Source: an uncultured Bacteroidales bacterium (GTDB taxonomy: Bacteria; Bacteroidota; Bacteroidia; Bacteroidales; UBA11471). Taken from it: 64,000 nt of DNA. Made by a program: the position numbers and the translations under genes. Within the stretch, counting starts at the first letter, position 1, and every line of letters begins with the position of its first letter. The notes beneath the pieces were generated by a model. That model saw nothing but the letters and a program-made list of their open reading frames with translations, was not told where the DNA came from and made no database searches. Of the stretch, positions 1 through 64,000 are shown piece after piece. The stretch covers positions 115,471 through 179,470 of the forward strand of contig CANQDQ010000002.1 in assembly GCA_947593515.1 (NCBI GenBank), read 5' to 3'.

Positions 1-84
1 AATAAAAAAAGAAAATGATGATGCAATGGGGTTCTTGCGGGGAAAATTCGCAAAGATTTTTCCGGTTGATTTCTCTTTTTTTCA

Positions 85-92
85 TACATTTG
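85..92 (+). promoter_or_regulatory. Bacteroidota -7 promoter motif TAnnTTTG (TACATTTG) upstream of the 112 CDS
   Basis: Exact match to the TAnnTTTG consensus, 20 nt upstream of the ATG at 112. Confidence 0.5.
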
Positions 93-111
93 CATCGTTA
101 AGCGAAAAAAC

Positions 112-681
112 ATGATCAAAGAGATATTTTCCCGTTTATACGGTCTTATGTTCAGACCTACCGCCACGTGGACGAAGATGTCGGAGGCAGGCGAAGCAGC
201 CCATGCGCTGTTTTTCACCCGTTTCCTCTATCCGATAATGGGGGTTGCCGCCTTGTCGTGTTTTACGGTGATTTTGGGCGCGGACTATCAGTCGGGCGAA
301 TTGGAAAAAGTGCTACGCGCGGCTATCGTGGAATTTGTGAAATTCTTTATAGGTTTCTATCTGGTCGTGTTTTTGTGGAAAGAGTTTGCCCTCCGCGTCG
401 CGCTCCCGTATGACAAGGAAACGACCGAGCGATTCTTCGGCTCGCTCCTTGCGGTGTATATGGCGGTCGAAATCGTCGTCAATATTCTGCCGCGCGCTTT
501 TTCGTTTCTCGAATATGCCGTACTGGGAATCACCTATATCGTATGGACGGGCACGGCGGCATTTCTGCACCTCGAAGAGGATAAACGCCGCATTTCCACC
601 ATCATCATTACGGTGCTTGTCTTGGGGCTGCCGTTGATGCTCGAATATGTTTTTTACCTGCTGATGCCCGCCATGAATTGA
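112..681 (+). CDS. Yip1-like multi-pass membrane protein (putative)
   Basis: 189-aa ORF with about 5 hydrophobic helices. The N-terminal 'LMFRPTATW' segment resembles Yip1/DUF1282-type proteins. The gene is followed 7 nt later by smpB. Confidence 0.5.
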
Positions 682-688
682 CATTCGT

Positions 689-1141
689 ATGAAACTTCCG
701 CAGATAAATATCAAAAACCGTCGGGCTTCGTTCGATTACGAACTCTTGGAAACCTACACTGCCGGCATCGTGCTGACGGGTACGGAAATCAAGTCGATAC
801 GGCTCGGAAAAGCCGGATTGGCAGATACTTTCTGCTATTTCAACAACGGCGAGCTGTGGGTGAAAAATATGTATGTGGCGGAGTATTTTTACGGTACGTA
901 TAACAATCACCAAAGCCGCCGCGACCGCAAACTGCTGCTTACGCACAAGGAATTGACGAAATTGCAGCGGCTCGCAAAGGAATCGGGATTTTCCATTATT
1001 CCCACCCGCCTGTTTATCAGTGAAAAAGGTTTGGCGAAATTAGTCATTGCCTTAGCCAAAGGCAAGAAAATGTACGACAAGCGCGAGTCTATAAAAGAAC
1101 GCGAAGACCGCCGCCAGATGGATCGCGCTTTCAAACATTAA
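689..1141 (+). CDS. smpB: SsrA-binding protein SmpB
   Basis: 150 aa. Contains '[29 protein letters not shown]' and a basic C-terminal tail, both typical of SmpB. Confidence 0.93.
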
Positions 1142-2349
1142 CAAACGGATACTTTCCGGCAGATAATCAATATTTTATCATTCTTCCATGTGGTGGCGAA
1201 AATGTATGTTTCGCCGCCCTCTTTTATTTTTGCCTGACGGCGCAGCTCGTCTGCCGAAAGCGGAAAGTTGCGGCACGTCAGATTGGCTTGCGGGTAGCGG
1301 GCGGCGCACGTTTTCAGGGTCTGTCGGGAAAAGGGCAGCGTTTCCACGATTTCGAATATCCGCCCTTGAAAATCGGACACGAGTTTTTCGGACGTGTACA
1401 GGTGGCTGCTTGCCGACAATTTGCTGACGCCGAAGTCGCGGCACACCGATTTGTAGGCGCCGGCTTTCAGTATCGAGGCATTCGGTTCGTAGAGGTACGC
1501 GCCGAGCGCAGCCGGCGGTACGGGAGTGGGGAGTGCCGATTCGCCGGAGGGCGTGAACGAATACGTCTGTTCTTCGCCACCCACGAGGTTGATGCAGTGA
1601 ATGACCGCCTCGTCGCTGCACGCGGGCGCCAGCAGGAAAAGCAGCTCTTTGCATTCGTTTTTCACCGACAACACATACACGTCGGTGGAGGCATATTCAC
1701 GCAGCGTCTGCGAAATGTCCAGCATGGGCGACGCTTTCACGAGCAGGCGGGCGCCTTCGGCGGCAACCCGCTGCCACACTTCGGCGATGTCGGGCTCGCA
1801 GTCGGCAAGACCGAATACCCGTCGGTTGCCCCCGCCGCGTCGTGCCGGGTCGATGTAGTAGAGCGCGTGGTGCGGGTGCGGCGCCTGCAAATACTCCCGA
1901 CAGTCGGCGCAGACGACGCTAATATTACGACGCCCGAGCCGGTCGAAATTGTGGCGCGCCACCTCGCAATAGCGCGGGAATCGCTCTATATATGAAACGT
2001 TTTCAGCTGTTTGCGAAAAATAAAGCGTATCGACACCCAGACCGCCCGTAAGGTCGCATATCGTATCGAAGCGTCCGCCGAACAACCGCTGCTTGCATCG
2101 GGCAGTCTCCTCCGACGAGGCTTGCTCTGCCGAGAGCGGCGACGGAAACAGGAGCGATTCGTTTTCCGCCCACGTCGGCAGTTTGCGTCCGGTTTTCTGC
2201 CGTGCCTCTATCTGGTCGATAGCGAATGCCGCCGCTTCGTCGCTGCCGTATTTGAGTCGCAGCCGACAAACATCATCATGCGCGTGCTCGCGTACAAAGT
2301 CGCGGAAATTTTCGAAAACAAGCTGTTCAATCGTTTTATTGTCAGGCAT
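1138..2349 (-). CDS. Class I SAM-dependent methyltransferase with C-terminal THUMP-like region
   Basis: 403 aa. Has the SAM-binding motif I '[10 protein letters not shown]'. Size and architecture fit Bacteroidota THUMP-like methyltransferases. Confidence 0.65.
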
Positions 2350-2618
2350 TTGAATTTATTTTTCGCGGACACTTTTTACAGTCGTAATTCCACACAAAAA
2401 TACGATAAAATTTCAAGATGCCGAAATCCGAGAAGTCGGAAGACACGCGAAAAAACTCGACGTGTTGAAACAGGTTATTTTCGGCAAGAACAAAATTTTG
2501 ACTTTTGCGCACGTTTTATCTGTGAACATAAAACTGTAACGTAAAAAATGTAGAAATGGGAAAATAAAATTTGCGGCGAGAGATAGCGGAATAATTTGTA
2601 ACAGCCGGCGGTTTTTTC

Positions 2619-2626
2619 TATCTTTG
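2619..2626 (+). promoter_or_regulatory. -7 promoter motif TATCTTTG upstream of pyrK
   Basis: TAnnTTTG match 20 nt upstream of the ATG at 2646. Confidence 0.55.
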
Positions 2627-2645
2627 TGCGGAATATGATTGCAAG

Positions 2646-3425
2646 ATGAAAAAACTGATTTCGGATTTGCGTGTAACCGAAAACGTTGCGTTGCACGATC
2701 GTTATGTTTTGTTGAAGGCTGCGCCTGCCGATGGCACGCCGCTGCCCGAAATGCTGCCCGGACAGTTTGCCGAGTTGCGGGTGGACGGTTCGCCGACGAC
2801 TTTTCTGCGGCGTCCCATTTCTATCAACTATGTCGATAGGGCGGCAAACGAAGTTTGGTTTCTCATACAGCTTGTGGGCGACGGCACGCGGCAGTTGGCA
2901 ACGTTGCGGCAGGGCGACACGCTCAATGTCGTTTATCCGCTGGGCAACGGCTTTTCGCTGCCGTCGGGCGATGAACGCCTGCTGCTCGTGGGCGGCGGCG
3001 TGGGAACAGCCCCGCTGCTCTATTTAGGCAGCATGTTGCATGAAAAGGAGTATGCGCCGCATTTCCTTTTGGGCGCGCGCTCGGCGGGCGATGTGCTGCA
3101 AGCGGAAGCGTTCCGACGCTTCGGCACAGTGGATATAACGACCGAAGACGGCAGCGCCGGCGAGCGGGGATATGTAACGCAGCATTCCCTGTTGCAGAAA
3201 GAACATTTCGACCGCATTTACACCTGCGGTCCCAAGCCCATGATGGTGGCGGTAGCGCGATATGCCCGAGCCAACGGCATTGCCTGCGAAGTGTCGCTCG
3301 AAAACACGATGGCGTGCGGCGTGGGCGCCTGTCTGTGCTGCGTGGAAAATACCCGCGACGGACACGTGTGCGTGTGCAAGGAAGGTCCCGTATTCAATAT
3401 AGAAAAATTGTTATGGCAGATTTAA
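2646..3425 (+). CDS. pyrK: Dihydroorotate dehydrogenase (type 1B) electron-transfer subunit PyrK
   Basis: 259 aa. Has the FAD/NAD ferredoxin-reductase fold motifs 'RRPISI' and 'GGGVGTAP'. The C-terminal 2Fe-2S cysteine cluster is 'CGVGACLCC...CVC'. The gene overlaps pyrD. Confidence 0.9.
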
Positions 3426-4324
3426 GAGTAAATATCGGCAGGCTGTCGTTAAAAAATCCCGTGATGACGGCTTCGGGTACATTCGGTTACGGGGTGGAGT
3501 TTGCCGACTTCATCGACCTTTCCCGTTTGGGCGGCATCATCGTGAAGGGCACGACGCTGAAAGCGCGCGAGGGCAATCCTTATCCCCGTATGGCGGAAAC
3601 GCCGTCGGGTATGCTCAATGCCGTCGGGTTGCAGAACAAGGGCGTGGATTATTTCGTCGAACATATCTATCCGGAAATCAAAGATATAGATACGCATATC
3701 ATCGTCAATGTATCGGGCGCGAGCCTCGACGATTATGCCGAAACGGCACGCCGCCTATCGCCGTTGGAAAAGATTCCCGCCATCGAATTGAATATTTCCT
3801 GTCCGAATGTGAAAGAGGGGGGCATGGCTTTCGGCACTTCCTGCCGGAGCGCCGCTTCGGTGGTGAAAGCCGTGCGTGCGGTTTACGGCGGTACGCTCAT
3901 CGTCAAACTCTCGCCCAATGTTACCGACATCGCCGAGATAGCCCGCGCCGTAGAGGCGGAGGGCGCCGATGCCGTGTCGCTTATCAATACGCTGCTCGGT
4001 ATGGCTGTCGATGCCGAAAGACGGCGTCCCGTACTCTTCACTGTTACGGGTGGATTGTCGGGTGCGTGTGTCAAGCCCGTTGCGCTGCGCATGGTTTGGC
4101 AGGTGTTCCATGCCGTGAAAATTCCCATTGTGGGATTGGGCGGCATCATGAATGCGACCGATGCTGTGGAATTTCTGTTGGCCGGGGCGCGGGCGGTGGA
4201 GATAGGCACAGCCAATTTCATCGACCCGCAGGTGTCGGTGAAAGTCATCGACGGCATCGCGGCTTATCTCGACCGGCAGGGCTGCCGCTCGGTCGAAGAA
4301 ATTATCGGCGGATTACAGGTATAA
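3413..4324 (+). CDS. pyrD: Dihydroorotate dehydrogenase 1B catalytic subunit PyrD
   Basis: The ORF is listed from 3314, but '[27 protein letters not shown]' starting at the ATG at 3413 is the conserved N-terminus. It overlaps the end of pyrK by 13 nt. 'ELNISCPNV' is the active-site region. Confidence 0.92.
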
Positions 4325-4366
4325 CAACCTATAATACAGTGTGATATTGCGTGCGTAAAAATTCTT

Positions 4367-5365
4367 TTATGCACGCAATATTTTTTCTATTTCCGTCAGT
4401 TCTTCGTCGGAGAAAGCCGTGTTGTTCTGGGCGTGGAGATTGGTTTTCAACTGTTCGACGGAGCTTGCGCCTATCAACACCGACGTTACCCGCCGGTCGC
4501 GAAGCAGCCATGCCAGCGCCATTTCTGCCAACGACTGTCCCCGTCGGCGGGCTATTTCGTTCAATCGGGCGATTTGCGAAAGCCGTTCGTCGGTAATTTG
4601 TTCCCGTTTCAGATAACCCGTTTTCCGAGCCGCACGCGAATCGGCGGGAATGCCATGCAGGTAGCGGTCGCTCAACAGCCCTTGCGCCAGCGGCGAGAAG
4701 GCAATCATGCCGATGCCCGTTTCGTCCAGCACCGAAAGCAGTTCCGGCTCCACCCAGCGGTCGAACATCGAATAGCGCGCCTGATGTATCAGGCACGGCA
4801 CACCGCACGCCCGCAGCGCCTCGACGGCTTTGCGCGTCTGCTCGGACTTATAGTTCGATATGCCGGCATACAGGGCTTTTCCCTGTCGCACGATGTCGGC
4901 CAACGCACCCATTGTTTCTTCAATAGGCGTTTCGGGGTCGGGGCGGTGCGAATAAAATATATCGACGTATTCGAGCCCCATGCGCTGCAGGCTTTGGTCG
5001 AGGCTCGCCATCAGGTATTTGCGACTTCCCCAGTTTCCGTAAGGACCCGCCCACATATCGTATCCCGCTTTGGTGGAAATAATCAGTTCGTCCCGATAAC
5101 GCCCCAAACCGTTTTTCAGTATTTTGCCGAAATTTTCTTCCGCCGAGCCGTAAACAGGTCCGTAGTTGTTGGCAAGGTCGAAGTGCGTGATGCCGTTGTC
5201 GAACGCCGTAAAGGCGATGCGGCTGTAATTGGCGTAGTCGTCGACACTGCCGAAATTGTGCCACAGTCCGAGCGAGATAGCCGGCAGCAAAATTCCGCTC
5301 CGCCCGCAGCGGCGGTAATTCATGGCATCGTAGCGATGCTCATCGGCGGTATATGCGTTTTCCAT
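4367..5365 (-). CDS. Aldo/keto reductase (L-glyceraldehyde-3-phosphate reductase / YghZ-like)
   Basis: 'YRRCGRSGILLPAISLGLWHNFG' and AKR motifs run throughout. I chose the start at the internal Met (MENAYTADE...) rather than the 5440 extension. Confidence 0.8.
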   Translation of the reverse strand: MENAYTADEHRYDAMNYRRCGRSGILLPAISLGLWHNFGSVDDYANYSRIAFTAFDNGITHFDLANNYGPVYGSAEENFGKILKNGLGRYRDELIISTKAGYDMWAGPYGNWGSRKYLMASLDQSLQRMGLEYVDIFYSHRPDPETPIEETMGALADIVRQGKALYAGISNYKSEQTRKAVEALRACGVPCLIHQARYSMFDRWVEPELLSVLDETGIGMIAFSPLAQGLLSDRYLHGIPADSRAARKTGYLKREQITDERLSQIARLNEIARRRGQSLAEMALAWLLRDRRVTSVLIGASSVEQLKTNLHAQNNTAFSDEELTEIEKILRA

Positions 5366-5418
5366 ATCATTCTGTTTTTTGCAAATATACGAATCTGTTT
5401 GTAAAAACGGCAATCCGG

Positions 5419-5459
5419 AAAAAACAAAAACAGCAGGCACCTTGCAAATGCCTGCTGTT
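5419..5459 (-). terminator. Rho-independent terminator downstream of htpG
   Basis: 11-bp stem aacagcaggca/tgcctgctgtt, followed by a U-tract on the minus strand (the plus strand has an A-run at 5419-5430). Confidence 0.75.
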
Positions 5460-5485
5460 CGGGGTATCGAAAAGGGGCGGAGGAA

Positions 5486-7537
5486 TTACAGCAGTTCCAC
5501 CGAACGTTTTACGAATCGGCTCAACGCTTCGCCTTTCAGCATATTGTTGGAAATCAAAGCCAAGTCTATCAATTGACGGACGAGCTTGTTTTGTGCGGCG
5601 TAGTCGGAGAGTATCGTTTCCTCCTTTTTGCGCAGTGCTGCCGCTTCGTCCTCTTTGTTTTTGAGGGCATCTTTGTCGGCGACGGGAATTTCCACGTCTT
5701 TCTTGCCTTTGGCAGCCTCTTGCAGCTTGGCGATTTCGTCGTTCAGCGATTTCAGTTGCGTGCGCAACGGCGTCAGCTCGTTGCCGCAAGCCGTTTCGCT
5801 CTCGCTCAATACCCGTTGCGAAAGCGGGTGCAACGTATTGACGATGAGGTTGTAGCTGTCGGGCATCTCGCCGTAGAAACTCATGCCGGGTTGCAGGGCA
5901 GACATATCTTTCATACGGCGCATGAATTCGTTTTGCGTAATGACGATAGGTGCGGCGGTTTCGCCCACAGCCTCGAACATGACCATGAATTCGGCTTTCT
6001 CCACCGTCGGTATCTGCGACTTGAATACGGTCGTGAGCATTTCGCGCTGTTCCGGCGTGAGGGCGACCTCTTTCTTATCCTCTTTGCGAATCAGATTTTC
6101 GACGGTGTCGCTGTCGACGCGCACGAAACGGCTCTTTTCCAACTTCTGCTCCAACATACCGATGAAAGGCACGTCAAGCTGTCCGTCCATCAACAGCACG
6201 CTGTATCCTTTGTTCTGGGCGGCTTCGATGTAGTTGTATTGGGCAATATGGTCGGTGGCGTAGAGGTAAACCAGATTTTTATCTTTGTCGGTCTGTTCGC
6301 TCTCAATCAAAGTTTTGTATTCGTCGAGCGTATAATATTTGTTCGTCGTGTCTTTGAGTAGGGCGAATTTTTGCGCCTTTTCATAGAATTTCTCGTCGGA
6401 GAGCATACCGTATTCGATAAACAGCTTGATGTCGTCCCACTTTTCTTCGTACTGCTTGCGGTCGCTGTTAAAGATTTCCTGTAACCGGTCGGCGACCTTC
6501 TTGGTGATGTAGGTCGAAATTTTCTTCACGTTGGAGTCGCTTTGCAGGTACGAGCGCGATACGTTCAACGGAATGTCGGGCGAATCGATGACGCCTTGCA
6601 GCAACATCAGAAATTCGGGCACGATGCCTTCGACGGAATCGGTTACGAACACTTGGTTGCAGTAGAGCTGTATGCGGTTTTTGTTGATGTCGAAATTGTT
6701 GCGGATTTTCGGGAAGTAGAGAATGCCCGTGAGCTTGAAGGGGTAATCGACGTTGAGGTGAATCCAGAACAGCGGTTCGTCCATCATGGGGTAGAGGTCG
6801 CCGTAGAATTTCTTGTACTCCTCGTCGGTCAGATCTGCCGGCTTTTTCGTCCACGCGGGTGTCGTGTCATTGACGATGCGGTCTTTGTCTGTATCGACGT
6901 ATTTCCCGTCTTTCCATTCCTGTTCTTTCCCGAACACGATAGGAATGGGGAGGAAGCGGCAATATTTTTTAAGCAGGGTTTCGATTTCCGATTTTTCGAG
7001 GAAGTTTTTGTTTTCGTCGTCGATGTAGAGCACGATGTCGGTACCACGCTCGTTCTTGTCGATGTTTTCCATCGTGTACTCGGGCGAGCCGTCGCAGCTC
7101 CACATGACAGCCTGTGCGCCGTCCTGATAAGAGCGCGTGCGTATCTCTACCTTTTTCGACACCATGAACGACGAATAGAAGCCCAAGCCGAAGTGCCCGA
7201 TGATGGCGTTGGCGTCGTTCTTGTATTTTTCGAGGAACTCTTCGGCGCCGGAGAAAGCGATTTGGTTGATGTACTTCTCTATCTCCTCGGCGGTCATGCC
7301 GATGCCGTGGTCGGAGACGGTCAGCGTCCCTGCCTTTTCATCGATCGATACGGTTACGTTCAGATCGCCGAGTTCGCCTTTATAGTCGCCCACCGACGAC
7401 AGCGTTTTTATTTTCTGCGTGGCATCAACGGCATTCGATACCAATTCGCGCAAAAATATTTCGTGGTCGCTGTATAAAAACTTTTTGATGACGGGGAAGA
7501 TGTTGTCGGTTGTTACCCCAATGGTTCCTTTTTGCAT
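5486..7537 (-). CDS. htpG: Molecular chaperone HtpG (Hsp90)
   Basis: 683 aa. The N-terminal 'FLRELVSNAVDA' GHKL ATPase motif and full-length Hsp90 similarity support the call. Confidence 0.96.
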   Translation of the reverse strand: MQKGTIGVTTDNIFPVIKKFLYSDHEIFLRELVSNAVDATQKIKTLSSVGDYKGELGDLNVTVSIDEKAGTLTVSDHGIGMTAEEIEKYINQIAFSGAEEFLEKYKNDANAIIGHFGLGFYSSFMVSKKVEIRTRSYQDGAQAVMWSCDGSPEYTMENIDKNERGTDIVLYIDDENKNFLEKSEIETLLKKYCRFLPIPIVFGKEQEWKDGKYVDTDKDRIVNDTTPAWTKKPADLTDEEYKKFYGDLYPMMDEPLFWIHLNVDYPFKLTGILYFPKIRNNFDINKNRIQLYCNQVFVTDSVEGIVPEFLMLLQGVIDSPDIPLNVSRSYLQSDSNVKKISTYITKKVADRLQEIFNSDRKQYEEKWDDIKLFIEYGMLSDEKFYEKAQKFALLKDTTNKYYTLDEYKTLIESEQTDKDKNLVYLYATDHIAQYNYIEAAQNKGYSVLLMDGQLDVPFIGMLEQKLEKSRFVRVDSDTVENLIRKEDKKEVALTPEQREMLTTVFKSQIPTVEKAEFMVMFEAVGETAAPIVITQNEFMRRMKDMSALQPGMSFYGEMPDSYNLIVNTLHPLSQRVLSESETACGNELTPLRTQLKSLNDEIAKLQEAAKGKKDVEIPVADKDALKNKEDEAAALRKKEETILSDYAAQNKLVRQLIDLALISNNMLKGEALSRFVKRSVELL

Positions 7538-7582
7538 GGTTTTATGTTTTATAAGTTAATTCATAGGTTCGTCCGTAAAAAG

Positions 7583-7613
7583 ACAAAAAAAATGCCAGAC
7601 CCTGCGGTCTGAC
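7583..7613 (-). terminator. Terminator downstream of the clpC-type gene
   Basis: Short stem cagacc/ggtctg followed on the minus strand by a run of 8 U. Confidence 0.55.
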
Positions 7614-7640
7614 ATTTTGACTTGTTTTTCGGAGTTTCTG

Positions 7641-10196
7641 TCAGAGCGGCTGCTCCTGCTGCCGTATCGAGGCGGTGATTTTCGTATCGCCCTCGCGGCA
7701 GTCGAGTACGATGGTGTCGCCTTCGTGCAGTTCGCCTTTCAAAATCGTTTCCGCCAATTCGTCTTCGAGGTAGGTTTGGATAGCCCGTTTCAGCGGACGC
7801 GCCCCGAATTGCTTGTCATACCCTTTCTCGGCGACGAAGTTTTTGGCGGCATCGGTCAATTCGGCATGATACCCCATTTCGGCAATGCGGGCGAAAAATC
7901 CTTTCAACTCGATGTCGATGATTTTATAAATCGCTGCCTTGTCGAGCTGGTCGAACGTGATGATTTCGTCGATGCGGTTCAAAAATTCCGGCGAAAAGGC
8001 TTTGTTCAGCGATTTCTGTATGACCGAGCGCGAAAGCTCTTTGTCGGAAACGGCGCCGGTATCGAAGCCCACGCCGCGCCCGAAGTCTTTGAGCTGCCGC
8101 GTACCGATGTTCGACGTCATGATGATAATCGTATTCTTGAAGTCGATTTTGCGCCCCAGACTGTCGGTAACGTGTCCCTCGTCCATGATTTGCAGCAGAA
8201 TGTTGAACACGTCGGGGTGAGCCTTCTCCAACTCGTCGAGCAGGACGACGGAGTAGGGGTTGCGGCGCACTTTTTCGGTGAGCAGACCGCCCTCCTCGTA
8301 GCCCACGTATCCCGGAGGCGCGCCGACCAATCGCGACACGGTGAATTTTTCCATGTATTCGCTCATGTCCACCCGTATCAGGGCGTCGGACGAGTCGAAC
8401 AGGTATTCCGCCAGTTTCTTTGCCAAGTGTGTTTTGCCCACACCCGTCGGACCCAAGAACAGGAATGTGCCGATAGGCTTGTTCGGGTCTTTCAGCCCGA
8501 TGCGGTTGCGGCGTATGGCTTTGACGATTTTATCGACTGCCGTGTCTTGCCCGATGATGTATTGCTTCAAATCATCGTTCATCTTCAACAGGCGCAGCCC
8601 TTCGGCTTGCGCGATGCGCTGCACGGGTACGCCCGACATCGAAGCTACGGTTTCGGCGATGTCTTCGGCATCGACCACTTCGCGCTGTTCCTGCATGGTT
8701 TTCTCCCAATTGCGTTTCTCTTCTTCGAGTTCGCCTTGCAGGGAGGTTTCTTTGTCGCGGAACATGGCAGCCTCCTCGAATTTCTGCGCTTTTACGGCAT
8801 CGAGTTTTTCTTTCCGGGTCGCTTCTATTTGCGCCTCCAACTCCTCGATGCGCTTGGGCACGACGATGTGGGTGATGTGTATGCGCGACCCCGCTTCGTC
8901 GAGCGCGTCGATGGCTTTGTCGGGGAAGTTCCGGTCGCTGATATAGCGGTCTGCCAATTTCACGCAGGCTTCCAAAGCGGCATCGGTGTAAGACACGTTG
9001 TGGTGTTCTTCGTACCGGTCTTTGATGTTTTTCAGTATCTGCAACGTTTCTTCTGGCGTCGTCGGCGATACCATGATTTTCTGGAAGCGGCGTTCGAGGG
9101 CGCCGTCTTTTTCAATGCTTTTCCGATACTCGTCAAGGGTGGTGGCACCCACGCACTGTATTTCGCCGCGCGCCAACGCCGGTTTGAGCATGTTGGCAGC
9201 GTCGAGCGAACCGGCTGCCCCTCCCGCACCGACGATGGTGTGTATCTCGTCGATGAACAAAATGATGTTCGGATTCTTTTCCAACTCATTGAGAATGGCT
9301 TTGATACGCTCTTCGAATTGTCCGCGGTATTTCGTGCCGGCTACAATCGATGCCATATCGAGAGCGATGACCCGCTTGTCGAAAAGCACGCGGGACACTT
9401 TTTTCTGCACGATGCGCAGGGCAAGTCCTTCGACGATAGCCGATTTACCCACACCCGGCTCGCCTATCAGCACGGGGTTGTTCTTTTTGCGGCGGCTCAA
9501 TATCTGCGCTAACCGCTCGATTTCTTTCTCTCTGCCCACGACAGGGTCGAGGCGGTTTTCTTCGGCGGCGCGCGTCATGTCGTTGCCGAAGTTGTCGAGC
9601 ACGGGCGTGTCGCTGCCCGACTCTTTCATCTGAATGGTGGAAGCGTTTTTCTCTTTTCCCGAAAAACGGTTATCGTCCATTTCATCGTCATCGTCGTCGG
9701 CAAAGTCGGCGCCCATGCGGGGCGAGGCATTCGTTTCGTCTGCCGCACCGCCTTTCGGTGTCGCTCCGTTTTTGACGAAATCGCAAATGTTCTGATAATT
9801 GACGTTGTAGGTGTTGAGCGCTTGCGCAGCCATAGTCGAGGGGTCGCGGAGTATCGCCAGCAACAGATGCTCGGTATCGGTAACTTCGCTTTTCAACAGA
9901 CGCGATTCGAGCAGGCTCGTCCGCAGTACTTTATCGGTATTTTTGTTGATGACTATATCCTGACTGTTTTCGGTCGAAACCGTTTCGGCGCTGCGCAGTT
10001 TTTCTTCTACGGTATGTTTCAGCCGGTCTGATTCCACCCCTAAATAGTGCAGGGCTTCGACCGCCTTGCCGGCGCCGTCTCGCAAAATTCCCAGCAGCAG
10101 ATGTTCCGGTCCGATGAACGGCGTTTGCAACCGTTCGGCTTCTTCCCGGCTGTAACCTAAAACATTACGTACTCGTTGCGAAAAATTTCTTTCCAT
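7641..10196 (-). CDS. clpC: ATP-dependent Clp protease ATP-binding subunit, ClpC-type AAA+ ATPase
   Basis: 851 aa. It has two Clp_N repeats and two Walker A sites ('GEPGVGKS', 'GPTGVGKT'). A short middle domain carries the UVR-like '[13 protein letters not shown]', which is ClpC-like rather than the long ClpB coiled coil. Confidence 0.88.
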
Positions 10197-10497
10197 AAAT
10201 CACTATATTAATGTACAAATATACGAACTATTTTTGTAAAACGTCGTTTTCCTTTTTCATTGTGTGCAAATAATATGCCGCGTCGCATTTTAACCGTTTA
10301 GGAAAATTATTCCTGCCGTTTTGACAGTTATAGCTGCCGAATAGGGTGCAATCGCAAATTTTTATGGAAAATAAATCGCCCGATGCCGTTTTTTCCGAAT
10401 GAAAATTTTTCTAATCGGGAAGAAAGTCGTATCTTAGTGCGCTTTTTCATGGCAGTATGCCATGAGCGAAAAAACAAACAAAACCGATTGAAAATAC

Positions 10498-13023
10498 ATG
10501 ATTGAGCAAAACGACAGAATTTTGAAAATCGACATCGAGAAAGAGATGAAACAATCGTACATCGATTACTCCATGTCGGTGATTGTAGCCCGGGCATTAC
10601 CCGACGTCCGCGACGGTTTCAAGCCGGTGCATCGCCGAGTGCTTTTCGGAATGAATGAATTGGGAAATACTTCGGACAAACCCTATAAAAAATCCGCGAG
10701 AATCGTAGGCGAAGTGTTGGGTAAGTATCACCCGCACGGCGATTCGTCGGTATATTTCGCCATGGTGCGTATGGGACAGGAGTGGTCGCTGCGCTATCCG
10801 CTTGTCGATGGACAGGGCAACTACGGCTCCGTCGATGGCGACAGCCCCGCTGCTATGCGTTACACCGAAGCCCGCCTCTCGAAAATGGCGGAGGAGATGT
10901 TGCGCGACATCGACAAAGAAACGGTCGATTTCCAAAAGAACTTCGACGATACGCTCGACGAACCGGTGGTGCTGCCTACCCGTATTCCCAACTTGTTGAT
11001 TAACGGGTCGTCGGGTATTGCCGTAGGTATGGCTACCAATATGCCGCCTCACAACCTTTCCGAATCCATCGACGGCATTATCGCCTACATCGACAACCGT
11101 GACATTACCATCGAGGAGCTGATGCACTACATCAAGGCTCCCGATTTCCCCACCGGCGGATATATATACGGTTATAATGGCGTAAAAGAGGCTTACGAAA
11201 CGGGTCGCGGTCGCATCGTGATACGTTCGAAAGCCGAAATAGAAACGGACGGTCCTCACGAAAAAATCGTTGTTTCCGAAATACCTTACGGCATAAACAA
11301 AGCCGAGTTGATAAAGAGCATCGCCGATTTGGTGGAGGATAAGCGCATCGACGGCATTTCCAACATCAACGACGAATCCGACCGCGCCGGCATGCGCATC
11401 GTCATCGACATAAAGAAAGATGCCAATTCGAGCGTCGTGCTCAACAAACTTTATAAAATGACGGCGTTGCAGTCGTCGTTCAGCGTAAACAACATTGCGC
11501 TGGTAAAGGGACGTCCCGTAACGCTCAATCTCAAACAGCTCATCGAGTCGTTTGTGGAACACCGCCACGAAGTGGTGATACGCCGCACCCGCTACGACTT
11601 GAAAAAGGCGGAGGAGCGCGCCCACATTCTCGACGGCTTGATTATCGCCTGCGACCACATCGACGAAGTGGTGCAAATCATTCGTTCGTCGAAAAGCCCG
11701 GAAGAAGCCCGCAACCGCCTTATGGAGCGCTTCTCCCTCTCCGAAGTGCAGGCTACGGCAATCGTCGATATGCGTCTGCGCCAGCTGACCGGTCTGATGC
11801 AGGAAAAGCTGCATGAAGAATACGACGAACTGATGCGGCAAATCAAATATTTCCATGAAATACTTTCCGACGAAAACGTATGTATGCAGGTCGTCAAAGA
11901 CGAGCTGGTGGAGATAAAAGAGAAGTACGGCGACGAACGGAAAACCGAAATCATCTATTCTTCGGAAGAATTCAACGCCGAAGACTTCTATGCCGACGAC
12001 GAAATGATTATCACCATTTCGCACATGGGCTATATCAAACGTACGCCCTTGACCGACTTCCGCGCACAAAACCGAGGCGGAGTAGGGGCGCGCGGCAGCG
12101 ATACGCGCGAAGAAGACTTTATCGAGTACATCTATCCCGCATCGATGCACAACTATATGCTGTTCTTCACCCAGAAAGGGAAATGCTTCTGGCTCAAAGT
12201 CTACGAGATACCCGAAGGGGCGAAAAACTCGAAAGGTCGTGCCATTCAGAACCTGTTGAACATCGACGCCGACGATAAAGTCAATGCCTTTATCCGCATC
12301 AAGCAATTGCAGGATCCGGAGTACAACATGACCCACAATCTGGTGTTCTGTACGAAAAAAGGCGTTATCAAGAAAACCCGCCTCGAAGCCTATTCGCGTC
12401 CTCGTACCAACGGCGTGAACGCTATCACCATACGCGAAGACGACCAAGTGATACAGGTGCGTCTGACTACCGGCGACAGCGAAATCATCATGGCGAACAA
12501 AGAGGGTAGGGCAATCCGTTTCCACGAAACGAAAGTGCGTGAAATGGGTCGCACCGCCACCGGCGTGCGCGGCATGACGCTCGACGAAAATGTGGGCGAT
12601 GAAGTCATCGGCATGATTTGTGTCAATGATCCCGAGAAAGAAACTGTTATGGTCGTGTCGGAGCAGGGCTACGGCAAACGCTCCGAGATAGAGGATTATC
12701 GCGTAACCAACCGCGGCGGAAAAGGTGTGAAAACCTTGAACATCACGCCGAAAACCGGCAAGTTGGTCGCCATAAAGAACGTTACCGACGAAAATGATTT
12801 GGTAATCATCAACAAATCGGGCATCACGCTGCGGCTGAAAGTGGCTGACGTGCGGGTTATGGGACGCGCCACGCAGGGCGTGCGGCTCATCAACCTCGAA
12901 AAGCGTAACGACGAAATAGCATCGGTATGCAAAGTCTTGTCCGATTCGACGGAAGACGCAATGGAAAATACCGAAGGTACGAATGTTACCGGAGAAATAC
13001 CAACTGAAAAACAACAACAATAA
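10498..13023 (+). CDS. gyrA: DNA gyrase subunit A
   Basis: 841 aa. Shows '[17 protein letters not shown]', the QRDR 'HPHGDSSVY' and the catalytic 'AAMRYTE'. Confidence 0.97.
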
Positions 13024-13039
13024 TTAAAAATAAACGAAG

Positions 13040-14272
13040 ATGAAAAAGATTTTTCTTTTTATTGCCATCGGTCTGATCGGAAGCGGTGCTTTCGCTCAGA
13101 AAAAAAATGTCAATTGGGCGAACAACGAATTGAAACAGGAAAAGCCGAATTACGACGAAGCGCGTGCCCGCTTGAACGAAGCCCGCGAAAATCCCGAATC
13201 GCAGAACGACCCGAAAACGTGGTGGGTGTCGGCAGAAGTGGAAGATGCCATTTATAACCTGAACGACAACAAACGCATTACCAATCAATCGTTTGATGCC
13301 GATGTTATGTACAAAGCGCTGGAAGACGAATACAACTACCTCGAACACGCGCTGTATTTGGATTCCCTGCCGAATGCAAAAGGTAAAGTTGCTCCGAAGT
13401 ATTCAAAAAAAATCATTGACCGGATACAGCAAAGGCATCAAGGATTTTGGGACGCTGCCGTTACTTACTATAAAGATCAGGAATATAAAAAGGCTTGTGA
13501 AATGTGGGAAACCTATTTGGCAATTCCCGAGAAATACGGCATCAGCAAGGAACGTCAGGAAATGATTAATAACGGTATTATAGATAGTTCTTATATTTTC
13601 AGCCGTTATTATGTCGCTTTGGCTGCCTATATATCAAAAGATTACGATTTGGCCATTCCGGCATTGATTAGAGCCAAAGAAATGGACAATTATGACTCAT
13701 TTACCATATATCAATGCTTGGGTGAGTTGTATGGAAACCAGAAAGATACCGCCAATGTGATGGCTATCTCGGAAGAAATTCTCGACCGTTTCGGTATCAA
13801 TAAAGACACCGAGTTCTATCTCCAACAGATGATCAATATCTACATTGCTCTCGGTAAAACAGAAGATGCCATTGCTTATTTGGATAAAGCCATTGCCGCC
13901 AATCCGCGTGCCGAATATTGGAAAGTAAAAGGTCGTTTGTATGAAGAAATAAATAATGAAGATGCTGCAAAGGCTAGCTTTGAAACCGCTTTGGAACTCG
14001 ACCCGAATTTGGCTGACGTATGGGCAGAATTGGGGCGCTTCTATTACAACAAAGCCGTTGAAATAGGGCAGGAGGTCAATAAAATCCAAAATGACGCCGA
14101 ATACAAGAAAGCTCGCGAAGAACGTATCTTCCCGCTCTGCCGCCAGGCATTGACATATTATGAAAAAGCCTATGAACTCGATCCCAACAACCCTGACTGC
14201 ATTTTTGCATTGAAGAGTATATATTATACGTTGGGCGACGAAGAAAAACTAAAATCGTTGGAAGGCAAATAA
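13040..14272 (+). CDS. Tetratricopeptide-repeat (TPR) secreted protein or lipoprotein
   Basis: 410 aa with a signal peptide. It carries repeated TPR-like A/Y/L patterns, for example 'AKASFETALELDPNLADVWAELGRFYY'. Confidence 0.7.
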   Translation: MKKIFLFIAIGLIGSGAFAQKKNVNWANNELKQEKPNYDEARARLNEARENPESQNDPKTWWVSAEVEDAIYNLNDNKRITNQSFDADVMYKALEDEYNYLEHALYLDSLPNAKGKVAPKYSKKIIDRIQQRHQGFWDAAVTYYKDQEYKKACEMWETYLAIPEKYGISKERQEMINNGIIDSSYIFSRYYVALAAYISKDYDLAIPALIRAKEMDNYDSFTIYQCLGELYGNQKDTANVMAISEEILDRFGINKDTEFYLQQMINIYIALGKTEDAIAYLDKAIAANPRAEYWKVKGRLYEEINNEDAAKASFETALELDPNLADVWAELGRFYYNKAVEIGQEVNKIQNDAEYKKAREERIFPLCRQALTYYEKAYELDPNNPDCIFALKSIYYTLGDEEKLKSLEGK

Positions 14273-14298
14273 AAAATTCCGAATTTCGCACAAATGAC

Positions 14299-14330
14299 AA
14301 AAGCCGCTTCATGGAAGCGGCTTTTGTCGT
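14299..14330 (+). terminator. Rho-independent terminator after the TPR gene
   Basis: 12-bp stem aaaagccgcttc/gaagcggctttt with a T-tract. Confidence 0.8.
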
Positions 14331-14501
14331 ATTTCAGTGATTATAAATTATGCTTTGTGCGTCAATTCGTCAAGGAGTGATTTCCATTGTTCCATGATAA
14401 TCTGTTTCTCGAATCGTTTGCTGCTTTCGATGGCGTTTGCTGCCATTTATTACTTAACATAATATTAATTATAGAACACAAGATCGCATCTGAATCTGAA
14501 A

Positions 14502-14993
14502 TTATTTATCCGGAGAATAGGTTTCGAATGTATTGTCGGAATAATATATCATGATTTTTACGACACGACGTTTATTTTCTCGTTGTTGCGAGTCGGAATT
14601 TCCTGTCGATGTATTGCCCGTTTTTGTTTTATCATCAGAAGTTTGTCTTGAATTACTGTCCGTTTTTAACCCCGAATCCTTGCCGTATTTGGTTGCATTC
14701 TCGTCATCTGACCGGAATATTTCATTTTCGGGAAAGAAACTGAGCGGATTTCGAGCCTGTTTTTTGAAAGGTTCGCCTTCGCCATACAGCAGCCAATCGG
14801 TAGACACATCGGGATAGGCTGTATGTATCTTCGATATGATTTCTTTGCTGACACCATTTGTTCCGTTCAAGCATTGCGACAGCGTGGAACGGTTGGTTTG
14901 TATATTTTGGGCAAATGCAGCATCGTTGAGATTGTAGTGGCGTATCAACTGTTTGATGCGTTCTTTCAGGTCGGTGTCCTTATCTTCTGCCAT
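14502..14993 (-). CDS. Helix-turn-helix (XRE-like) DNA-binding protein
   Basis: 163 aa. The N-terminal HTH is 'LNDAAFAQNIQTNRSTLSQCLNG...VSKEIISKIHTAYPDVSTDWLLYGEG'. This is followed by a low-complexity S/T/N/D linker and a short C-terminal tail. The gene is A+T-rich. Confidence 0.75.
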   Translation of the reverse strand: MAEDKDTDLKERIKQLIRHYNLNDAAFAQNIQTNRSTLSQCLNGTNGVSKEIISKIHTAYPDVSTDWLLYGEGEPFKKQARNPLSFFPENEIFRSDDENATKYGKDSGLKTDSNSRQTSDDKTKTGNTSTGNSDSQQRENKRRVVKIMIYYSDNTFETYSPDK

Positions 14994-15040
14994 ACGAATG
15001 TCGATTATTTCGGATTATTTTGCATTTACGCTTGCGTTCG

Positions 15041-15048
15041 CAAATATA
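15041..15048 (-). promoter_or_regulatory. -7 motif TATATTTG (minus strand) upstream of the HTH gene
   Basis: Plus-strand caaatata, 48 nt upstream of the start at 14993. Confidence 0.45.
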
Positions 15049-15651
15049 AATAATAAAATTCAATTTTCAAAATTCATAATTATAAACACGGCAGCTCCAC
15101 AAATAGAAATATTTGTTGTTACAAACGGAAAAGTATTTGCAATTTTACTTCAATATTTACACCTATCGAATTAGTTTATATATTGTTATTTAGCTTACAT
15201 TGCATGAATTTTCTCGGGCGCTTTTCGGTATTTATTTTTATGCAGCGATATTTTGACGGTTGCTATTCGATAAATTCAATAAATACACCTATTTTACTGA
15301 TTTATAATTGGTAATATGGATTAGTCATTGCATTTTGCATATTGTTTTTGAGGCTGTTTGCTTTTAATTACATACTGTTTTGAAATAAGAACAAATGAAT
15401 TTTTGAACATTTGAATTTCACAAGAAAATTTACAGGGCTACAGCGATTTCGTTCATATATGTGAACAAAAAATATTGAAATGACTTAAACTCGTTTTTAT
15501 TCGTTTTGTGCCGTCCAAACGGACATTCAAACGGAAATATGCCGGCCATTTGACGTTAAAATAGCCCATATTAACATTTAATTGAATGGGTTACAGGCGA
15601 TTAAATGGATTTTAAGTCCCCTACTCTTTTTTCTACAATCGGAGAAAACCG

Positions 15652-16680
15652 TTAGTTATGCATGATTTTGTAGAGCAGTTCTTGGAGCAATTCGGCGAAC
15701 GAGGTATCGGGAGCGCACTCCACTCCTTTCGAGCGGGCATCGTAACGTCGTATATTCGAGATGATTTCGACGCATTTTCCTGCCTTGTAAGTTTTCAACC
15801 CTTGCAGATAATCGTCGGCGGCATACCAATTGACGCCCAATTCCGAAGCGATGCCGGCAGCGTTTTTTTGACAGGACGAATAGTGCAGCAAAAGCAGGTT
15901 GGCGAAATAGGAAAACAGCGAACTGAAAGCGATAAAAGGCTGGTCGCTTTTGGTATTGGCATAATATTGCACGATACGTCCGGCGCGGAGCAAATCTCGG
16001 CGCGCCACGGCTTTTATCAGTTCCGTGTTGTTAAATTCCTTGCTGATGCCGATATGCAGCTCCACCGTGTCGGCGGTGATGCGGTTCTGCTCTGCCGCCG
16101 ACAGCAGTACGCCCAATTTGTCGATTTCGCTCGTCAGGCGCGACAGATTTGTTCCGATGGCTTCGCCCAGCATCGAGGCGGCATTATTGTCTATGGTCAA
16201 TTTTTTTTCGCGAACATAATCCGCGATAAACGCCGGTAACTGGCTGTCGTATATGCGTTTCGATTCGAACACCAAGCCGAGCCGGTTGGCTTCGGCAAGG
16301 ATTTTTTTGTTTTTGAACGTACCGCTTTTATGATTCAGCACCAACACGGTAGTCGGCTGCGGATTCTGCATATAGAACAGCAATTCGTCAATGCTGCGCA
16401 TCTGTTGCAGCTCCTTGACTACGACCAGCTGCCGTTGCGCCATCATGGGATAGCGGCGGGCGGCATTGAGTATGGTTGCCATATCGGTGTCGGCGCCGTA
16501 AACGATGGTTTGGTTGAAGTCGCGCTCACTGTCTGCCAGTGCGTTTTTTACGATTTCATCGGTAATCAGGTCGATATAGTAAGGCTCCTCTCCCATAAGC
16601 AGATACACGGGTTTGAACTCCTGCCTGCGTATGTCGGCAATGATCGAGGTATATTCGGCTGTCGGCGACTTTTTTGCCAT
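15652..16680 (-). CDS. holA: DNA polymerase III subunit delta (HolA)
   Basis: 'FKPVYLLMGEEPYYIDLITDEI' is the typical HolA N-terminus. I chose the start at the internal Met (MAKKSPTAEY, cat at 16678-16680), not the 16863 extension that would overlap the divergent gene. Confidence 0.8.
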   Translation of the reverse strand: MAKKSPTAEYTSIIADIRRQEFKPVYLLMGEEPYYIDLITDEIVKNALADSERDFNQTIVYGADTDMATILNAARRYPMMAQRQLVVVKELQQMRSIDELLFYMQNPQPTTVLVLNHKSGTFKNKKILAEANRLGLVFESKRIYDSQLPAFIADYVREKKLTIDNNAASMLGEAIGTNLSRLTSEIDKLGVLLSAAEQNRITADTVELHIGISKEFNNTELIKAVARRDLLRAGRIVQYYANTKSDQPFIAFSSLFSYFANLLLLHYSSCQKNAAGIASELGVNWYAADDYLQGLKTYKAGKCVEIISNIRRYDARSKGVECAPDTSFAELLQELLYKIMHN

Positions 16681-16721
16681 GATTTCGTAAACTGTAATTT
16701 GGCGGATTCCGCCTTTTTGTC

Positions 16722-16729
16722 TAATTTTG
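16722..16729 (+). promoter_or_regulatory. -7 motif TAATTTTG upstream of the HsdR_N-domain gene
   Basis: TAnnTTTG match. Its position argues for the ATG at 16781 rather than 16727. Confidence 0.45.
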
Positions 16730-16780
16730 GAGGTAAAATTAGCGAATCTTATCGGTACGCGCAAATTTCCGACCAAGAGA

Positions 16781-17230
16781 ATGATACCCTTGAATCTGCC
16801 GGCATATCCGTTCCGTCTGAAAGAGCAAGACGGCAAGACCTCGATATTCGATGCCTTGCGCAAGCGTTATGTCGCACTCACGCCCGAAGAATGGGTACGG
16901 CAGCACTTCGTCGCTTATCTGATAAACGAAAAAGGCTATCCGGCAGGTCGTATGGGCAATGAAATTTCGCTGCTGCAAAACGGCCGCAAACGCCGTTGCG
17001 ACACGCTCATCTACGATGCCGAAGGTCGGCCGCTCGTCGTGGTCGAATACAAAGCCCCGCAGGTGGAAATATCGCAAGCGACGTTCGATCAGATTGTCCG
17101 CTACAACTCCGTATTGCAAGTGCGCTACCTGATGGTTACGAATGGACTTTCGCATTACTGTTGCGCCGTCGATTACGAGCAGAGTCGCTGCCGTTTTCTC
17201 TCCGATATACCGGCATACGCCGAGTTGTAA
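16781..17230 (+). CDS. Type I restriction enzyme HsdR N-terminal domain-containing protein (stand-alone PD-(D/E)xK-like)
   Basis: 'EEWVRQHFVAYLINEKGYP...CDTLIYDAEGRPLVVVEYKAP' matches the HsdR_N/Mrr-cat-like pattern (D...E-x-K). Confidence 0.7.
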   Translation: MIPLNLPAYPFRLKEQDGKTSIFDALRKRYVALTPEEWVRQHFVAYLINEKGYPAGRMGNEISLLQNGRKRRCDTLIYDAEGRPLVVVEYKAPQVEISQATFDQIVRYNSVLQVRYLMVTNGLSHYCCAVDYEQSRCRFLSDIPAYAEL

Positions 17231-17299
17231 AAATTTTCTTCTCCGGAAAACATTTTCCGTACCCGCTTGTTTTTAGGGTATATCAATCAATAAATCGTT

Positions 17300-17821
17300 A
17301 TGAAAAAAGTTTTTTTCTGGCTGTTTTCGTTGAGTCTGTTATCGACGGCAGCCGCCGCACAACAACCGATGCGGCAAGATAATCCGCGGCAGAAAGAGAT
17401 GATGAACCCCGTGTGCAACATGACGGTGGCGCAACTTGCCAAGGCGCGCACCGAACACATGACCACGCTGCTGCAACTCTCTGCCGATCAAAGCAAAAAG
17501 ATTCATTCCCTGCTTCTGGCACAAGGGCGTCGGGACAGTATCATTTCCGGCGAAATAAACCGCCTGCGCACCGAGCAGATGAATCAGTATTCCATGCAGA
17601 ACGACGAGATAAAGAAAATACTTACGCCGCAGCAAATCGCCGCGCTGAATGCGCTGCCGGCTATGCAAAACGGCACCGGCGAGATGATGCATGGTAAAAT
17701 GTCGCAATGCTGTCCGAGCGGCAAGATGAAGCCGCACGATGCCCACAAGGCGATGATGATGGCGAAAGAAGACAAGCTCAATTCGCCCCGCGATGTAAAA
17801 ATGAAGCAAAAGTCAAGATAG
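17300..17821 (+). CDS. Secreted hypothetical protein with LTxxQ-like (Spy/CpxP-like) motifs and a Met/His-rich C-terminus
   Basis: 173 aa with a signal peptide 'MKKVFFWLFSLSLLSTAAAAQ'. It contains 'LSADQSKKI' and 'LTPQQIAAL', and ends in 'MMHGKMSQCCPSGKMKPHDAHKAMMMAKE'. Confidence 0.5.
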   Translation: MKKVFFWLFSLSLLSTAAAAQQPMRQDNPRQKEMMNPVCNMTVAQLAKARTEHMTTLLQLSADQSKKIHSLLLAQGRRDSIISGEINRLRTEQMNQYSMQNDEIKKILTPQQIAALNALPAMQNGTGEMMHGKMSQCCPSGKMKPHDAHKAMMMAKEDKLNSPRDVKMKQKSR

Positions 17822-17847
17822 ATAGGTTCTCAATTATGTGTTTCCGG

Positions 17848-17885
17848 TTCCGACGCGACAGTGATGCCGTGTCGGAATTTTTTGT
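17848..17885 (+). terminator. Rho-independent terminator
   Basis: Stem ttccgac/gtcggaa followed by a T-tract (tttttt). Confidence 0.65.
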
Positions 17886-17987
17886 GTATAAACGACTATA
17901 ACTTTCCGGATAACTTACATTTTATTACTTGTAAGGAGAGTATGCAAACTTTATTTTCGTTTTCTATTCCTATTCTTTTTTAATGAT

Positions 17988-17995
17988 TATCTTTG
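17988..17995 (+). promoter_or_regulatory. -7 motif TATCTTTG upstream of radA
   Basis: TAnnTTTG match about 60 nt upstream of the ATG at 18056. Confidence 0.5.
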
Positions 17996-18055
17996 CAGGC
18001 GAAACACGAGCATGTTGTCCGTCAATAGGTGCGGGCGATGTAAGAAACGAACCTT

Positions 18056-19426
18056 ATGGCAAAACTCAAAACCGTCTATGTCTGCACGCAATGCGGCGCC
18101 GAATCGCCGAAGTGGTTAGGAAAATGCCCTTCCTGCGGCGAATGGAACAGCTACGTCGAAGAGGTAGTCAGTGCGAAACCGGCTGCCCCCTCTCCCGTTT
18201 CCGCTTCGGAATACGGACGCAGCAAGCCGTTGCGCCTCAATGAAATACCGGTGTCGCAGGAAGAACGCATCGACCTGCACGATGCCGAATTGAACCGTGT
18301 GCTCGGCGGCGGGCTCGTGCCCGGCTCCATGGTGCTGATAGGCGGCGAGCCCGGCATCGGCAAATCGACGCTGGTGTTGCAGACCGTGCTGCGCCTCACC
18401 GACCGCAAGGTGCTTTATGTTTCGGGCGAAGAGAGTGCGCGCCAGCTCAAAATGCGCGCCGACCGCTTGGGCAAAAACGTCAATCCCGAATGTTTTATCG
18501 TGTGCGAGACCTCTCTCGAAGAGATATTCGTGCATATCCGCAACGTCAATCCCGACCTCGTCATCATCGACTCCATACAGACGATTTCCACGAACCTCGT
18601 CGAGTCGTCGCCCGGCAGCATCACGCAGGTGCGGGAGTGCGCCGCTGCCATACTGAAATTCGCCAAAGAGAGCCATACGCCGGTGCTGCTGATAGGGCAT
18701 ATCAACAAGGAAGGCAGCATAGCCGGACCGAAAGTCTTGGAACACATCGTCGATGCCGTTCTGCAATTCGAGGGCGACCGACACTATATGTACCGCATAT
18801 TACGCTCGATAAAAAACCGTTTCGGCAGCACCGCCGAACTGGGTATTTACGAGATGTTGCAAAACGGGTTGCGCGAAGTGAGCAACCCGTCGGAACTCCT
18901 TTTGACCCAAGACCATGAAGGGTTGAGCGGCGTTGCCATTTCGGCGGCAATCGAAGGCGTGCGCCCCTTCCTTATCGAGGTGCAGTCGCTGGTGAGTACG
19001 GCGGCTTACGGCACGCCGCAGCGGTCTGCTACGGGCTTCGACCTGCGCCGCATGAATATGCTGCTGGCTGTTCTGGAAAAACGGGTCGGCTTCAAGTTGG
19101 CGCAAAAAGATGTCTTTCTCAACATCGCCGGCGGATTGAAGGTGAACGACCCCGCCATGGACTTGGGTGTCATCAGCGCCATACTCTCGTCGAACATGGA
19201 TATGGCTATCGACAAGAGCATCGCCATGACCGGCGAAGTGGGGCTGTCGGGCGAAATTCGCCCCGTAACCCGTATCGAACAACGGGTACTCGAAGCCGCC
19301 AAATTAGGCTTTACGCGAATCCTTATCCCTGCCGGAAATCTTAAAGGGTTCGATACGAAACGCCTGAAAATAGAAATCATACCCGTGAAAAAAGTCGAGG
19401 AGGCTTTTCGACAACTATTCGGATAA
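18056..19426 (+). CDS. radA: DNA repair protein RadA (Sms)
   Basis: 456 aa. Has the N-terminal zinc ribbon 'CTQCG...CPSCGEWNS', Walker A 'GGEPGIGKST', the KNRFG motif and a Lon-like C-terminal domain. Confidence 0.95.
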   Translation: MAKLKTVYVCTQCGAESPKWLGKCPSCGEWNSYVEEVVSAKPAAPSPVSASEYGRSKPLRLNEIPVSQEERIDLHDAELNRVLGGGLVPGSMVLIGGEPGIGKSTLVLQTVLRLTDRKVLYVSGEESARQLKMRADRLGKNVNPECFIVCETSLEEIFVHIRNVNPDLVIIDSIQTISTNLVESSPGSITQVRECAAAILKFAKESHTPVLLIGHINKEGSIAGPKVLEHIVDAVLQFEGDRHYMYRILRSIKNRFGSTAELGIYEMLQNGLREVSNPSELLLTQDHEGLSGVAISAAIEGVRPFLIEVQSLVSTAAYGTPQRSATGFDLRRMNMLLAVLEKRVGFKLAQKDVFLNIAGGLKVNDPAMDLGVISAILSSNMDMAIDKSIAMTGEVGLSGEIRPVTRIEQRVLEAAKLGFTRILIPAGNLKGFDTKRLKIEIIPVKKVEEAFRQLFG

Positions 19427-19428
19427 CC

Positions 19429-21000
19429 ATGATACAGGAACTTACTTTGCGATTGTTGCCGTGTCAGGCGGCATCGGAAACTGCCCTGCGGGAGTTTCTC
19501 GTGCGGGAGTATGCACTCGACCGCAAGGCCATAGAGGCGGTGCGCATACTGAAACGCTCTATCGACGCCCGCAAAAGGCAGGTCATGGTGAATCTGTCGG
19601 TGCGCGTTTACGTGAACGAAAAGCCGCAAGACGATATATATCAACGCATTGAATATCAAAATGTCGCATCGAAACCGGCGGTTGTCGTCGTGGGTGCCGG
19701 TCCTGCCGGACTGTTTGCCGCCCTACGTCTGATCGAATTAGGGTTAAAACCCGTCGTGCTGGAACGGGGACAAGACGTGCATACCCGCCGGAAAGACATC
19801 GCCCGCATCAGTCGGGAACACCTCGTAAACAGCGAATCGAACTACTGTTTCGGTGAAGGCGGAGCCGGCGCGTTTTCCGACGGAAAGCTCTATACCCGCA
19901 GCAAAAAACGCGGTTCGGTGGAGCGCATTTTGAACATTTTGTGCCAACATGGCGCCAGCACCGCTATTTTGTCGGACACCCACCCGCATATCGGCACCGA
20001 CAAACTTCCGGCGGTCATCGAGAATATCCGACACACGATTCTTGCCTCCGGAGGCGAAGTATATTTTGGGGCAAGAGTAGACGAACTTCTATTTGATAAA
20101 GAACGAATTATTGGCGTTAAAATTTGTTGCGGAAAAATCTTCTCGGGTCCGGTGATTCTGGCAACGGGACACTCCGCCCGCGATGTTTACCGCTACCTGC
20201 ACCGTAGCGGCATCGAGCTGGAAGCCAAAGGATTTGCCGTAGGCGTGCGGCTCGAACACCCGCAAGAGCTGATAGACCGCATACAGTACCACAGCCCCGA
20301 CGGTCGCGGCGAGTATCTGCCTGCGGCGGAATACAGCTTCGTTACCCAAGTCGAGGGGCGCGGCGTCTATTCGTTCTGCATGTGTCCGGGCGGTTTTGTC
20401 GTACCGGCAGCCAGTGCTCCCGAGCAGATAGTCGTCAATGGTATGTCTCCCTCGAATCGCGGTTCCAAGTGGGCAAATTCGGGCATGGTGGTCGAAATAC
20501 GACCGGAAGACCTGCCGAATTATGATAAAGATAATGTATTGTCGGGGCTGGAATTTCAAGAAGAATTGGAACATTGCTGCTTTGTGAACGGCAGCCGCCA
20601 AACGGCACCGGCACAGCGCATGACCGATTTCGTGAACCGGAAAAATTCATTCGACCTCCCCGCCTCTTCGTATGCACCCGGAGTGCTTGCCTCGCCGCTC
20701 CACTTTTGGATGCCTGAATTCATCACCGGACGGCTGCGTCAGGGCTTTTTGCATTTCGGCAAGTTGTCGCACGGATTTCTTACCCGAGAAGCGCTGATGA
20801 TAGGTGTGGAAACCCGCACCTCCTCGCCCGTCCGCATTCCGCGCGACGGCGAACAACTGCACCACATTCGTTTGGAAGGGCTTTACCCCTGCGGCGAAGG
20901 TGCCGGATATGCCGGCGGCATCGTTTCGGCGGCTATCGACGGCGAACGCTGCGCCGAAGCATTGGCAGGAAAAATATTCAATAATTACATATCATTATGA
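19429..21000 (+). CDS. NAD(P)/FAD-dependent oxidoreductase (COG2509-like uncharacterised FAD protein)
   Basis: 523 aa. Has the dinucleotide-binding motif 'VVVVGAGPAGLFAALRL'. It starts 2 nt after radA and overlaps cstA by 4 nt. Confidence 0.72.
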   Translation: MIQELTLRLLPCQAASETALREFLVREYALDRKAIEAVRILKRSIDARKRQVMVNLSVRVYVNEKPQDDIYQRIEYQNVASKPAVVVVGAGPAGLFAALRLIELGLKPVVLERGQDVHTRRKDIARISREHLVNSESNYCFGEGGAGAFSDGKLYTRSKKRGSVERILNILCQHGASTAILSDTHPHIGTDKLPAVIENIRHTILASGGEVYFGARVDELLFDKERIIGVKICCGKIFSGPVILATGHSARDVYRYLHRSGIELEAKGFAVGVRLEHPQELIDRIQYHSPDGRGEYLPAAEYSFVTQVEGRGVYSFCMCPGGFVVPAASAPEQIVVNGMSPSNRGSKWANSGMVVEIRPEDLPNYDKDNVLSGLEFQEELEHCCFVNGSRQTAPAQRMTDFVNRKNSFDLPASSYAPGVLASPLHFWMPEFITGRLRQGFLHFGKLSHGFLTREALMIGVETRTSSPVRIPRDGEQLHHIRLEGLYPCGEGAGYAGGIVSAAIDGERCAEALAGKIFNNYISL

Positions 21001-22457
21001 TTTCCTTTTGTATTTCATTAGTCGTTTTGATTGCCGGATTTCTCATTTACGGCAAATTCGTGGAAAAGGTTTTCGGCATAGAGCCGAACCGCAAGACGCC
21101 AGCTGTCGCCAACCCCGACGGTGTGGATTTCGTTCCGCTGCCGGCATGGAAAATCTTTATGATTCAATTCCTGAACATCGCCGGACTGGGTCCGATATTC
21201 GGCGCTATCATGGGCGCGAAATTCGGTACGTCGGCGTTCCTCTGGATTGTCTTCGGCACGATCTTCGCCGGAGCCGTACACGATTATCTTGCCGGTATGA
21301 TTTCCCTGCGGCACAACGGTGAGAGTCTGCCCGAGACCATCGGCCGCTATTTGGGCATTACCGCCAAGCAGGTGATGCGGGCGTTCACCGTGATACTCAT
21401 GATACTGGTGGGCGTGGTGTTCGTGGCAGGACCTTCCGACCTGCTGGCAATGCTTACGCCCGAAACGTTCGATGCCCGATTTTGGATATTCGTCATCTTC
21501 GCCTATTACATTCTGGCGACCCTTTTCCCGATAGACAAAATCATCGGGCGCGTCTATCCGCTTTTCGCTATAGCCTTGATATTCATGGCTATCGGCATTC
21601 TCATCATGCTGTTCGTTACCTGTCCCGACATTCCCGAACTGACGGACGGTTTGGGCAACAAAAGCGCTTCGCCCGAAAACAATCCCCTCTTTCCCATGCT
21701 GTTCATCAGTATAGCTTGCGGTGCCATTTCGGGATTTCACGCCACGCAGTCGCCCCTGATGGCACGCTGCATGACCAACGAGCGGCAAGGTCGCTACATC
21801 TTTTACGGCTCCATGGTAACCGAAGGCGTCGTGGCGCTGATATGGGCAGCGGCGGCGACCTACTTTTTCAGTCCCGAAGGACAGGCGTTTTTCGGCGTTA
21901 CCGAACCCGAAAAAGTGAACGGCAATTCCGCCGTCATCGTCAATCTTCTCTCCACCCGCTGGTTGGGAGTCATCGGCGGTGCGCTGGCGATACTCGGCGT
22001 GGTGGCAGCCCCCATTACCTCCGGCGATACGGCATTCCGCTCGGCACGGCTCATCGTCGCCGACTTTCTGCACCTCGAACAGCGCAGCGTCGTCAAACGG
22101 CTGATGATTTGCATACCCATGTTCATCGTGGCTATATTGATATTGATTTACAGCCTATCCGACCCCGCCGGATTTGAAAAAATCTGGCGATACTTCGCAT
22201 GGAGCAATCAAACGCTGGCGACCTTCACCTTGTGGGCGATTACCGTGTATCTGGCGCAAAAGAAGAAACCCTATTGGATAACGCTCATACCCGCCCTCTT
22301 TATGATGTCGGTCGTACTCACCTACATTTTGTTCGACCGTTCGGGTATCGCCCTCTCCTATACGGTATCGGTAACGACAGCCGTTGTCGTTACCCTGTTG
22401 TCGGCAGTGTGGTTTTTCATGCGTCTGCCCAAGATGCAGGACGTCGATAAAATATAA
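20997..22457 (+). CDS. cstA: Carbon starvation protein A (CstA family peptide/pyruvate transporter)
   Basis: 486-aa polytopic membrane protein. 'FGHHFAAIAG'-like region 'NIAGLGPIFGAIMGAKFG' and overall CstA similarity support the call. Confidence 0.82.
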   Translation: MISFCISLVVLIAGFLIYGKFVEKVFGIEPNRKTPAVANPDGVDFVPLPAWKIFMIQFLNIAGLGPIFGAIMGAKFGTSAFLWIVFGTIFAGAVHDYLAGMISLRHNGESLPETIGRYLGITAKQVMRAFTVILMILVGVVFVAGPSDLLAMLTPETFDARFWIFVIFAYYILATLFPIDKIIGRVYPLFAIALIFMAIGILIMLFVTCPDIPELTDGLGNKSASPENNPLFPMLFISIACGAISGFHATQSPLMARCMTNERQGRYIFYGSMVTEGVVALIWAAAATYFFSPEGQAFFGVTEPEKVNGNSAVIVNLLSTRWLGVIGGALAILGVVAAPITSGDTAFRSARLIVADFLHLEQRSVVKRLMICIPMFIVAILILIYSLSDPAGFEKIWRYFAWSNQTLATFTLWAITVYLAQKKKPYWITLIPALFMMSVVLTYILFDRSGIALSYTVSVTTAVVVTLLSAVWFFMRLPKMQDVDKI

Positions 22458-22480
22458 CTGCGACAGGGTTTTACGATACA

Positions 22481-22520
22481 GAAAGCCGAAGAAAATTTTC
22501 TTCGGCTTTCTTCTTGTTAT
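22481..22520 (+). terminator. Rho-independent terminator after cstA
   Basis: Palindrome gaaagccgaagaaaa/ttttcttcggctttc followed by T-rich sequence. Confidence 0.8.
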
Positions 22521-22547
22521 TTTATTCTGAATTTCAGATGAATTTTG

Positions 22548-22555
22548 TACCTTTG
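22548..22555 (+). promoter_or_regulatory. -7 motif TACCTTTG upstream of ileS
   Basis: TAnnTTTG match 36 nt upstream of the ATG at 22591. Confidence 0.55.
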
Positions 22556-22590
22556 CACCGATTTTTCAGAAACGCTATTCAAAAACAGAT

Positions 22591-25500
22591 ATGAGCAAGA
22601 AATTTACCGAGTATTCCGGATTCGATTTATCGGAGATAAACAAAGAAGTGTTGAAGAAATGGGATTCCGAACAGCTCTTTCAGCAAAGCATGAAAACGCG
22701 GGAAGGCTGCCCCTCTTTCGTCTTTTATGAAGGACCTCCTTCGGCGAACGGTATGCCCGGCATTCATCACGTCATGGCGCGTTCCATCAAGGACATATTC
22801 TGCCGCTACAAAACGATGAAAGGCTTCCACGTGAAACGGAAAGCCGGTTGGGACACGCACGGACTGCCGGTGGAACTCGGTGTGGAAAAGGCATTGGGAA
22901 TCACCAAAGAAGACATCGGAAAGAAAATTTCGGTGGAAGACTATAATGCCGCCTGCCGCAAAGACGTGATGAAATTTACCAAAGAGTGGGAAGACCTCAC
23001 CCACAAAATGGGATACTGGGTCGATATGAAAGACCCCTACATCACTTACGACAACCGCTATATCGAAACGTTGTGGTGGCTGCTCAAACAACTTTACGGC
23101 AAAGGACTGCTCTACAAGGGCTATACCATACAACCCTACTCGCCTGCGGCGGGAACCGGACTTAGCTCGCACGAGCTGAACCAGCCGGGCTGTTATCGCG
23201 ACGTCAAAGACACGACCGTCGTTGCCCTGTTCAAGATGAAAAATCCGAGACCCGAAATGGCGGCATGGGGTACGCCCTGCTTCATCGCATGGACGACGAC
23301 TCCGTGGACACTGCCCTCGAACACGGCATTGTGCGTCGGTCCGCAAATCGACTACGTTGCCGTGCAAACCTATAACGGATATACGGGCACGCCTATCACC
23401 GTCGTTTTGGCGAAAGCCCTCTTAAACGCACATTTCAATGCCAAAGCCGCCGAATTGCCGCTCGATGCCTACAAAGCCGGCGACAAGCTGATACCCTACA
23501 AGGTGGTCGGCGAATACAAAGGCAGCGACTTGGTAGGCATGGAATACGAACAGCTCATACCTTGGGTGAAACCGGTCGATGTCGATAACGAAGGCAATTG
23601 GTCGGTAAGCAGCAAAGCATTCCGCGTCATTCCGGGCGACTACGTTACGACCGAAGACGGTACGGGCATCGTGCACATCGCTCCGACTTTCGGCGCCGAC
23701 GACGCACAGGTAGCAAAAGCTGCCGGCATACCTTCGCTCTTTATGATAAACCGCAAAGGCGAAACCCGCCCGATGGTCGATCTCACCGGCAAATTCTATC
23801 TCCTCGACGAACTCGACGAAACGTTTGTGAAAAACTGCGTCGATGTAGAGCTCTATAAAGAATATCAGGGAGCGTGGGTGAAAAATGCCTACGACCCGAA
23901 ATTCACCATCGACGGCAGATACGACGAGAAAGCGGCGCAGGCTGCCGAATCGCTGGATATCGTGCTTTGCATGATGATGAAGCAGCGTGGGCAGGCGTTC
24001 AAAATAGAGAAGCATACGCACAACTACCCGCACTGTTGGCGCACCGACAAACCGGTGCTCTACTATCCGTTGGACAGTTGGTTTATTCGCTCCACCGCTT
24101 GCAAGGAGCGCATGATGGAGTTGAACAAAACCATCAACTGGAAGCCGGAATCCACCGGCACGGGACGATTCGGCAAGTGGCTCGAAAACCTGAACGACTG
24201 GAATTTGAGCCGTTCACGCTACTGGGGCACTCCCCTGCCCATTTGGCGGTCGGAAGGCGGAGCCGAGAAATGTATCGGCTCGGTGGCGGAGTTGTATGCC
24301 GAAATCGAAAAATCCATCGCCGCCGGCTTTATGAAAACCAATCCCTACAAGGAAAAAGGTTTCGAGCCGGGTGTATATACCAAAGAAAATTACGACAAGA
24401 TAGACTTGCACCGTCCTTACGTCGATGACATAATTTTGGTGTCGGACGACGGCGAACCGATGAAACGGGAAAGCGACCTGATAGATGTTTGGTTCGATTC
24501 CGGTGCGATGCCTTACGCGCAGATACACTATCCGTTCGAGAACAAAGAATTGTTGGACAACGGGCAGGTATATCCTGCCGATTTCATCGCCGAAGGCGTA
24601 GACCAGACGCGCGGGTGGTTCTTCACCCTGCACGCCATTGCCGCCATGGTGTTCGACAAAGTGGCGTACAAAGCCGTCATATCCAACGGTCTCGTGCTCG
24701 ACAAGAACGGGAACAAGATGTCGAAGCGGCTCGGCAATGCCGTCGATCCGTTCTCGGCAATCGAAAAATACGGTTCCGACCCCCTGCGCTGGTATATGAT
24801 TACCAACTCGTCGCCGTGGGATAATCTGAAATTCGACGTCGAAGGCGTGGAAGAAGTGCGCCGCAAATTCTTCGGTACACTTTACAACACCTATTCGTTC
24901 TTCGCTCTTTACGCCAATGTCGACGGCTTCACGTTCTCCGAACTGGAAATACCGGTAAGCCAACGTCCCGAAATAGATCGCTGGATTATATCGCTGCTCA
25001 ATACGCTGGTCAAAGATGTCGATGGATATTACAACGATTACGAGCCTACGCGCGCCGGTCGTGCCATATCCGATTTCGTAAACGACAATCTCAGCAACTG
25101 GTACGTGCGGCTGAACCGTAAACGCTTCTGGGGCGGAAATATGGACACCGACAAACTGTCGGCATACCAGACGCTCTACACCTGTCTCGAAACGATTGCC
25201 GCCCTGATGGCGCCTATCGCTCCTTTCTTCGCCGACCGCCTCTATACCGACTTGACAACGGCGACCGGACGCGACACGCATTCCGTGCATTTGAGCCGCT
25301 TCCCCGCCGTACACGAAGAGTGCATCGACAAACCGCTCGAAGAGCGTATGCAGATAGCCCAAGATATCACCTCTATGGTGTTGGCGCTCCGCCGCAAGGT
25401 GAACATCAAGGTGCGCCAGCCGCTGACCATGCTGCTCGTGCCGGTGCTCGACGACCGGCAGCGTCAAGATATAGAAAGCGTAAAAACTTTGATTCTCAAC

Positions 25501-26076
25501 GAGGTAAATGTGAAGGAATTGAAGTTTGCCGACAATGCCGCCGGCATACTGGTGAAACGGGTGAAGCCCGATTTCAAAAAGCTGGGTCCGCGCTACGGAA
25601 AAATCATGAAGCAGCTGGCAGACGCCATTACCCGTATGGAGCAAGCCGACATACTTCGATTCGAGAAAGATGGCAGCTTCACGTTCACGATAGAGGCGCA
25701 GCAGGCAGTCGTGGAACTTGCCGACGTCGATATCATATCGGAAGACATACCGGGCTGGCTCGTCGCCAACGAAGGTCGTCTGACGGTGGCGCTCGACATT
25801 ACGGTAACGGAAGAACTGAAACGCGAGGGTATCGCCCGCGAACTGGTGAACCGCATACAGAATATCCGTAAATCGAGCGGATTCGACATCACCGACAAGA
25901 TACACGTGCGCATAGCCCGGCAGGCGGAAATAAACGATGCTGTCGAAACTTTCGGCGACTACATCGCCCGACAGGTATTGGCAGACTCTATCGTTCTGTG
26001 CGACAGCCTCGAAGCCGAAAGTACGGAACTCGATTTCGAGACGTTCACCGTACGCCTGTCTGTTATAAAAGCGTAA
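22591..26076 (+). CDS. ileS: Isoleucine--tRNA ligase (type 2, long form)
   Basis: 1161 aa. Has the HIGH-type motif 'PSANGMPGIHH', the KMSKS motif 'KMSKRLGN' and a CP1 editing domain. Confidence 0.97.
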   Translation: MSKKFTEYSGFDLSEINKEVLKKWDSEQLFQQSMKTREGCPSFVFYEGPPSANGMPGIHHVMARSIKDIFCRYKTMKGFHVKRKAGWDTHGLPVELGVEKALGITKEDIGKKISVEDYNAACRKDVMKFTKEWEDLTHKMGYWVDMKDPYITYDNRYIETLWWLLKQLYGKGLLYKGYTIQPYSPAAGTGLSSHELNQPGCYRDVKDTTVVALFKMKNPRPEMAAWGTPCFIAWTTTPWTLPSNTALCVGPQIDYVAVQTYNGYTGTPITVVLAKALLNAHFNAKAAELPLDAYKAGDKLIPYKVVGEYKGSDLVGMEYEQLIPWVKPVDVDNEGNWSVSSKAFRVIPGDYVTTEDGTGIVHIAPTFGADDAQVAKAAGIPSLFMINRKGETRPMVDLTGKFYLLDELDETFVKNCVDVELYKEYQGAWVKNAYDPKFTIDGRYDEKAAQAAESLDIVLCMMMKQRGQAFKIEKHTHNYPHCWRTDKPVLYYPLDSWFIRSTACKERMMELNKTINWKPESTGTGRFGKWLENLNDWNLSRSRYWGTPLPIWRSEGGAEKCIGSVAELYAEIEKSIAAGFMKTNPYKEKGFEPGVYTKENYDKIDLHRPYVDDIILVSDDGEPMKRESDLIDVWFDSGAMPYAQIHYPFENKELLDNGQVYPADFIAEGVDQTRGWFFTLHAIAAMVFDKVAYKAVISNGLVLDKNGNKMSKRLGNAVDPFSAIEKYGSDPLRWYMITNSSPWDNLKFDVEGVEEVRRKFFGTLYNTYSFFALYANVDGFTFSELEIPVSQRPEIDRWIISLLNTLVKDVDGYYNDYEPTRAGRAISDFVNDNLSNWYVRLNRKRFWGGNMDTDKLSAYQTLYTCLETIAALMAPIAPFFADRLYTDLTTATGRDTHSVHLSRFPAVHEECIDKPLEERMQIAQDITSMVLALRRKVNIKVRQPLTMLLVPVLDDRQRQDIESVKTLILNEVNVKELKFADNAAGILVKRVKPDFKKLGPRYGKIMKQLADAITRMEQADILRFEKDGSFTFTIEAQQAVVELADVDIISEDIPGWLVANEGRLTVALDITVTEELKREGIARELVNRIQNIRKSSGFDITDKIHVRIARQAEINDAVETFGDYIARQVLADSIVLCDSLEAESTELDFETFTVRLSVIKA

Positions 26077-26144
26077 ATAAAGCGGATATGCCGTATTTAT
26101 TCACAAATATGATTTAATTTCGCATCGAACAAATAATTCAAGCT

Positions 26145-26522
26145 ATGGGAACAAAAAAACGCTACTCAGATGCCGAATTGGAGGAATTTCGCGCTATCAT
26201 TCAGGAAAAGCTCGAAAAAGCCTACAAAGATTATGATTTGTTGAAAGCCTCCGTGATGAATGCCGACGGAAACGACGTTACCGATACCTCTCCCACATTC
26301 AAGGTTTTGGAAGAAGGCGCCACGACGCTCTCCAAAGAAGAAGCCGGGCTGTTGGCACAACGACAGATGAAATTCATACAGAACCTGCAAGCCGCCTTGG
26401 TGCGCATCGAAAACAAGACCTACGGCATTTGCAGGGAAACGGGCGAACTGATACCGAAAGAACGCCTCTATGCCGTGCCCCATGCCACGTTGAGTATTGA
26501 CGCAAAGAAAGGTCGGAAATGA
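26145..26522 (+). CDS. DksA/TraR-family protein with a degenerate zinc finger
   Basis: 125 aa. A coiled-coil N-terminus is followed by 'YGICRETGELIPKERLYAVPHATLS', which aligns to the DksA C4 finger region. The whole protein has only one Cys. Confidence 0.72.
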   Translation: MGTKKRYSDAELEEFRAIIQEKLEKAYKDYDLLKASVMNADGNDVTDTSPTFKVLEEGATTLSKEEAGLLAQRQMKFIQNLQAALVRIENKTYGICRETGELIPKERLYAVPHATLSIDAKKGRK

Positions 26523-27154
26523 CGGGAAAACGCAAAGCCGCCCTGCTCACCGTATTGCTGATACTCCTTATCGACCAGATTTCCAAAATCTGGATAAAGA
26601 CGCATTTCACGCTGGGCGAGAGTATTTCCGTAACCGGTTGGTTCAAGATACTTTTCGTTGAAAACAACGGTATGGCATTCGGCATCGAAGTGTTGGGCAA
26701 ACTGTTTTTGAGCCTGTTCCGCATCGCCGCCATTGCGCTTATCGGCTATTTTCTCTATAAACTGACCGGCAAAAAAGGCTCGTATAAATACGGTTACATC
26801 GTATGTATCGCATTGATATTCGCCGGTGCGGCGGGCAATATCATCGACTCGCTTTTCTATGGACTTCTGTTCAGCGAATCAACCTACCGCAGTGTGGCGG
26901 TGTTGTTGCCGGCGGGTGGCGGCTATGCGCCATTCCTTTACGGAAAAGTGGTCGATATGCTTTACTTTCCGCTGTTCGGTTTCTATTGGCCGCAGTGGGT
27001 ACCGTTTGTCGGCGGAGAGTATTTCGAATTTTTCCGACCGGTGTTCAACATTGCCGACTCCGCCATATCGGTAGGCGTAATCGTTTTGATACTTTTCTAC
27101 CGAAACACTTTTTCAAAATCGTTTTCAGAACTTTTTCCTGCCAAATCGAAATAA
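26519..27154 (+). CDS. lspA: Lipoprotein signal peptidase (signal peptidase II)
   Basis: 211 aa with 4 TM helices. Shows 'ENNGMAFG' and 'FNIADSAISVG' with the catalytic Asp motifs. It overlaps the upstream gene by 4 nt. Confidence 0.9.
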   Translation: MTGKRKAALLTVLLILLIDQISKIWIKTHFTLGESISVTGWFKILFVENNGMAFGIEVLGKLFLSLFRIAAIALIGYFLYKLTGKKGSYKYGYIVCIALIFAGAAGNIIDSLFYGLLFSESTYRSVAVLLPAGGGYAPFLYGKVVDMLYFPLFGFYWPQWVPFVGGEYFEFFRPVFNIADSAISVGVIVLILFYRNTFSKSFSELFPAKSK

Positions 27155-27924
27155 TGCGAATCGTAAAGACGCTCTGCTTCGGGATATTGCTTGTCGGTAT
27201 TGTCGCTTGCGAAAAAATACCGTCGTACCTCATACGTCCCGATAAAATGACGGAAGTGCTGGTCGATATACACAAGGCGGAAGCCATATCCGATAATATC
27301 CGAGAATACAGTACTTCTGAAGGAAAAGAGGCGTTGAAACGGTCGATATACAAAAAACACGACATTACGCAGGAAGAGTTCGATACTTCTCTGGTGTGGT
27401 ACAGCAAACACATGAAGAAGTATTCGGAAATATACAAAACCGTTTCTTCCATACTGAAAGCGGAAGACGACGACGTAAAAGTGTTGTTGGTAGAGAAAAA
27501 GAGTGCCCCGCTTTCGAGTCCGGGCGATTCCGTAAATGTTTGGAACAAAGAGCCGTTTTATCTTTTCGAGCCGCGCAAACGCCGTCGTGTTCTGACTTTC
27601 GACATACCGTCCGACGACAACTACCGCGAAGACGATATTTTCCAACTCTCCGTCGATTTCGGAAAACTGCCGGCGAATATTCCCGAAAACGCCCGCATGA
27701 CGCTTCTTATCAAACATCGCAACGATTCGATAGCAACAGTATCGACCGATGTACTGCACGACGGCGTTACACAGATTCAAGTGCAGGCGCGAAACAATCG
27801 CGTCGCCCGTGTCATGGGCAGCATCGAAGTGCCGGCTTATCCGGCATGGCAAACCTCTTATGCCGATCATATCTCGCTGCTGCGCATTCGCTACAAATAT
27901 CGCCCCAACCTTCCTAAGCCCTAA
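27154..27924 (+). CDS. DUF4296-like lipoprotein
   Basis: The start is 'MRIVKTLCFGILLVGIVACEK' (lipobox) at the TAATG junction with lspA. 'MTEVLVDIHKAEA' is typical of DUF4296. The 26803 extension is rejected because it overlaps lspA. Confidence 0.6.
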   Translation: MRIVKTLCFGILLVGIVACEKIPSYLIRPDKMTEVLVDIHKAEAISDNIREYSTSEGKEALKRSIYKKHDITQEEFDTSLVWYSKHMKKYSEIYKTVSSILKAEDDDVKVLLVEKKSAPLSSPGDSVNVWNKEPFYLFEPRKRRRVLTFDIPSDDNYREDDIFQLSVDFGKLPANIPENARMTLLIKHRNDSIATVSTDVLHDGVTQIQVQARNNRVARVMGSIEVPAYPAWQTSYADHISLLRIRYKYRPNLPKP

Positions 27925-27927
27925 GCG

Positions 27928-28290
27928 ATGCACCGCTCTTTCTTGGCTCATTATATCTGTACGGAACAAGGCATTTTCGAGCAGTCGGTATTGCATATCG
28001 ACGAGGCGACAGGGCAAGTTTCGATTTTTCCTTACGAGAAAGAAACGCCCTATACCCGCTTTTGCGACGGCGTATTAGTGGCTGTCAATTCATCATTTCA
28101 AACGAAGAAACAGGAATTTCTCGATGCCTTGAACGAGAGAGAATATGATTCGCTGCTCGACGTGGCGCACTTTCTTTCTGTATCGCCGTATTTGCCGGTG
28201 ATGGTGAAGCAGCCCTTCTCCCTTCTTTATTCCTTGTGTTTCGATGTCCGGACGCATCGCTTGTACTGGCAGGAGGTAGCCCGATTGTAA
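27928..28290 (+). CDS. Hypothetical protein
   Basis: 120-aa ORF starting 3 nt after the preceding stop, in the same operon. I recognise no family. Confidence 0.4.
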   Translation: MHRSFLAHYICTEQGIFEQSVLHIDEATGQVSIFPYEKETPYTRFCDGVLVAVNSSFQTKKQEFLDALNEREYDSLLDVAHFLSVSPYLPVMVKQPFSLLYSLCFDVRTHRLYWQEVARL

Positions 28291-28445
28291 AATACCTCGT
28301 TTGCACGCAAGGTGTTCCTGCGGTGACGATAGCCGAAAGATAAAAAAAATTAAAATCATCGATATTGGAGCGTAAAAATGTTTGTACTTCTATCGGGAGT
28401 ATATACTTTTACATTCAAAAAATCTATTCTTAAATAATTTTTTGT

Positions 28446-29699
28446 ATGAAAAGACATTTTTTACCGATGATGATGCTCACTTGCATGACCTTGATAGCTG
28501 CAAGTTGCCAAGACGATAATACCGCTACCCCCGACGGAACGGTAGACAAAGCGAGCAAAGAAGAAACCTTGTATAAGCTCTATCCTGATGCAAGCAATAT
28601 TACATGGAGTGTCAAAGGAAATTATGCTGTTGCCGATTTCAGTGCGGACACAAGCCGATATACGGCATGGCTCGACAACGCCGGAAATTGGTATATGACC
28701 GAAAGCGATATGCTGTTCGAGCAGCTTCCGCAAGCTGTGAAAGAGGCTTTCAATAGCAGCGAATATGCCACGTGGAAAGTCGATGATGTAGACAAAATCT
28801 TCCGCGAAGGAGCGGAAACGGTTTATGTCATCGAGGCGGAAAGTATGCAGAATGGCGTAAAAACGGAAATAGACCTCTATTATTCCGAAGATGGCGTGTT
28901 GGTAAAGAGCGTAATCGATGCCGATGATGATGATTACAGCGATTTTATTCCCGCTCCTTCTGCCGGCAGCATAGAGGAGTTTATCGCAGCAAAATATCCG
29001 GCTGCACGTATCGTGGACATCGACAACGAGAACGGTATGACGGAGGTTGAAATTTTGGACGGACGGGTATGCCGGGAGTTGCTCTTCAACACTTCCAACG
29101 AATGGGTACACACCAAAACAGAAATAACCCTTGCTGATGTACCTACCCAAGTAATGGAGGCATTCAAAGCGTCGTCCTATGCAAATTATTATATCGATGA
29201 TATCGATTATTATGAAACCCCGACCGGAAATTACTATCGTTTCGATTTGAAATCCGCCACCGGAGATGTAAAAATCAACATCGGAGCGGACGGAAAAATG
29301 ACTGAACCCACCCCGCAGCCGGGCATCGGCGAAAATCAGGAAAACGGCGGTATGTTAGATGCGGCTGTCAAAAATTCCATTTTGGAAAAATATCCCGCCG
29401 CCCAAATACTCGAATATGATTACGATGATGGTTTGTTGGAAGTGGAAATCTGGCATGAAAACAAAGAAAAGAACGTTTATTTCAACGGCGCGAAAAATTG
29501 GGTGAGAACGGAATGGGACATTACGAGAAACGAACTGCCGACCGCCGTAACGAATACCATTGAAACACAATATGCCGGTTTCCGCATAGATGATATAGAA
29601 TACATACAAACACCGTCAGGCGATTACTATCGGATAGAGTTGGAACGCGGGGACAATGAACGGGAACTGCGGATAGATGCCGCCGGAAATATTTTGTAA
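28446..29699 (+). CDS. PepSY-like (DUF2874-type) repeat lipoprotein
   Basis: 417 aa with the signal/lipobox 'LIAASC'. A roughly 60-aa module recurs, with 'LP.AV...F...Y....IDDI(D/E)Y..TP.G.YYR.(D/E)L' seen 3 times and 'KYPAA.I.(D/E)...' seen twice. Confidence 0.65.
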   Translation: MKRHFLPMMMLTCMTLIAASCQDDNTATPDGTVDKASKEETLYKLYPDASNITWSVKGNYAVADFSADTSRYTAWLDNAGNWYMTESDMLFEQLPQAVKEAFNSSEYATWKVDDVDKIFREGAETVYVIEAESMQNGVKTEIDLYYSEDGVLVKSVIDADDDDYSDFIPAPSAGSIEEFIAAKYPAARIVDIDNENGMTEVEILDGRVCRELLFNTSNEWVHTKTEITLADVPTQVMEAFKASSYANYYIDDIDYYETPTGNYYRFDLKSATGDVKINIGADGKMTEPTPQPGIGENQENGGMLDAAVKNSILEKYPAAQILEYDYDDGLLEVEIWHENKEKNVYFNGAKNWVRTEWDITRNELPTAVTNTIETQYAGFRIDDIEYIQTPSGDYYRIELERGDNERELRIDAAGNIL

Positions 29700-29704
29700 T
29701 GACC

Positions 29705-29743
29705 GCGTATGCTCGCGGCATTAATTACTCCGCGAGCATACGC
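29705..29743. terminator. Convergent (bidirectional) hairpin between the PepSY-like gene and rlmB
   Basis: 14-bp stem gcgtatgctcgcgg/ccgcgagcatacgc. The right arm overlaps the last rlmB codons. Confidence 0.6.
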
Positions 29744-30468
29744 TGCCGTACCACTTCATATATCATCACTCCTGCCGCCACCGAAACGTTGAGCGACCCG
29801 ATGCGCCCCTGTTGGGGCAAAGAAACCTGCGTTTCGCAAAGCCGCATCGCAGCCGGCGATATACCGGTATCTTCGGCACCCATGACGATAGCTGTCGGCA
29901 CCGTGTAATCGACCGACGTATAGGAAATTGCCGCCTTTTCCGAGGCGGCAATCGCTTTTATACCGCACGCTCGAAGGTAATGCAGCGCTTCGGCAATCGA
30001 CGGCTCCCGACATACGGGAATATGCAGCAGGGCGCCTGCCGAAGTCTTGACGGCATCGGGCGTTACCGACACGCTCCCTTTTTCGGGTATGACAAGGGCA
30101 TCGACGCCGGCGCACTCACAGGTGCGGGCTATGGCGCCGAAATTGCGCACATCGGTCAGCCCGTCGAGCAGTACGACAAAGGGAGTACGTCCCTCTTCAT
30201 AAAGCGTCGGTATAAGGTCGGCTATCCGCTGGTAGGCAACGGGCGATACGAATGCTAATACGCCTTGGTGGTTTTTGCGGGTGATACGGTTTATTTTTTC
30301 CACCGGCACCCGTTGCAACGAAATGTTCCTGCCTTTTACCGCAGCATACAGATCCTGTATCAACTCGCCTTGCAGGTCTTTTTTTATCAGTATCTTATCG
30401 ATCTCTTTGCCGGCATCTATCGCTTCGATAACGGCGCGTATGCCGAATATAAAGTCGTGGCGTTCCAT
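29725..30468 (-). CDS. rlmB: 23S rRNA (guanosine-2'-O)-methyltransferase RlmB (SpoU/TrmH family)
   Basis: 247 aa with an N-terminal SpoU_sub_bind region and SPOUT motifs 'LDGLTDVRNFGAIARTC', 'VMGAEDTGIS' and 'SLNVSVAAGV'. Confidence 0.85.
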   Translation of the reverse strand: MERHDFIFGIRAVIEAIDAGKEIDKILIKKDLQGELIQDLYAAVKGRNISLQRVPVEKINRITRKNHQGVLAFVSPVAYQRIADLIPTLYEEGRTPFVVLLDGLTDVRNFGAIARTCECAGVDALVIPEKGSVSVTPDAVKTSAGALLHIPVCREPSIAEALHYLRACGIKAIAASEKAAISYTSVDYTVPTAIVMGAEDTGISPAAMRLCETQVSLPQQGRIGSLNVSVAAGVMIYEVVRQRMLAE

Positions 30469-30475
30469 AGGTGTA

Positions 30476-32137
30476 TTAATTCCGGTTCAACAGTTCGCGG
30501 GCGTTCGACAGGGCGGCGTCCGATATTTGCGCACCGCTCAGCATACGGGCGATTTCCTGCAAACGCTGCTCGTCGGACAGCGGTTCCATGCAGGTGCGGG
30601 CGGTATCGCCTTCGTCGTTTTTGTAAATGCGGAAATGGTGGTCGCCCCGCGACGCCACCTGCGGCAGGTGCGTAATGGCAATGACCTGCATGTATTTTGC
30701 CATATCCGCCATGATTTCACCCATTTTGTCGGCTATTTCGCCCGATACGCCGGTATCTATTTCGTCGAAAACAATCGTCGGCAGCGCGGCGGCATCGGCT
30801 GCCAGCGACTTGATGCCGAGCATCAGGCGGGATATTTCTCCGCCGGAAGCGATTTCGGCTACCGGTTGCAGCGGACGGTTTTTGTTGGCGGAAAAGAGAT
30901 AGCGCGCCGACTCTGCACCGTCGATGTCGGGACGCTCTTTTTGCAGCCACTCCACCTCGAAGCGCAAATGGTTCATTCCCAGCGGTGCAGTACGCTCTAT
31001 CAACTTAGCGGTGAAAGTTTCGGCAGCCGTCCGGCGGCACGCCGACAGCTCGCCCGACAATTCCAATATGCGCATCTCCTGCGCGGACACTTGCTGTTGC
31101 AGGTCGGCAATGGCGGCATCGGAATGGTCGATGACCGACAGTTTCGTTTCCAAATCGGATTGTATGGCAAGCAGTTCGCTATCCGACTGCACCCGATGTT
31201 TCTGTTGCAGCTCGTACAGCAAGTCGAGCCTCTCCTCCACTTGCTGCAAGCGTTCGGGGTCGGCGGTTACGCGCTCCTGCCGGTTTTCTATTTCGGCTTG
31301 AATATCTTTCAGTTCTATTATCGAAGACTCCATGCGATCTGCCAACTCGTCGGCTCCGGAATAAATCGTATGCAGCGAACGCAGCGTGTGCAGTGCCTCC
31401 CGCAGTTGCGAAAGCGCACCGTTTTCTTCGCTGTCCAAGCAGCCGGTTGCGGCATACAATCCTTGTTTTATCTCTTCGGCATGGGCAAGGATTTCCCGCT
31501 CCTCCTCCAACTGTTTTTGTTCACCCTCCTGCAAACGAGCCTCACAAAGTTGATTGTATTGAAACCGCAGATATTCCTCCTCTTTGCGGCTTTCTTCGCA
31601 GGTGCGTCGCAACTGTTCGAGCTTGACGCACAACTCTTTGTAAGTGCGGTATTCGCGCCGGTATTCCGACAGCAGATTTTCATCGTGCGCCCAGAGGTCG
31701 ATGATGCGCAGTTGGAAACGGTTGTCGCCCAATAGCAGATTCTGATGTTGCGAATGAATGTCGATAAGCTGCACGCCCAACTCTTTCAGCGTGCCCAGCG
31801 ACACCGGCGTGTCGTTGACGAACGAGCGGCTTTTGCCTGACAGGAGTTCCCGCCGTAAGATGCAAACGCCCGTTTCGTCATAGTCCAAATCATTGGCTTG
31901 GAAAAACGGCTGCAAGTCGTAAGCGGCAATATCGAATATCCCTTCGACAACCGTTTTCCGAGCTTCGTTTTTTATGGCTTTGCTGTCGGCGCGTTCGCCC
32001 AATATAAGTGAAAGCGCCCCCAAGATAATAGATTTTCCCGCCCCCGTTTCGCCCGTCATGACGGTAAGTCCGGACGAAAAATCGATTTCCAAAAAATCGA
32101 TCAGTGCATAATTGCGAATCGTCAGTTTCTGTATCAT
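30476..32137 (-). CDS. recN: DNA repair protein RecN
   Basis: 553 aa. Has Walker A 'GETGAGKS', a long coiled coil, and the C-terminal signature 'SGGEISRLMLGIK' with Walker B 'IVFDEIDTG'. Confidence 0.94.
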   Translation of the reverse strand: MIQKLTIRNYALIDFLEIDFSSGLTVMTGETGAGKSIILGALSLILGERADSKAIKNEARKTVVEGIFDIAAYDLQPFFQANDLDYDETGVCILRRELLSGKSRSFVNDTPVSLGTLKELGVQLIDIHSQHQNLLLGDNRFQLRIIDLWAHDENLLSEYRREYRTYKELCVKLEQLRRTCEESRKEEEYLRFQYNQLCEARLQEGEQKQLEEEREILAHAEEIKQGLYAATGCLDSEENGALSQLREALHTLRSLHTIYSGADELADRMESSIIELKDIQAEIENRQERVTADPERLQQVEERLDLLYELQQKHRVQSDSELLAIQSDLETKLSVIDHSDAAIADLQQQVSAQEMRILELSGELSACRRTAAETFTAKLIERTAPLGMNHLRFEVEWLQKERPDIDGAESARYLFSANKNRPLQPVAEIASGGEISRLMLGIKSLAADAAALPTIVFDEIDTGVSGEIADKMGEIMADMAKYMQVIAITHLPQVASRGDHHFRIYKNDEGDTARTCMEPLSDEQRLQEIARMLSGAQISDAALSNARELLNRN

Positions 32138-32145
32138 GGACGGAA

Positions 32146-33039
32146 TTATTTGCGCAACGGTTCGAGCCGTTTGGTTTCTGTCGGATAGAGCCGGTCTAAT
32201 ATTTTATACGTATCTTCTTTTTCCTGACGGGGCGCTTCGGAATAGATGTTGACGACCTCGTCGAGCTTGGCATCGCTGAACAGCGGAAGCAATACCGACG
32301 TCGAAGAATTTTCATACACCTCGACCAGCTTGTTGAGCGACTCGGTAACTTTTGCACGCCCCTTGTCCACGCTCAATGCCATTTCGTCGAGCCCTCTCCG
32401 GTGATAGTCGTACCAAAGCTGGCGGAAAGCCGCATTACTGCCTTCGGTGAAAGCCGTAACCAGTGCATGGCGGTTGCGGGAATTTCCGAAAGCCTCCCAG
32501 CCTACCCCTTGCGACGATTCACCCATAGCCACCAACTCTGCCGCCCGTTGGAAAAAAGGCTCACCTCCTCGAAAGGAAAAACTGTCGAAATCGAGCGCCA
32601 GAATCATGTTTACATAGAAATCGAGCACGCCGGTGAGGTTGCTTTCCATCGTCATCTCATTGTATATCAACGGGTCGAACTCCTGATACTCGAACTCGAA
32701 CTGCGTATCTCTGAAATTGAGCATCGTAGTCATGTACGAGCTGTTGTAAACCGGTCGGCGCGACTGCACCTGCAATTCGCACGTATATCGGTTGTCGTTT
32801 ACGGAATTGACGACTATCAACAGCGTGCAGTCTATTTTTTCGTTAGGAGCTATCTGCGCTTCGCTCCATTTGCGGGTGTTGATGTATTCCGTAATAGCTT
32901 GTTCCAGCGTCGAAAATACCTGTTTGTTCGTGCCTTGTATTTTGTCGCTGTTGATTTGCACCCGGCACGACAGCTCCTGCGCCGGCAAACCTGCTGCCAG
33001 CCACAAAAGCAACGCCGTTATCGACACGAGTTTTTTCAT
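32146..33039 (-). CDS. DUF4835 family protein (family annotated in some databases as T9SS protein PorD)
   Basis: 297 aa with a signal peptide. 'LSCRVQINSDKIQGTNKQVFSTLEQAITEYINTRKW' is characteristic of the family. The coaBC-DUF4835-recN synteny is typical of Bacteroidota. Confidence 0.7.
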   Translation of the reverse strand: MKKLVSITALLLWLAAGLPAQELSCRVQINSDKIQGTNKQVFSTLEQAITEYINTRKWSEAQIAPNEKIDCTLLIVVNSVNDNRYTCELQVQSRRPVYNSSYMTTMLNFRDTQFEFEYQEFDPLIYNEMTMESNLTGVLDFYVNMILALDFDSFSFRGGEPFFQRAAELVAMGESSQGVGWEAFGNSRNRHALVTAFTEGSNAAFRQLWYDYHRRGLDEMALSVDKGRAKVTESLNKLVEVYENSSTSVLLPLFSDAKLDEVVNIYSEAPRQEKEDTYKILDRLYPTETKRLEPLRK

Positions 33040-33081
33040 GAAAAGTTCGGTATCTGTTTATAATACGGAAGAATATCCGGT

Positions 33082-34290
33082 TTATTTTTTTACGGGCGCG
33101 ATATATTCCGAAAGCACATCGACAATATCTGTGGCGACTTCGCGCTTGCTTTTCATCGGATACTCCGTTTTGTTTCCGTTCTGCTCGAAAATCGTTACCT
33201 TGTTGGTATCGACCCGAAAGCCTGCACCCTGTTCGCACAGCGAGTTCAATACGATGAAATCCAAATTTTTACGTTGCATTTTCTCTTGGGCGTTCACGGT
33301 TTCGTGTTCCGTTTCGAGAGCAAACCCCGCCACGCATTGACCGGCGCGTTTCATGCGCCCCAATTCGGCGGCGATGTCTTTGTTCGGCGACAGGGTGAGG
33401 ACAAGGTTTTCGCCGGTGCGCTTCAATTTCTGTTCGCTGTATGCGGCGGGAGCGTAATCGGCGACGGCAGCGCAACAGAGGGCGGCGTCGGCGTCGGAAA
33501 ACTCCCGTGTGGCAGCATCGTACATTTGAGCCGCCGATTCCACATCGATACGGCGCACCGACGGCGGTGTGGGCAGCGATACCGGTCCCGCCACGAGTAC
33601 GACCTCTGCCGCGCGCGCGGCACAGTCGGCAGCGAGGGCGAATCCCATTTTCCCCGACGAGTAATTTCCGATAAAGCGCACCGGATCTATTTTTTCATAC
33701 GTAGGTCCTGCCGTGATGACGATTTTCCGACCCGCCAACGATTGCCGGCGGCTGAAAAAGTTTTCGAGGCAGGCTACGATGCGGTCGGGTTCTTCCATGC
33801 GTCCTTTCCCTTCGAGGTGGCTTGCCAGCTCTCCGGTTGCCGGCTCGATGATGTGATTGCCGTAAGAGCGCAGCCGTTCGAGGTTGTGCTGCGTCGAAGG
33901 GTGTGCAAACATATCCAAGTCCATTGCCGGAGCCACGAACACAGGACATTTCACAGACAGATAAGTGGTAATGAGCATATTGTCGGCAATACCGTTCGCC
34001 ATTTTTCCGATAGTGGACGCCGTAGCCGGAGCCACCAACATGGCATCTGCCCACAAACCGAGTTCGACATGGCTGTGCCACGTTCCGTCGTTTGCCGTGA
34101 AAAATTCACTCACGACGGGCTTTCCCGTAAGTGCCGACAGCGTAACCGGAGTGATAAACTCTTTTCCCGAAGGCGTCATGACGATTTGCACTTCCGCGCC
34201 TTTTTTTATCAGCGCCCGTGTGAGATAGGCGGCTTTGTAAGCAGCGATACTGCCGGTAATGCCCAATATGATTTTCTTTCCTTCCAACAT
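33082..34290 (-). CDS. coaBC: Bifunctional phosphopantothenoylcysteine decarboxylase / phosphopantothenate--cysteine ligase
   Basis: 402 aa with an N-terminal flavoprotein domain 'GITGSIAAYKA' and the C-terminal DFP ligase domain. Confidence 0.93.
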   Translation of the reverse strand: MLEGKKIILGITGSIAAYKAAYLTRALIKKGAEVQIVMTPSGKEFITPVTLSALTGKPVVSEFFTANDGTWHSHVELGLWADAMLVAPATASTIGKMANGIADNMLITTYLSVKCPVFVAPAMDLDMFAHPSTQHNLERLRSYGNHIIEPATGELASHLEGKGRMEEPDRIVACLENFFSRRQSLAGRKIVITAGPTYEKIDPVRFIGNYSSGKMGFALAADCAARAAEVVLVAGPVSLPTPPSVRRIDVESAAQMYDAATREFSDADAALCCAAVADYAPAAYSEQKLKRTGENLVLTLSPNKDIAAELGRMKRAGQCVAGFALETEHETVNAQEKMQRKNLDFIVLNSLCEQGAGFRVDTNKVTIFEQNGNKTEYPMKSKREVATDIVDVLSEYIAPVKK

Positions 34291-34342
34291 ATCCCTATGA
34301 AAGTAAAAGCGGCAGATGCTTTCATTCCACCGCTTTCGTTTT

Positions 34343-35113
34343 TTATTTATGATTGACTGAACGCATCTTGATGTCGGTAATCACGTTTTTGGTGTTCAGC
34401 GGAAAATCGCCTTGCATCATCCATGCGTAATAACCTATATCGCTTCTGAATACATCGACGACGGCTCTGCCCTTGTATTTCCCGAAATTGAAAATCTCCA
34501 CGCCTTTGTCGTCGTAAACGATGCGTCCCGCCAAGTCGACATTGCGGTTATACGAGGTAAATTCCGCCAGCGCTTCCATATCGTTTTTCAGCTGCGGATA
34601 GCGGTCTAACTGCGCTTTCAGTACTTCGTAGGTGGCGTGGGTGTCGGCTTGCGCCGAGTGGGCGTCATTGAGGTCTTTGTCGCAATAGAAACGATACGCC
34701 GCCGAGAGCGTACGCTGCTCCATTTTGTGAAATATCGCCTGCACGTCTATCAATTTGCGGTTGGATATATCGACCGATACGCCCGCACGCAACAGTTCCT
34801 CGACCAACAGCGGCACGTCGAAGCGGTTGGAGTTGTACCCTGCCAAGTCGCACCCTTCGAGGTCGGCGGCTATCGAGGCTGCCACTTCCTTGAAAGTGGG
34901 ACAGTCCGCAACATCGGCATCGGTGATTTTGTGCACTGCCGTAGCTTCGGGTGGTATGGGCATTCCCGGATTGATGCGCATCGTCTTCGCCTCTTCCCGT
35001 CCGTCGGGATAGACTTTCAGATAACTGATTTCCACGATGCGATCGGTCGATATGTTGATGCCCGTCGTCTCCAAGTCGAAGAAAACAAGCGGTCTTTTCA
35101 GATTCAGTTGCAT
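34343..35113 (-). CDS. DEDDh 3'-5' exonuclease (DnaQ / Pol III epsilon-like)
   Basis: 256 aa with ExoI 'VFFDLETTG', ExoII 'LAGYNSNRFDVPLL' and ExoIII 'HSAQADTHATYEV'. Confidence 0.82.
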   Translation of the reverse strand: MQLNLKRPLVFFDLETTGINISTDRIVEISYLKVYPDGREEAKTMRINPGMPIPPEATAVHKITDADVADCPTFKEVAASIAADLEGCDLAGYNSNRFDVPLLVEELLRAGVSVDISNRKLIDVQAIFHKMEQRTLSAAYRFYCDKDLNDAHSAQADTHATYEVLKAQLDRYPQLKNDMEALAEFTSYNRNVDLAGRIVYDDKGVEIFNFGKYKGRAVVDVFRSDIGYYAWMMQGDFPLNTKNVITDIKMRSVNHK

Positions 35114-35126
35114 CGGTTGCGGTCGA

Positions 35127-36251
35127 TTAATCTTTCAACATCATGGGCATCAACAGCATCAACAGCTCTTCGTCGTTTTCGTTTTCCATAGGCAGAATGA
35201 TGCCGGCACGTCCCGGATCTGCCAAGTCGATAATGACTTCCTGCGAACCGATGTTGTTCAACACCTCGATAAGATACGTCGCACTGAAACCGATGCTCAT
35301 CGTGTCGCCGCTGTAATTGCAGGTTATGCTCTCGTCTGCCGACGTCGAGAAATCGGAATACTGTGCCGAAACGACGATTTGGTTGGGATTGAGGTCGAGG
35401 CGTATCAACGAGCTGGCAGGGTCCGAAAATACCGATATACGCCGCAGTACGCTGATAAACAATGTTCTGTCTATGATAAGACGATTGCTGTTGTTTTGGG
35501 GTATTACCGACATATAATTGGGATAGCGCCCTTCGATGAGCCGGCAGGTCAGTACGAAATTCGCCAGTTGGAAACAAGCGTTCTTATCGTCGAATGTAAC
35601 GGTAATATCGCCCGTTTCTTTCGGCAGGATATTTTTCAGCAAAGTCGCCGGTTTCTTCGGCAGAATCACAATGGATTCCAAGTCGGGTTTTACCGTCGTG
35701 TTCTTGCTGCGCACCAAAATGTACCCGTCGGAGGCGACGAAGAAAACTTCGTTTTTGTGTATGTCCACACATATGCCGTTCATCACGGGACGCAGTTCGT
35801 CGTCGGCAGTGGCGAAAAGGGTGTGCGAAATACCCGTCAATAGTGCCGATGCCGGCATCGTAAGGCGGGTGGCGGTCTCGCTCATCGGCGTGCGTTGCGG
35901 ATATTCATCGCCGTTGATTCCCACGAAATTGTATTTTCCGTTTTGGTAGTAAAGGAAGATTTCCAGATTTTCATCGTTGATTTGGAACGTCAGCGGCTGG
36001 TCGGGCAGCTCTTTCAACGGTTCAAGAAGTATTTTTGCCGATACGGCGAATACGCCGCTGCCTTCGGCTTCGATAAGCCCGATGGTCGTGGTCATGGTCG
36101 TTTCCTGATCCGATGCCGTAATCGTCAATTGATTTCCTTCCAGACGGAAGAGGAAATTATCGAGAATCGCCATCGTGTTTTTGGAGTTGATAACTCTGCC
36201 TACGGTCTGTAAATGAGAGAGTAAAAGGTTACTCGATACTACAAATTTCAT
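35127..36251 (-). CDS. dnaN: DNA polymerase III subunit beta (sliding clamp)
   Basis: 374 aa with the N-terminus 'MKFVVSSNLLLSHLQTVGRVINSK' and a three-domain clamp length. Confidence 0.93.
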   Translation of the reverse strand: MKFVVSSNLLLSHLQTVGRVINSKNTMAILDNFLFRLEGNQLTITASDQETTMTTTIGLIEAEGSGVFAVSAKILLEPLKELPDQPLTFQINDENLEIFLYYQNGKYNFVGINGDEYPQRTPMSETATRLTMPASALLTGISHTLFATADDELRPVMNGICVDIHKNEVFFVASDGYILVRSKNTTVKPDLESIVILPKKPATLLKNILPKETGDITVTFDDKNACFQLANFVLTCRLIEGRYPNYMSVIPQNNSNRLIIDRTLFISVLRRISVFSDPASSLIRLDLNPNQIVVSAQYSDFSTSADESITCNYSGDTMSIGFSATYLIEVLNNIGSQEVIIDLADPGRAGIILPMENENDEELLMLLMPMMLKD

Positions 36252-36322
36252 ATACTTGTTTTTTATTTGTTTATTCGTTCGGTTCGACAGCCGCCGATTT
36301 GCATCGGCAACTGTATTAGCAA

Positions 36323-36330
36323 CAAATATA
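36323..36330 (-). promoter_or_regulatory. -7 motif TATATTTG (minus strand) upstream of dnaN
   Basis: Plus-strand caaatata, 72 nt upstream of the dnaN start. Confidence 0.4.
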
Positions 36331-36423
36331 AATATTTTTTTTCAGAGACAATTCATCTGTTTGCAAAAAAGTATCTTTCTGTTGATAACATTTGCGGCTT
36401 GCCGGATTTGTCTCCGCAATCAT

Positions 36424-36460
36424 ACGAAAAAAGCCGAAACAGCAAACATGTTTCGGCTTT
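36424..36460 (-). terminator. Rho-independent terminator downstream of guaA
   Basis: 10-bp stem aagccgaaac/gtttcggctt followed by a U-tract on the minus strand. Confidence 0.8.
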
Positions 36461-36478
36461 GTATCGTGCACGGGAAAA

Positions 36479-38002
36479 TCATTCCCATTCGATGGTCGAA
36501 GGCGGTTTGGAGCTGATGTCGTAGGTAACGCGGTTTACGCCTTTCACCTTGTTGATGATGTCGTTGGAAACTTTGCCCAAAAATTCGTATGGCAGACGTG
36601 CCCAGTCGGCAGTCATGGCGTCGGTCGAAGTAACCGCCCGCAGGGCTACGGCGTTTTCGTAGGTGCGCTCGTCGCCCATGACGCCCACCGACTGTACGGG
36701 CAGGAGTATCGCGCCTGCCTGCCAAACTTTGTCGTACAGATTCCAGTCGCGCAGCCCCTGAATGAAGATGTCGTCGGCTTCTTGCAGTATGCGCACTTTC
36801 TCGGGCGTGATGTCGCCCAAAATGCGCACGGCAAGCCCCGGACCCGGGAAGGGGTGGCGGTTGATAAGCCGCTCCATCATGCCCAACTCCCGTCCTACCC
36901 GGCGCACTTCGTCTTTGAAGAGCAGGCGCAGAGGCTCGCACAGTTTCAAATTCATTTTTTCGGGCAGTCCGCCGACGTTGTGGTGGCTCTTGATGACGGT
37001 GCCCGTAATCGACAGTGATTCGATGACGTCGGGATAAATCGTACCTTGTGCCAGCCATTTCACATTCTTTATTTTATGGGCTTCGGCGTCGAACACGTCG
37101 ATGAATCCTTTTCCGATGATTTTACGTTTGCGTTCCGGCTCTTTCACGCCGGCCAGTTCGCTGTAAAACTTGTCTTTGGCATTGACGCCGATGACGTTCA
37201 GTCCGAGATGTTCGTAATCGTGCAGCACATTCTCGTATTCGTTTTTGCGCAGCAGACCGTGATCGACGAAGATGCAAGTGAGATTTTTCCCGATGGCTTT
37301 GTTAAGCAACGCGGCAGCCACCGACGAATCGACGCCGCCGGAAAGTCCGAGCACCACTTTGTCGTCGCCCAGCTGCTCTTTGAGTTTCGCCACCGTACTT
37401 TCGATGAACGATGCCGGCGACCAGTCCTGTTTGCAGCCGCATATATCGGCAATGAAGTTGCGAAGTATCTGCGTGCCGTCTTCCGTGTGGAACACTTCGG
37501 GGTGGAACTGCACGCCCCATACCGGTTCGCCCGCTATCTGATAGGCGGCAACGGCGACCTCGTCGGTCGATGCGATGACATTGAAATTATCGGGCACTTG
37601 GGTGATGGTATCGCCATGCGACATCCACACCTGCGAGTTGTCCCGTACATTTTTGAAAAGCGGATTTTCTTTGCAGAAGCGGGAAAGATGGGCGCGACCG
37701 TATTCGCGGCTTCCGGCAGGCTCTACCTTGCCGCCGTTGCTGTATGCCAAAAATTGCGCACCGTAGCAGATGCCCAAAATCGGGTATTTGCCCCGTATCG
37801 CGGAAAGGTCGGTCTTGAACGCCTTTTCGTCATATACCGAAAACGGGCTGCCAGAGAGAATGACTCCCTTGATGTTTTCGTCGCCGTGGGGGAATTTATT
37901 ATACGGAAGTATCTCGCAATAGGTATCCAGTTCGCGTACCCGACGACCTATTAATTGCGTCGTCTGCGAACCGAAATCGAGAATGATGATTTTTTCCTGC
38001 AT
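36479..38002 (-). CDS. guaA: Glutamine-hydrolysing GMP synthase
   Basis: 507 aa with a GATase domain ('GICYGAQ'), the ATP-PPase motif 'SGGVDSSV', and the C-terminal 'KPPSTIEWE'. Confidence 0.97.
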
Positions 38003-38075
38003 AGCACTTGTTTTTATTGTCTTGCGACAAAGATACTCATATCGTCTTAATTATACAAACGGTTTCCGCCGTCTC

Positions 38076-39668
38076 TTAAAATTCGGAAGTGAAGTGGAAG
38101 CGTATTTCGGGAAAATCGGTTTGCGCCATTTGCAGCACATATCCCGAGTCGGCGAGAAATACATCGCGCCCTTCCTTATCTTTCGCCATGAACTGGTATT
38201 TGCGTTTTTTGAAATTTTCGAGCGCTTCGGCATCGTCGCTTTCCACCCAGCACGCCTTGTAAAGGCTGAGGTTTTCCCAGCGGCACTGCGCGCCGTATTC
38301 GTGCAACAGACGGTACTGTATCACCTCGAATTGCAGTTGTCCCACCGTGCCGATGATTTTCCGTCCGTTGAACTGATTGACAAATACCTGCGCCACACCC
38401 TCGTCCATCAGTTGGTCGATTCCCTTGTTCAACTGCTTGGCTTTCATGGGGTCGGCGTTTTCTATGTACTTGAACATCTCCGGCGAAAAGCTCGGCAGCC
38501 CCTTGTAGTGCAACTCCTCTCCCGCCGTAAGCGTATCGCCGATTTTGAAATTTCCCGTATCGGGCAAGCCCACAATGTCGCCCGGAAATGCCTCCTCGAC
38601 CGTCGATTTGCGCTGCGCCATGAATGCCGTCGGGCTGGAAAAGCGCATCATTTTTCCCAGTCGCACGTGTTTGTAGTTTTCGTTGCGGAGGAATTGTCCG
38701 GAGCATACCTTGACGAATGCGATGCAGCTGCGGTGATTGGGGTCCATATTGGCGTGTATCTTGAATACGAATCCCGAAAAAGCCTCTTCTTCGGGGCGCA
38801 CCAGTCGCTCCATTGCTTGTACGGGACGGGGCGACGGGGCAATCTTTACGAAACAGTCGAGCAGTTCGCGCACGCCGAAATTGTTTAATGCCGAGCCGAA
38901 GAACACCGGCGCCGTGTCGCCGGCCAGATACTTTTCGACCTCGAAGTCGGGATAAACACCGGCTATCAGTTCGAGGTCGGCGCGGAGTTTTTGCGCATCG
39001 CTCCCGCCCACGTGTCTTTCCAGTTCGGGGCTGTTTATGTCGCGTAGCTCTATGGCATCGGAAATGGTCTGCTTGTTGGGCGTATAAAGGTTGAGATTTT
39101 CTTCGTAGATATTGTAAACGCCCTTGAAGCGCTGCCCCATGTTGATAGGCCAACTGAGCGGACGCACGGCGATTTTCAACTCCGCCTCCACTTCGTCGAG
39201 CAGGTCGAACGGGTCTTTGCCTTCGCGGTCGAGTTTGTTGATGAAAACGATGACCGGCGTTTTGCGCATACGGCACACCTCCATCAGTTTCCGCGTCTGC
39301 GTCTCAACCCCTTTGGCAGCATCGATGACGATGATGACGCTATCGACTGCCGTCAGCGTGCGGTAGGTGTCTTCGGCAAAGTCTTGGTGTCCTGGCGTGT
39401 CGAGAATGTTGATTTTGTAATCGCCGTAGTCGAATCCCATGACCGAAGTGGCGACCGATATGCCGCGCTGCTTCTCGATTTCCATCCAGTCGGAGGTCGC
39501 CGTTTTTTTTATCTTGTTCGACTTCACGGCTCCCGCCACGTGTATGGCGCCGCCGAAAAGCAGCAGCTTTTCGGTAAGGGTTGTCTTTCCCGCATCGGGG
39601 TGGCTGATAATCGCAAAGGTGCGTCGCCGCGCTATTTCTTCGATGAATGTACTCACGTTTACAGGCAT
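38076..39668 (-). CDS. prfC: Peptide chain release factor 3
   Basis: 530 aa with GTPase motifs '[10 protein letters not shown]', 'DTPGHQDF' and 'NKLD' and full-length RF3 similarity. Confidence 0.95.
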
Positions 39669-40535
39669 TTAGTTTTGTTGTTGCAACAGGTCGATGCAGT
39701 GGCGCAGACTCTGTTCCCAGTGGGGTATGACGATGCCATAAGTTTCTTTTATTTTTTTCTTGTTCAAGACGCTGTAATGCGGACGCCGTGCTGCGGTCGG
39801 ATATTCGTCCGTGCCGACGGGTACGACCGTGCAGCCGGTAATTCCTGCCAGCCGGTGTATGGCAACGGTAAAATCGTACCAGCTGCAAACTCCCTCATCA
39901 GAAAAGTTGTAAATGCCGGGTATGAATTTGTCGCTACGGATAATCGTACCGATGGCTGCCGCCAAATCTGCTGCGCAGGTGGGCGTGCCCACTTGGTCAG
40001 CTACGACGGTAAGGCGCTCTTTCTCTTTGCCCAACCGTATCATGGTTTTCACGAAATTGTTTCCGTAAGGAGAATAAAGCCACGCCGTGCGCAAAATGAC
40101 CGATTGCGGATTGGCTGCCAACAGCAGGCGTTCGCCTTCAAGTTTGGTCGTGCCATACACCGATGTCGGCGCCACAGGGTCGCTCTCGACGTATGGCATA
40201 TAGTGGGTGCCGCCATATACGTAATCGGTGGATATGTGTATCATCTTTGCACCGACGGCTGTGGCAGCTTTTGCGAGATTTTCCACCGCGACAGCGTTTA
40301 TTTTCCGGCACAAGTCGGAATCGCTTTCCGCCTTATCCACAGCGGTATAGGCAGCGCAATTCACAATAAATCCGATGCCGTTTTCCGTTACGAATCGGTT
40401 TACGACATAAGCATCGGTAATGTCCAATTCCTGTACGTCGGTAAAGAGGTATTTGTTTTCTTTGTCGTTCTGCGATAGGTTGCGCATTTCGTTGCCCAAT
40501 TGTCCGTTTGCGCCTGTTACTAAAATGGTTGTCAT
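39669..40535 (-). CDS. rfbD: dTDP-4-dehydrorhamnose reductase
   Basis: 288 aa with 'ILVTGANGQLG', 'YGTTKLEGE' (YxxxK) and the RmlD substrate-binding domain. Its stop abuts the prfC start codon. Confidence 0.9.
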   Translation of the reverse strand: MTTILVTGANGQLGNEMRNLSQNDKENKYLFTDVQELDITDAYVVNRFVTENGIGFIVNCAAYTAVDKAESDSDLCRKINAVAVENLAKAATAVGAKMIHISTDYVYGGTHYMPYVESDPVAPTSVYGTTKLEGERLLLAANPQSVILRTAWLYSPYGNNFVKTMIRLGKEKERLTVVADQVGTPTCAADLAAAIGTIIRSDKFIPGIYNFSDEGVCSWYDFTVAIHRLAGITGCTVVPVGTDEYPTAARRPHYSVLNKKKIKETYGIVIPHWEQSLRHCIDLLQQQN

Positions 40536-40550
40536 ATTAATTTGTTTTAT

Positions 40551-41096
40551 TTATAATTCCAATTCTCCGTTTCTGTCTTGTTTGTATTTTTCGGAGAGAA
40601 GTGCCAAAAATCGGGAAATTTGCTCTATTGCCTGTTGTGTTTCCGATGATATCGGTTTCTTCTGCAAACGCAGCAACAATATGCCGTACAACGCGTTGAA
40701 ACAGGTTTCCAGCTCTCCTGCTCCGTTATTGCCCGAACGGGAGTGCAGTTCCACGATGTAAGGCAAAGTTTTGTAAAAGGTTGCGGTATAGAAAGGTTCG
40801 CGTGTCGATTTCAACAGCCGCTCATGCAGGTCGGAAAGTTCGATGATGATGTTTTTATTGATTTGCAGATGCCCCTTTTCCAACACACCTTCGATGCGCA
40901 TCATCTCTGCCAGATTGTCGTACCATTCGCGTATCGCCGTCATCGTCTCGGGCGTTTGTCCCCGATAGCCGCTGACGATACGTTCTTCTATTATGTCGAT
41001 GTCGCCGTTGCAAGCCCGTATCATATCCTCTATTTGCCACATATACAGAAGATATTCTGCGATGTTTTCTTTTCGTTTTCGTTCGGCGATAATCAT
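40551..41096 (-). CDS. DUF4924 family protein
   Basis: 181 aa. 'RKENIAEYLLYMWQIEDMIRA' is the characteristic N-terminus of this Bacteroidota-specific family. Confidence 0.65.
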   Translation of the reverse strand: MIIAERKRKENIAEYLLYMWQIEDMIRACNGDIDIIEERIVSGYRGQTPETMTAIREWYDNLAEMMRIEGVLEKGHLQINKNIIIELSDLHERLLKSTREPFYTATFYKTLPYIVELHSRSGNNGAGELETCFNALYGILLLRLQKKPISSETQQAIEQISRFLALLSEKYKQDRNGELEL

Positions 41097-41989
41097 TTTC
41101 CTAAAAAAGAAGCAGATGCGATTTTGTTGTAAAACGCGTTTTCGGTGATGCCCAACTGCCGGCAGGCTATTCGTGCGGCATTGAGGTCGAGTAACAAATC
41201 TTCGTCGCAGGCAAACGGAAGTTCCGTTTCACTTTTCGAGCGTGTAAGAAAGCATTTGTCGCCGTCTCTGCGGCAGGCATGGGCTTTGAAAGGAATTGCC
41301 GTAATATCGTCACGCACCGATTCCGCCCACTCTTGAAATGCGCTTACCGTCTGATTGTAAATAAGCGTACCGTTCCGGTCTATGGATTCGACAACCTTGT
41401 GGCAGGCGTCGAGATAAGATTCAAACGTGGGATAGAGCTTGTTTTCGCGCCAATGCAGCGACGAAAGTATCAGAATATTAGACTTATATACCCGTTTGTT
41501 GCACTGCGACAACCAATCGCCGTTGAGCAGGCATATACGGGTGTTTTCCGATAAAAAAATCTCCGTCGGAAATCCTGTGACCGGCGTGCCCGCCACGTAG
41601 TCGCATTTCTTGTTTTGCGACTGCAACATATAATGTATAATGGAGAGTATGCGGCTCGGATTGTGCGTGTTGTATTCCGCCACCGTTGCTTTTCCTTCGA
41701 TATGGGTCGTCAGCAAGTCGTATATCGACATGGTGCGCAGATGTTCGGACTCGGCATATTTTATATCGGCATCGGTAGCGTCGGCGGCACATACGACCCA
41801 ATCGACGGTTTCTCCGGCTTTGCATATTTGCTCCAGCGTGCCCAATCTTACGCCGCCTTGCAGCAATTCTTTCGAGAGTGCTTTCGGACAGCCGGAACAC
41901 GACACGCCATATCCTTTCTGTTGCAAAGCCAATGCGAAATGCGCCGAAAAGGTCTCTCCGCAAGAAACGATATGTATGCTTTCTGCCAT
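41093..41989 (-). CDS. Mur-ligase-like protein (Mpl/MurC-related) lacking the ATP-binding P-loop lysine and the C-terminal domain
   Basis: Start taken at 'MAESIHIVSCGETFSAHFALALQQKGYGV', which resembles the Mpl/MurC N-terminal Rossmann domain. At the position of GxxGKT the sequence reads 'NTHNPSRI'. The protein is only about 298 aa. It overlaps the DUF4924 gene by 4 nt. Confidence 0.5.
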   Translation of the reverse strand: MAESIHIVSCGETFSAHFALALQQKGYGVSCSGCPKALSKELLQGGVRLGTLEQICKAGETVDWVVCAADATDADIKYAESEHLRTMSIYDLLTTHIEGKATVAEYNTHNPSRILSIIHYMLQSQNKKCDYVAGTPVTGFPTEIFLSENTRICLLNGDWLSQCNKRVYKSNILILSSLHWRENKLYPTFESYLDACHKVVESIDRNGTLIYNQTVSAFQEWAESVRDDITAIPFKAHACRRDGDKCFLTRSKSETELPFACDEDLLLDLNAARIACRQLGITENAFYNKIASASFLGK

Positions 41990-42172
41990 ATTTATTATTT
42001 TGAAAACAGTGTCCACTTTTTCTTTCCGAAAAGTGGACAAAGATAATGCTTTCGGGCGAATATCGGAGGAAGTTTTTTTAAGTTTTTATCAACAATTCCG
42101 ACAGTTTTTTGAAAATCTGTCCGTTCTCTTTTATAACAAAAATTTTTGTCGTTGGATTTATCTTTTCTGTTT

Positions 42173-44746
42173 TCAGAAAGAGAAATGCAGCGATATGCGT
42201 ACACCGCCTTTGGCAGCATGGGCATGGTCGCGATAGGTTACGCGCCATACGTATTCGATGCGTAAAATCTTGAAAATGTTATCCAGTCCCGCACTTACCT
42301 CCATATAAGGCAGGCGGGGGTTCATGACATAGACGACATTGTTGCCCGGAAATTTCCACAAGTTGGGATTTTGGTCGGCTAACAACGGATTGTTTTTATC
42401 CGAAAGGTGTCCGAAGAATCCGCGAAACGAAAATACCTCGCGCATACGCAATATTTTTATATAAGGTATGCGGTTGAGCAGTATGCCGTTGGCAAAATAG
42501 GTTATATCCCACGACCCGTATGTGTCGAGTACAAATTCCAACGGACTAAGCAAACTGTACGACCCCTCCTGTATCGTGTACGAGAGGTTGGCGTTCGGAA
42601 GTATCAGCATCGTGAACGGTACTTGACTCCAAACGTGGCTTACGCGAAATTCCGTTTCGATATGCCCGAATGCCGAGAACCAGAAGTCTTTAGCAAAAGA
42701 GAAATCCGTGCGGTTGAGCATGAATTTGCTGCCCAGAAAATCTTTCGGCGAGAACGTATGCGAAAGGGTTAATATCGGCGCATCGCGGGTGATGGGATAG
42801 CGCATACCTTTCGTCTGGTAGAATTTTTCGTTCGGGGCATACCGTATGCGCAATTCGGCTTCGCCCCAGTTGTAGAAGCGATAGGTCGAACCGTCGTTGG
42901 CGTCGAATGGAATCCAGCGTGTCGATTCTTCCCGTTTGAAGCGGACTTTCGCACTGTATGACAATCCGAACATGTGTTCACGCTGGTAAGCCAGCTCGGC
43001 ATTTTGCAGATACGACGATTTGGTATCGCTCATACGTTTCAGCGTCAGAAATACGTTATCCTTGTTCGTATATTCGTATTGCTGTCCCAACTGGTTGATG
43101 TCGTTGGTGTAAGTAAGAGCGAGCGAGTGTATGGGATATTCGGCGGGCGAATAATTTTTTTCGTTGAAAGAGTATTCTATCCGCGATGACCCTTTGACGC
43201 GGTGGTCGCGGAATCCGTAGGCTATGTAGCCTTTCCAGAACCAGTGCTTGTTGAGATTGGCAGTGGTGAATCCGCCGGCACGCAGACGCACGCCCTCTAC
43301 GGTATTTCCGCTTATGGTCGTGTTCATGGGACCCAAGTCGAATTTGCTCAAATCCTTGTTTTCGTTCGTTTCGATGTATCCGGTAATCAGAATTTTAATG
43401 ATTTTTTCAAACCAATAATAAATCGGGTTGGAACGGAGCTTTTCCAACAGCTGTTTGACAAGTCCCTCTTTCTCTTTCAGCTCCGTCTGCCGCTTGTCGT
43501 CCCAGAACGATTGCGGCATGACCTCCGCCATTTCATCGACAACGGTGCTGCTCTCCTGCTCGAATAGCGCCAAGGTTTCTTTGTCGTTGAATGGTTCGAA
43601 ACTGAAATTCTTGTACAATGCCAGTCTGCGGGTATAGAGCTTCGGCGTACCGGGTATGATTTGGAACTCGACCACCATATCGTCCTTCGTTTTCAGGCGT
43701 GTGCCGTCCGGCGCACGGTCGAAAGATTGCTGGATAATCAAGTCTTCCACGTAATTCAGGTTGATGTCTTTGGGCACCGCCATCGCAAACTGTTTGATGA
43801 AATAGGTGGAATCGAGCGTTACGATAAGATGCCCCACAAATCCCGCCGATTCAGAGTTGAAGGGTACGAATGAAAGTTTCAAGCACTTCTCACCTTCCAC
43901 CATGAGCGTATCGCCGAGATAGTATTTGTAAAACGCCGGTCCCAAGCTCGAAATAGGGCTTACGAACCGCGTCAGCATCAGGGAGATGTTGTTTTGATAA
44001 ATATCTATTTCCTTGAAAATCTCGTCGTAAAAGGCGGCGATGCCCTCGCGACTGAACATATCGTCCACACCCTCATGGTAATAGCCCGACACCTTTTGTC
44101 GGTGCATTTTCGGGTCTTTCCGATAATAGCTGTTCGATATCTTTTCGCGTATGGCAACCGTCAGAATGGGCTTTCCCGTTATCTCCGACGTATCGACAAA
44201 ATCAAATAGAAATTGAAATTTCCGGAAAATTCTTTTGTCCCGTTTTTCTTCGGAAAAGTCGTTGAGCGCCATCGTCATTTTATCGTATTGGTCATACGAA
44301 TAAAAGTCGTGATTTTCAGGGTTATTCAGGTCGCGACGTTCGATGATTTCCTTGACGAAATCGACGGCGGGATTGTTTTTGCGGGAATATCGCTCCCGTT
44401 TCGGTTTCACCTCTACGGCAGACAGAATGTAGTCGGCAGGCGCCAGTTGTATATTGACGACGTGCGTGCCGCCCGGCTTTACTTTTATACGTTTATCCCT
44501 GTAACCGACGGAGGTCGCTCCCACTTCGGTGAAATCTTTTTTCGAAGTGCGCAGGGTGTAGCGCCCGTTGGCATCGGTCATCACGCCGATATTGGTGCCG
44601 CCGATGAATACGGAAATGAAGCCCAACGGCTCATGCGTAACCGAGTCGGTTACCACGCCCGTAATGGTGGTCGTTTGCGCAAAACCTTTCGTTGCGCCGC
44701 ACAAAAACAGCAACAAGATAAAGAATCGCGTAATATACTTATTCAT
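42173..44746 (-). CDS. Carboxypeptidase-regulatory-like domain plus DUF5686 outer-membrane protein
   Basis: 857 aa with a signal peptide. 'ITGVVTDSVTHEPLGFISVFIGGTNIGVMTDANGRYTL' is the CarbopepD_reg fold. The remainder is typical DUF5686 and ends in a beta-barrel-like aromatic terminus '...SLHFSF'. Confidence 0.78.
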   Translation of the reverse strand: MNKYITRFFILLLFLCGATKGFAQTTTITGVVTDSVTHEPLGFISVFIGGTNIGVMTDANGRYTLRTSKKDFTEVGATSVGYRDKRIKVKPGGTHVVNIQLAPADYILSAVEVKPKRERYSRKNNPAVDFVKEIIERRDLNNPENHDFYSYDQYDKMTMALNDFSEEKRDKRIFRKFQFLFDFVDTSEITGKPILTVAIREKISNSYYRKDPKMHRQKVSGYYHEGVDDMFSREGIAAFYDEIFKEIDIYQNNISLMLTRFVSPISSLGPAFYKYYLGDTLMVEGEKCLKLSFVPFNSESAGFVGHLIVTLDSTYFIKQFAMAVPKDINLNYVEDLIIQQSFDRAPDGTRLKTKDDMVVEFQIIPGTPKLYTRRLALYKNFSFEPFNDKETLALFEQESSTVVDEMAEVMPQSFWDDKRQTELKEKEGLVKQLLEKLRSNPIYYWFEKIIKILITGYIETNENKDLSKFDLGPMNTTISGNTVEGVRLRAGGFTTANLNKHWFWKGYIAYGFRDHRVKGSSRIEYSFNEKNYSPAEYPIHSLALTYTNDINQLGQQYEYTNKDNVFLTLKRMSDTKSSYLQNAELAYQREHMFGLSYSAKVRFKREESTRWIPFDANDGSTYRFYNWGEAELRIRYAPNEKFYQTKGMRYPITRDAPILTLSHTFSPKDFLGSKFMLNRTDFSFAKDFWFSAFGHIETEFRVSHVWSQVPFTMLILPNANLSYTIQEGSYSLLSPLEFVLDTYGSWDITYFANGILLNRIPYIKILRMREVFSFRGFFGHLSDKNNPLLADQNPNLWKFPGNNVVYVMNPRLPYMEVSAGLDNIFKILRIEYVWRVTYRDHAHAAKGGVRISLHFSF

Positions 44747-44895
44747 CTATACGACGGCTTTTCATTTTTCGGGCACAAAGGTAGTAAAAATATCTGCTCG
44801 TTTTTTGCGAAAAAAGGCAGAAACACATTTATTAACGTAATATTTCGCCTCTTTTATTTATCTTTACCGACAAAACGAACAAAAATATCCCTTTC

Positions 44896-45363
44896 ATGCA
44901 GGAAATCGAAAGAAAGTTTTTGGTGCGGAACGACGGCTACAAAGCCGGCGCATCGCATACCGAATACCGGCAGGGCTACCTATGCGTCGATGCCGACCGT
45001 ACCGTGCGGGTGCGCGCGGCTGCCGGCAAAGGCTATATCACCGTAAAGGGGCGCACGCAAGGGTGTACACGCGCAGAGTATGAATACGAAATACCCATCT
45101 CCGATGCCTGTCAGATGCTCGACACGCTTTGCCGGAAACCGCTGGTCGAAAAGACCCGCTACCGCTGCACCGGCAGCGACGGAAAGGTGTGGGAAATCGA
45201 CGAATTTAAGGGCGTAAACGAAGGGCTCGTCGTTGCCGAAATCGAATTGCAGAGCGAAACCGAACCGTTCGCCCGCCCCGACTGGCTCGGCGACGAAGTG
45301 AGCGGCGACCCGCGCTATTACAATTCCTACCTCTTGGAACACCCTTATAACGAGTGGAAATAA
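44896..45363 (+). CDS. CYTH domain protein (triphosphate tunnel metalloenzyme)
   Basis: 155 aa with the N-terminal 'EIERKFLV' ExExK signature and matching length. Confidence 0.85.
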   Translation: MQEIERKFLVRNDGYKAGASHTEYRQGYLCVDADRTVRVRAAAGKGYITVKGRTQGCTRAEYEYEIPISDACQMLDTLCRKPLVEKTRYRCTGSDGKVWEIDEFKGVNEGLVVAEIELQSETEPFARPDWLGDEVSGDPRYYNSYLLEHPYNEWK

Positions 45364-45471
45364 CGCTTTCCTACTCGACAGCGGAAAAATGAAATCAAAA
45401 ATTTTTCCGACGGGGCGTTGGATAATTGAAAAAGAGTTTATACTTTTGTCCCCGCATTTGGGAACGACCAT

Positions 45472-45558
45472 GGAAAGATGCCGGAGTGGTCGATCGGGAC
45501 GGTCTCGAAAACCGTTGTACCCTTTCGGGTACCGAGGGTTCGAATCCCTCTCTTTCCG
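45472..45558 (+). tRNA. tRNA-Ser (anticodon CGA)
   Basis: Manual cloverleaf: acceptor GGAAAGA/TCTTTCC, anticodon stem ACGGT/ACCGT with loop CTCGAAA, long variable arm TGTACCCTTTCGGGTAC, T-arm GAGGG-TTCGAAT-CCCTC. No CCA is encoded. Confidence 0.92.
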
Positions 45559-45563
45559 CAGAA

Positions 45564-45598
45564 ATCGGGTGTAAATTTATGATTTACACCCGATTTTT
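45564..45598. terminator. Strong hairpin terminator after tRNA-Ser, possibly also serving the convergent 157-aa gene
   Basis: 13-bp perfect stem atcgggtgtaaat/atttacacccgat, a 5-nt loop, and a T-tract on the plus strand. It lies 8 nt from the stop of the minus-strand CDS at 45606. Confidence 0.85.
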
Positions 45599-45605
45599 CA
45601 TTTCA

Positions 45606-46079
45606 TTAATCGTCTTCAAACGCTTTATTTTCGATGTGATGTCCGGTAACTTCTTCAAGGAAATCTTCGCGCATCACCATCAGCAGGTTGCGTGTGTATT
45701 CTTGAAGAAGGCCCTTATAATACGTTACGTCCTTGTGGTTCGTTTGGGTGATACGTTCCCATAGCGTTCGTTCCGTAGCCGCTTTATGAGCCTTGTCTAT
45801 CGATTCACGGTCATTGTCTGTCATCAATTTACGCAGCTTTTGTTCCTCCAACACCAACGGAGTACCTTTCAACTTTTTCGGTGCATATTCCCGCCACACC
45901 TCTTCAAGAAATACACGATATTCTGCCTCAATCTTCAGTGGCAGGTCTTTCGTGTACGCTCCTATGGTTTCCGGACGTTCTACCGCCGCCTCTTTCACAA
46001 GGTGCCCAAAATATTTGTTGAGCAGCTCCTGCTCTTTCTCTGTACAGAGCTTTTTTATTTGTTTGCCGAAATTATTCAT
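45606..46079 (-). CDS. Hypothetical all-helical soluble protein, third gene of the low-GC operon
   Basis: 157-aa ORF, highly charged (K/E-rich), with no TM segment and no motif I recognise. It starts 17 nt after the stop of the 743-aa gene. Confidence 0.6.
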   Translation of the reverse strand: MNNFGKQIKKLCTEKEQELLNKYFGHLVKEAAVERPETIGAYTKDLPLKIEAEYRVFLEEVWREYAPKKLKGTPLVLEEQKLRKLMTDNDRESIDKAHKAATERTLWERITQTNHKDVTYYKGLLQEYTRNLLMVMREDFLEEVTGHHIENKAFEDD

Positions 46080-46096
46080 CTTATATCATTCTATCA

Positions 46097-48328
46097 TCAG
46101 ACATTTTTATGTTCTGTCATTTTCAAAATCCATGTAATATAGCGGGAAAATTCTTTATCTAATTTCTGAATATCATCTAATTTTTCATATGGGCGAATGT
46201 CATGATGAATAAAGCGTTCTTTATTCCGTTTAAGAAGATTGCTAAGCTGCTCATTTTTAACAGCATATTTATCTTCATTTCGATGGGCCTTTCGATAACC
46301 CATCAGAAGTTTTTCAACATTCCACCGATTATGCTCGAGACGTGCCATCATATTCACTTCTTCATCTTTGAGCGGTTGAGTGTCATGACTTGTGTCGTCT
46401 TGTTTAAGACCTCGCATAGAGCGTAATGCGGCTAATTTAATTCCTATGGCATAGGCGTTATAAAGATTCGACCATTTAAGTGCCACAGGAAGACTGTTCC
46501 AACATTCATTGGCTTCTGCCCATACCTGCTCCCTCGATATGCTCTCTAATGCCAATAGACTCTGGAATTTGTTGGCAGACGGCATGGTATAATAAAGGTA
46601 ATTAATGAGTTTGGCTCGTTCCAACGACTTCTCATCGGCACTATATGCTGTTTCGTTCATTCCAAAGGGATATATATTGGCATAACGGCCGCCCAATACC
46701 TTCGACTCAATATCTCCGTCTTTTACTGCATAGTAAGTGTTCTTTTTCTTATTCGCACGTATGGCTTCATCGGTTTCCCGCAGATTGCTGACAAAGTTAT
46801 CTGAACGGTCTTGGCGAATGAACACCGGCACCTCATTGTCATACACGGCATCGGGCATATTCATACCCAATACAAAGTTCTCCCGCTGATTGGGCATAGC
46901 CAAGAAAATGGAGAGGTACTGTTGGCGATTATGTTCTTCAGCCCATTTACAAATCATGTCCTGTACCTCTTTCGAGAATACATCGCCTTTAATGAATTCA
47001 AATTCTACGTCAAGGAAGTTGGCGTCGTCATCTGTATAGCCGTTTTCCTTAGTAAAATATAGATATTCGTTCCGCAGGTAGTCTTCTTTCGATTTATAAT
47101 TAGCTCCTTGTGAAAGGTCGCTGTAATAGTACGGCTGCACTTCAAAGAAATGACGATTGCGTATGATAAATTCATCTTTCTCCTTATCCGCATTTTTATC
47201 TATGAATGAAATCAGGGTTTTAACCTTGCTGCCATTTGGGAAATGGAGTACATGGGCTGCTTCCATAGCAAAGGCTACGGCAAAATTAGTCGTACCCACA
47301 AAGGTGAGGTGGACATATCGGGTATCATCTTTTGTCAAAGCCGTCGTGTCGTTTTCGGCATAGCCTTTGCCATACACAGCGGGATAAGGAATTTTTTGTT
47401 CGGGCTGGTTGATGTCGGTATAGAAGAAACGTTTCACAAACACCTGTTTAGCCCAGCCGGCATAGAAATTATATGGTACGAACTCCATTCCCAAATTCTT
47501 TACTCGACCAAAAATTTCGGAAGTCTTAAATGCCGCATAGGTATCAAGATCCTCAAATACGCAAGTGATACGTTTCGGTCGGTCGGTTATCATAGGTTGT
47601 TCCAAATAGGTGCATATACTATCCACACATTCCACATTGATGGCATCGTGTGATGGCAAGGTACGCAACCCCACAATATAAACTTGCTCTGCTGTTTCAA
47701 GGTGAATGTCTTTATAGTAGTCCTTAGAAGTTCTGTGGCCATAGTTGATAATAATGCGGCTCAGCTGTTTTTCATTGAACACTTTTCGCAGTTTTTCTCG
47801 GATATATTCCGAATCTGCCGCACTCATCAGCAGTATAAAGGCTTTCTTTTCTTTTTCGAAAATATGCATAATAATGGAAGGTACCATATCATCGTATCCC
47901 ATAATGATGTAATGACCGGATTTGAGATAGTGGATATGTCCTTTCTTATGGTTGGCTACCCTTCGCTCTATAGAGTTGGTAATGATACCGATGATGATGC
48001 CGTTGAATATAAATATCCCGCACAAAAAAGTTATACTGCTGGCAATCAACATCCAGCCGTGAACGGCAGACCCTTGCTCTGCACTGCCGATATAGAGGTT
48101 ATTCAGTGCATTGGAGTCTATCAACAAATAGATTGGCAACAGCCATTTATTCAGATCTTTATCTTTACAAAATTGTTCCCATTCTACTCCCGACCACCGC
48201 CAAAACATCAGGTATGACAATCCTAATGCGATGATAAGCACGATTCCCAAAAAAAAGAATTGCCTCCATAGGCTCCTCGACAATGAACGGTCGAACAATA
48301 ATTTAATGATAGAACGAGACTTATTCAT
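46097..48328 (-). CDS. Membrane-anchored protein: 2-TM channel-like N-terminus, degenerate Rossmann/RCK-like modules, C-terminal RyR-repeat-like domain
   Basis: 743-aa ORF. TM1 is 'WRQFFFLGIVLIIALGLSYLMFW' and TM2 is 'WMLIASSITFLCGIFIFNGIIIGIITNSI'. Right after TM2 comes 'GHYIIMGYDDMVPSIIMHIF', a beta-alpha start placed like TrkA_N/RCK but without GxGxxG. A second similar segment is 'VHLTFVGTTNFAVAFAMEAA'. The C-terminus 'LEHNRWNVEKLLMGYR...HHDIRPYEKLDDIQKLDKEFSRY' resembles the RyR repeat. Confidence 0.75.
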   Translation of the reverse strand: MNKSRSIIKLLFDRSLSRSLWRQFFFLGIVLIIALGLSYLMFWRWSGVEWEQFCKDKDLNKWLLPIYLLIDSNALNNLYIGSAEQGSAVHGWMLIASSITFLCGIFIFNGIIIGIITNSIERRVANHKKGHIHYLKSGHYIIMGYDDMVPSIIMHIFEKEKKAFILLMSAADSEYIREKLRKVFNEKQLSRIIINYGHRTSKDYYKDIHLETAEQVYIVGLRTLPSHDAINVECVDSICTYLEQPMITDRPKRITCVFEDLDTYAAFKTSEIFGRVKNLGMEFVPYNFYAGWAKQVFVKRFFYTDINQPEQKIPYPAVYGKGYAENDTTALTKDDTRYVHLTFVGTTNFAVAFAMEAAHVLHFPNGSKVKTLISFIDKNADKEKDEFIIRNRHFFEVQPYYYSDLSQGANYKSKEDYLRNEYLYFTKENGYTDDDANFLDVEFEFIKGDVFSKEVQDMICKWAEEHNRQQYLSIFLAMPNQRENFVLGMNMPDAVYDNEVPVFIRQDRSDNFVSNLRETDEAIRANKKKNTYYAVKDGDIESKVLGGRYANIYPFGMNETAYSADEKSLERAKLINYLYYTMPSANKFQSLLALESISREQVWAEANECWNSLPVALKWSNLYNAYAIGIKLAALRSMRGLKQDDTSHDTQPLKDEEVNMMARLEHNRWNVEKLLMGYRKAHRNEDKYAVKNEQLSNLLKRNKERFIHHDIRPYEKLDDIQKLDKEFSRYITWILKMTEHKNV

Positions 48329-48714
48329 TTGCTGCTCTCATTAATGTCTTTCAATGCATTATCTATTTCTTCAAGATATTTGTTCAAGTCTTTACCAAGT
48401 GCCGACAACTTCATATTCCACAAGACCGCTTTCTGTTTTCGCACACATTCTTTTTCGTCCCACTTCTTTTTTCTTTCTTCAGAATAGTGTTTAGAGATGA
48501 CCTCAATCAGTTTTACGAGAATATATCCCGCAACGCAAATTGCTGCAACCATAACGACTGTCCATGTAATTTGTCTCATTATCTCAACGTCAGCCCAGTT
48601 TGTCGCTGCCTCGTTCATACGGCATAGACTATCTTCGGTCGCCTTTGTTAATTTCTCAACCATATTGTCTTTTAGGACAATCGTGTCATTCAGATTTAAA
48701 ATATAGATGCTCAT
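48325..48714 (-). CDS. Small single-pass membrane protein with coiled-coil tail, first gene of the low-GC operon
   Basis: 129 aa with the TM helix 'ITWTVVMVAAICVAGYILVKLI' followed by a K/E-rich helical segment. Its stop overlaps the start of the 743-aa gene (ATGA). Confidence 0.6.
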   Translation of the reverse strand: MSIYILNLNDTIVLKDNMVEKLTKATEDSLCRMNEAATNWADVEIMRQITWTVVMVAAICVAGYILVKLIEVISKHYSEERKKKWDEKECVRKQKAVLWNMKLSALGKDLNKYLEEIDNALKDINESSK

Positions 48715-48763
48715 AATGTTTGTAAAGTTTGTGAGAGTAGTAAGTCAAAAAAATCTATAAATA

Positions 48764-48771
48764 CAAAGATA
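48764..48771 (-). promoter_or_regulatory. -7 motif TATCTTTG (minus strand) upstream of the low-GC operon
   Basis: Plus-strand caaagata, 50 nt upstream of the start at 48714. Confidence 0.5.
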
Positions 48772-48832
48772 GTGAAAAACATATTGTAATAGCAAGTAAT
48801 TTTGACTGTTTTTAAGAAAATGAATAATGCCG

Positions 48833-49645
48833 TCATACTTTTGTCGGGTTCACACCCAAGTGGTGCTGTACGTAGCGGCTGAAATAGGCTGTCGAGGAAA
48901 ATCCGAACATATCGGAAATTTGTACGAGCGAGAGCGTTTTGTCGCGCAGCAGGCGCGATATGTCGAGTATCGTGTAACGGTTTATCCAATAGTTGGCGGC
49001 ATATCCGCTCACCTTTTTTGAAACTTCCGACAGGTATTTGGCGGTTACGCACAAGCTGTCAGCATAGAAAGAGACTTCCCGATGCTCGCGATAGCTCCCC
49101 GCCTCCAACATTCTCAAAAAACGGCTCATGATAGAGGCGTTCTGCGTGGATATGTCGTTTTCGCCATAAAGGCGGGCATGGAAGTCGAAGAAATCGAGAA
49201 TGGCGTTCTGCATGGCGTTTATCAACGTTTCGCGATAGAAGCGGTGATTTGTATCTTGAATGCGCGATGCCAGCATTTTGAAATTGCGCCGACATAGGCT
49301 TTGCTGTTCGGGCGAAAGGTGCATCACGGGATTCAGAAACAGCGCCAGCGAGCCTTTCATGCCGTAGTTGCTCTGCGGCGTACACAGTTCGATGAAGCCG
49401 GGTTTTGCGTAGATGATTTCGGCTTGAAAATCGTCCGATGCCTCTACGTTCTCTACCATTTTCCGTTTGCGGATAATGGAGAGGTCGCCGGCGCGCATTT
49501 CAAATGTTTTTCCATTGAAAGTATAGCGGCACGTACCGCTTACGCAAAACAGATGCGCCAGATATTCGTCTTCAATATCTGTTTCCAGCCGTCGGTTCCA
49601 GTCGGTAACGATGATGTCGCTCGTTGTTTCCATATTTGTTTGCAC
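48833..49645 (-). CDS. AraC family transcriptional regulator
   Basis: 270 aa with an N-terminal cupin-like sensor and a C-terminal double HTH 'SFYADSLCVTAKYLSEVSKK...ISDMFGFSSTAYFSRYVQHHLG'. Confidence 0.85.
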   Translation of the reverse strand: MQTNMETTSDIIVTDWNRRLETDIEDEYLAHLFCVSGTCRYTFNGKTFEMRAGDLSIIRKRKMVENVEASDDFQAEIIYAKPGFIELCTPQSNYGMKGSLALFLNPVMHLSPEQQSLCRRNFKMLASRIQDTNHRFYRETLINAMQNAILDFFDFHARLYGENDISTQNASIMSRFLRMLEAGSYREHREVSFYADSLCVTAKYLSEVSKKVSGYAANYWINRYTILDISRLLRDKTLSLVQISDMFGFSSTAYFSRYVQHHLGVNPTKV

Positions 49646-49684
49646 AAAAATAGAAAGTATATTTGAAATGGCAATGCCATGATA

Positions 49685-49722
49685 TACAAAAAGAAAGCGA
49701 AAAAAATTTTTTTCGCTTTCTT
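49685..49722 (-). terminator. Hairpin terminator downstream of the DUF362 gene
   Basis: Palindrome agaaagcgaaaaaaa/tttttttcgctttct with flanking T and A runs. Confidence 0.6.
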
Positions 49723-49806
49723 TTTTTCTGCGGGCTTTCCGCCGACAGCCTCATCAACGCACAACAGCGGCTGTCGCAATGCTGCCCGCACCGGTGCTTT
49801 TCATGT

Positions 49807-50919
49807 TTATTTAATCACGGTCTTTTTCCCGTTTACGATATAGATGCCTGACGACAGCGATTTCAACGACAGGGCATTGGTGAGCAGCTTTACGCCTTCG
49901 AGGTTGTAAACGTTATAGCGCAGGGCATTGTCGGCTGTTACCGATTCCGTCGACGACGGCTCGTCGATGTCTATCAACTGGTAAGTGCGGCTGCCGAAGC
50001 CTATTTGTTCGGCATAATCGACAATGTGTGTTCCGTGCCGGCTCTCGATGCGCTGTTGGAGCGGTGAGGCATTGTCGCCCGAAGTCGATTCATGCTCGAA
50101 TACGAGATCGAGGCAGGCTTTGTCGAGTGCCACAGGGTCGAGCGACGCCAGAATGCCTATATCCCTCATTTGCGGTGCCGACGGATGCCCGTCGCAGTCG
50201 CAATCGACGGAAAGATTGTTCATGACATCGATGTAAATGACATGACCATGATAATAATCGTGTACCGATTTTGCCGCCGCAGCCATAGATTCGAGAAAAG
50301 CGTCCTGTCCGTTGGGCTGTCTGAATACATATCCCGGATCGCTGTACTCGCCGGCTGTATGGATAAGCGTTTTGCCTTCGCGCGACGCCATGCCGATACT
50401 CTGATTTTTCAGAACGCCGCCGAAGCCGCCCATGGCGTGTCCTTTGAAATGGGCAAGATTGATAAGAAAATCGTAGTTGGCGATATGGCTGCCCACGCGG
50501 TTGAATTGCAACCACTTCGTATCGGAAACGGGAATATCTGTCGTTCCTTCGCTATCCATCAAATCGACGGTGGCAATGGCGTTGTAGCCGCGCTCCTCGA
50601 TAGCTCGGAGGTGCGACTCCGTCGAGGAACGGTTGCCGCCGTAAGCCGTGTTGCATTCGACTATCGTACCCTTTACCTCGTCCACCAAATTCTTTATAAA
50701 TTCCGGACGCAGATGATAGCTTTGTGAAGATTCGCCCGTGCTTATCTTCACGGCGACGCGACCGGTTGCCTCCACACCGAGTGCTTTGTAAATTTTTACA
50801 AGCGATTCGGGCGTGATTTCCTGCGTGAAAAATACTTTTGAGGCGGTTTCCGTCTGTTCCTGCGCCTTTGCGCTCCACAACCCGAGCGCCAGAAAGGCAA
50901 TAAACAATCCTTTTTTCAT
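49807..50919 (-). CDS. DUF362 domain protein with signal peptide and T9SS C-terminal sorting domain
   Basis: 370 aa with the signal peptide 'MKKGLFIAFLALGLWSAKAQ'. The DUF362-like core includes 'HFKGHAMGGFGGVLKN' and 'VDCDCDGHP'. The C-terminus 'YNVYNLEGVKLL...LSSGIYIVNGKKTVIK' resembles the Por_Secre_tail. Confidence 0.72.
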   Translation of the reverse strand: MKKGLFIAFLALGLWSAKAQEQTETASKVFFTQEITPESLVKIYKALGVEATGRVAVKISTGESSQSYHLRPEFIKNLVDEVKGTIVECNTAYGGNRSSTESHLRAIEERGYNAIATVDLMDSEGTTDIPVSDTKWLQFNRVGSHIANYDFLINLAHFKGHAMGGFGGVLKNQSIGMASREGKTLIHTAGEYSDPGYVFRQPNGQDAFLESMAAAAKSVHDYYHGHVIYIDVMNNLSVDCDCDGHPSAPQMRDIGILASLDPVALDKACLDLVFEHESTSGDNASPLQQRIESRHGTHIVDYAEQIGFGSRTYQLIDIDEPSSTESVTADNALRYNVYNLEGVKLLTNALSLKSLSSGIYIVNGKKTVIK

Positions 50920-51052
50920 GTCGATATTTCAATAGGGGTTTCGTAAAATCCTTGAAAACAGAACAAAAATAGGAAATTGCGCGGCACCGATTGTTATAAA
51001 AATTTCGGTTAAATATGCACATATTTCGGTTTTGCATATTAACCCGACAATT

Positions 51053-51084
51053 CCAACGCCCCGCTATCGATAGCGGGGCGTTGG
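51053..51084. repeat. Perfect 32-nt palindrome (possible factor-independent terminator or operator)
   Basis: ccaacgccccgctatc|gatagcggggcgttgg, lying between the SusD-like stop (51100) and the DUF362 start (50919). There is no clear U-tract on either strand. Confidence 0.6.
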
Positions 51085-51099
51085 GAAAATAAACCGGTT

Positions 51100-53286
51100 T
51101 TAATATCCCGGATTTTGATTAAGACCTTCTCCCATAGGGATAGGCCATAGAAGCTGATACAAGTTATCTTGGCTTAGCCCCATAAAAGTTTCGCCCAATT
51201 GATTTCTTCTGATAAAATTCAGGTAACTTGGCGATTTTATTTGATAGTGCAGAGAAGCGATTGCTTTCAAAATGTCTGACTGATCGACAGTAAGATCTTT
51301 ATACGTACATAATTGGTCGATGTATTCTTTGGCTTTAGATGAATTTCCTGTATGATATAGACATTCTGCGGCTGTCAATATCACGTCTTTGTAATCAAGG
51401 CACGGATAGCATTCCTCTCCTGTTTCGATGGTCTGTCCGATGAGATATCCTAAAATACATTCCGAATTATTTTTGTATTCGGCAGCTTGGGAATGTTCCA
51501 AGTGATAATTGCCGCCATTTATGACTTCCTCCAATAAAGGCAAGGCTTTGTCGAATTTCTTTTGGTTGCAAAAGAGGTAAGCGAGCAGGGTTCGTGCCAC
51601 ATCTTTGGAAACGAAAAGCATACTATTGGCATCGTGAAAAGCGTCATAACGGTGTTCATTCAAGTCGGTCATGGCATCGACCAGCATTTCCTCCAATTTT
51701 GAAAGGATTTCTGCTTCCTCTGTTCGTGGTAAGTCGTAGTCGTAGGAATAACTCATTATGAAAGGAACACCTCCCCAACGTGAAGATAACTGATAGTAGG
51801 CTAACGCAAGATGAGTATCGATAAAAGACTGGTAACAGTTCGACTTATCTGCATCAGCCTCTTTTAACGACAGCCAAATATTGATAGCTCGGTAGTAATA
51901 ACTCCACGTATTTCTGATTCTATCATCTGATGCCTGATAGGGAACGGGATTGCTAAAATCCTCTTGATAGGCATAAGCTGTTTGCAAATTGAGTTGAGCC
52001 GAAATGGCATTTCTCATGGACACCATACATAACTCCACAAGATCTCTCCCGTCACTGCCAAGTTTTACGGGATCGTGCTTAATCCAATAATCTTTGTCGC
52101 CTTGTTGCTTAACAGCGATTTTGGCAGCGACCCTACCTCTTGCATTATAAACAGTAATGACGGCCGATAGGTCTTCTCTAAATTGTGCCGGTGCAATTTT
52201 AATGCTGATGACATCTTTGTTAATTGCTATGTCTATCTTTATAGATGTTGGAATGTTTATGTCCCTATCTTCATATAGTTTGATAGAGAACATTGGCTGT
52301 ACCTCTTCTGGGTAGATGTCATCTGATTCAAATGCGGGAGGATTTAGAAAATAAGGCTTGTCGGATTTAATGATAATAGCATATTCTCCGCCTTCGGTCG
52401 GTACATTCAGCTCATTTTCACTAAGTGTAACAGCATCAGATTCATCTAATTCATTTCCGGCTATGCCGTCATTGTCCCAGTCGAAATAATAAGCCAAATC
52501 CTTGATAGCGATTTCTTTTCCTAATTCTTTATAACGATTTTTGAGATTTTCGGAAATTCTATCCAACCTTTCATTCAAGTAGCCTATACCTGATTGTATC
52601 TTTTTCTTTGTTTCTTGGCTAAAAGCTCCTTCGGCGCCAAACTCATTGGTTAGTATAGAGAGAAACTCAACGATTTCGGCATCGGACCTATCGGTTAAAA
52701 TCAAAGCGGTTATGGCTATTAATGCACCGGAGGCATCGTCTCCGGAAGTGATGGAGAATTGGCTTATATCTTTTGACGCATATTTTTGCAACCCGAATTG
52801 GGTAAGCAATTCTTCTTGGGCTTGTGCATTCGCCTGTTTGTATGTCTGGTCTTCTGTTGTTACCAAATGGCGGATTCGTGTACTCATCAAATGGGTTAAT
52901 ACATTGATGTTGATTGTATTGTTGTTGTTCAAATCGACAATAGCGTCTAATTGGATCGTACCCTCCGACAACTCTCCATGCACTTCGTTAAAGAAGTAAC
53001 CGCCAACCGTCAGTTTGGCATACGAATTATTTATTTTGAGCGCTTCATAATTGAAGTCCCCGAAGTCGTTGTCGATAGTGGCGGTGTAAGAGTTGCCGGT
53101 AGGAGTCAAAGATTCATCTAATGTTCGTATTTCTACGTGAGAACCACGAATCATCGATTCTGCCTTTCCTTTTACATTGAATACATTAGGAGAAACACTC
53201 CCTTCGGTTTCTTCGTCGTTGCATGAGGATAGTGCAAAAACGAATGTGGCGGATAAATAAAAAATCTTTTTTAATTTCATACGCAT
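51100..53286 (-). CDS. Chimeric lipoprotein: about 400-aa non-SusD N-terminal region (including an Ig/BACON-like segment) fused to a RagB/SusD-like C-terminal half
   Basis: 728 aa with the lipobox 'FALSSC'. The C-terminal part carries SusD hallmarks: 'WSYYYRAIN', 'HLALAYYQLSSRWGGVPFI', and the terminal 'WPIPMGEGLNQNPGY'. The gene is A+T-rich and has no adjacent SusC/TonB-dependent receptor gene. Confidence 0.6.
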   Translation of the reverse strand: MRMKLKKIFYLSATFVFALSSCNDEETEGSVSPNVFNVKGKAESMIRGSHVEIRTLDESLTPTGNSYTATIDNDFGDFNYEALKINNSYAKLTVGGYFFNEVHGELSEGTIQLDAIVDLNNNNTININVLTHLMSTRIRHLVTTEDQTYKQANAQAQEELLTQFGLQKYASKDISQFSITSGDDASGALIAITALILTDRSDAEIVEFLSILTNEFGAEGAFSQETKKKIQSGIGYLNERLDRISENLKNRYKELGKEIAIKDLAYYFDWDNDGIAGNELDESDAVTLSENELNVPTEGGEYAIIIKSDKPYFLNPPAFESDDIYPEEVQPMFSIKLYEDRDINIPTSIKIDIAINKDVISIKIAPAQFREDLSAVITVYNARGRVAAKIAVKQQGDKDYWIKHDPVKLGSDGRDLVELCMVSMRNAISAQLNLQTAYAYQEDFSNPVPYQASDDRIRNTWSYYYRAINIWLSLKEADADKSNCYQSFIDTHLALAYYQLSSRWGGVPFIMSYSYDYDLPRTEEAEILSKLEEMLVDAMTDLNEHRYDAFHDANSMLFVSKDVARTLLAYLFCNQKKFDKALPLLEEVINGGNYHLEHSQAAEYKNNSECILGYLIGQTIETGEECYPCLDYKDVILTAAECLYHTGNSSKAKEYIDQLCTYKDLTVDQSDILKAIASLHYQIKSPSYLNFIRRNQLGETFMGLSQDNLYQLLWPIPMGEGLNQNPGY

Positions 53287-53694
53287 TGCGTTTAGAGTGG
53301 TCTTACAGCCCTATCAACCATTATTAAGATAGAAGAAGCGTGGACAGAATTGCCACGTCTTGATTTGAGGGCTCTGAGAATGCCTGTGAGCAGATGTAAC
53401 AATAGTAGTCCACGCTTATTGCGTGGAAGCCACTATGCTATCTTTGCTCGGTCGAAAATTTCTCAGATTCTCAAATCACAAGATAAGCATAACGCTTCTT
53501 ATTTCACAAAATGTCTTGATCCGATCTACATCGGTTCTAATTATTGCAAAGATAATCAAAATTGTTGGAATGCGAGTTTTCGTTATGTTAAAAATTTTCT
53601 TTGATGGCGGAAAGGTATAAAATACGAATCCGGTCTGTATAGTGTTGCTGCAATTAATCAGGCGTATGTGCAGCCTCTTTGCCGGTAGGAAATT

Positions 53695-53737
53695 CAAAAA
53701 ACGCCACGCGGTCGGAAAAAGATTCCGACCGCGTGGC
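53695..53737 (-). terminator. Rho-independent terminator downstream of the CAT-anticodon tRNA
   Basis: 14-bp stem gccacgcggtcgga/tccgaccgcgtggc followed by a U-tract on the minus strand. Confidence 0.85.
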
Positions 53738-53748
53738 TCTTACGATTG

Positions 53749-53822
53749 TGGTCCCACAAGGGCTTGAACCTTGGACCACCTGATTATGAGTCAGATGCTC
53801 TAACCAACTGAGCTATGGGACC
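53749..53822 (-). tRNA. tRNA with CAT anticodon (Met, or Ile2 if lysidine-modified)
   Basis: The reverse complement is GGTCCCATAGCTCAGTTGGTTAGAGCATCTGACTCATAATCAGGTGGTCCAAGGTTCAAGCCCTTGTGGGACCA. It forms a clean cloverleaf with anticodon loop CTCATAA. Confidence 0.88.
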
Positions 53823-53993
53823 GTTTTTCGACGATTATCGCCCCGTCTTTGGCGCAGGGGCTGTTTCGAAAAAGCGATGCAATATTACGACATTTTTCCG
53901 AACCGACAAAATTATTTTTCCGCTTTTTTGCGCAATCCGATGAAATCGTCTTTTTTCGCAGCACGTACTGCTCTGCCCCACAACGGATTTTAC

Positions 53994-54027
53994 AAAAAAA
54001 CAAGGCGAGCCGCAAATGCTCGCCTTG
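53994..54027 (-). terminator. Rho-independent terminator downstream of tRNA-Cys
   Basis: 10-bp stem caaggcgagc/gctcgccttg followed by a 7-U tract on the minus strand. Confidence 0.85.
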
Positions 54028-54031
54028 TAAG

Positions 54032-54102
54032 AGGTTCCTAGCAGAATCGAACTGCTGTAAACGGTTTTGCAGACCGGCGCCTAACCACTCGACCAAGGAA
54101 CC
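54032..54102 (-). tRNA. tRNA-Cys (anticodon GCA)
   Basis: The reverse complement is GGTTCCTTGGTCGAGTGGTTAGGCGCCGGTCTGCAAAACCGTTTACAGCAGTTCGATTCTGCTAGGAACCT, with anticodon loop CTGCAAA. Confidence 0.9.
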
Positions 54103-54165
54103 TTGTTAGGATTTCGGCGACAAAGATAGACAAAATTTCGTATTCTGCAAACGCTTTTCCGTTTT

Positions 54166-54348
54166 TTATTTGCTTTTCTTGTTTTTTGCGCCGGAGTTTT
54201 TCGGTTTGCCGCACTGTGCCGCCGACTTGCAGCCGCCGCACCCGCAGGAGCATTTCGGCGTCTGTCCGCGACTTATGCGCACGATGCGCACCGCCACGTA
54301 GGCGAGAATGCCCACTCCTATCGCTCCGACAATGATTTGCTGCCACAT
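54166..54348 (-). CDS. FeoB-associated Cys-rich membrane protein
   Basis: 60 aa with one TM helix followed by 'CSCGCGGCKSAAQCG'. It lies immediately downstream of feoB. Confidence 0.75.
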   Translation of the reverse strand: MWQQIIVGAIGVGILAYVAVRIVRISRGQTPKCSCGCGGCKSAAQCGKPKNSGAKNKKSK

Positions 54349-54351
54349 ATC

Positions 54352-56751
54352 TCAAACGAATAGTTTTCCGATGTTGAATATCAGGAACGACACCACCCAC
54401 GCAAATGCCGTGTTATAAAGCATGGAGAAAATACCCCACCGCCAACTTCCCGTCTCCTTGACAATGGCGGCTACGCTTGCTAAACACGGGAAATAGAGCA
54501 GCACGAACGCCATGAAACTGATCGCTATCAAAGGCGTGAAGTCGGGTTCGCCCGTTTCGGGGTCGGGCGCCGTCAGCCGCTGCCGCAGCGAGGTGCTCTC
54601 CTCGTCGAGGTTGGCATCGCCGGCATACAGCACGCCGATGGTACTTACCACGATTTCTTTGGCTCCTACGCCGGAAAGGAGGGCGATGTCTATTTTCCAG
54701 TTGAAACCGAGCGGCTCCATGACAGGCGCCACAAACTGCCCCAGCCGTCCTAAATAGGAATTTTTCTGATGTTCGGAAAGTTCAGTCGGCGTATCTGGTG
54801 CGTCGCCGGCAGCCGGACGCGGATAGTAGCTGAGAAACCATACGGCTATGGCAGCCACCAGTATGATGCCGCCCATTTTGCGGAGATATTGTTCGGCTTT
54901 GCTCCACATATGGCGCAGCGTGGCTTTCATGGTAGGCACGCGATAGGGCGGCAGCTCCATGACGAAAGGCGTTTCGTCTTTTTTGAAATAAAAGCGTCGC
55001 AGCAGGCGTGCCGTAACCACCGCCGCCAGTATGCCCAGCGCATAAAGCCCCATGAACACGAAGCTGGCGTGAGCGGCGAAAAATGTTCCGATAAGCAAAA
55101 CATAAACCGGCAGGCGCGCGCTGCACGAGATAAACGGGTTGATGAGTATCGTTATCAGCCGGCTGCTGTGGCTTTCGATAGTACGGGTCGCCATAATGGC
55201 GGGCACGTTGCAGCCGAATCCCATGACCAGCGGAATGAACGACTTGCCGTGCAGCCCCACCTTGTGCATGATTTTGTCCATGATGAATGCCGCCCGCGCC
55301 ATGTAGCCCGAGTCTTCCATGAACGATATGAACAGGTAGAGTATCAATATGTTGGGCAGGAATACGATGACGCTGCCCACACCCCCTATCACGCCGTCGA
55401 TAAGGAGATCTTTCAACGGACCTTCCACCATGGTGCGCTCGATGAATGCGCCAAGCGCATCGACGCCCGTCTCTATCCACTCCATCGGATAGGCGCCGAG
55501 CATGAATGTCGCTTCGAACATCACCCACATAATCAATAGAAATATGGGGAATCCGAAAAGTTTGTGCGTTACAATCGTGTCGATAAGGTGGGTCGTCGAA
55601 ATTTCCGATTTCTCGCCCGGCACGAGCGTTTCGCGCAGGGCGCCCGATATGAAGCCGTATTTTTCGTTGGCAATGACCGTTTCCGCATTCTCGCCGAATG
55701 CCGTTTCTATGCGGCGGCACTCCTTGTCGCGCAGGGCAAGCCACTTGTCGTAATCGGGTTCTTTCGACAGGCGCCATTCTATTTCGCTGTCGTTTTCGAG
55801 CAGCTTGATTGCCAGATAGCGGGGCGACAGGTAATATTCCGATTGCAGCCCCTCTTTGAGGGCGTTTTTCAGCACCTCTATCCCCGACTCCACCACCGTG
55901 CCGTGATTGATGTGCACGTGGCGCACGACGGGGTCTTTGCGTTCATACACGCGGATAATCGTGTCGAAAAGTTCATCGACGCCCCACCCCGTGCGCGATA
56001 TGACGGGCACCATCGGTACGCCTATCATGCCGCCCAGAGCCGTGTAGTCGAATTTGTCGCCGCTCTGTTCCAGTTCGTCGTACATATTCAGCGCCACCAC
56101 CATGCGCAAGTCCATGTCGATAAGTTCGGTCGTCAGGAAAAGATTTCGTTCGAGGTTCGACGCCACGACCACATTCACGATGACGTCGGGCTGGTGCTCG
56201 GACAGGTAGCGCCGCACATACAGCTCTTCGGGCGAATATGCCGACAGCGAATAGGTGCCCGGCAGGTCGAAAATATTGAAATGATAGCCTTTGTAATTGA
56301 AATTTCCCTCTTTCACATCGACCGTTACGCCGCTGTAATTGCCCACGTGCTCGTGTGCGCCCGAAGCGATGTTGAAAAGCGTGGTCTTGCCGCAGTTGGG
56401 ATTTCCCACCAGAGCGATGTTTATCATGCGCGACGAGCGGTCGGCAGCCGCCCGTATGCGTTCGTCGGCAGTCAGTTCGTCGGTCAGTACGCCGGAAGTT
56501 TCCATCGGCAGCACGCCGTCCGCCTCTTCGGGCGTCATCACCTCTATCAATGCGGCTTCGCTGCGCCGCAAGGAAACTTCGTAGTCGAGTATCTGATATT
56601 TGATAGGGTCTTTCAAAGGGGCATTCAAGAGCACTTTTACCTTCTTGCCCCGCACGAATCCCATTTCGATGATGCGCTTGCAAAATGCGCCGTGTCCCAA
56701 AACTTTCGTTATAATCACCTCCCGTCCGGTCGGAATCTCGGAAAGCCTCAT
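54352..56751 (-). CDS. feoB: Ferrous iron transporter, fused FeoA-FeoB
   Basis: 799 aa. The N-terminal FeoA SH3-like region is 'VLGHGAFCKRIIEMGFVRGKKVKV'. The G-domain shows 'VGNPNCGKTTLFN' and 'DLPGTYSL'. A polytopic C-terminal permease follows. Confidence 0.94.
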   Translation of the reverse strand: MRLSEIPTGREVIITKVLGHGAFCKRIIEMGFVRGKKVKVLLNAPLKDPIKYQILDYEVSLRRSEAALIEVMTPEEADGVLPMETSGVLTDELTADERIRAAADRSSRMINIALVGNPNCGKTTLFNIASGAHEHVGNYSGVTVDVKEGNFNYKGYHFNIFDLPGTYSLSAYSPEELYVRRYLSEHQPDVIVNVVVASNLERNLFLTTELIDMDLRMVVALNMYDELEQSGDKFDYTALGGMIGVPMVPVISRTGWGVDELFDTIIRVYERKDPVVRHVHINHGTVVESGIEVLKNALKEGLQSEYYLSPRYLAIKLLENDSEIEWRLSKEPDYDKWLALRDKECRRIETAFGENAETVIANEKYGFISGALRETLVPGEKSEISTTHLIDTIVTHKLFGFPIFLLIMWVMFEATFMLGAYPMEWIETGVDALGAFIERTMVEGPLKDLLIDGVIGGVGSVIVFLPNILILYLFISFMEDSGYMARAAFIMDKIMHKVGLHGKSFIPLVMGFGCNVPAIMATRTIESHSSRLITILINPFISCSARLPVYVLLIGTFFAAHASFVFMGLYALGILAAVVTARLLRRFYFKKDETPFVMELPPYRVPTMKATLRHMWSKAEQYLRKMGGIILVAAIAVWFLSYYPRPAAGDAPDTPTELSEHQKNSYLGRLGQFVAPVMEPLGFNWKIDIALLSGVGAKEIVVSTIGVLYAGDANLDEESTSLRQRLTAPDPETGEPDFTPLIAISFMAFVLLYFPCLASVAAIVKETGSWRWGIFSMLYNTAFAWVVSFLIFNIGKLFV

Positions 56752-56787
56752 ATTATCGCGATTTTTATCTGTTCTTGTTTACTTCTG

Positions 56788-56795
56788 CAAAAGTA
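56788..56795 (-). promoter_or_regulatory. -7 motif TACTTTTG (minus strand) upstream of feoAB
   Basis: Plus-strand caaaagta, 37 nt upstream of the start at 56751. Confidence 0.5.
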
Positions 56796-56901
56796 GTTAT
56801 TTATTTTCATTCTACATAACGATGATGCAATTTTTTTTATTTCGTCTTTCTGTTTTTTCTTCTTTTTTTCTAAAATATGTCAATCGTTTCGAATTAATTT
56901 T

Positions 56902-56909
56902 TATCTTTG
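56902..56909 (+). promoter_or_regulatory. -7 motif TATCTTTG upstream of the CotH-like gene
   Basis: TAnnTTTG match about 22 nt upstream of the ATG at 56931. Confidence 0.55.
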
Positions 56910-56930
56910 CGCAAAATATAGATGAGTTAT

Positions 56931-58214
56931 ATGAAAAAATTTTATTTAGTTGCTGTGATACTTTCTTGCACATTTAGCTGTTCGCAAGAAAAAGAATCCG
57001 ACTTACCGGAAAGTAACGAAAATTCAGAAAATGAAAATTCGGAAATTCTATATTCCGGAACATTACCCGTTTTGCGCATCGATACCGAAGGAAACGCACC
57101 TATTGTATCGAAAGAAAAATATCTGAATGCGACTTATTATCTCGATGCTCTCGAGCTTGACGGATATGAGTCGATAGGAAACCGTGAAAATCCGCTTCCT
57201 CTCAAAATAAGAGGACGTGGAAATTCTTCATGGTCGAATTATGACAAAAAACCGTATCGTCTTAAATTGGATTCAAAAGCCGCCCTTTTGGGATTGAAAA
57301 AGAATAAGAATTTTGTACTCATTCCTCATGTGGGAAGTGTTTTTTTACGAGAATATGCCGGATTCGAATTAGGCAGAATGATCGGACTTCCTTGGACACC
57401 GAACATGACGCCGTTGGAAATCGTGTTGAACAGGGAATATATCGGTCGATATTTTTTGGTGGAGAACATTCGGGTCGATGAAAATCGGGTGAATATTTTT
57501 GAACAGCCCGATGAAACGACCGACCCTGCCATAATACCCGGCGGTTGGCTTGTCGAATTGGATAATTACAACGATCCCGCTCAAATAAAATTACAGGAAG
57601 AAAACGGTCTGACGTTACGGATTACTTATCATACACCAGAAATCCTTTCGGCACAGCAGGAAACATTCTTGCGAAACGAAATTACAGCCATGAGCCGTGC
57701 TATTTACGAGCCCGATAAAAATTCCACCGAATGGGAAAATTATATCGATATGGACATTCTTGCCCGCTATTATATCGTACAGGAATGTATCGACAATGCC
57801 GATGCTTTTCATGGCAGTACTTATCTGTATAAAGATGCCGGAGATAATCAAAAATGGATATTCGGTCCATTATGGGATCTTTCATTTTGTTTTTATCGGA
57901 CAAAAAACGATTTTATTTATAATAACGGATATTGGGAAAAATACAATTGGATTGCAGAAATTGCCAAATTCCCCCGCTTTCAGGAAAAAGTGCGTGAAAT
58001 ATGGAGCGATTTCTATTCAACGCAGTATCCGCAAATTTTTGAACGTCTTGAAAGTTTTGCTGCTCTTTGTGCCGGAGCAGACGAGGCTACCCGCAACAGA
58101 TGGGAACAATACGACAAACGTCCTACCGATGAAATGTTGCGCGAGGCAAAACGTTATCTGACAGCACAAACCGAATGGCTGAATGAACAGTGGAGCAAAC
58201 CTTTTTCAAATTGA
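56931..58214 (+). CDS. CotH kinase family lipoprotein
   Basis: Start taken at 'MKKFYLVAVILSCTFSC' (lipobox). 'YDKKPYRLKLD...KNFVL' and later conserved segments resemble the CotH family. Confidence 0.75.
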   Translation: MKKFYLVAVILSCTFSCSQEKESDLPESNENSENENSEILYSGTLPVLRIDTEGNAPIVSKEKYLNATYYLDALELDGYESIGNRENPLPLKIRGRGNSSWSNYDKKPYRLKLDSKAALLGLKKNKNFVLIPHVGSVFLREYAGFELGRMIGLPWTPNMTPLEIVLNREYIGRYFLVENIRVDENRVNIFEQPDETTDPAIIPGGWLVELDNYNDPAQIKLQEENGLTLRITYHTPEILSAQQETFLRNEITAMSRAIYEPDKNSTEWENYIDMDILARYYIVQECIDNADAFHGSTYLYKDAGDNQKWIFGPLWDLSFCFYRTKNDFIYNNGYWEKYNWIAEIAKFPRFQEKVREIWSDFYSTQYPQIFERLESFAALCAGADEATRNRWEQYDKRPTDEMLREAKRYLTAQTEWLNEQWSKPFSN

Positions 58215-58253
58215 TAAAAAAACAGAATAGACCAAAATATATTGAAGAAGAAA

Positions 58254-58285
58254 AAAGGGAGCCGTTGCTGGCTTCCTTTTTTTCT
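58254..58285 (+). terminator. Rho-independent terminator after the CotH-like gene
   Basis: Stem aagggagcc/ggcttcctt (one G-U pair) followed by a T-tract. Confidence 0.65.
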
Positions 58286-58399
58286 TTGTAGTACAGGCTT
58301 TTGTATTTCCGATTCTTTTTTATACTTTTGTAGTATGTACGCGGACACGGATTTTTGTACCGTACATTTCCGAAAATAAAAAATCAAATACCGATTGCC

Positions 58400-59950
58400 A
58401 TGAAAAAATACTTTCTTCTGTTAGCCGGCATCTGTCTGATGCAGAGTGCCGCAGCAACGCTCGACGTGCGCGCTTTCGGCGCGAAAGGCGACGGCAAGAG
58501 CCTCGACACCGAAGCCATACAGGCGGCCATCGACTCGGCTTCCGCCTGCGGCGGCGAAACGGTCGTCCTCGCCTCCGGTCGCTACCTGAGCGGAACCATA
58601 GTGCTGAAAGACAACGTACTGCTGCGCATCGAGCGCGGTGCCGTGCTGCTCGGAAGCACCCGCCTCGACGACTATCCCGAACACGTGTCGAGCTACCTCT
58701 CCCACGTAAACCGTTACTCCACCCGCTCGCTCATTCTCGCCGACGGTGCGAAAAATATCGGCATCTGCGGCGAGGGCATCATCGACGGACAAGGCTCGCT
58801 TGCCAACTATCCCGCCACCGAAACGGAGATGCTGATGGGCATCACCCGCCGCCCCTACCTGTTGCGCATCATCAGTTGCACGGGCGTGAAAATGAAAGAT
58901 ATACGGCTACGCAATTCGCCGGCATGGACGCAGCATTATCTCAACTGCGAAAATGTGTTGGTCGATGGCATCGACGTGTATAATCACGGCAATTACAACA
59001 ACGACGGCATCGACATCGACAACTGCCGGCAGGTGCGTATCGTCAATTGTCATTTCAACACCGACGACGATGCCATTTGCTTCAAGACGACCAATGCGAC
59101 GGGTCACTGCGAGAACGTGGCGGTATCGAACTGCGTCATCGCCGCCAACTGCAACGCCATGAAATGGGGCAGCGAAACAAACGGCGGATTCCGCAACTTC
59201 GCCATTACCAACTGCGTATTCCGCCGCGCCGACGAACCGACCATCTACGACCGTCCGAACCGCACGCTCGGCGGGCTGGCTATCGAAACGGTCGATGGCG
59301 CTCTCGTGGAGAATTTCAACATCAGCAACATTTCCATGTACGGGGTTATGACGCCGCTTTTCATACGCCTCGCCAATCGTGCCCGTAACTATTACGACGG
59401 CGGACCGGCGCAACCGGTGGGCACGTTGCGCGACATACACATCGCCAACCTTACGGCTACGATGCACGGGCTTGTTTCCAGTTCCATTACGGGACTCGAC
59501 GGACATGAAGTCGAGAATGTTACGTTGAGCAACGTAACGATTGTATGCGACGGCGGAGGCAGTGCCGAATATGCTCAAAACCGCAACTTGCCGGCTCGTG
59601 AAAAAGAATACCCCGAAACGCTGATTTTCGCCGATGCTCCGGCGTCGGCTCTCTTCGTGAAAAATGCGCGCGGGCTGCGTATGGAAAACGTGCGTCTCGA
59701 AGTGCGCCATGCCGACCCTCGTGTACTGCTGTTCATCGAAAATGCCGATGATGCGGCGCTCGACAACATCACGCTCGTCAATCCGCAAGATGCGCCGCAG
59801 CTGATTCTGCGCAACAGCCGCAACATACGCATCGGCGACCTCCGGCCCGATGCCCTGCAAATCGAAGGCGCCGCCTCGCAAAATATCGGCATTGGAAATG
59901 CCATTACCGCATTCACCGACGGCGCCACGAAAAAAGCCCTGCGGAAATAA
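58400..59950 (+). CDS. Glycoside hydrolase family 28-like (pectate-lyase-fold / polygalacturonase-like) secreted protein
   Basis: Start at 'MKKYFLLLAGICLMQSAAA'. 'LDVRAFGAKGDGKSLDTEAIQAAID' is the typical GH28/Pectate_lyase_3 N-terminus. The 'NNDGIDIDNC' and 'DDAICFK' catalytic Asp motifs sit on a parallel beta-helix. Confidence 0.8.
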   Translation: MKKYFLLLAGICLMQSAAATLDVRAFGAKGDGKSLDTEAIQAAIDSASACGGETVVLASGRYLSGTIVLKDNVLLRIERGAVLLGSTRLDDYPEHVSSYLSHVNRYSTRSLILADGAKNIGICGEGIIDGQGSLANYPATETEMLMGITRRPYLLRIISCTGVKMKDIRLRNSPAWTQHYLNCENVLVDGIDVYNHGNYNNDGIDIDNCRQVRIVNCHFNTDDDAICFKTTNATGHCENVAVSNCVIAANCNAMKWGSETNGGFRNFAITNCVFRRADEPTIYDRPNRTLGGLAIETVDGALVENFNISNISMYGVMTPLFIRLANRARNYYDGGPAQPVGTLRDIHIANLTATMHGLVSSSITGLDGHEVENVTLSNVTIVCDGGGSAEYAQNRNLPAREKEYPETLIFADAPASALFVKNARGLRMENVRLEVRHADPRVLLFIENADDAALDNITLVNPQDAPQLILRNSRNIRIGDLRPDALQIEGAASQNIGIGNAITAFTDGATKKALRK

Positions 59951-59967
59951 GTACTTTATAAAATAAT

Positions 59968-60010
59968 AGAACCGCCGCGCGGCATAGAGTCGGGCGGCGG
60001 TTCTTTTGTG
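59968..60010. terminator. Hairpin between convergent GH28-like and rfbC genes
   Basis: 10-bp stem gaaccgccgc/gcggcggttc followed by a T-tract on the plus strand. Confidence 0.7.
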
Positions 60011-60028
60011 TTTGTTTCGGACGGGAAA

Positions 60029-60577
60029 TCAATCGAAGCAATAGACTTCGGAGAGCGGTTTTCCGGCGCGGTCTTTGGGCGACAACAGCATTTTGTCTTC
60101 GGGGAAATTCCACGCAACGCCCACCTGCTTGTCGTTGAAGATGAGCGACGCCTCCTCTTGCGGGGCATACACGTTATCGACTTTGTAGACGAAAGTCGCT
60201 GACTCGCTCAACACCAAAAATCCGTGTGCGAATCCGCGCGGAATAAAGAGCTGCCGCGCATTTTCGGCGGATAGTTCCACAGCAACGTATTTTCCGAACG
60301 TGGGCGATGAGCGGCGCAAATCGACCGCCACATCGAGCACCCGCCCTTCCAGCACGCGCACGAGTTTGGCTTGCGAGTATTCGCCTTTTTGGAAATGCAG
60401 TCCGCGCAATACGCCATACGACGAACGCGACTCGTTGTCTTGTACGAAGTTTATTTTACCGATATGTTTTTCAAACAAGTCCTGTCGGTAAGTCTCCATG
60501 AAATAACCGCGCGCATCACCGAATTTTTTCGGCTCTATAACGAATACGCCGGCAATAGATTGTTCGATAAATTCCAT
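60029..60577 (-). CDS. rfbC: dTDP-4-dehydrorhamnose 3,5-epimerase
   Basis: 182 aa with 'DARGYFMETY', 'VLRGLHFQ', 'QAKLVRVLEGRVLDVAVDLR' and 'IPRGFAHGF'. Confidence 0.94.
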   Translation of the reverse strand: MEFIEQSIAGVFVIEPKKFGDARGYFMETYRQDLFEKHIGKINFVQDNESRSSYGVLRGLHFQKGEYSQAKLVRVLEGRVLDVAVDLRRSSPTFGKYVAVELSAENARQLFIPRGFAHGFLVLSESATFVYKVDNVYAPQEEASLIFNDKQVGVAWNFPEDKMLLSPKDRAGKPLSEVYCFD

Positions 60578-60599
60578 TTATTTAATTGTTTATAAAGTT

Positions 60600-61988
60600 T
60601 TATTCATCTTCGGAGAACATCGGGTCCCAAGCGGGCAACCGCACGGGTTTCCGGTTGAGAAGGTCGAGAATTGCCTGCGGCACATACTTCTTTTCGGCGA
60701 CGACGCGGAACATATATTCGTCGAACCACCGGTCGGTCATAATCAGGTGCCCGTTGTAACCGCGCGTCGTGCCCCAGCTGTTTTCCAGCAGCCATTTGCG
60801 GGGTGCGCCGTTTTCGTCGAGTTCGACACCCACCAGCGTCATGGCGTGCGACGAACCGCTTGCATACGTTTCGATGCGCTGTTTCTTATCCATGCCGAAC
60901 GTCGTCCCCATCAGCGATTCGTAATCGTAGTTGTCGAGGTCGAGCGTACCTTTCGCCGTGTCGATGTATTTCATGACATCGCACGAGAAATAGAGGGCGG
61001 TGCTGTCTTTCAGGGAGGCGATGGCTACGGGTTTTATATCCTCGACCGGCAGGTTGATGTACGTCCAGTTATAGCCGTCGTACACGTGGCGGTCGCAGTC
61101 GATTTCGTACAATTCGTAATACGGACGGGTCGGGTCGTTCATCAGCATGACATAGCCGCCGGTGAGGTCGTTGCCCACAAATTCTTCGTAGAACGATTTC
61201 GGGGTATAGGTTTTCGTTTCGACGGGATTCCCCTGTTTGTCCTTGCGCGTCCATGTAAATTCCGTCGGAGGCTCTCCTATCGTCAATGCCAGCATACGGT
61301 AGATGGTGGAGAGCATTTCCGTTTTCAGCTTTTCAATCTCTGCCGGTTTGGTTTTGGCAGGCAGTGCGCGCAATTGCAGCCCGTATTCGCGCAATTTCGT
61401 TTTCAACAGGGTTGCCATACGCGAAGTGTTGTTGGCGCTGAAACTTTCGTTCATGACGCTTTTGGGCACGACCCCGTATTTTTCGATAAGGTCGGAAACA
61501 CCGGTGAATTGTCCGCCGTCGCTCAACGGATTTTTGAAAAGCCACTCCACCATGCGGTCGTCCATTTTTCGATTTCTGGTATCTATAATACACTGTAAGA
61601 ATAGATTAGCCTTTTCGAGTTGGTCGTAAAAGAAGCAGAACGCCTGCGAAAATTCGCACTCCGGCAGGTCATGTTCTGCCATGGCTTGTGCGCGCAACAC
61701 GTTCAAGCCTGTAAAGAGCCAGCAGCGCCCCGACGATTTTTGGTCGGTGATGCCTTTGGTCGGCACGCGGTAAGTGAAATAACTGTCGATTTGGTCGCTT
61801 ACTTCCGCATTGGCTGCCAACTGTTGAATATCGGTTTTAGCCAACGCGTTTCGCAAAGCCTTGTCTTCGGGCGTATGTTTGTACGTGCTGCGCAAAGTCT
61901 GCATCATCGTTTCGTCGATGCCGCCTTGCGCCTGTACCGGCAGCGTGAGGGCAAATGCCATTGCACACAGAATCGTTACGGTTCTCAT
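60600..61988 (-). CDS. C1-family cysteine peptidase (aminopeptidase C / bleomycin hydrolase-like), secreted form
   Basis: 'QKSSGRCWLFTGLN' holds the catalytic Cys. The catalytic His region is 'HAMTLVG' and 'ENSWG' is also present. I chose the start at 'MRTVTILCAMAFALTLPVQAQ' (signal peptide). Confidence 0.85.
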   Translation of the reverse strand: MRTVTILCAMAFALTLPVQAQGGIDETMMQTLRSTYKHTPEDKALRNALAKTDIQQLAANAEVSDQIDSYFTYRVPTKGITDQKSSGRCWLFTGLNVLRAQAMAEHDLPECEFSQAFCFFYDQLEKANLFLQCIIDTRNRKMDDRMVEWLFKNPLSDGGQFTGVSDLIEKYGVVPKSVMNESFSANNTSRMATLLKTKLREYGLQLRALPAKTKPAEIEKLKTEMLSTIYRMLALTIGEPPTEFTWTRKDKQGNPVETKTYTPKSFYEEFVGNDLTGGYVMLMNDPTRPYYELYEIDCDRHVYDGYNWTYINLPVEDIKPVAIASLKDSTALYFSCDVMKYIDTAKGTLDLDNYDYESLMGTTFGMDKKQRIETYASGSSHAMTLVGVELDENGAPRKWLLENSWGTTRGYNGHLIMTDRWFDEYMFRVVAEKKYVPQAILDLLNRKPVRLPAWDPMFSEDE

Positions 61989-62070
61989 TCGTAAAAGGTG
62001 TTTAGGTTTGTTATACAATAATCGGTCGATAGATTTTGATTATTCTAATGCCATTTTATATATCCGCACA

Positions 62071-63534
62071 TTATATTTCGTTTTTAAGCAGCGGCCAGTT
62101 TTTATCGGGCGTATGGGCGGCGCGCATCAACACTTTCAACTGTCCGGCAACATCTTGATGCTTCTCTATAATGTTGTGTTCCTCGCCAAGGTCGTCGGTC
62201 AAATTGTAAAGCTCGTAGCGGGGATTCGCTCCTTGCACATTCAAATGCACGAGTTTCCAATTGCCGCAGCGGACAGCCTGTCTGCCTTCCATTTCGTGAA
62301 ACTCAAAATAGAGATAGTCGTGTTGGAGCTGGTCATCATTGCGACCTTCCAATGTCGGCAGGAAGCTGATGCCGTCGCTGCCGACGGGAGTAGTGCTGCC
62401 GGTAATGTCGGAGAATGTCGCCAACAAATCCCAAAATGCACATATATGATCGCCGGTTACGCCTTCGGCAACATGTCCGGGCCACGACACGATCATCGGC
62501 ACACGCACGCCGCCTTCGTACACGTCGCGTTTGTAGCCGCGCAGCGGGCCATTGCTGTTGAAGAAATCGGGATCGGCACCGCCTTCCAAATGCGGGCCGT
62601 TATCACTTGCGAATATGACAATCGTATTGTCTGCCAGATCTTTTTCGTGCAGGCGCCCGATAATTTCACCCACATACTTGTCGAGTCGCTGTACCATGGC
62701 AGCAAATGTTGCATGAGGATATTTCTGCGAGCAATAGCCGCCGTGCCGAAACTCAGGACCGGAATCGATACCTGTGAAAGGTGTTTCAGGATATTTTCCA
62801 CGCAGGCTCCGAATAATATCGTCTTCGGGAACAATCAGTTCGGCATGGGGAATCGTAGTCGGATAAAACAGCATAAAAGGCTCGCCCTTCTTGCGGCTGT
62901 CGAGAAATTTCATTGCCTCGGCGTGAATCACATCGGGTGCGTAAGTACCCTGACCGTAGGGCACGGCATCGGTATTGTCCGCAAAATCGACGCGTGTGGA
63001 ATTGTTCCACAAATGGTCGGGATAATAACTGTGAGCAAGCGTCTGGCAGTTGTAGCCATAAAAGCGATCAACGCCTTGCCGCATCGGATCGCCTGATGTT
63101 CCGATGCCGCCCAATCCCCATTTGCCGAATACACCAATGGTATAACCGACATTTTTTAATTGCAGGAACAATTGTGCCGAACCTGCGGGCAGCGGGAACT
63201 GACCTTCCGGTTTTACCCCCATATTTCCACGCACCGCAGTATGTCCCGAATGCAGCCCTGTAACCAGGCACGAACGCGACGGTGCGCTCACGGTTGTTCC
63301 CGAATAGCACTGTGTAAAGCGCATACCCGATCGGGCTATGGCATCGATGTTGGGAGTGGAAAAGCGTTGCTGTCCGTAACAGCTCAAATCGCCATAGCCG
63401 AGATCGTCGGCCAAAATAAATACGATGTTAGGACGTGATGCTGCATTGTTTTTCGCCTGCGTTTGGGCGGCGGCTTGCTGACCTGCCGCATATCCTGCGA
63501 GCAAAGCGCCTCCAATAAACAAGGGATAGTTCAT
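62071..63534 (-). CDS. Arylsulfatase-family sulfatase (Ser-type formylglycine motif)
   Basis: 'NIVFILADDLGYGDL' plus the active-site motif 'SAPSRSCLVTG' (SxPxR, i.e. Ser-type). I chose the start at 'MNYPLFIGGALLAG...' (signal peptide). Confidence 0.88.
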   Translation of the reverse strand: MNYPLFIGGALLAGYAAGQQAAAQTQAKNNAASRPNIVFILADDLGYGDLSCYGQQRFSTPNIDAIARSGMRFTQCYSGTTVSAPSRSCLVTGLHSGHTAVRGNMGVKPEGQFPLPAGSAQLFLQLKNVGYTIGVFGKWGLGGIGTSGDPMRQGVDRFYGYNCQTLAHSYYPDHLWNNSTRVDFADNTDAVPYGQGTYAPDVIHAEAMKFLDSRKKGEPFMLFYPTTIPHAELIVPEDDIIRSLRGKYPETPFTGIDSGPEFRHGGYCSQKYPHATFAAMVQRLDKYVGEIIGRLHEKDLADNTIVIFASDNGPHLEGGADPDFFNSNGPLRGYKRDVYEGGVRVPMIVSWPGHVAEGVTGDHICAFWDLLATFSDITGSTTPVGSDGISFLPTLEGRNDDQLQHDYLYFEFHEMEGRQAVRCGNWKLVHLNVQGANPRYELYNLTDDLGEEHNIIEKHQDVAGQLKVLMRAAHTPDKNWPLLKNEI

Positions 63535-63788
63535 ACTGTTTTTTGTTTTGTCAGTTTCTTTCTTGGCATTTGTACGACACAAATATACAAGAAAGAATGC
63601 TGGAACCAAAATTTATTTCGTTTTTACCGATTCGAAATTTTTGCTTGACAAAGCAGACTTTCGACCGCGATACGCAGACGCTTTCCCTGTCCGTCGTTGC
63701 AGAACAAAAAAAGATTTTCTATCAATTATTTAATGCGGAATATCGAATTATTTTCTTAAAAATCCGTCGTTTTTACGCAAGTTCTGTG

Positions 63789-63796
63789 TATCTTTG
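63789..63796 (+). promoter_or_regulatory. -7 motif TATCTTTG upstream of the YrdC-domain gene
   Basis: TAnnTTTG match 24 nt upstream of the ATG at 63820. Confidence 0.55.
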
Positions 63797-63819
63797 CTTT
63801 TCATTCGGGTAAAAAAGGT

Positions 63820-64000
63820 ATGGAAGACGATATAAAAAAGGCTTGTGAGGTGCTGCAAAAAGGTGGCATCATTCTCTATCCGACCGACACCATTTGGGGT
63901 ATCGGGTGCGACGCCACTAATGCCGAAGCCGTGAAGCGCGTTTTTGAAATAAAGAAACGCGCCGACAGCAAAGCCCTGATCGTGTTGGTCGATAAGCCGG
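63820..64000 (+). CDS. tsaC: L-threonylcarbamoyladenylate synthase (YrdC/TsaC domain), 5' partial that runs off the window
   Basis: My own translation from the ATG at 63820 gives 'MEDDIKKACEVLQKGGIILYPTDTIWGIGCDATNAEAVKRVFEIKKRADSKALIVLV', the classic YrdC N-terminus. It is absent from the ORF track because no stop codon falls in the window. Confidence 0.8.
   Translation, partial: MEDDIKKACEVLQKGGIILYPTDTIWGIGCDATNAEAVKRVFEIKKRADSKALIVLVDKP

Follow-up and report, generated by a model that had tools for sequence, protein, structure and literature searches.

A predicted tandem-RCK channel with a ryanodine receptor-like domain, and its small membrane partner, in the accessory gene pool of Bacteroidales

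The window analysed here, a 64-kb stretch of DNA from an uncultured Bacteroidales bacterium, carries a gene which, on the strength of sequence profiles and a structural model, we assign to a previously unannotated ion-channel family of gut and rumen Bacteroidales. Its 743-aa product is predicted to combine a P-loop pore of the tetrameric cation channel type with two RCK domains and a C-terminal RyR/Repeat12-like domain. Together with the gene for a 129-aa protein, it makes up a two-gene membrane module, which is the core of our finding and belongs to the pool of accessory genes in Bacteroidales islands that abound in TIR, STAND and RyR genes. We give a probability of about one half to the reading that the 743-aa protein is a channel gated by nucleotides and an effector belonging to TIR conflict islands, found here with no TIR gene nearby; its mode of gating is one that we infer.

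Three minus-strand ORFs, encoding proteins of 129 aa (48325-48714), 743 aa (46097-48328) and 157 aa (45606-46079), lie between an AraC-type gene (48833-49645) and a plus-strand tRNA-Ser(CGA) gene (45472-45559, identified with ARAGORN and Rfam), the latter being the right-hand border of the variable segment; a CYTH gene (44896-45363) is found on the same flank as the tRNA. The stop codon of the 129-aa ORF and the start codon of the 743-aa ORF share a 4-nt ATGA overlap, and a 17-nt gap separates the 743-aa and 157-aa genes. Direct reading of the minus strand revealed a candidate Bacteroidetes -7 promoter box, TATCTTTG (48764-48771), located 50 nt 5' of the 129-aa ATG; it agrees with the consensus TAnnTTTG and may therefore mark a promoter. 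A bidirectional terminator-like hairpin (45560-45598; 18 pairs counted, 3-nt loop) occupies the space between the 157-aa stop codon and the 3' end of tRNA-Ser and is common to both convergent genes. The ORFs, the overlap, the gap, the box and the hairpin had all been described in a first-pass annotation of this DNA, and all were present when the sequence was re-read. That annotation had also proposed a low-GC patch, and a sliding-window analysis supported this for the segment as a whole: its GC of 0.403 was the minimum among all 3.2-kb stretches of the window, with 0.16% of the sliding windows being as low. The claim did not extend to every gene, as values of 0.379, 0.408 and 0.447 for the 129-aa, 743-aa and 157-aa genes (window gene mean 0.504, sd 0.050) left the last merely about 1 sd under the mean, nor was it specific to the patch, since four further genes of the window (e.g. 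51100-53286 and 56922-58214) were equally AT-rich. A tRNA-linked foreign insertion, also suggested at first, was not supported. The window ORFs included no integrase, and neither a direct repeat of the 3' end of the tRNA nor a convincing att repeat was seen, the sole flanking repeat being a 30-nt pair of 70% identity that brackets tRNA-Ser itself. One trait of a tRNA-integrated genomic island was present, as gene content at this site varies in close relatives; no empty site, that is, the locus without the insert, was found among them.

By eye, the large protein had initially resembled no component of a named defence system; the following data show that it does resemble known proteins. Its AF2 monomer model (pLDDT 92) and the family profile place an N-terminal amphipathic helix, TM1, a re-entrant pore-helix region and TM2 within residues 1-128 (47945-48328, minus strand). 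The arrangement of two TM helices around a re-entrant pore helix was seen in the model, in Foldseek matches to full-length GsuK and MthK, and in the profile, which aligned with Slo1 over S5-pore-S6 (E 1.4e-5), a match that took in RCK1 too, and with GsuK, MthK and the pores of Lmo2059 and TPC1. TM2 contains a hinge glycine, G104, as well as N118. Two Rossmann folds come right after the inner helix in the model, and Foldseek and profiles assign residues 135-560 (46649-47926, minus strand) to tandem Rossmann-type RCK domains, a candidate gating ring. The best Foldseek matches in the PDB were GsuK, Slo1/BK, the CASTOR/DMI1 gating rings and MthK (E 3e-7 to 1e-5), the family profile matched the RCK domains of DMI1 (E 2.9e-6) and CASTOR, and the Pfam family Slo-like_RCK was matched by distant members of the channel family, one of them exceeding the gathering score. 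A helical linker domain (residues 561-654; 46367-46648, minus strand; from AF2 secondary structure), with no similarity to the RyR profile, connects RCK2 to the RyR-like domain.

Tandem-RCK channels (GsuK of Geobacter, MthK, Slo1/BK and plant CASTOR/POLLUX/DMI1) thus provided both the best structural and the best sequence-profile matches, and the 2-TM pore, the re-entrant pore helix, the hinge glycine and the two RCK domains are common to them and the 743-aa protein. Identity to the solved channels is only about 10-12%, however, and several features set the family apart. In place of a TVGYG-type filter it has a conserved motif, LLID[PS][GN] (positions 68-73, with IDSN in the 743-aa protein), followed by a poorly conserved stretch: no K+ filter of the form T-[VI]-G-[YF]-G was present, and the equivalent positions 74-78 read ALNNL and showed poor per-column conservation. 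Because the selectivity filter is not recognisable and the residues in its place are poorly conserved, conduction by the 743-aa protein is not assured. The family also adds the helical linker, the C-terminal RyR-like domain and a dedicated small membrane partner, and it is an accessory gene of conflict islands. Searches of Pfam, NCBIfam, PADLOC and PHROGs with the three proteins of the locus returned no family for any of them.

Residues 655-743 of the channel (46100-46366, minus strand) form a divergent RyR/Repeat12-like domain, of the type that binds adenine nucleotides. With hhalign, residues 655-733 aligned to a profile of true stand-alone RyR domains with a probability of 97.1% (E 5.4e-11), indicating homology at the profile-profile level, and the channel family profile matched the RyR1 repeats (E 4.3e-6) and the Bacteroides thetaiotaomicron RyR protein 3NRT (E 0.024). 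The Pfam RyR model PF02026 gave no match to the 743-aa protein even at E<=1, and a home-made plain RyR HMM scored 9.2 bits; the domain was therefore assigned from profile-profile comparison together with motif spacing. Four residues, H666, W669, H708 and D724, each have a conservation of 90% or more across the family and correspond to the H, W, H and D of RyR domains (spacing 3/22/17) once a 15-residue insertion and a gap of one residue are allowed for. Their aligned counterparts, H75/W78/H100/D117 in RyDEP and H129/W132/H154/D171 in RyR Tad, bind 2'/3'cADPR, and in phage RyR proteins this H/W/H/D pocket binds or cleaves these TIR-derived isomers (PMC13232231; doi 10.64898/2026.06.04.730250). 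The helical repeat with its H-x-x-W, H and D contacts is thus found in RyR/Repeat12 proteins (PF02026; RyDEP, RyR Tad, 3NRT and animal R12) and in the channel, whose domain differs in being a single divergent repeat that carries the insertion and falls under the Pfam threshold. RyDEP and RyR Tad are stand-alone and phage-encoded, whereas the domain described here forms part of a channel encoded by the host.

The 129-aa partner is predicted to be bitopic, with a short N-terminal segment, one TM helix (about residues 48-70) and a charged C-terminal coiled coil. An iterated HMM for its family retrieved 29 relatives among about 10,750 ORFs, and all except one were encoded immediately 5' of a channel gene, at distances between -20 and +85 nt. 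The family was found in 23/77 species loci, and the partner was kept even beside channels of just about 30% identity. Two of the HMM matches, from Phocaeicola plebeius (L085) and an uncultured Bacteroidales (L090), carry a bona fide RyR domain at the N-terminus (E 1e-45 to 1e-47). Three Bacteroides loci (L086, L088 and L091) have, directly 5' of the channel, a gene that the HMM missed and that likewise encodes a RyR domain (E about 1e-35).

We compared the surroundings of the channel in 77 species loci with 80 control loci (1.17 Mb). A TIR gene lay within 10 kb of the channel in 42/77 species loci and in 0/80 controls; in 36/77 it was on the same strand and within 5 kb, and in 35/77 loci there was none within 10 kb. 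A separate RyR gene on the same strand and within 2 kb was present in 42/77 loci, again compared to 0/80 controls, and one or the other gene was near the channel in 60/77 loci versus 0/80. Among 112 same-strand neighbours, TIR_2 was the top Pfam family and TIR/ThsB models were the top PADLOC matches, and in 13 loci the channel gene formed a compact series with RyR (99 aa), TIR-TM (381 aa) and TPR genes. The neighbours were dominated by TIR, RyR, nSTAND1, CHAT, TPR, WD40, LRR and FGE-sulfatase proteins, which substantiates the initial proposal of a link to conflict or defence islands. The same composition characterises the Bacteroidota TIR/STAND conflict islands (nSTAND1, CHAT-TPR, TIR-WD40/LRR/FGE-sulfatase) of Kaur et al. 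(eLife 2020, 2021); in neither paper are ion channels, RCK domains or genes with RyR domains named among the components. As had been anticipated, none of the three proteins matched any model of PADLOC-DB v2 at E<=1, and the stand-alone RyR gene, the RyR-TM partner and a soluble channel homologue did not match either. The channel family is chromosomal, with no member in PLSDB plasmids and nearly none in phage records.

A TIR protein acting with an ion-channel effector has a precedent in type X Thoeris (ThsB TIR plus ThsK), validated as an anti-phage system in Bacillus (bioRxiv 10.64898/2025.12.03.692087). The first-pass annotation had seen no resemblance to components of Thoeris; that the channel family has no relation to Thoeris-type systems is doubtful, given that it is tied to TIR genes. 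The resemblance does not reach the proteins themselves. Unlike the 743-aa family, ThsK of Vibrio sp. JCM 19052 has 208 aa, a TLTYGG filter, no RCK domain and no RyR domain; alignment of our family alignment A1 to it (L179 3369-3995) by hhalign gave a probability of 0.2%, ruling out ThsK homology. Type X Thoeris has small ThsB proteins, and the TIR genes near the channel family are not of that kind, being mostly TIR_2 types fused to SIR2-like, TM, WD40, LRR, TPR or FGE-sulfatase modules. Many of the island TIR proteins are fused to STAND or repeat domains and may be NAD+-depleting effectors rather than signal makers. A TIR gene in the operon of the effector, as in Thoeris, is absent from the window and present in the related contig L008.

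These surroundings also bear on the possibility of a physiological ligand-gated cation channel, responding to ordinary adenine nucleotides (ATP, ADP, NAD) via its RCK and RyR-like domains and serving ion homeostasis or membrane-potential control, with an accidental location in a variable region. GsuK, the closest structure, binds ADP and NAD according to PDB entry titles, and since animal R12 domains also bind ATP and ADP (PMC12627627), the ligand of the RyR-like domain could indeed be an ordinary adenine nucleotide. Moreover, the Bacteroides partner-channel pair sits amid housekeeping genes with no TIR gene nearby, and the window holds neither a TIR gene nor a stand-alone RyR gene. We nevertheless consider such a role unlikely in view of the missing K+ filter, the accessory nature and low GC of the gene, its varying context in near-identical strains and the strong enrichment of TIR and RyR genes noted above.

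The variation between strains became apparent from L008, a near-identical contig from elsewhere, which by blastn is 94-99% identical to the window and has 5.7 kb extra. The junction was placed at 46040-46098 from blastn, the L008 ORFs, Pfam domains and the junction sequences. The additional DNA repeats part of the AraC 3' end and promoter and encodes a 509-aa TIR protein and a 1214-aa nSTAND1 protein, giving the gene order partner, channel, TIR, nSTAND1, 153-aa gene, with a degraded second copy of the promoter-box region 5' of the TIR gene; homology to the window resumes at 46039 and runs through tRNA-Ser. At this same site L008 differs from the window, L176 and L178, and gene content thus varies between near-identical strains, confirming the earlier view that the genes are accessory. 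The 157-aa gene is a flank common to both alleles. Its product is all-helical (model pLDDT 73), and searches by structure and by sequence gave no match. The family is very conserved (about 80% identity among the 120 clusters listed) and counts 2426 homologues, which are located in TIR/nSTAND1/CHAT islands; the next gene encodes a RyR protein of 97-119 aa in 5/5 independent contexts, and a member is close to the channel in only 5/79 channel loci. The 157-aa gene is therefore a separate island gene rather than a channel-specific partner.

This evidence makes it distinctly improbable that the 129-, 743- and 157-aa proteins jointly form a new, self-contained three-gene defence system with no other parts, and the first-pass notion of the trio as one conserved system gives way to the recurring 129-aa/743-aa pair. 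Besides the rarity of 157-aa homologues near channels and the place of the gene in the common flank, TIR and nSTAND1 genes part the 157-aa homologue from the channel in L008, and no similarity of the 157-aa protein to either the channel or RyR domains could be detected. In favour of a joint system are the tight spacing, the single promoter-like box and the single terminator, along with 100% identical copies of the three-gene arrangement from two other samples. In addition, the 157-aa family usually pairs with a RyR gene, and here the sole RyR-like domain is the channel C-terminus, 17 nt upstream.

The RyR-like domain might instead remove signals, degrading or sequestering cADPR-type molecules as RyDEP or RyR Tad do, in which case the protein would damp or end TIR signalling at the membrane or serve a mobile element in counter-defence. 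The catalytic H/D dyad of RyDEP is retained as H666 and D724, and the RyR-domain proteins so far characterised in a TIR-signalling context are all sponges or glycosidases. However, it is not apparent why a signal remover would be joined to a complete pore with a tandem RCK ring, the family is chromosomal, and the separate small RyR genes adjoining the channel in 42/77 loci are fitter for buffering, so that we give this option little credence. Functionless decay after loss of the TIR and nSTAND1 genes is very hard to credit: L008 is the fuller allele of the locus and the window has no TIR gene, yet all three ORFs are intact, the channel is under purifying selection (dN/dS 0.17 against the L008 copy), partner-channel pairs with no TIR gene persist in Bacteroides and Alistipes, and the partial AraC duplication fits L008 as a derived, recombinant allele at least equally well.

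Returning to the channel as an effector from TIR conflict islands, we hypothesize that TIR proteins would turn NAD+ into ADPR-type nucleotides (ADPR or cADPR isomers), and that the RyR-like domain of the channel would bind a nucleotide of this kind, either on its own or in combination with another RyR domain, contributed by the membrane partner or by one of the small stand-alone RyR proteins. Nucleotide binding would be relayed to the gate through the RCK ring, and the resulting ion flux would collapse the membrane potential or ion balance, so that an infected or stressed cell stops growing. The threshold may be set by the small RyR proteins, through buffering or hydrolysis. In the window strain, the channel would need to respond to TIR/NADase genes located at other places in the genome, or else to a different adenine nucleotide. 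A narrower version, which we put forward only tentatively, is that TIR-derived cADPR-type nucleotides gate the channel via its RyR/Repeat12 domain, making it a common downstream effector for many island TIR sensors, with the small RyR proteins as threshold buffers. The RyR-like domain and the usual company of TIR genes make the 743-aa protein a candidate, accessible to testing, for a bacterial channel that would open in response to NAD-derived signals from TIR proteins. If this is true, it would be a prokaryotic counterpart both of the long-disputed activation of ryanodine receptors by cADPR and of the plant layout in which many TIR sensors converge on one helper cation channel, and it would show that ion channels and RyR domains were brought together in bacteria.

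ORF calling placed the genes for the 129-aa, 743-aa and 157-aa proteins at 48325-48714, 46097-48328 and 45606-46079, all on the minus strand, with an ATGA start/stop overlap joining the first two and a 17-nt gap before the third, as the first-pass annotation had described. The locus is flanked by an AraC-type regulator gene on one side and, beyond the tRNA-Ser(cga) gene (45472-45559; ARAGORN and Rfam), by the gene of a CYTH protein on the other. Both expression signals that had been pointed out were recovered: TATCTTTG, 50 nt 5' of the 129-aa start codon, fits the Bacteroidetes -7 box consensus TAnnTTTG and is a candidate promoter, and a long hairpin (45560-45598) lies between the 157-aa gene and the convergent tRNA-Ser gene. 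The reported drop in GC content stood, with qualifications. The patch does have the lowest GC content (0.403) among 3.2-kb stretches of the 64-kb window, with values of 0.379, 0.408 and 0.447 for the 129-aa, 743-aa and 157-aa genes against a window gene mean of 0.504 (sd 0.05); however, the 157-aa gene deviates mildly and four genes elsewhere in the window are equally AT-rich, so low GC alone is insufficient to mark out the patch. The window genes at 51100-53286, 56922-58214 and 13040-14993, for instance, have a GC content of 0.40-0.42. No integrase was present among the window ORFs, att-type repeats at the locus were rejected as no credible one was found, and an Rfam scan of the window returned three tRNAs and nothing else.

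None of the three proteins matched Pfam, NCBIfam, PADLOC or PHROGs, the lack of a PADLOC match having been expected. By eye, none had resembled a component of a named defence system; the 743-aa protein, hereafter the channel, does match something known, namely tandem-RCK P-loop channels and, at its C-terminus, the ryanodine-receptor (RyR) domain. A word-indexed search returned 1197 relatives; no Pfam domain is recorded for any of them, and the few named at source are called hypothetical protein; an exhaustive search gave 1222 clusters at 50% identity, hosted by gut and rumen Bacteroidales. The AlphaFold2 model, computed from 92 diverse family members, reached a pLDDT of 92 and a pTM of 0.89, and the closest solved structures found by Foldseek were GsuK, Slo1/BK, the CASTOR/DMI1 gating rings and MthK. 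The family profile likewise matched DMI1 (E 2.9e-6), the S5-pore-S6 and RCK1 regions of Slo1 (E 1.4e-5), GsuK and MthK, and distant members matched the Pfam Slo-like_RCK model. This establishes the domain architecture, a predicted two-helix P-loop pore followed by two RCK domains and the RyR-like domain, and by structure the protein represents a new branch of tandem-RCK P-loop channels that departs from them at the K+ filter. A hinge glycine (G104) is 97% conserved and the pore region carries a conserved LLID[PS][GN] motif, but the TVGYG filter is missing and the filter-equivalent residues vary across the family. The predicted pore is atypical, and ion conduction through it is putative.

Several variants of this architecture were observed. 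Three distant homologues of 990-1346 aa (P0221, P0226 and P0231) end in an FGE-sulfatase domain, a sensor-type domain that is also found fused to TIR in genes neighbouring channels. In another locus (L025, 1555-3033), a soluble homologue of 492 aa comprises the RCK2 and RyR-like parts only, with no transmembrane region; the genes after it encode a protein containing a trypsin-like region and a TPR-CHAT protein. Carriage of the family by phages or plasmids was rejected, there being none among PLSDB plasmids and nearly none in phage records; the sole match in the Foldseek viral library was a phage K+-channel protein.

When residues 655-733 of the channel were aligned by hhalign with a profile built from bona fide stand-alone RyR domains, the probability was 97% (E 5e-11), and matches of the family profile also included RyR1 repeats (E 4.3e-6) and 3NRT, an RyR protein of B. 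thetaiotaomicron. The Pfam RyR model did not match this C-terminus, and a plain HMM score reached only 9 bits. Judged by its sequence, it is a divergent, sub-threshold member of the RyR domains. Each of His666, Trp669, His708 and Asp724 is retained by at least 90% of family members, and the four align with the RyR-domain residues H-x-x-W, H and D. According to two 2026 preprints, the same positions contact 2'/3'cADPR in phage RyDEP (H75, W78, H100, D117) and in RyR Tad (H129, W132, H154, D171); phage RyR-domain proteins bind or cleave cADPR isomers from TIR immune enzymes, RyDEP itself acting as a glycosidase and several homologues as sponges, and animal ryanodine receptors, for which control by cADPR has never been settled, have the same pocket (PMC13232231; doi 10.64898/2026.06.04.730250). 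Conservation of the ligand pocket in the channel family is established.

The home of the channel family is conflict islands. Close homologues are found amid transglutaminase-kinase-TIR, Macro-TIR, TIR-WD40, TIR-LRR and TIR-FGE-sulfatase proteins, as well as nSTAND1-TPR and RyR-domain proteins. Across 77 channel loci from GTDB species representatives, a TIR gene lay within 10 kb of the channel in 42 and, counting only same-strand genes up to 5 kb away, in 36, and a separate same-strand RyR gene was found within 2 kb in 42. One or the other occurred within 10 kb at 60 of the 77 loci and at none of 80 control loci (1.17 Mb), which establishes that the family is associated with TIR and RyR genes. 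Among 112 same-strand neighbours, Pfam ranked TIR_2 first, followed by RyR, TPR, TerB, CHAT and nSTAND1, and PADLOC returned mostly TIR/ThsB-type models. TerB-domain proteins made up 6 of these 112 immediate neighbours (30 channel loci); Cas6, a type II restriction enzyme and DpdF and BrxH homologues occurred occasionally in the same 30 loci. The commonest neighbour cluster was an RyR protein of about 99 aa, and in 13 loci the channel, RyR99, TIR-TM381 and TPR genes follow one another closely. The conserved part downstream of the channel, at 12156-15681 of L057 and with the same layout in L045, L054, L058, L060-L064, L072, L080 and L081, encodes the 99-aa RyR protein, a 381-aa protein and a TPR protein of 645-687 aa whose N-terminus is signal-like. 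In the 381-aa protein, an N-terminal TIR domain is combined with one transmembrane helix and a beta-rich, probably extracytoplasmic C-terminal part, a topology resembling that of Toll-like receptors.

We infer the channel mechanism in its entirety. TIR proteins would make an NAD-derived nucleotide whose binding by the RyR-like domain, possibly paired with an RyR domain from the membrane partner or from a small RyR protein, would open the channel effector. The RCK ring would relay the binding to the gate, and the small RyR proteins may act as buffers of the nucleotide signal or break it down. Against gating by a TIR signal stand the many channel loci with no TIR gene nearby, including those of Bacteroides and the present window, where neither a TIR gene nor a stand-alone RyR gene was found in 64 kb. 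The island TIR proteins may instead deplete NAD+ as effectors, the pore is atypical, and R12 domains also bind ATP and ADP (PMC12627627). The lack of a nearby TIR gene and the binding of ATP and ADP by R12 domains would suit a physiological channel gated by a nucleotide, an alternative that the island setting makes unlikely, though it is the strongest of those considered.

The 129-aa protein consists of a short N-terminal segment, one transmembrane helix and a charged coiled coil. Iterating the profile search to convergence gave 29 relatives, 28 of them encoded directly upstream of a channel gene, next to channels down to about 30% identity. This near-constant position and the spread to distant channels make partner and channel a conserved pair, the partner being an obligate upstream component. 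Its relatives at L085 (Phocaeicola plebeius) and L090 (uncultured Bacteroidales) have a bona fide N-terminal RyR domain, as does, in three Bacteroides loci (L086, L088 and L091), the gene directly upstream of the channel, which the partner search had missed.

The 157-aa protein belongs to a distinct family of 2426 proteins, about 80% identical among the clusters listed, whose setting is TIR/nSTAND1/CHAT islands. It is directly followed by a 97-119-aa RyR gene in five of five independent contexts, and the 155-aa homologue and this RyR gene form a recurrent pair (L009, L011, L013, L180 and L183). Some 80% identity across very different islands is striking conservation for an island gene. A PDB profile search gave nothing significant, the AlphaFold2 model (pLDDT 73) is a helical bundle for which Foldseek gave generic helical bundles only, and hhalign detected no similarity to the channel or to the RyR profile; a local likeness of ten residues (HKDVTYYKGL against HPcLVPYdeL) was treated as chance. 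The proposal that the trio forms one unit held for the 129/743 pair but not for the 157-aa gene, whose family lies near a channel in only 5 of 79 loci, and a self-contained three-gene system appears somewhat less probable still than the physiological channel. That the channel removes the signal, as phage RyR-domain proteins can, is improbable for a protein with a predicted pore and gating ring.

Comparison with L008, the sister allele on a near-identical contig from elsewhere, showed 94-99% identity at both ends and 5.7 kb of additional DNA between the channel and a 153-aa homologue of the 157-aa gene, containing genes for TIR (509 aa) and nSTAND1 (1214 aa) proteins and a second AraC end. The latter, 198 nt at 3008-3205 (window 48775-48972), is a 94% identical copy of the AraC 3' end and downstream promoter region; placed between the channel and TIR genes, it looks like a recombination scar joining two cassette alleles. 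This difference in content makes the AraC/tRNA-Ser interval a hotspot of recombination that has two or more alleles, of which the 157-aa gene is the common flank. With a dN/dS of 0.17 between the two channel genes, a remnant, which the missing TIR gene might suggest, is very improbable. Of the 12 amino-acid differences between the channels (window 46097-48328, L008 744-2975), seven are confined to residues 1-33, in the N-terminal helix and TM1, a clustering suggestive of a short recombination tract or of diversification in this region. The L008 partner (319-747, against window 48325-48714) has 142 instead of 129 aa owing to a 13-residue tandem duplication (SALGKGSEEYIVV / SALGKD), and the L008 nSTAND1 protein (4938-8582) has by eye a long hydrophobic, multi-TM-like middle (about aa 430-760), unusual for a STAND NTPase. 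Two other contigs, L176 and L178, were 100% identical to the window across 4.3 kb. An exact look-up of the CYTH protein returned the window's own arrangement and one contig stopping at the tRNA, with no empty site; that of the AraC protein gave no record, and a metagenome scan with AraC gave 80 loci at 76-79% identity, none syntenic with CYTH, tRNA-Ser, DUF362 or the trio.

The nearest validated system by function is type X Thoeris, in which a TIR protein acts with the ion-channel effector ThsK (bioRxiv 10.64898/2025.12.03.692087). Vibrio ThsK, of 208 aa with a TLTYGG filter, is unrelated to the channel family, homology having been rejected by hhalign. In the Vibrio type X locus (L179, 2740-4468) the 208-aa channel-like effector lies between two ThsB-type TIR genes, not one. 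Two eLife surveys of TIR/STAND islands (Kaur et al., 2020, 2021) mention no RyR or channel components, neither RCK-RyR channels nor RyR genes within TIR islands came up in our literature search, and the defence-system catalogues checked contain none of the channel, partner, 155-aa and small RyR genes. We classify the finding as a putative TIR-linked channel effector, with known domains in an undescribed combination. The first-pass observation is thus confirmed and its interpretation as a conflict or defence module partly supported: the family does sit among TIR, RyR and nSTAND1 genes, but the three genes do not recur as a unit.

These results annotate a large unnamed family of about 1,200 clusters at 50% identity and define two recurring companions, the membrane partner and the 155-aa protein with its small RyR neighbour, filling a gap in present defence-system catalogues. 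Work on phage proteins has now given the RyR domain a ligand class, cADPR isomers, and in the channel family an RyR-like domain is joined to a complete pore with its RCK gating ring, set among TIR genes. The family thus offers a compact system for linking nucleotide binding to gating, and a direct way of asking whether cADPR-type ligands can act on a channel gate through an RyR domain.

What the first reader, a model, noticed from the sequence alone, without database searches (positions are those of the whole stretch)
46097..48328. 743-aa protein combines a 2-TM pore-like N-terminus, degenerate RCK/Rossmann-like modules and a C-terminal RyR-repeat-like domain
What the translation shows:
- Two long hydrophobic helices (about aa 21-44 and 91-118) bracket an amphipathic loop, 'WLLPIYLLIDSNALNNLYIGSAEQGS'.
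- Directly after TM2 is a beta-strand/helix start, 'GHYIIMGYDDMVPSIIMHIF'. It sits exactly where TrkA_N/RCK domains follow the inner helix in MthK-type channels, but it lacks GxGxxG.
- A second similar unit follows, 'VHLTFVGTTNFAVAFAMEAA'.
- The last ~85 aa (about 46100-46357) read 'LEHNRWNVEKLLMGYR ... HHDIRPYEKLDDIQKLDKEFSRY'.

Established knowledge: as I remember it, the RyR repeat (Pfam PF02026) consensus is E-H-x-x-W ... G-W/Y ... H-P-x-L-x-P-Y/F-x-x-L ... K-x-x-D-R. Stand-alone homologues are known in bacteria and phages with unknown function.

Inference: this is a ligand- or signal-gated membrane-permeabilising effector whose cytoplasmic RyR and Rossmann-like modules act as sensors. I do not recognise this TM plus RyR combination as a described system.
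Basis: partly seen in the sequence, partly recalled or inferred. Interest (0 to 1): 0.82.

Follow-up and report, generated by a model that had tools for sequence, protein, structure and literature searches.

The report
Bacterial RCK channel with RyR sensor
This unannotated 743-residue membrane protein of a gut or rumen Bacteroidales bacterium looks like an ion channel of the MthK/GsuK/CASTOR type that ends in a divergent ryanodine-receptor (RyR) domain, and its relatives sit next to TIR immune-signalling genes, so it is probably a nucleotide-gated cell-suicide channel and a possible bacterial counterpart of the cADPR-to-RyR link known in animals.

Summary

**Architecture**
- It has two N-terminal transmembrane helices around a conserved P-loop-like segment (LLIDSNALNNLY, not TVGYG).
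- The AlphaFold model matches GsuK, CASTOR, Slo1 and MthK (Foldseek E about 1e-7). This supports two tandem RCK folds.
- Direct Pfam and Foldseek tests of the last ~85 aa fail. However, a diverse family profile hits RyR repeats in the PDB (E 7.6e-8) and a RyR profile (HHalign 97%, E 2.6e-11).
- The H/W/H/D residues that bind cADPR isomers in phage RyDEP are nearly invariant.

**Family and context**
- The family is large (about 1,900 clusters at 50% identity) and unnamed.
- In 80 species-level loci, TIR genes (32) and small canonical RyR genes (37 ORFs) lie within 1 kb. This is 4-35 times denser than further out.
- A 98%-identical homologue has a TIR + nSTAND cassette exactly where the window has none.

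**Reading and limits**
- Best reading: a TIR-signal-gated cation-channel effector. The window copy is an orphan.
- Conduction, the ligand and any defence role are inferred, not shown.
- No description of this family was found. The Thoeris type X "ion channel" appears unrelated.

The parts
46097..48328 (-). Gene for the 743-aa channel-like protein (stop codon 46097-46099)
   Evidence: ORF list. 1,197 homologues, all unnamed or 'hypothetical'. dN/dS is 0.16 against the L007 copy.
48197..48259 (-). TM1 (aa 24-44), preceded by a basic cytoplasmic N-terminus (aa 1-23)
   Evidence: Kyte-Doolittle maximum 2.56; 6 K+R before the helix. AlphaFold helix at 20-45.
48089..48145 (-). P-loop-like segment (aa 62-80, WLLPIYLLIDSNALNNLYI) in place of a pore helix plus filter; contains the invariant D71
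   Evidence: P65, Y67, L68, L69, I70, D71 and Y79 are invariant in A1. D is kept in 52 of 75 diverse representatives, where the motif reads h-h-D-P/S-G/N. The segment aligns to the TLGFGD filter region of GsuK, weakly. pLDDT is low here.
47975..48058 (-). TM2, the putative inner helix (aa 91-118), running into a basic linker (ERRVANHKKGH)
   Evidence: Kyte-Doolittle maximum 2.35. AlphaFold helix at 91-128. Junction matches to Kch and GsuK.
47339..47917 (-). RCK1-like domain (about aa 138-330), starting HYIIMGYDD
   Evidence: Foldseek matches to GsuK, MthK, Slo1 and CASTOR. Pfam Slo-like_RCK hits on the homologous region of distant members. G144 is kept in 140 of 140 representatives.
46661..47317 (-). 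RCK2-like domain (about aa 338-556), starting VHLTFVGTTNF
   Evidence: Alternating strand/helix pattern in the model. Collinear alignment with tandem-RCK chains of GsuK, CASTOR and Slo1.
46409..46636 (-). Helical linker domain (about aa 565-640); not detectably RyR-like
   Evidence: AlphaFold helices with pLDDT 85-96 in the sub-domain model. HHalign against the RyR profile and against the C-terminal profile is not significant.
46118..46363 (-). Divergent RyR domain (aa 656-737) with H666, W669, H708 and D724
   Evidence: HHalign 97.3%, E 2.6e-11 against a RyR profile. Family profile A3 against the PDB: 22 of 24 hits are RyR repeats or bacterial 'putative ryanodine receptor', best E 7.6e-8. H, W, H and D are kept in 139/142, 140/142, 125/129 and 74/83 representatives. 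No direct Pfam hit and no Foldseek hit.
48325..48714 (-). Upstream gene for a 129-aa single-pass membrane protein; its stop overlaps the channel start by 4 nt. Possible accessory subunit.
   Evidence: ORF overlap. Homologues lie directly upstream in L001, L004, L007, L008 and L010 and in BLAST cluster 2 (24 loci). By a hydrophobicity and spacing filter, only 17 of 78 genome loci have such a gene. No family hit.
45606..46079 (-). Downstream gene for a 157-aa protein of unknown function, 17 nt after the channel stop; last gene of the apparent operon
   Evidence: ORF list. 91% identical protein at the end of L007. Recurs in 5 loci as cluster 18. No Pfam, PADLOC, NCBIfam, PHROGs or PDB hit.
48774..48991 (-). 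Upstream segment (the 3' end of the AraC-type gene plus the intergenic region) that contains a Bacteroidetes-type -7 box, TATCTTTG, at 48764-48771 just beyond its lower edge. In the close relative L007 the segment occurs twice, flanking the two-gene module.
   Evidence: blastn of L007 against the window. 218-nt direct repeat in L007 at 42-259 and 2989-3206, 91% identical. Only one copy in the window. Sequence read. The -7 consensus TAnnTTTG is from my own knowledge.
45560..45598 (.). 18-bp-stem hairpin between the 157-aa gene and the convergent tRNA-Ser gene; likely end of the transcription unit
   Evidence: Terminator scan. Sequence read.
45472..45559 (+). tRNA-Ser (CGA) abutting the low-GC segment that carries the operon
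   Evidence: ARAGORN. GC is 0.41 at 46-48 kb, against 0.39-0.56 across the rest of the window (about 0.5 on average).

Best explanation
The gene encodes a subunit of a ligand-gated cation channel, presumably a tetramer, that acts as the membrane-depolarising effector of TIR-based immune signalling.

**Anatomy, from the fold match to RCK channels**
- Each subunit has a cytoplasmic N-terminus, TM1, a re-entrant P-loop-like segment whose invariant Asp71 replaces the K+ filter, and TM2.
- Two RCK folds follow. In GsuK, CASTOR and Slo these would build a cytoplasmic gating ring.
- A helical linker and one divergent RyR domain come last.

**Proposed mechanism (inferred)**
1. On infection, a neighbouring TIR enzyme turns NAD+ into an ADP-ribose-derived nucleotide.
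2. That nucleotide is bound in the RyR-domain pocket formed by H666, W669, H708 and D724. These are the counterparts of the residues that hold 3'cADPR/ADPR in phage RyDEP.
3. The movement passes through the RCK ring to the inner helices and opens the pore.
4. Cation flux collapses the membrane potential and aborts the infection. By analogy with the Asp filter of CASTOR, the flux is possibly non-selective or Ca2+-permeable.

**Accessory genes.** The small canonical RyR proteins encoded next to many family members would either pair with the single channel RyR domain or buffer or degrade the signal.

**The window copy.** In this window the TIR + nSTAND cassette is absent, so the channel with its small membrane partner is an orphan effector. 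It is intact and under purifying selection.

**Shown:** the architecture, the homology, the residue conservation and the gene neighbourhood. **Inferred:** the oligomeric state, conduction, selectivity, the ligand and the defence role.
For: **Fold**
- Foldseek of the 743-aa model (pLDDT 75) gives GsuK, CASTOR, Slo1 and MthK at E 1e-7 to 1e-5, probability 1.0.
- Slo-like_RCK is found above its cut-off in distant members.

**Topology.** Two transmembrane helices with a positive-inside charge bias.

**Filter**
- The P-loop-like segment has the most invariant residues of the N-terminal region.
- Its Asp is kept in 52 of 75 representatives.
- CASTOR lacks TVGYG, has the filter AD265S(A)GNHA, is Ca2+-selective, and the D265N mutant carries no current (PMC6697748).

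**RyR domain**
- HHalign 97.3%, E 2.6e-11.
- The family profile hits PDB RyR repeats, best E 7.6e-8.
- Pfam RyR is found at the same C-terminal site in 10 of 10 distant members.
- The family member P0137 reads EHNRWNVEKLLLGY...HPDITPYEKLSEGSKEYDR, which bridges the window motif to the canonical one.

**Ligand pocket**
- RyDEP residues H75, W78, H100 and D117 bind the 3'cADPR/ADPR ligand and are conserved in RyR R12 (PMC13232231).
- Their 3/25/17 spacing equals that of the canonical RyR98 neighbour, by my count on the sequence.
- The window has 3/42/16, and these residues are the most conserved in the family.

**Context**
- TIR genes lie within 1 kb on the same strand in 32 of 80 species-level loci, and within 10 kb in 44 of 80.
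- A canonical RyR gene lies immediately downstream in 25 of 80 loci.
- Density falls 4- to 35-fold beyond 1 kb.
- About 20 loci carry the cassette channel, RyR98, TIR (ThsB_TIR) and TPR.
- Neighbouring TIRs keep the conserved Glu (taken here as the catalytic Glu) in 82 of 86 cases.
- The distant member P0137 also sits between a TIR-FGE-sulfatase gene and two RyR genes.
- The 98%-identical homologue has TIR + nSTAND1 inserted precisely between the channel gene and the 157-aa gene.

**Precedent.** Thoeris systems with membrane or 'ion channel' effectors exist, namely types II, V and X (10.64898/2025.12.03.692087).
Against: - The window has no TIR, nSTAND or canonical RyR gene anywhere in its 64 kb. 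Its flanks are ordinary genes: AraC-type, DUF362, SusD-like, CYTH and RmlD.
- Only 40% of loci have an adjacent TIR, and 26 of 80 have neither TIR nor RyR within 10 kb. Defence islands also place unrelated systems side by side.
- There is no PADLOC hit.
- The transmembrane region of the model has low confidence (pLDDT 43-64), and no multimer model could be made.
- The window protein itself has no Pfam RyR hit even at E<=10.
- The modelled C-terminal domain (pLDDT 83, but 56-74 across much of the RyR-like part) finds no RyR structure in the PDB or BFVD.
- Only one RyR repeat is present, whereas known RyR modules work as pairs.
- The RyDEP ligand data are for phage proteins and come from a preprint.
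- Many adjacent TIRs are fused to SIR2-like or STAND-associated architectures, in which TIR may simply be an NADase effector.
Confidence: 0.45

Rival explanations
1. It is a physiological, non-immune ligand-gated cation channel. It would be an RCK channel of Bacteroidales whose RyR domain and RCK ring sense ordinary adenine nucleotides (ATP, ADP, NAD+) or Ca2+ to adjust ion homeostasis. On this reading the defence-gene neighbours are incidental.
For: - The window copy stands alone among ordinary genes, yet is intact and under purifying selection.
- GsuK structures exist with NAD and with ADP bound (entry titles 4gx2 and 4gx1).
- The RyR3 R12 domain binds adenine-containing ligands (PMC13232231).
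- 26 of 80 loci have neither TIR nor RyR genes within 10 kb.
Against: - The gene sits on a low-GC segment next to a tRNA gene.
- Its neighbourhood varies from strain to strain.
- TIR and RyR genes are concentrated within 1 kb rather than spread across the flanks.
- One MAG carries several paralogues (L022, L085, L086). This is more typical of conflict genes than of housekeeping channels.
Confidence: 0.2
2. It is a defence-island effector that is not gated by a TIR-made second messenger. It could open on NAD+ depletion or ADPR accumulation caused by TIR or SIR2 NADases. Alternatively it could be controlled by protein partners: the small RyR proteins, the 129-aa membrane protein, or the STAND/TPR sensors. 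It could also be an independent abortive-infection module.
For: - Adjacent TIRs are often fused to SIR2-like domains or paired with nSTAND1, TPR or WD40 proteins. In such architectures TIR can itself be the effector.
- The two-gene module (small TM protein plus channel) is flanked by a 218-nt direct repeat in L007, and it occurs without TIR in the window.
- Some loci carry a RyR-domain protein paired with a 185-aa protein instead of a TIR next to the channel, for example L008.
Against: - TIR partners of many different architectures (clusters 4, 8, 13, 16, 21) lie next to the channel. This fits a shared small-molecule link better than specific protein contacts.
- The best-conserved residues of the whole family are the ones that contact the nucleotide in RyDEP.
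Confidence: 0.2
3. It is not a pore. The two helices would only anchor a cytoplasmic RCK-RyR module to the membrane, where it sequesters or cleaves ADPR-type signals as RyDEP does. It would then be an immune off-switch or threshold setter rather than an effector.
For: - The His and Asp of the RyDEP catalytic dyad (H75, D117) have conserved counterparts here, H666 and D724.
- The pore region is modelled with low confidence and has no known selectivity-filter sequence.
Against: - Whole-chain collinearity with GsuK includes the membrane part.
- The loop between the helices carries the most invariant residues of the N-terminal region. That is unexpected for a mere anchor.
- Canonical small RyR proteins that could do the buffering job are encoded separately next door.
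Confidence: 0.1

Closest known systems
GsuK (Geobacter sulfurreducens; PDB 4GX0, 4GX1, 4GX2, 4GX5) and MthK: prokaryotic 2-TM channels gated by RCK rings
   Same: Same order of parts: TM1, pore loop, TM2, then RCK directly after the inner helix, with two RCK folds per chain as in GsuK. These are the best structural matches (E about 1e-7). GsuK has been solved with ADP and with NAD bound (entry titles).
   Different: About 12% identity and no significant sequence match (E 1.4). The TVGYG/TLGFGD filter is replaced by IDSNALNN. There is an extra ~180-aa C-terminal helical linker plus RyR domain. The gene context is a conflict island, not housekeeping.
CASTOR / POLLUX / DMI1 plant nuclear channels (gating ring PDB 6O7A, 6O7C, 7VM8)
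   Same: These are tandem-RCK gating-ring channels that lack TVGYG and have an Asp-containing filter, AD(S/A)GNHA. CASTOR is Ca2+-selective and D265 is essential (PMC6697748). The window has I-D71-S-N-A and the wider family has h-D-P/S-G/N. The gating ring is among the top Foldseek hits.
   Different: Four transmembrane segments in the plant proteins against two here. They are Ca2+-gated and have no RyR domain. The filter resemblance is a short motif only and was not tested.
RyR domain (Pfam PF02026): phage RyDEP, bacterial 'putative ryanodine receptor' proteins (PDB 3NRT, 4N05, 6UAG) and the R12 repeats of animal RyR1-3
   Same: Profile-level homology of aa 656-737. The H, W, H and D ligand-contact residues are conserved. 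Canonical ~98-aa RyR proteins, which match RyR1/2 R12 at E about 1e-62, are encoded next to many family members.
   Different: Below the Pfam threshold: no hit for the window protein and 12.7-24 bits against a cut-off of 27.4 for relatives. There is a 17-residue insertion and a 1-residue deletion between the motif residues. Only one repeat is present. The domain is fused to a channel. No structural match was found for the model.
Thoeris TIR-signalling defence systems with membrane effectors: type II (Macro-TM), type V (ThsF/DUF2270) and type X (TIR + 'ion channel' ThsK)
   Same: The logic is a TIR gene next to a membrane or ion-channel protein that carries or forms a nucleotide pocket. For type X the signal is still unknown (10.64898/2025.12.03.692087).
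   Different: - The protein next to type-X-like TIRs in Bacillus is a 222-246-aa multi-TM protein with no similarity to this family (negative bit scores). My identification of it as ThsK rests on adjacency only.
- The TIRs here belong to other sub-families and are often fused to, or paired with, TM, TPR, WD40, SIR2-like or nSTAND parts.
- There are extra RyR genes.
- There are no PADLOC hits.
- The window copy has no TIR.
Animal ryanodine receptors (Ca2+ release channels modulated by adenine nucleotides and, controversially, cADPR)
   Same: A cation channel that carries RyR domains in its cytoplasmic part. cADPR-type nucleotides are proposed as modulators (discussion).
   Different: The pore and gating machinery are unrelated: a six-TM RyR/IP3R pore against a 2-TM RCK channel. 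This is a convergent or domain-shuffling relationship, not orthology.

Membership tests
RCK-gated 2-TM tetrameric cation channels (MthK / GsuK / CASTOR / Slo type) | Two transmembrane helices bracketing a re-entrant pore loop | tested here: inconclusive
   The two helices are clear. The conserved loop has short helices at 64-70 and 72-80, but pLDDT is 43-64 and no multimer model was available.
RCK-gated 2-TM tetrameric cation channels (MthK / GsuK / CASTOR / Slo type) | K+ selectivity filter T-V/I-G-Y/F-G | tested here: not met
   The sequence at that place is LLIDSNALNNLY. Relatives read h-h-D-P-G-x. As with CASTOR, which also lacks TVGYG, this argues against K+ selectivity but not against a channel.
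RCK-gated 2-TM tetrameric cation channels (MthK / GsuK / CASTOR / Slo type) | RCK fold immediately after the inner helix, and a second RCK fold in the same chain | tested here: met
   Foldseek matches to GsuK, CASTOR, Slo1 and MthK at probability 1.0. Pfam Slo-like_RCK is above its cut-off in homologues. The window protein itself has no Pfam RCK hit.
RCK-gated 2-TM tetrameric cation channels (MthK / GsuK / CASTOR / Slo type) | Tetramer with a gating ring; ligand-dependent ion conduction | not testable with these tools
   This needs a multimer prediction or cryo-EM, and flux or patch-clamp assays.
RyR domain (Pfam PF02026) | Score above the Pfam gathering threshold (27.4 bits) | tested here: not met
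   No hit at E<=10 for the window protein or any of 33 close relatives. 10 of 10 distant members hit at 12.7-24 bits at the homologous site.
RyR domain (Pfam PF02026) | Profile-level homology to bona fide RyR domains | tested here: met
   HHalign probability 97.3%, E 2.6e-11, window aa 656-737 against RyR positions 24-90. Family profile A3 against the PDB: 22 of 24 hits are RyR repeats or bacterial RyR proteins; 6uhi at E 7.6e-8 and 3nrt at E 1.5e-3. A shallow-profile HHalign had failed (E 0.14).
RyR domain (Pfam PF02026) | Ligand-contact residues His, Trp (HxxW), His and Asp (RyDEP H75, W78, H100, D117) | tested here: met
   H666, W669, H708 and D724 are invariant in A1. They are kept in 139/142, 140/142, 125/129 and 74/83 diverse representatives. 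The residue roles come from PMC13232231.
RyR domain (Pfam PF02026) | RyR-repeat fold, acting as a tandem pair or dimer | tested here: inconclusive
   The C-terminal model finds no RyR structure in the PDB or BFVD, but pLDDT is 56-74 over much of the relevant stretch. No second repeat is detectable. Dimerisation could not be tested.
Thoeris-type TIR signalling system (TIR producer plus signal-activated effector) | TIR gene in the same operon or adjacent | tested here: not met
   - Window: there is no TIR in 64 kb.
- Relatives: the feature is met. TIR lies within 1 kb on the same strand in 32 of 80 loci, and directly after the gene in the 98%-identical homologue.
Thoeris-type TIR signalling system (TIR producer plus signal-activated effector) | TIR with the catalytic glutamate | tested here: met
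   Glu is present at the S-x-W-x-x-x-E position in 82 of 86 TIR ORFs of the related loci. This does not apply to the window itself.
Thoeris-type TIR signalling system (TIR producer plus signal-activated effector) | Effector activated by the TIR product; protection against phage | not testable with these tools
   No PADLOC model matches. This needs binding, toxicity and plaque assays.
Thoeris type X effector ThsK ('ion channel') | Sequence similarity to the protein encoded next to type X TIRs | tested here: not met
   The family HMM against the 222- and 246-aa Bacillus proteins gives -3.6 and -3.8 bits. The proteins were identified by adjacency to TIRs that are 68-89% identical to the published B. 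cereus Q1 type X TIR.

The most novel reading that the evidence does not exclude
A large family, so far unnamed in the sources searched, of bacterial RCK-ring cation channels uses a built-in RyR domain to read TIR-made cyclic ADP-ribose-type nucleotides. The channels may be Ca2+-permeable, because their filter is Asp-based as in CASTOR. This would be a prokaryotic 'cADPR opens a RyR-domain channel' pathway. The host-encoded small RyR proteins would act as co-receptor or signal-clearing subunits. It would be an experimentally tractable model for the disputed question of how cADPR acts on animal ryanodine receptors, and a new Thoeris effector class.
Probability: 0.3. Interest if true: 0.9.

Novelty: new variant of a known kind. 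Interest (0 to 1): 0.78.

Why it matters
**An unnamed family.** It has about 1,900 clusters at 50% identity, and the 33 close relatives tested have no Pfam hit. Every source name seen is 'hypothetical protein'. This work gives it an architecture and a testable function.

**Three fields joined.**
- RCK-gated channels.
- TIR/NAD+-derived immune signalling.
- The RyR domain, whose ability to bind nucleotide signals was first reported in a May 2026 preprint, and only for phage proteins.

**If the mechanism holds.**
- It would add a channel effector with a new sensor domain to Thoeris-like immunity.
- It would suggest a role for host-encoded RyR proteins.
- It would show that RyR domains were linked to ion channels and cADPR-type ligands in bacteria. 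That bears on the long-standing question of whether cADPR acts directly on ryanodine receptors.

**A natural experiment.** The presence/absence polymorphism of the TIR + nSTAND cassette between 98%-identical loci shows how effectors and sensors are shuffled.

Tried and rejected
1. **Direct family searches.** Pfam, NCBIfam, PADLOC and PHROGs give nothing significant for the protein.
2. **GIY-YIG.** A weak hit at aa 116-163 recurs in 17 of 33 members (best E 9e-4, below the cut-off). I reject it because it spans the end of TM2 and the first RCK strand, and no nuclease fold appears in the model.
3. **PDB searches.** A single-sequence search and the close-relative profile A1 find only GsuK at E 1.4.
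4. **Shallow HHalign.** The C-terminal alignment A2 against closely related RyR proteins gives E 0.14, aligned in the expected register but not significant. It became significant only with diverse profiles.
5. **Foldseek of a separate C-terminal model.** No RyR match in the PDB or in viral structures. I treat this as inconclusive because of low local confidence.
6. **A second, degenerate RyR repeat in aa 556-650.** Not supported.
7. **Identity with the Thoeris type X 'ion channel'.** Rejected on sequence. Two plasmid tblastn searches found only type II (TIR + Macro) loci.
8. **The 185-aa neighbour as an ECF sigma factor, with the 310-aa RyR protein as its anti-sigma.** This was my reading of the sequence. 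Only a weak DUF1492 hit backs it, so I make no such claim.
9. **The small upstream membrane protein as an obligatory subunit.** Rejected as a general rule, since it is present in only 17 of 78 loci.
10. **Literature.** Searches for RCK + RyR, RCK + anti-phage, and RyR + nSTAND/PrsW found no description of this family.

Full report
**The observation**

- Only two segments are strongly hydrophobic: 19-mer Kyte-Doolittle means of 2.56 around aa 28-36 and 2.35 around aa 97-112. Nothing after residue 135 exceeds 1.25.
- The N-terminus and the stretch after TM2 are basic, and the loop between the helices is acidic. The predicted topology is therefore N-in/C-in, with the ~620-aa remainder in the cytoplasm.
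- The protein is not a chance ORF.
  - It has 1,197 homologues at E<=1e-3, all unnamed or 'hypothetical' and without Pfam domains, from Prevotella and other Bacteroidales.
  - An exhaustive profile search finds 1,923 clusters at 50% identity, 511 of them at E<=1e-30.
  - Against a 98%-identical copy, dN/dS is 0.16.

**Channel-like body**

Direct searches of Pfam, NCBIfam, PADLOC and PHROGs give nothing significant. The only faint signals fall on the junction between the inner helix and the RCK domain of Kch (NF007828, E 0.089), and on the stretch from pore helix through filter and inner helix to the RCK start of GsuK (4gx5, E 1.4).

The structural evidence is stronger.
- An AlphaFold2 model built on 33 sequences (mean pLDDT 75, pTM 0.62) has the alternating strand/helix pattern of two Rossmann-like domains after TM2.
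- Foldseek returns GsuK (E 1e-7, probability 1.0, 551-564 aligned columns, essentially the whole chain). The LjCASTOR and MtDMI1 gating rings, many Slo1 structures and MthK follow.
- Distant family members hit Pfam Slo-like_RCK (PF22614) at the homologous place, several above the cut-off of 24 bits (29.2 and 25.6; 27.3, 26.1 and 24.3).

As I recall, a missing GxGxxG is usual for MthK/Slo-type RCK domains.

The weak point is the membrane part. pLDDT is 43-64 there, and I could not model a tetramer.

**The pore loop**
- The loop between the helices carries the most invariant residues of the N-terminal region: P65, Y67, L68, L69, I70, D71 and Y79.
- It does not contain TVGYG. It reads LLIDSNALNNLY, and in diverse relatives h-h-D-P/S-G/N-x. 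The Asp is kept in 52 of 75 representatives that align there.
- The closest precedent is CASTOR/DMI1. These are RCK-ring channels without TVGYG, with the predicted filter AD265S(A)GNHA. CASTOR is highly Ca2+-selective and the D265N mutant carries no current (PMC6697748).
- This is a lead about selectivity, not a test.

**The RyR-like end**

Three direct tests fail.
- Pfam RyR gives no hit even at E<=10 for the window protein or for 33 close relatives.
- A shallow profile-profile comparison gives E 0.14.
- A separate model of aa 562-743 (pLDDT 83, but 56-74 over much of the RyR-like stretch) finds no RyR structure in the PDB or BFVD.

With diverse sequences the picture changes.
1. A RyR HMM built from neighbour-encoded RyR proteins hits 23 of 150 family representatives, always at the extreme C-terminus.
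2. Pfam's own RyR model is a sub-threshold hit at that site in 10 of 10 such members (12.7-24 bits, E 5e-5 to 0.15).
3. Member P0137 reads EHNRWNVEKLLLGY...HPDITPYEKLSEGSKEYDR. That joins the window's motif to the canonical RyR motif in one protein.
4. HHalign of a 131-sequence C-terminal profile (window sequence as master) against a 71-sequence RyR profile gives probability 97.3% and E 2.6e-11, for window aa 656-737 against RyR positions 24-90.
5. A 25-sequence profile of the family C-terminus (A3) was searched against all PDB sequences. Of its 24 hits, 22 are ryanodine-receptor repeats or bacterial 'putative ryanodine receptor' proteins (6uhi E 7.6e-8, 6j6p E 8e-4, 3nrt E 1.5e-3).

The domain is therefore a divergent RyR domain with a ~17-residue insertion. 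The preceding helical region (aa 556-650) is not a second repeat.

**Why the RyR domain matters**
- A May 2026 preprint shows that phage RyR-domain proteins (RyDEP, PF02026) bind and either cleave or sequester 2'cADPR and 3'cADPR, the signals made by Thoeris TIR enzymes.
- It names H75, W78, H100 and D117 as the ligand contacts. These are conserved in the R12 domain of animal RyRs (PMC13232231).
- Their spacing (3, 25, 17) is exactly that of the canonical 98-aa RyR proteins found next to family members, by my count on the sequence.
- In the window protein the counterparts are H666, W669, H708 and D724, with spacing 3, 42, 16.
- They are invariant among close relatives. Together with E665 and G144 they are the most conserved positions across 150 diverse representatives: 139/142, 140/142, 125/129 and 74/83.
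- The conserved core of the family is thus a putative nucleotide pocket.

**Genomic context elsewhere**

*Six metagenomic contexts of close relatives.*
- The gene lies among TIR, nSTAND1, SIR2-like, PrsW, CARF-Card1 and BrxL genes.
- It is often followed by proteins with canonical RyR domains.

*Eighty species-level genome loci of rumen and gut Bacteroidales.*
- I called ORFs, clustered the neighbours and annotated the recurrent clusters.
  - Cluster 1 is a 98-aa RyR protein (PF02026, 120 bits).
  - Cluster 4 is a 376-aa TIR/ThsB_TIR protein with a hydrophobic segment.
  - Cluster 3 is a 680-aa TPR protein.
- About 20 loci carry the cassette channel, RyR98, TIR, TPR.
- A TIR ORF lies within 10 kb in 44 loci, and within 1 kb on the same strand in 32.
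- A canonical RyR ORF lies within 10 kb in 44 loci, and immediately downstream in 25. 54 loci have one or the other.
- TIR density is 2.13 per 10 kb within 1 kb of the gene, against 0.25-0.49 further out. RyR density is 2.46 against 0.07-0.22. The link is therefore to the gene itself, not just to the island.
- The neighbouring TIRs keep the conserved Glu, taken here as the catalytic residue, in 82 of 86 cases.

*A distant family member.* P0137 sits between a TIR-FGE-sulfatase gene and two RyR genes.

**Context in the window**
- The gene is the middle of an apparent three-gene unit.
  - A 129-aa single-pass membrane protein comes first; its stop overlaps the channel start.
  - The channel gene is second.
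  - A 157-aa protein of unknown function follows 17 nt later.
  - A Bacteroidetes-type TATCTTTG box lies upstream.
  - An 18-bp-stem hairpin lies before the convergent tRNA-Ser.
- GC is 0.41 here, against 0.39-0.56 across the rest of the window (about 0.5 on average).
- No TIR, nSTAND or canonical RyR gene exists anywhere in the 64 kb.
- Locus L007, with a 98%-identical protein, is collinear with window 49032-46099. It then carries 5.7 kb with a TIR_2 protein (509 aa) and an nSTAND1 protein (1,214 aa). It resumes at window 46039.
- The window therefore holds an orphan copy of the effector, relative to a strain that has the TIR + nSTAND cassette.
- The small membrane protein recurs (24 loci by BLAST clustering), but it is not universal (17 of 78 by a structural filter).

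**Mechanism**

The best-supported reading is a ligand-gated cation channel that serves as an effector of TIR signalling.
1. A TIR product binds the RyR pocket.
2. The RCK ring transmits the change.
3. The pore opens.
4. The membrane potential collapses.

What is shown is the architecture, the homology, the residue conservation and the neighbourhood. What is inferred is the oligomeric state, conduction, selectivity, the identity of the ligand and any defence phenotype.

The rivals are a physiological nucleotide- or Ca2+-gated channel; a defence effector controlled by NAD+/ADPR levels or by protein partners rather than by a second messenger; and a membrane-anchored signal sponge or glycosidase without a pore.

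**Comparison with what is known**
- It works like GsuK, MthK and CASTOR at the level of fold, but it fails the K+ filter test.
- It contains a RyR domain by profile criteria, but it fails the Pfam threshold.
- It resembles Thoeris systems in logic. A recent survey lists 29 putative Thoeris types, including type X, which pairs a TIR with an 'ion channel' effector and has an unknown signal (10.64898/2025.12.03.692087).
- I located type-X-like loci in Bacillus. The protein next to the TIR is a 222-246-aa multi-TM protein with no similarity to this family. Its identification as ThsK rests on adjacency only.
- Literature searches for RCK + RyR, RCK + anti-phage, and RyR + nSTAND/PrsW found nothing.
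- I therefore rate it a new variant of a known kind. The probability is about 0.3 that it is a genuine bacterial 'cADPR-type ligand opens a RyR-domain channel' pathway.

Noticed in passing
L007 42-259 and 2989-3206; window 48774-48991: In the 98%-identical relative, a 218-nt direct repeat (91% identical) flanks the two-gene module of small membrane protein plus channel. The second copy sits just upstream of the TIR gene. The window has only the upstream copy. The segment covers the 3' end of the AraC-type gene and ends just before a TATCTTTG box. It may be a duplicated promoter region or a trace of cassette insertion.
   Followed up: partly
window 46039-46099 versus L007 2974-8691: A presence/absence polymorphism of a 5.7-kb TIR_2 (509 aa) + nSTAND1 (1,214 aa) cassette between two otherwise ~97% identical loci. 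The breakpoints lie within 60 nt after the channel stop codon.
   Followed up: partly
window 45606-46079 (-): A 157-aa protein with no hit in Pfam, NCBIfam, PADLOC, PHROGs or the PDB. It recurs near family members in 5 loci (BLAST cluster 18: window, L007, L010, L011, L022), at varying positions.
   Followed up: partly
L001 8201-9677; L004 8229-9753; L008 10229-11696: A recurrent gene pair directly after the channel in about 12 loci: a 185-aa protein, and a 310-334-aa protein that ends in a canonical RyR domain (102 bits). From the sequence the pair looked to me like a sigma/anti-sigma pair, but only a weak DUF1492 hit supports that.
   Followed up: partly
P0227, P0251 (family representatives); L100 1119-2504: Some distant family members of 1,300-1,350 aa carry a C-terminal FGE-sulfatase domain (E 1e-40 to 1e-50). 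A TIR-FGE-sulfatase fusion protein lies next to another member. FGE-sulfatase may be a shared sensor module.
   Followed up: no
P0171 (578 aa): One representative joins an N-terminal integrase Arm-DNA-binding domain and a SAM-like domain to the C-terminal two-thirds of the family protein. This is probably a gene disrupted by an integrase, or a gene-calling chimera.
   Followed up: no
L022, L085, L086 (MAG RGIG7573); L041 and L059 (RGIG9735); L055 and L057 (RGIG8246): Single genomes carry two or three paralogues of the family on different contigs.
   Followed up: no
L087 12094-12390 and other cluster-1 ORFs: The 98-aa bacterial RyR proteins next to the channel match the R12 repeats of mammalian RyR1/RyR2 at E about 1e-62. 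That is far closer than the channel's own RyR domain.
   Followed up: partly
L058 12476-13606 (cluster 4, 19 loci): The TIR protein of the recurrent four-gene cassette has an N-terminal TIR/ThsB_TIR domain, a hydrophobic helix and a ~170-aa C-terminal region with no annotation. This suggests a membrane-anchored TIR.
   Followed up: no
window 44896-45363 (+) and 45472-45559 (+): A CYTH-domain protein (E 4.5e-15) lies just upstream of tRNA-Ser(CGA), at the edge of the low-GC segment. The low-GC stretch (0.41-0.46) runs from about 46 kb to 54 kb and ends near tRNA-Met and tRNA-Cys (53748-54102).
   Followed up: no
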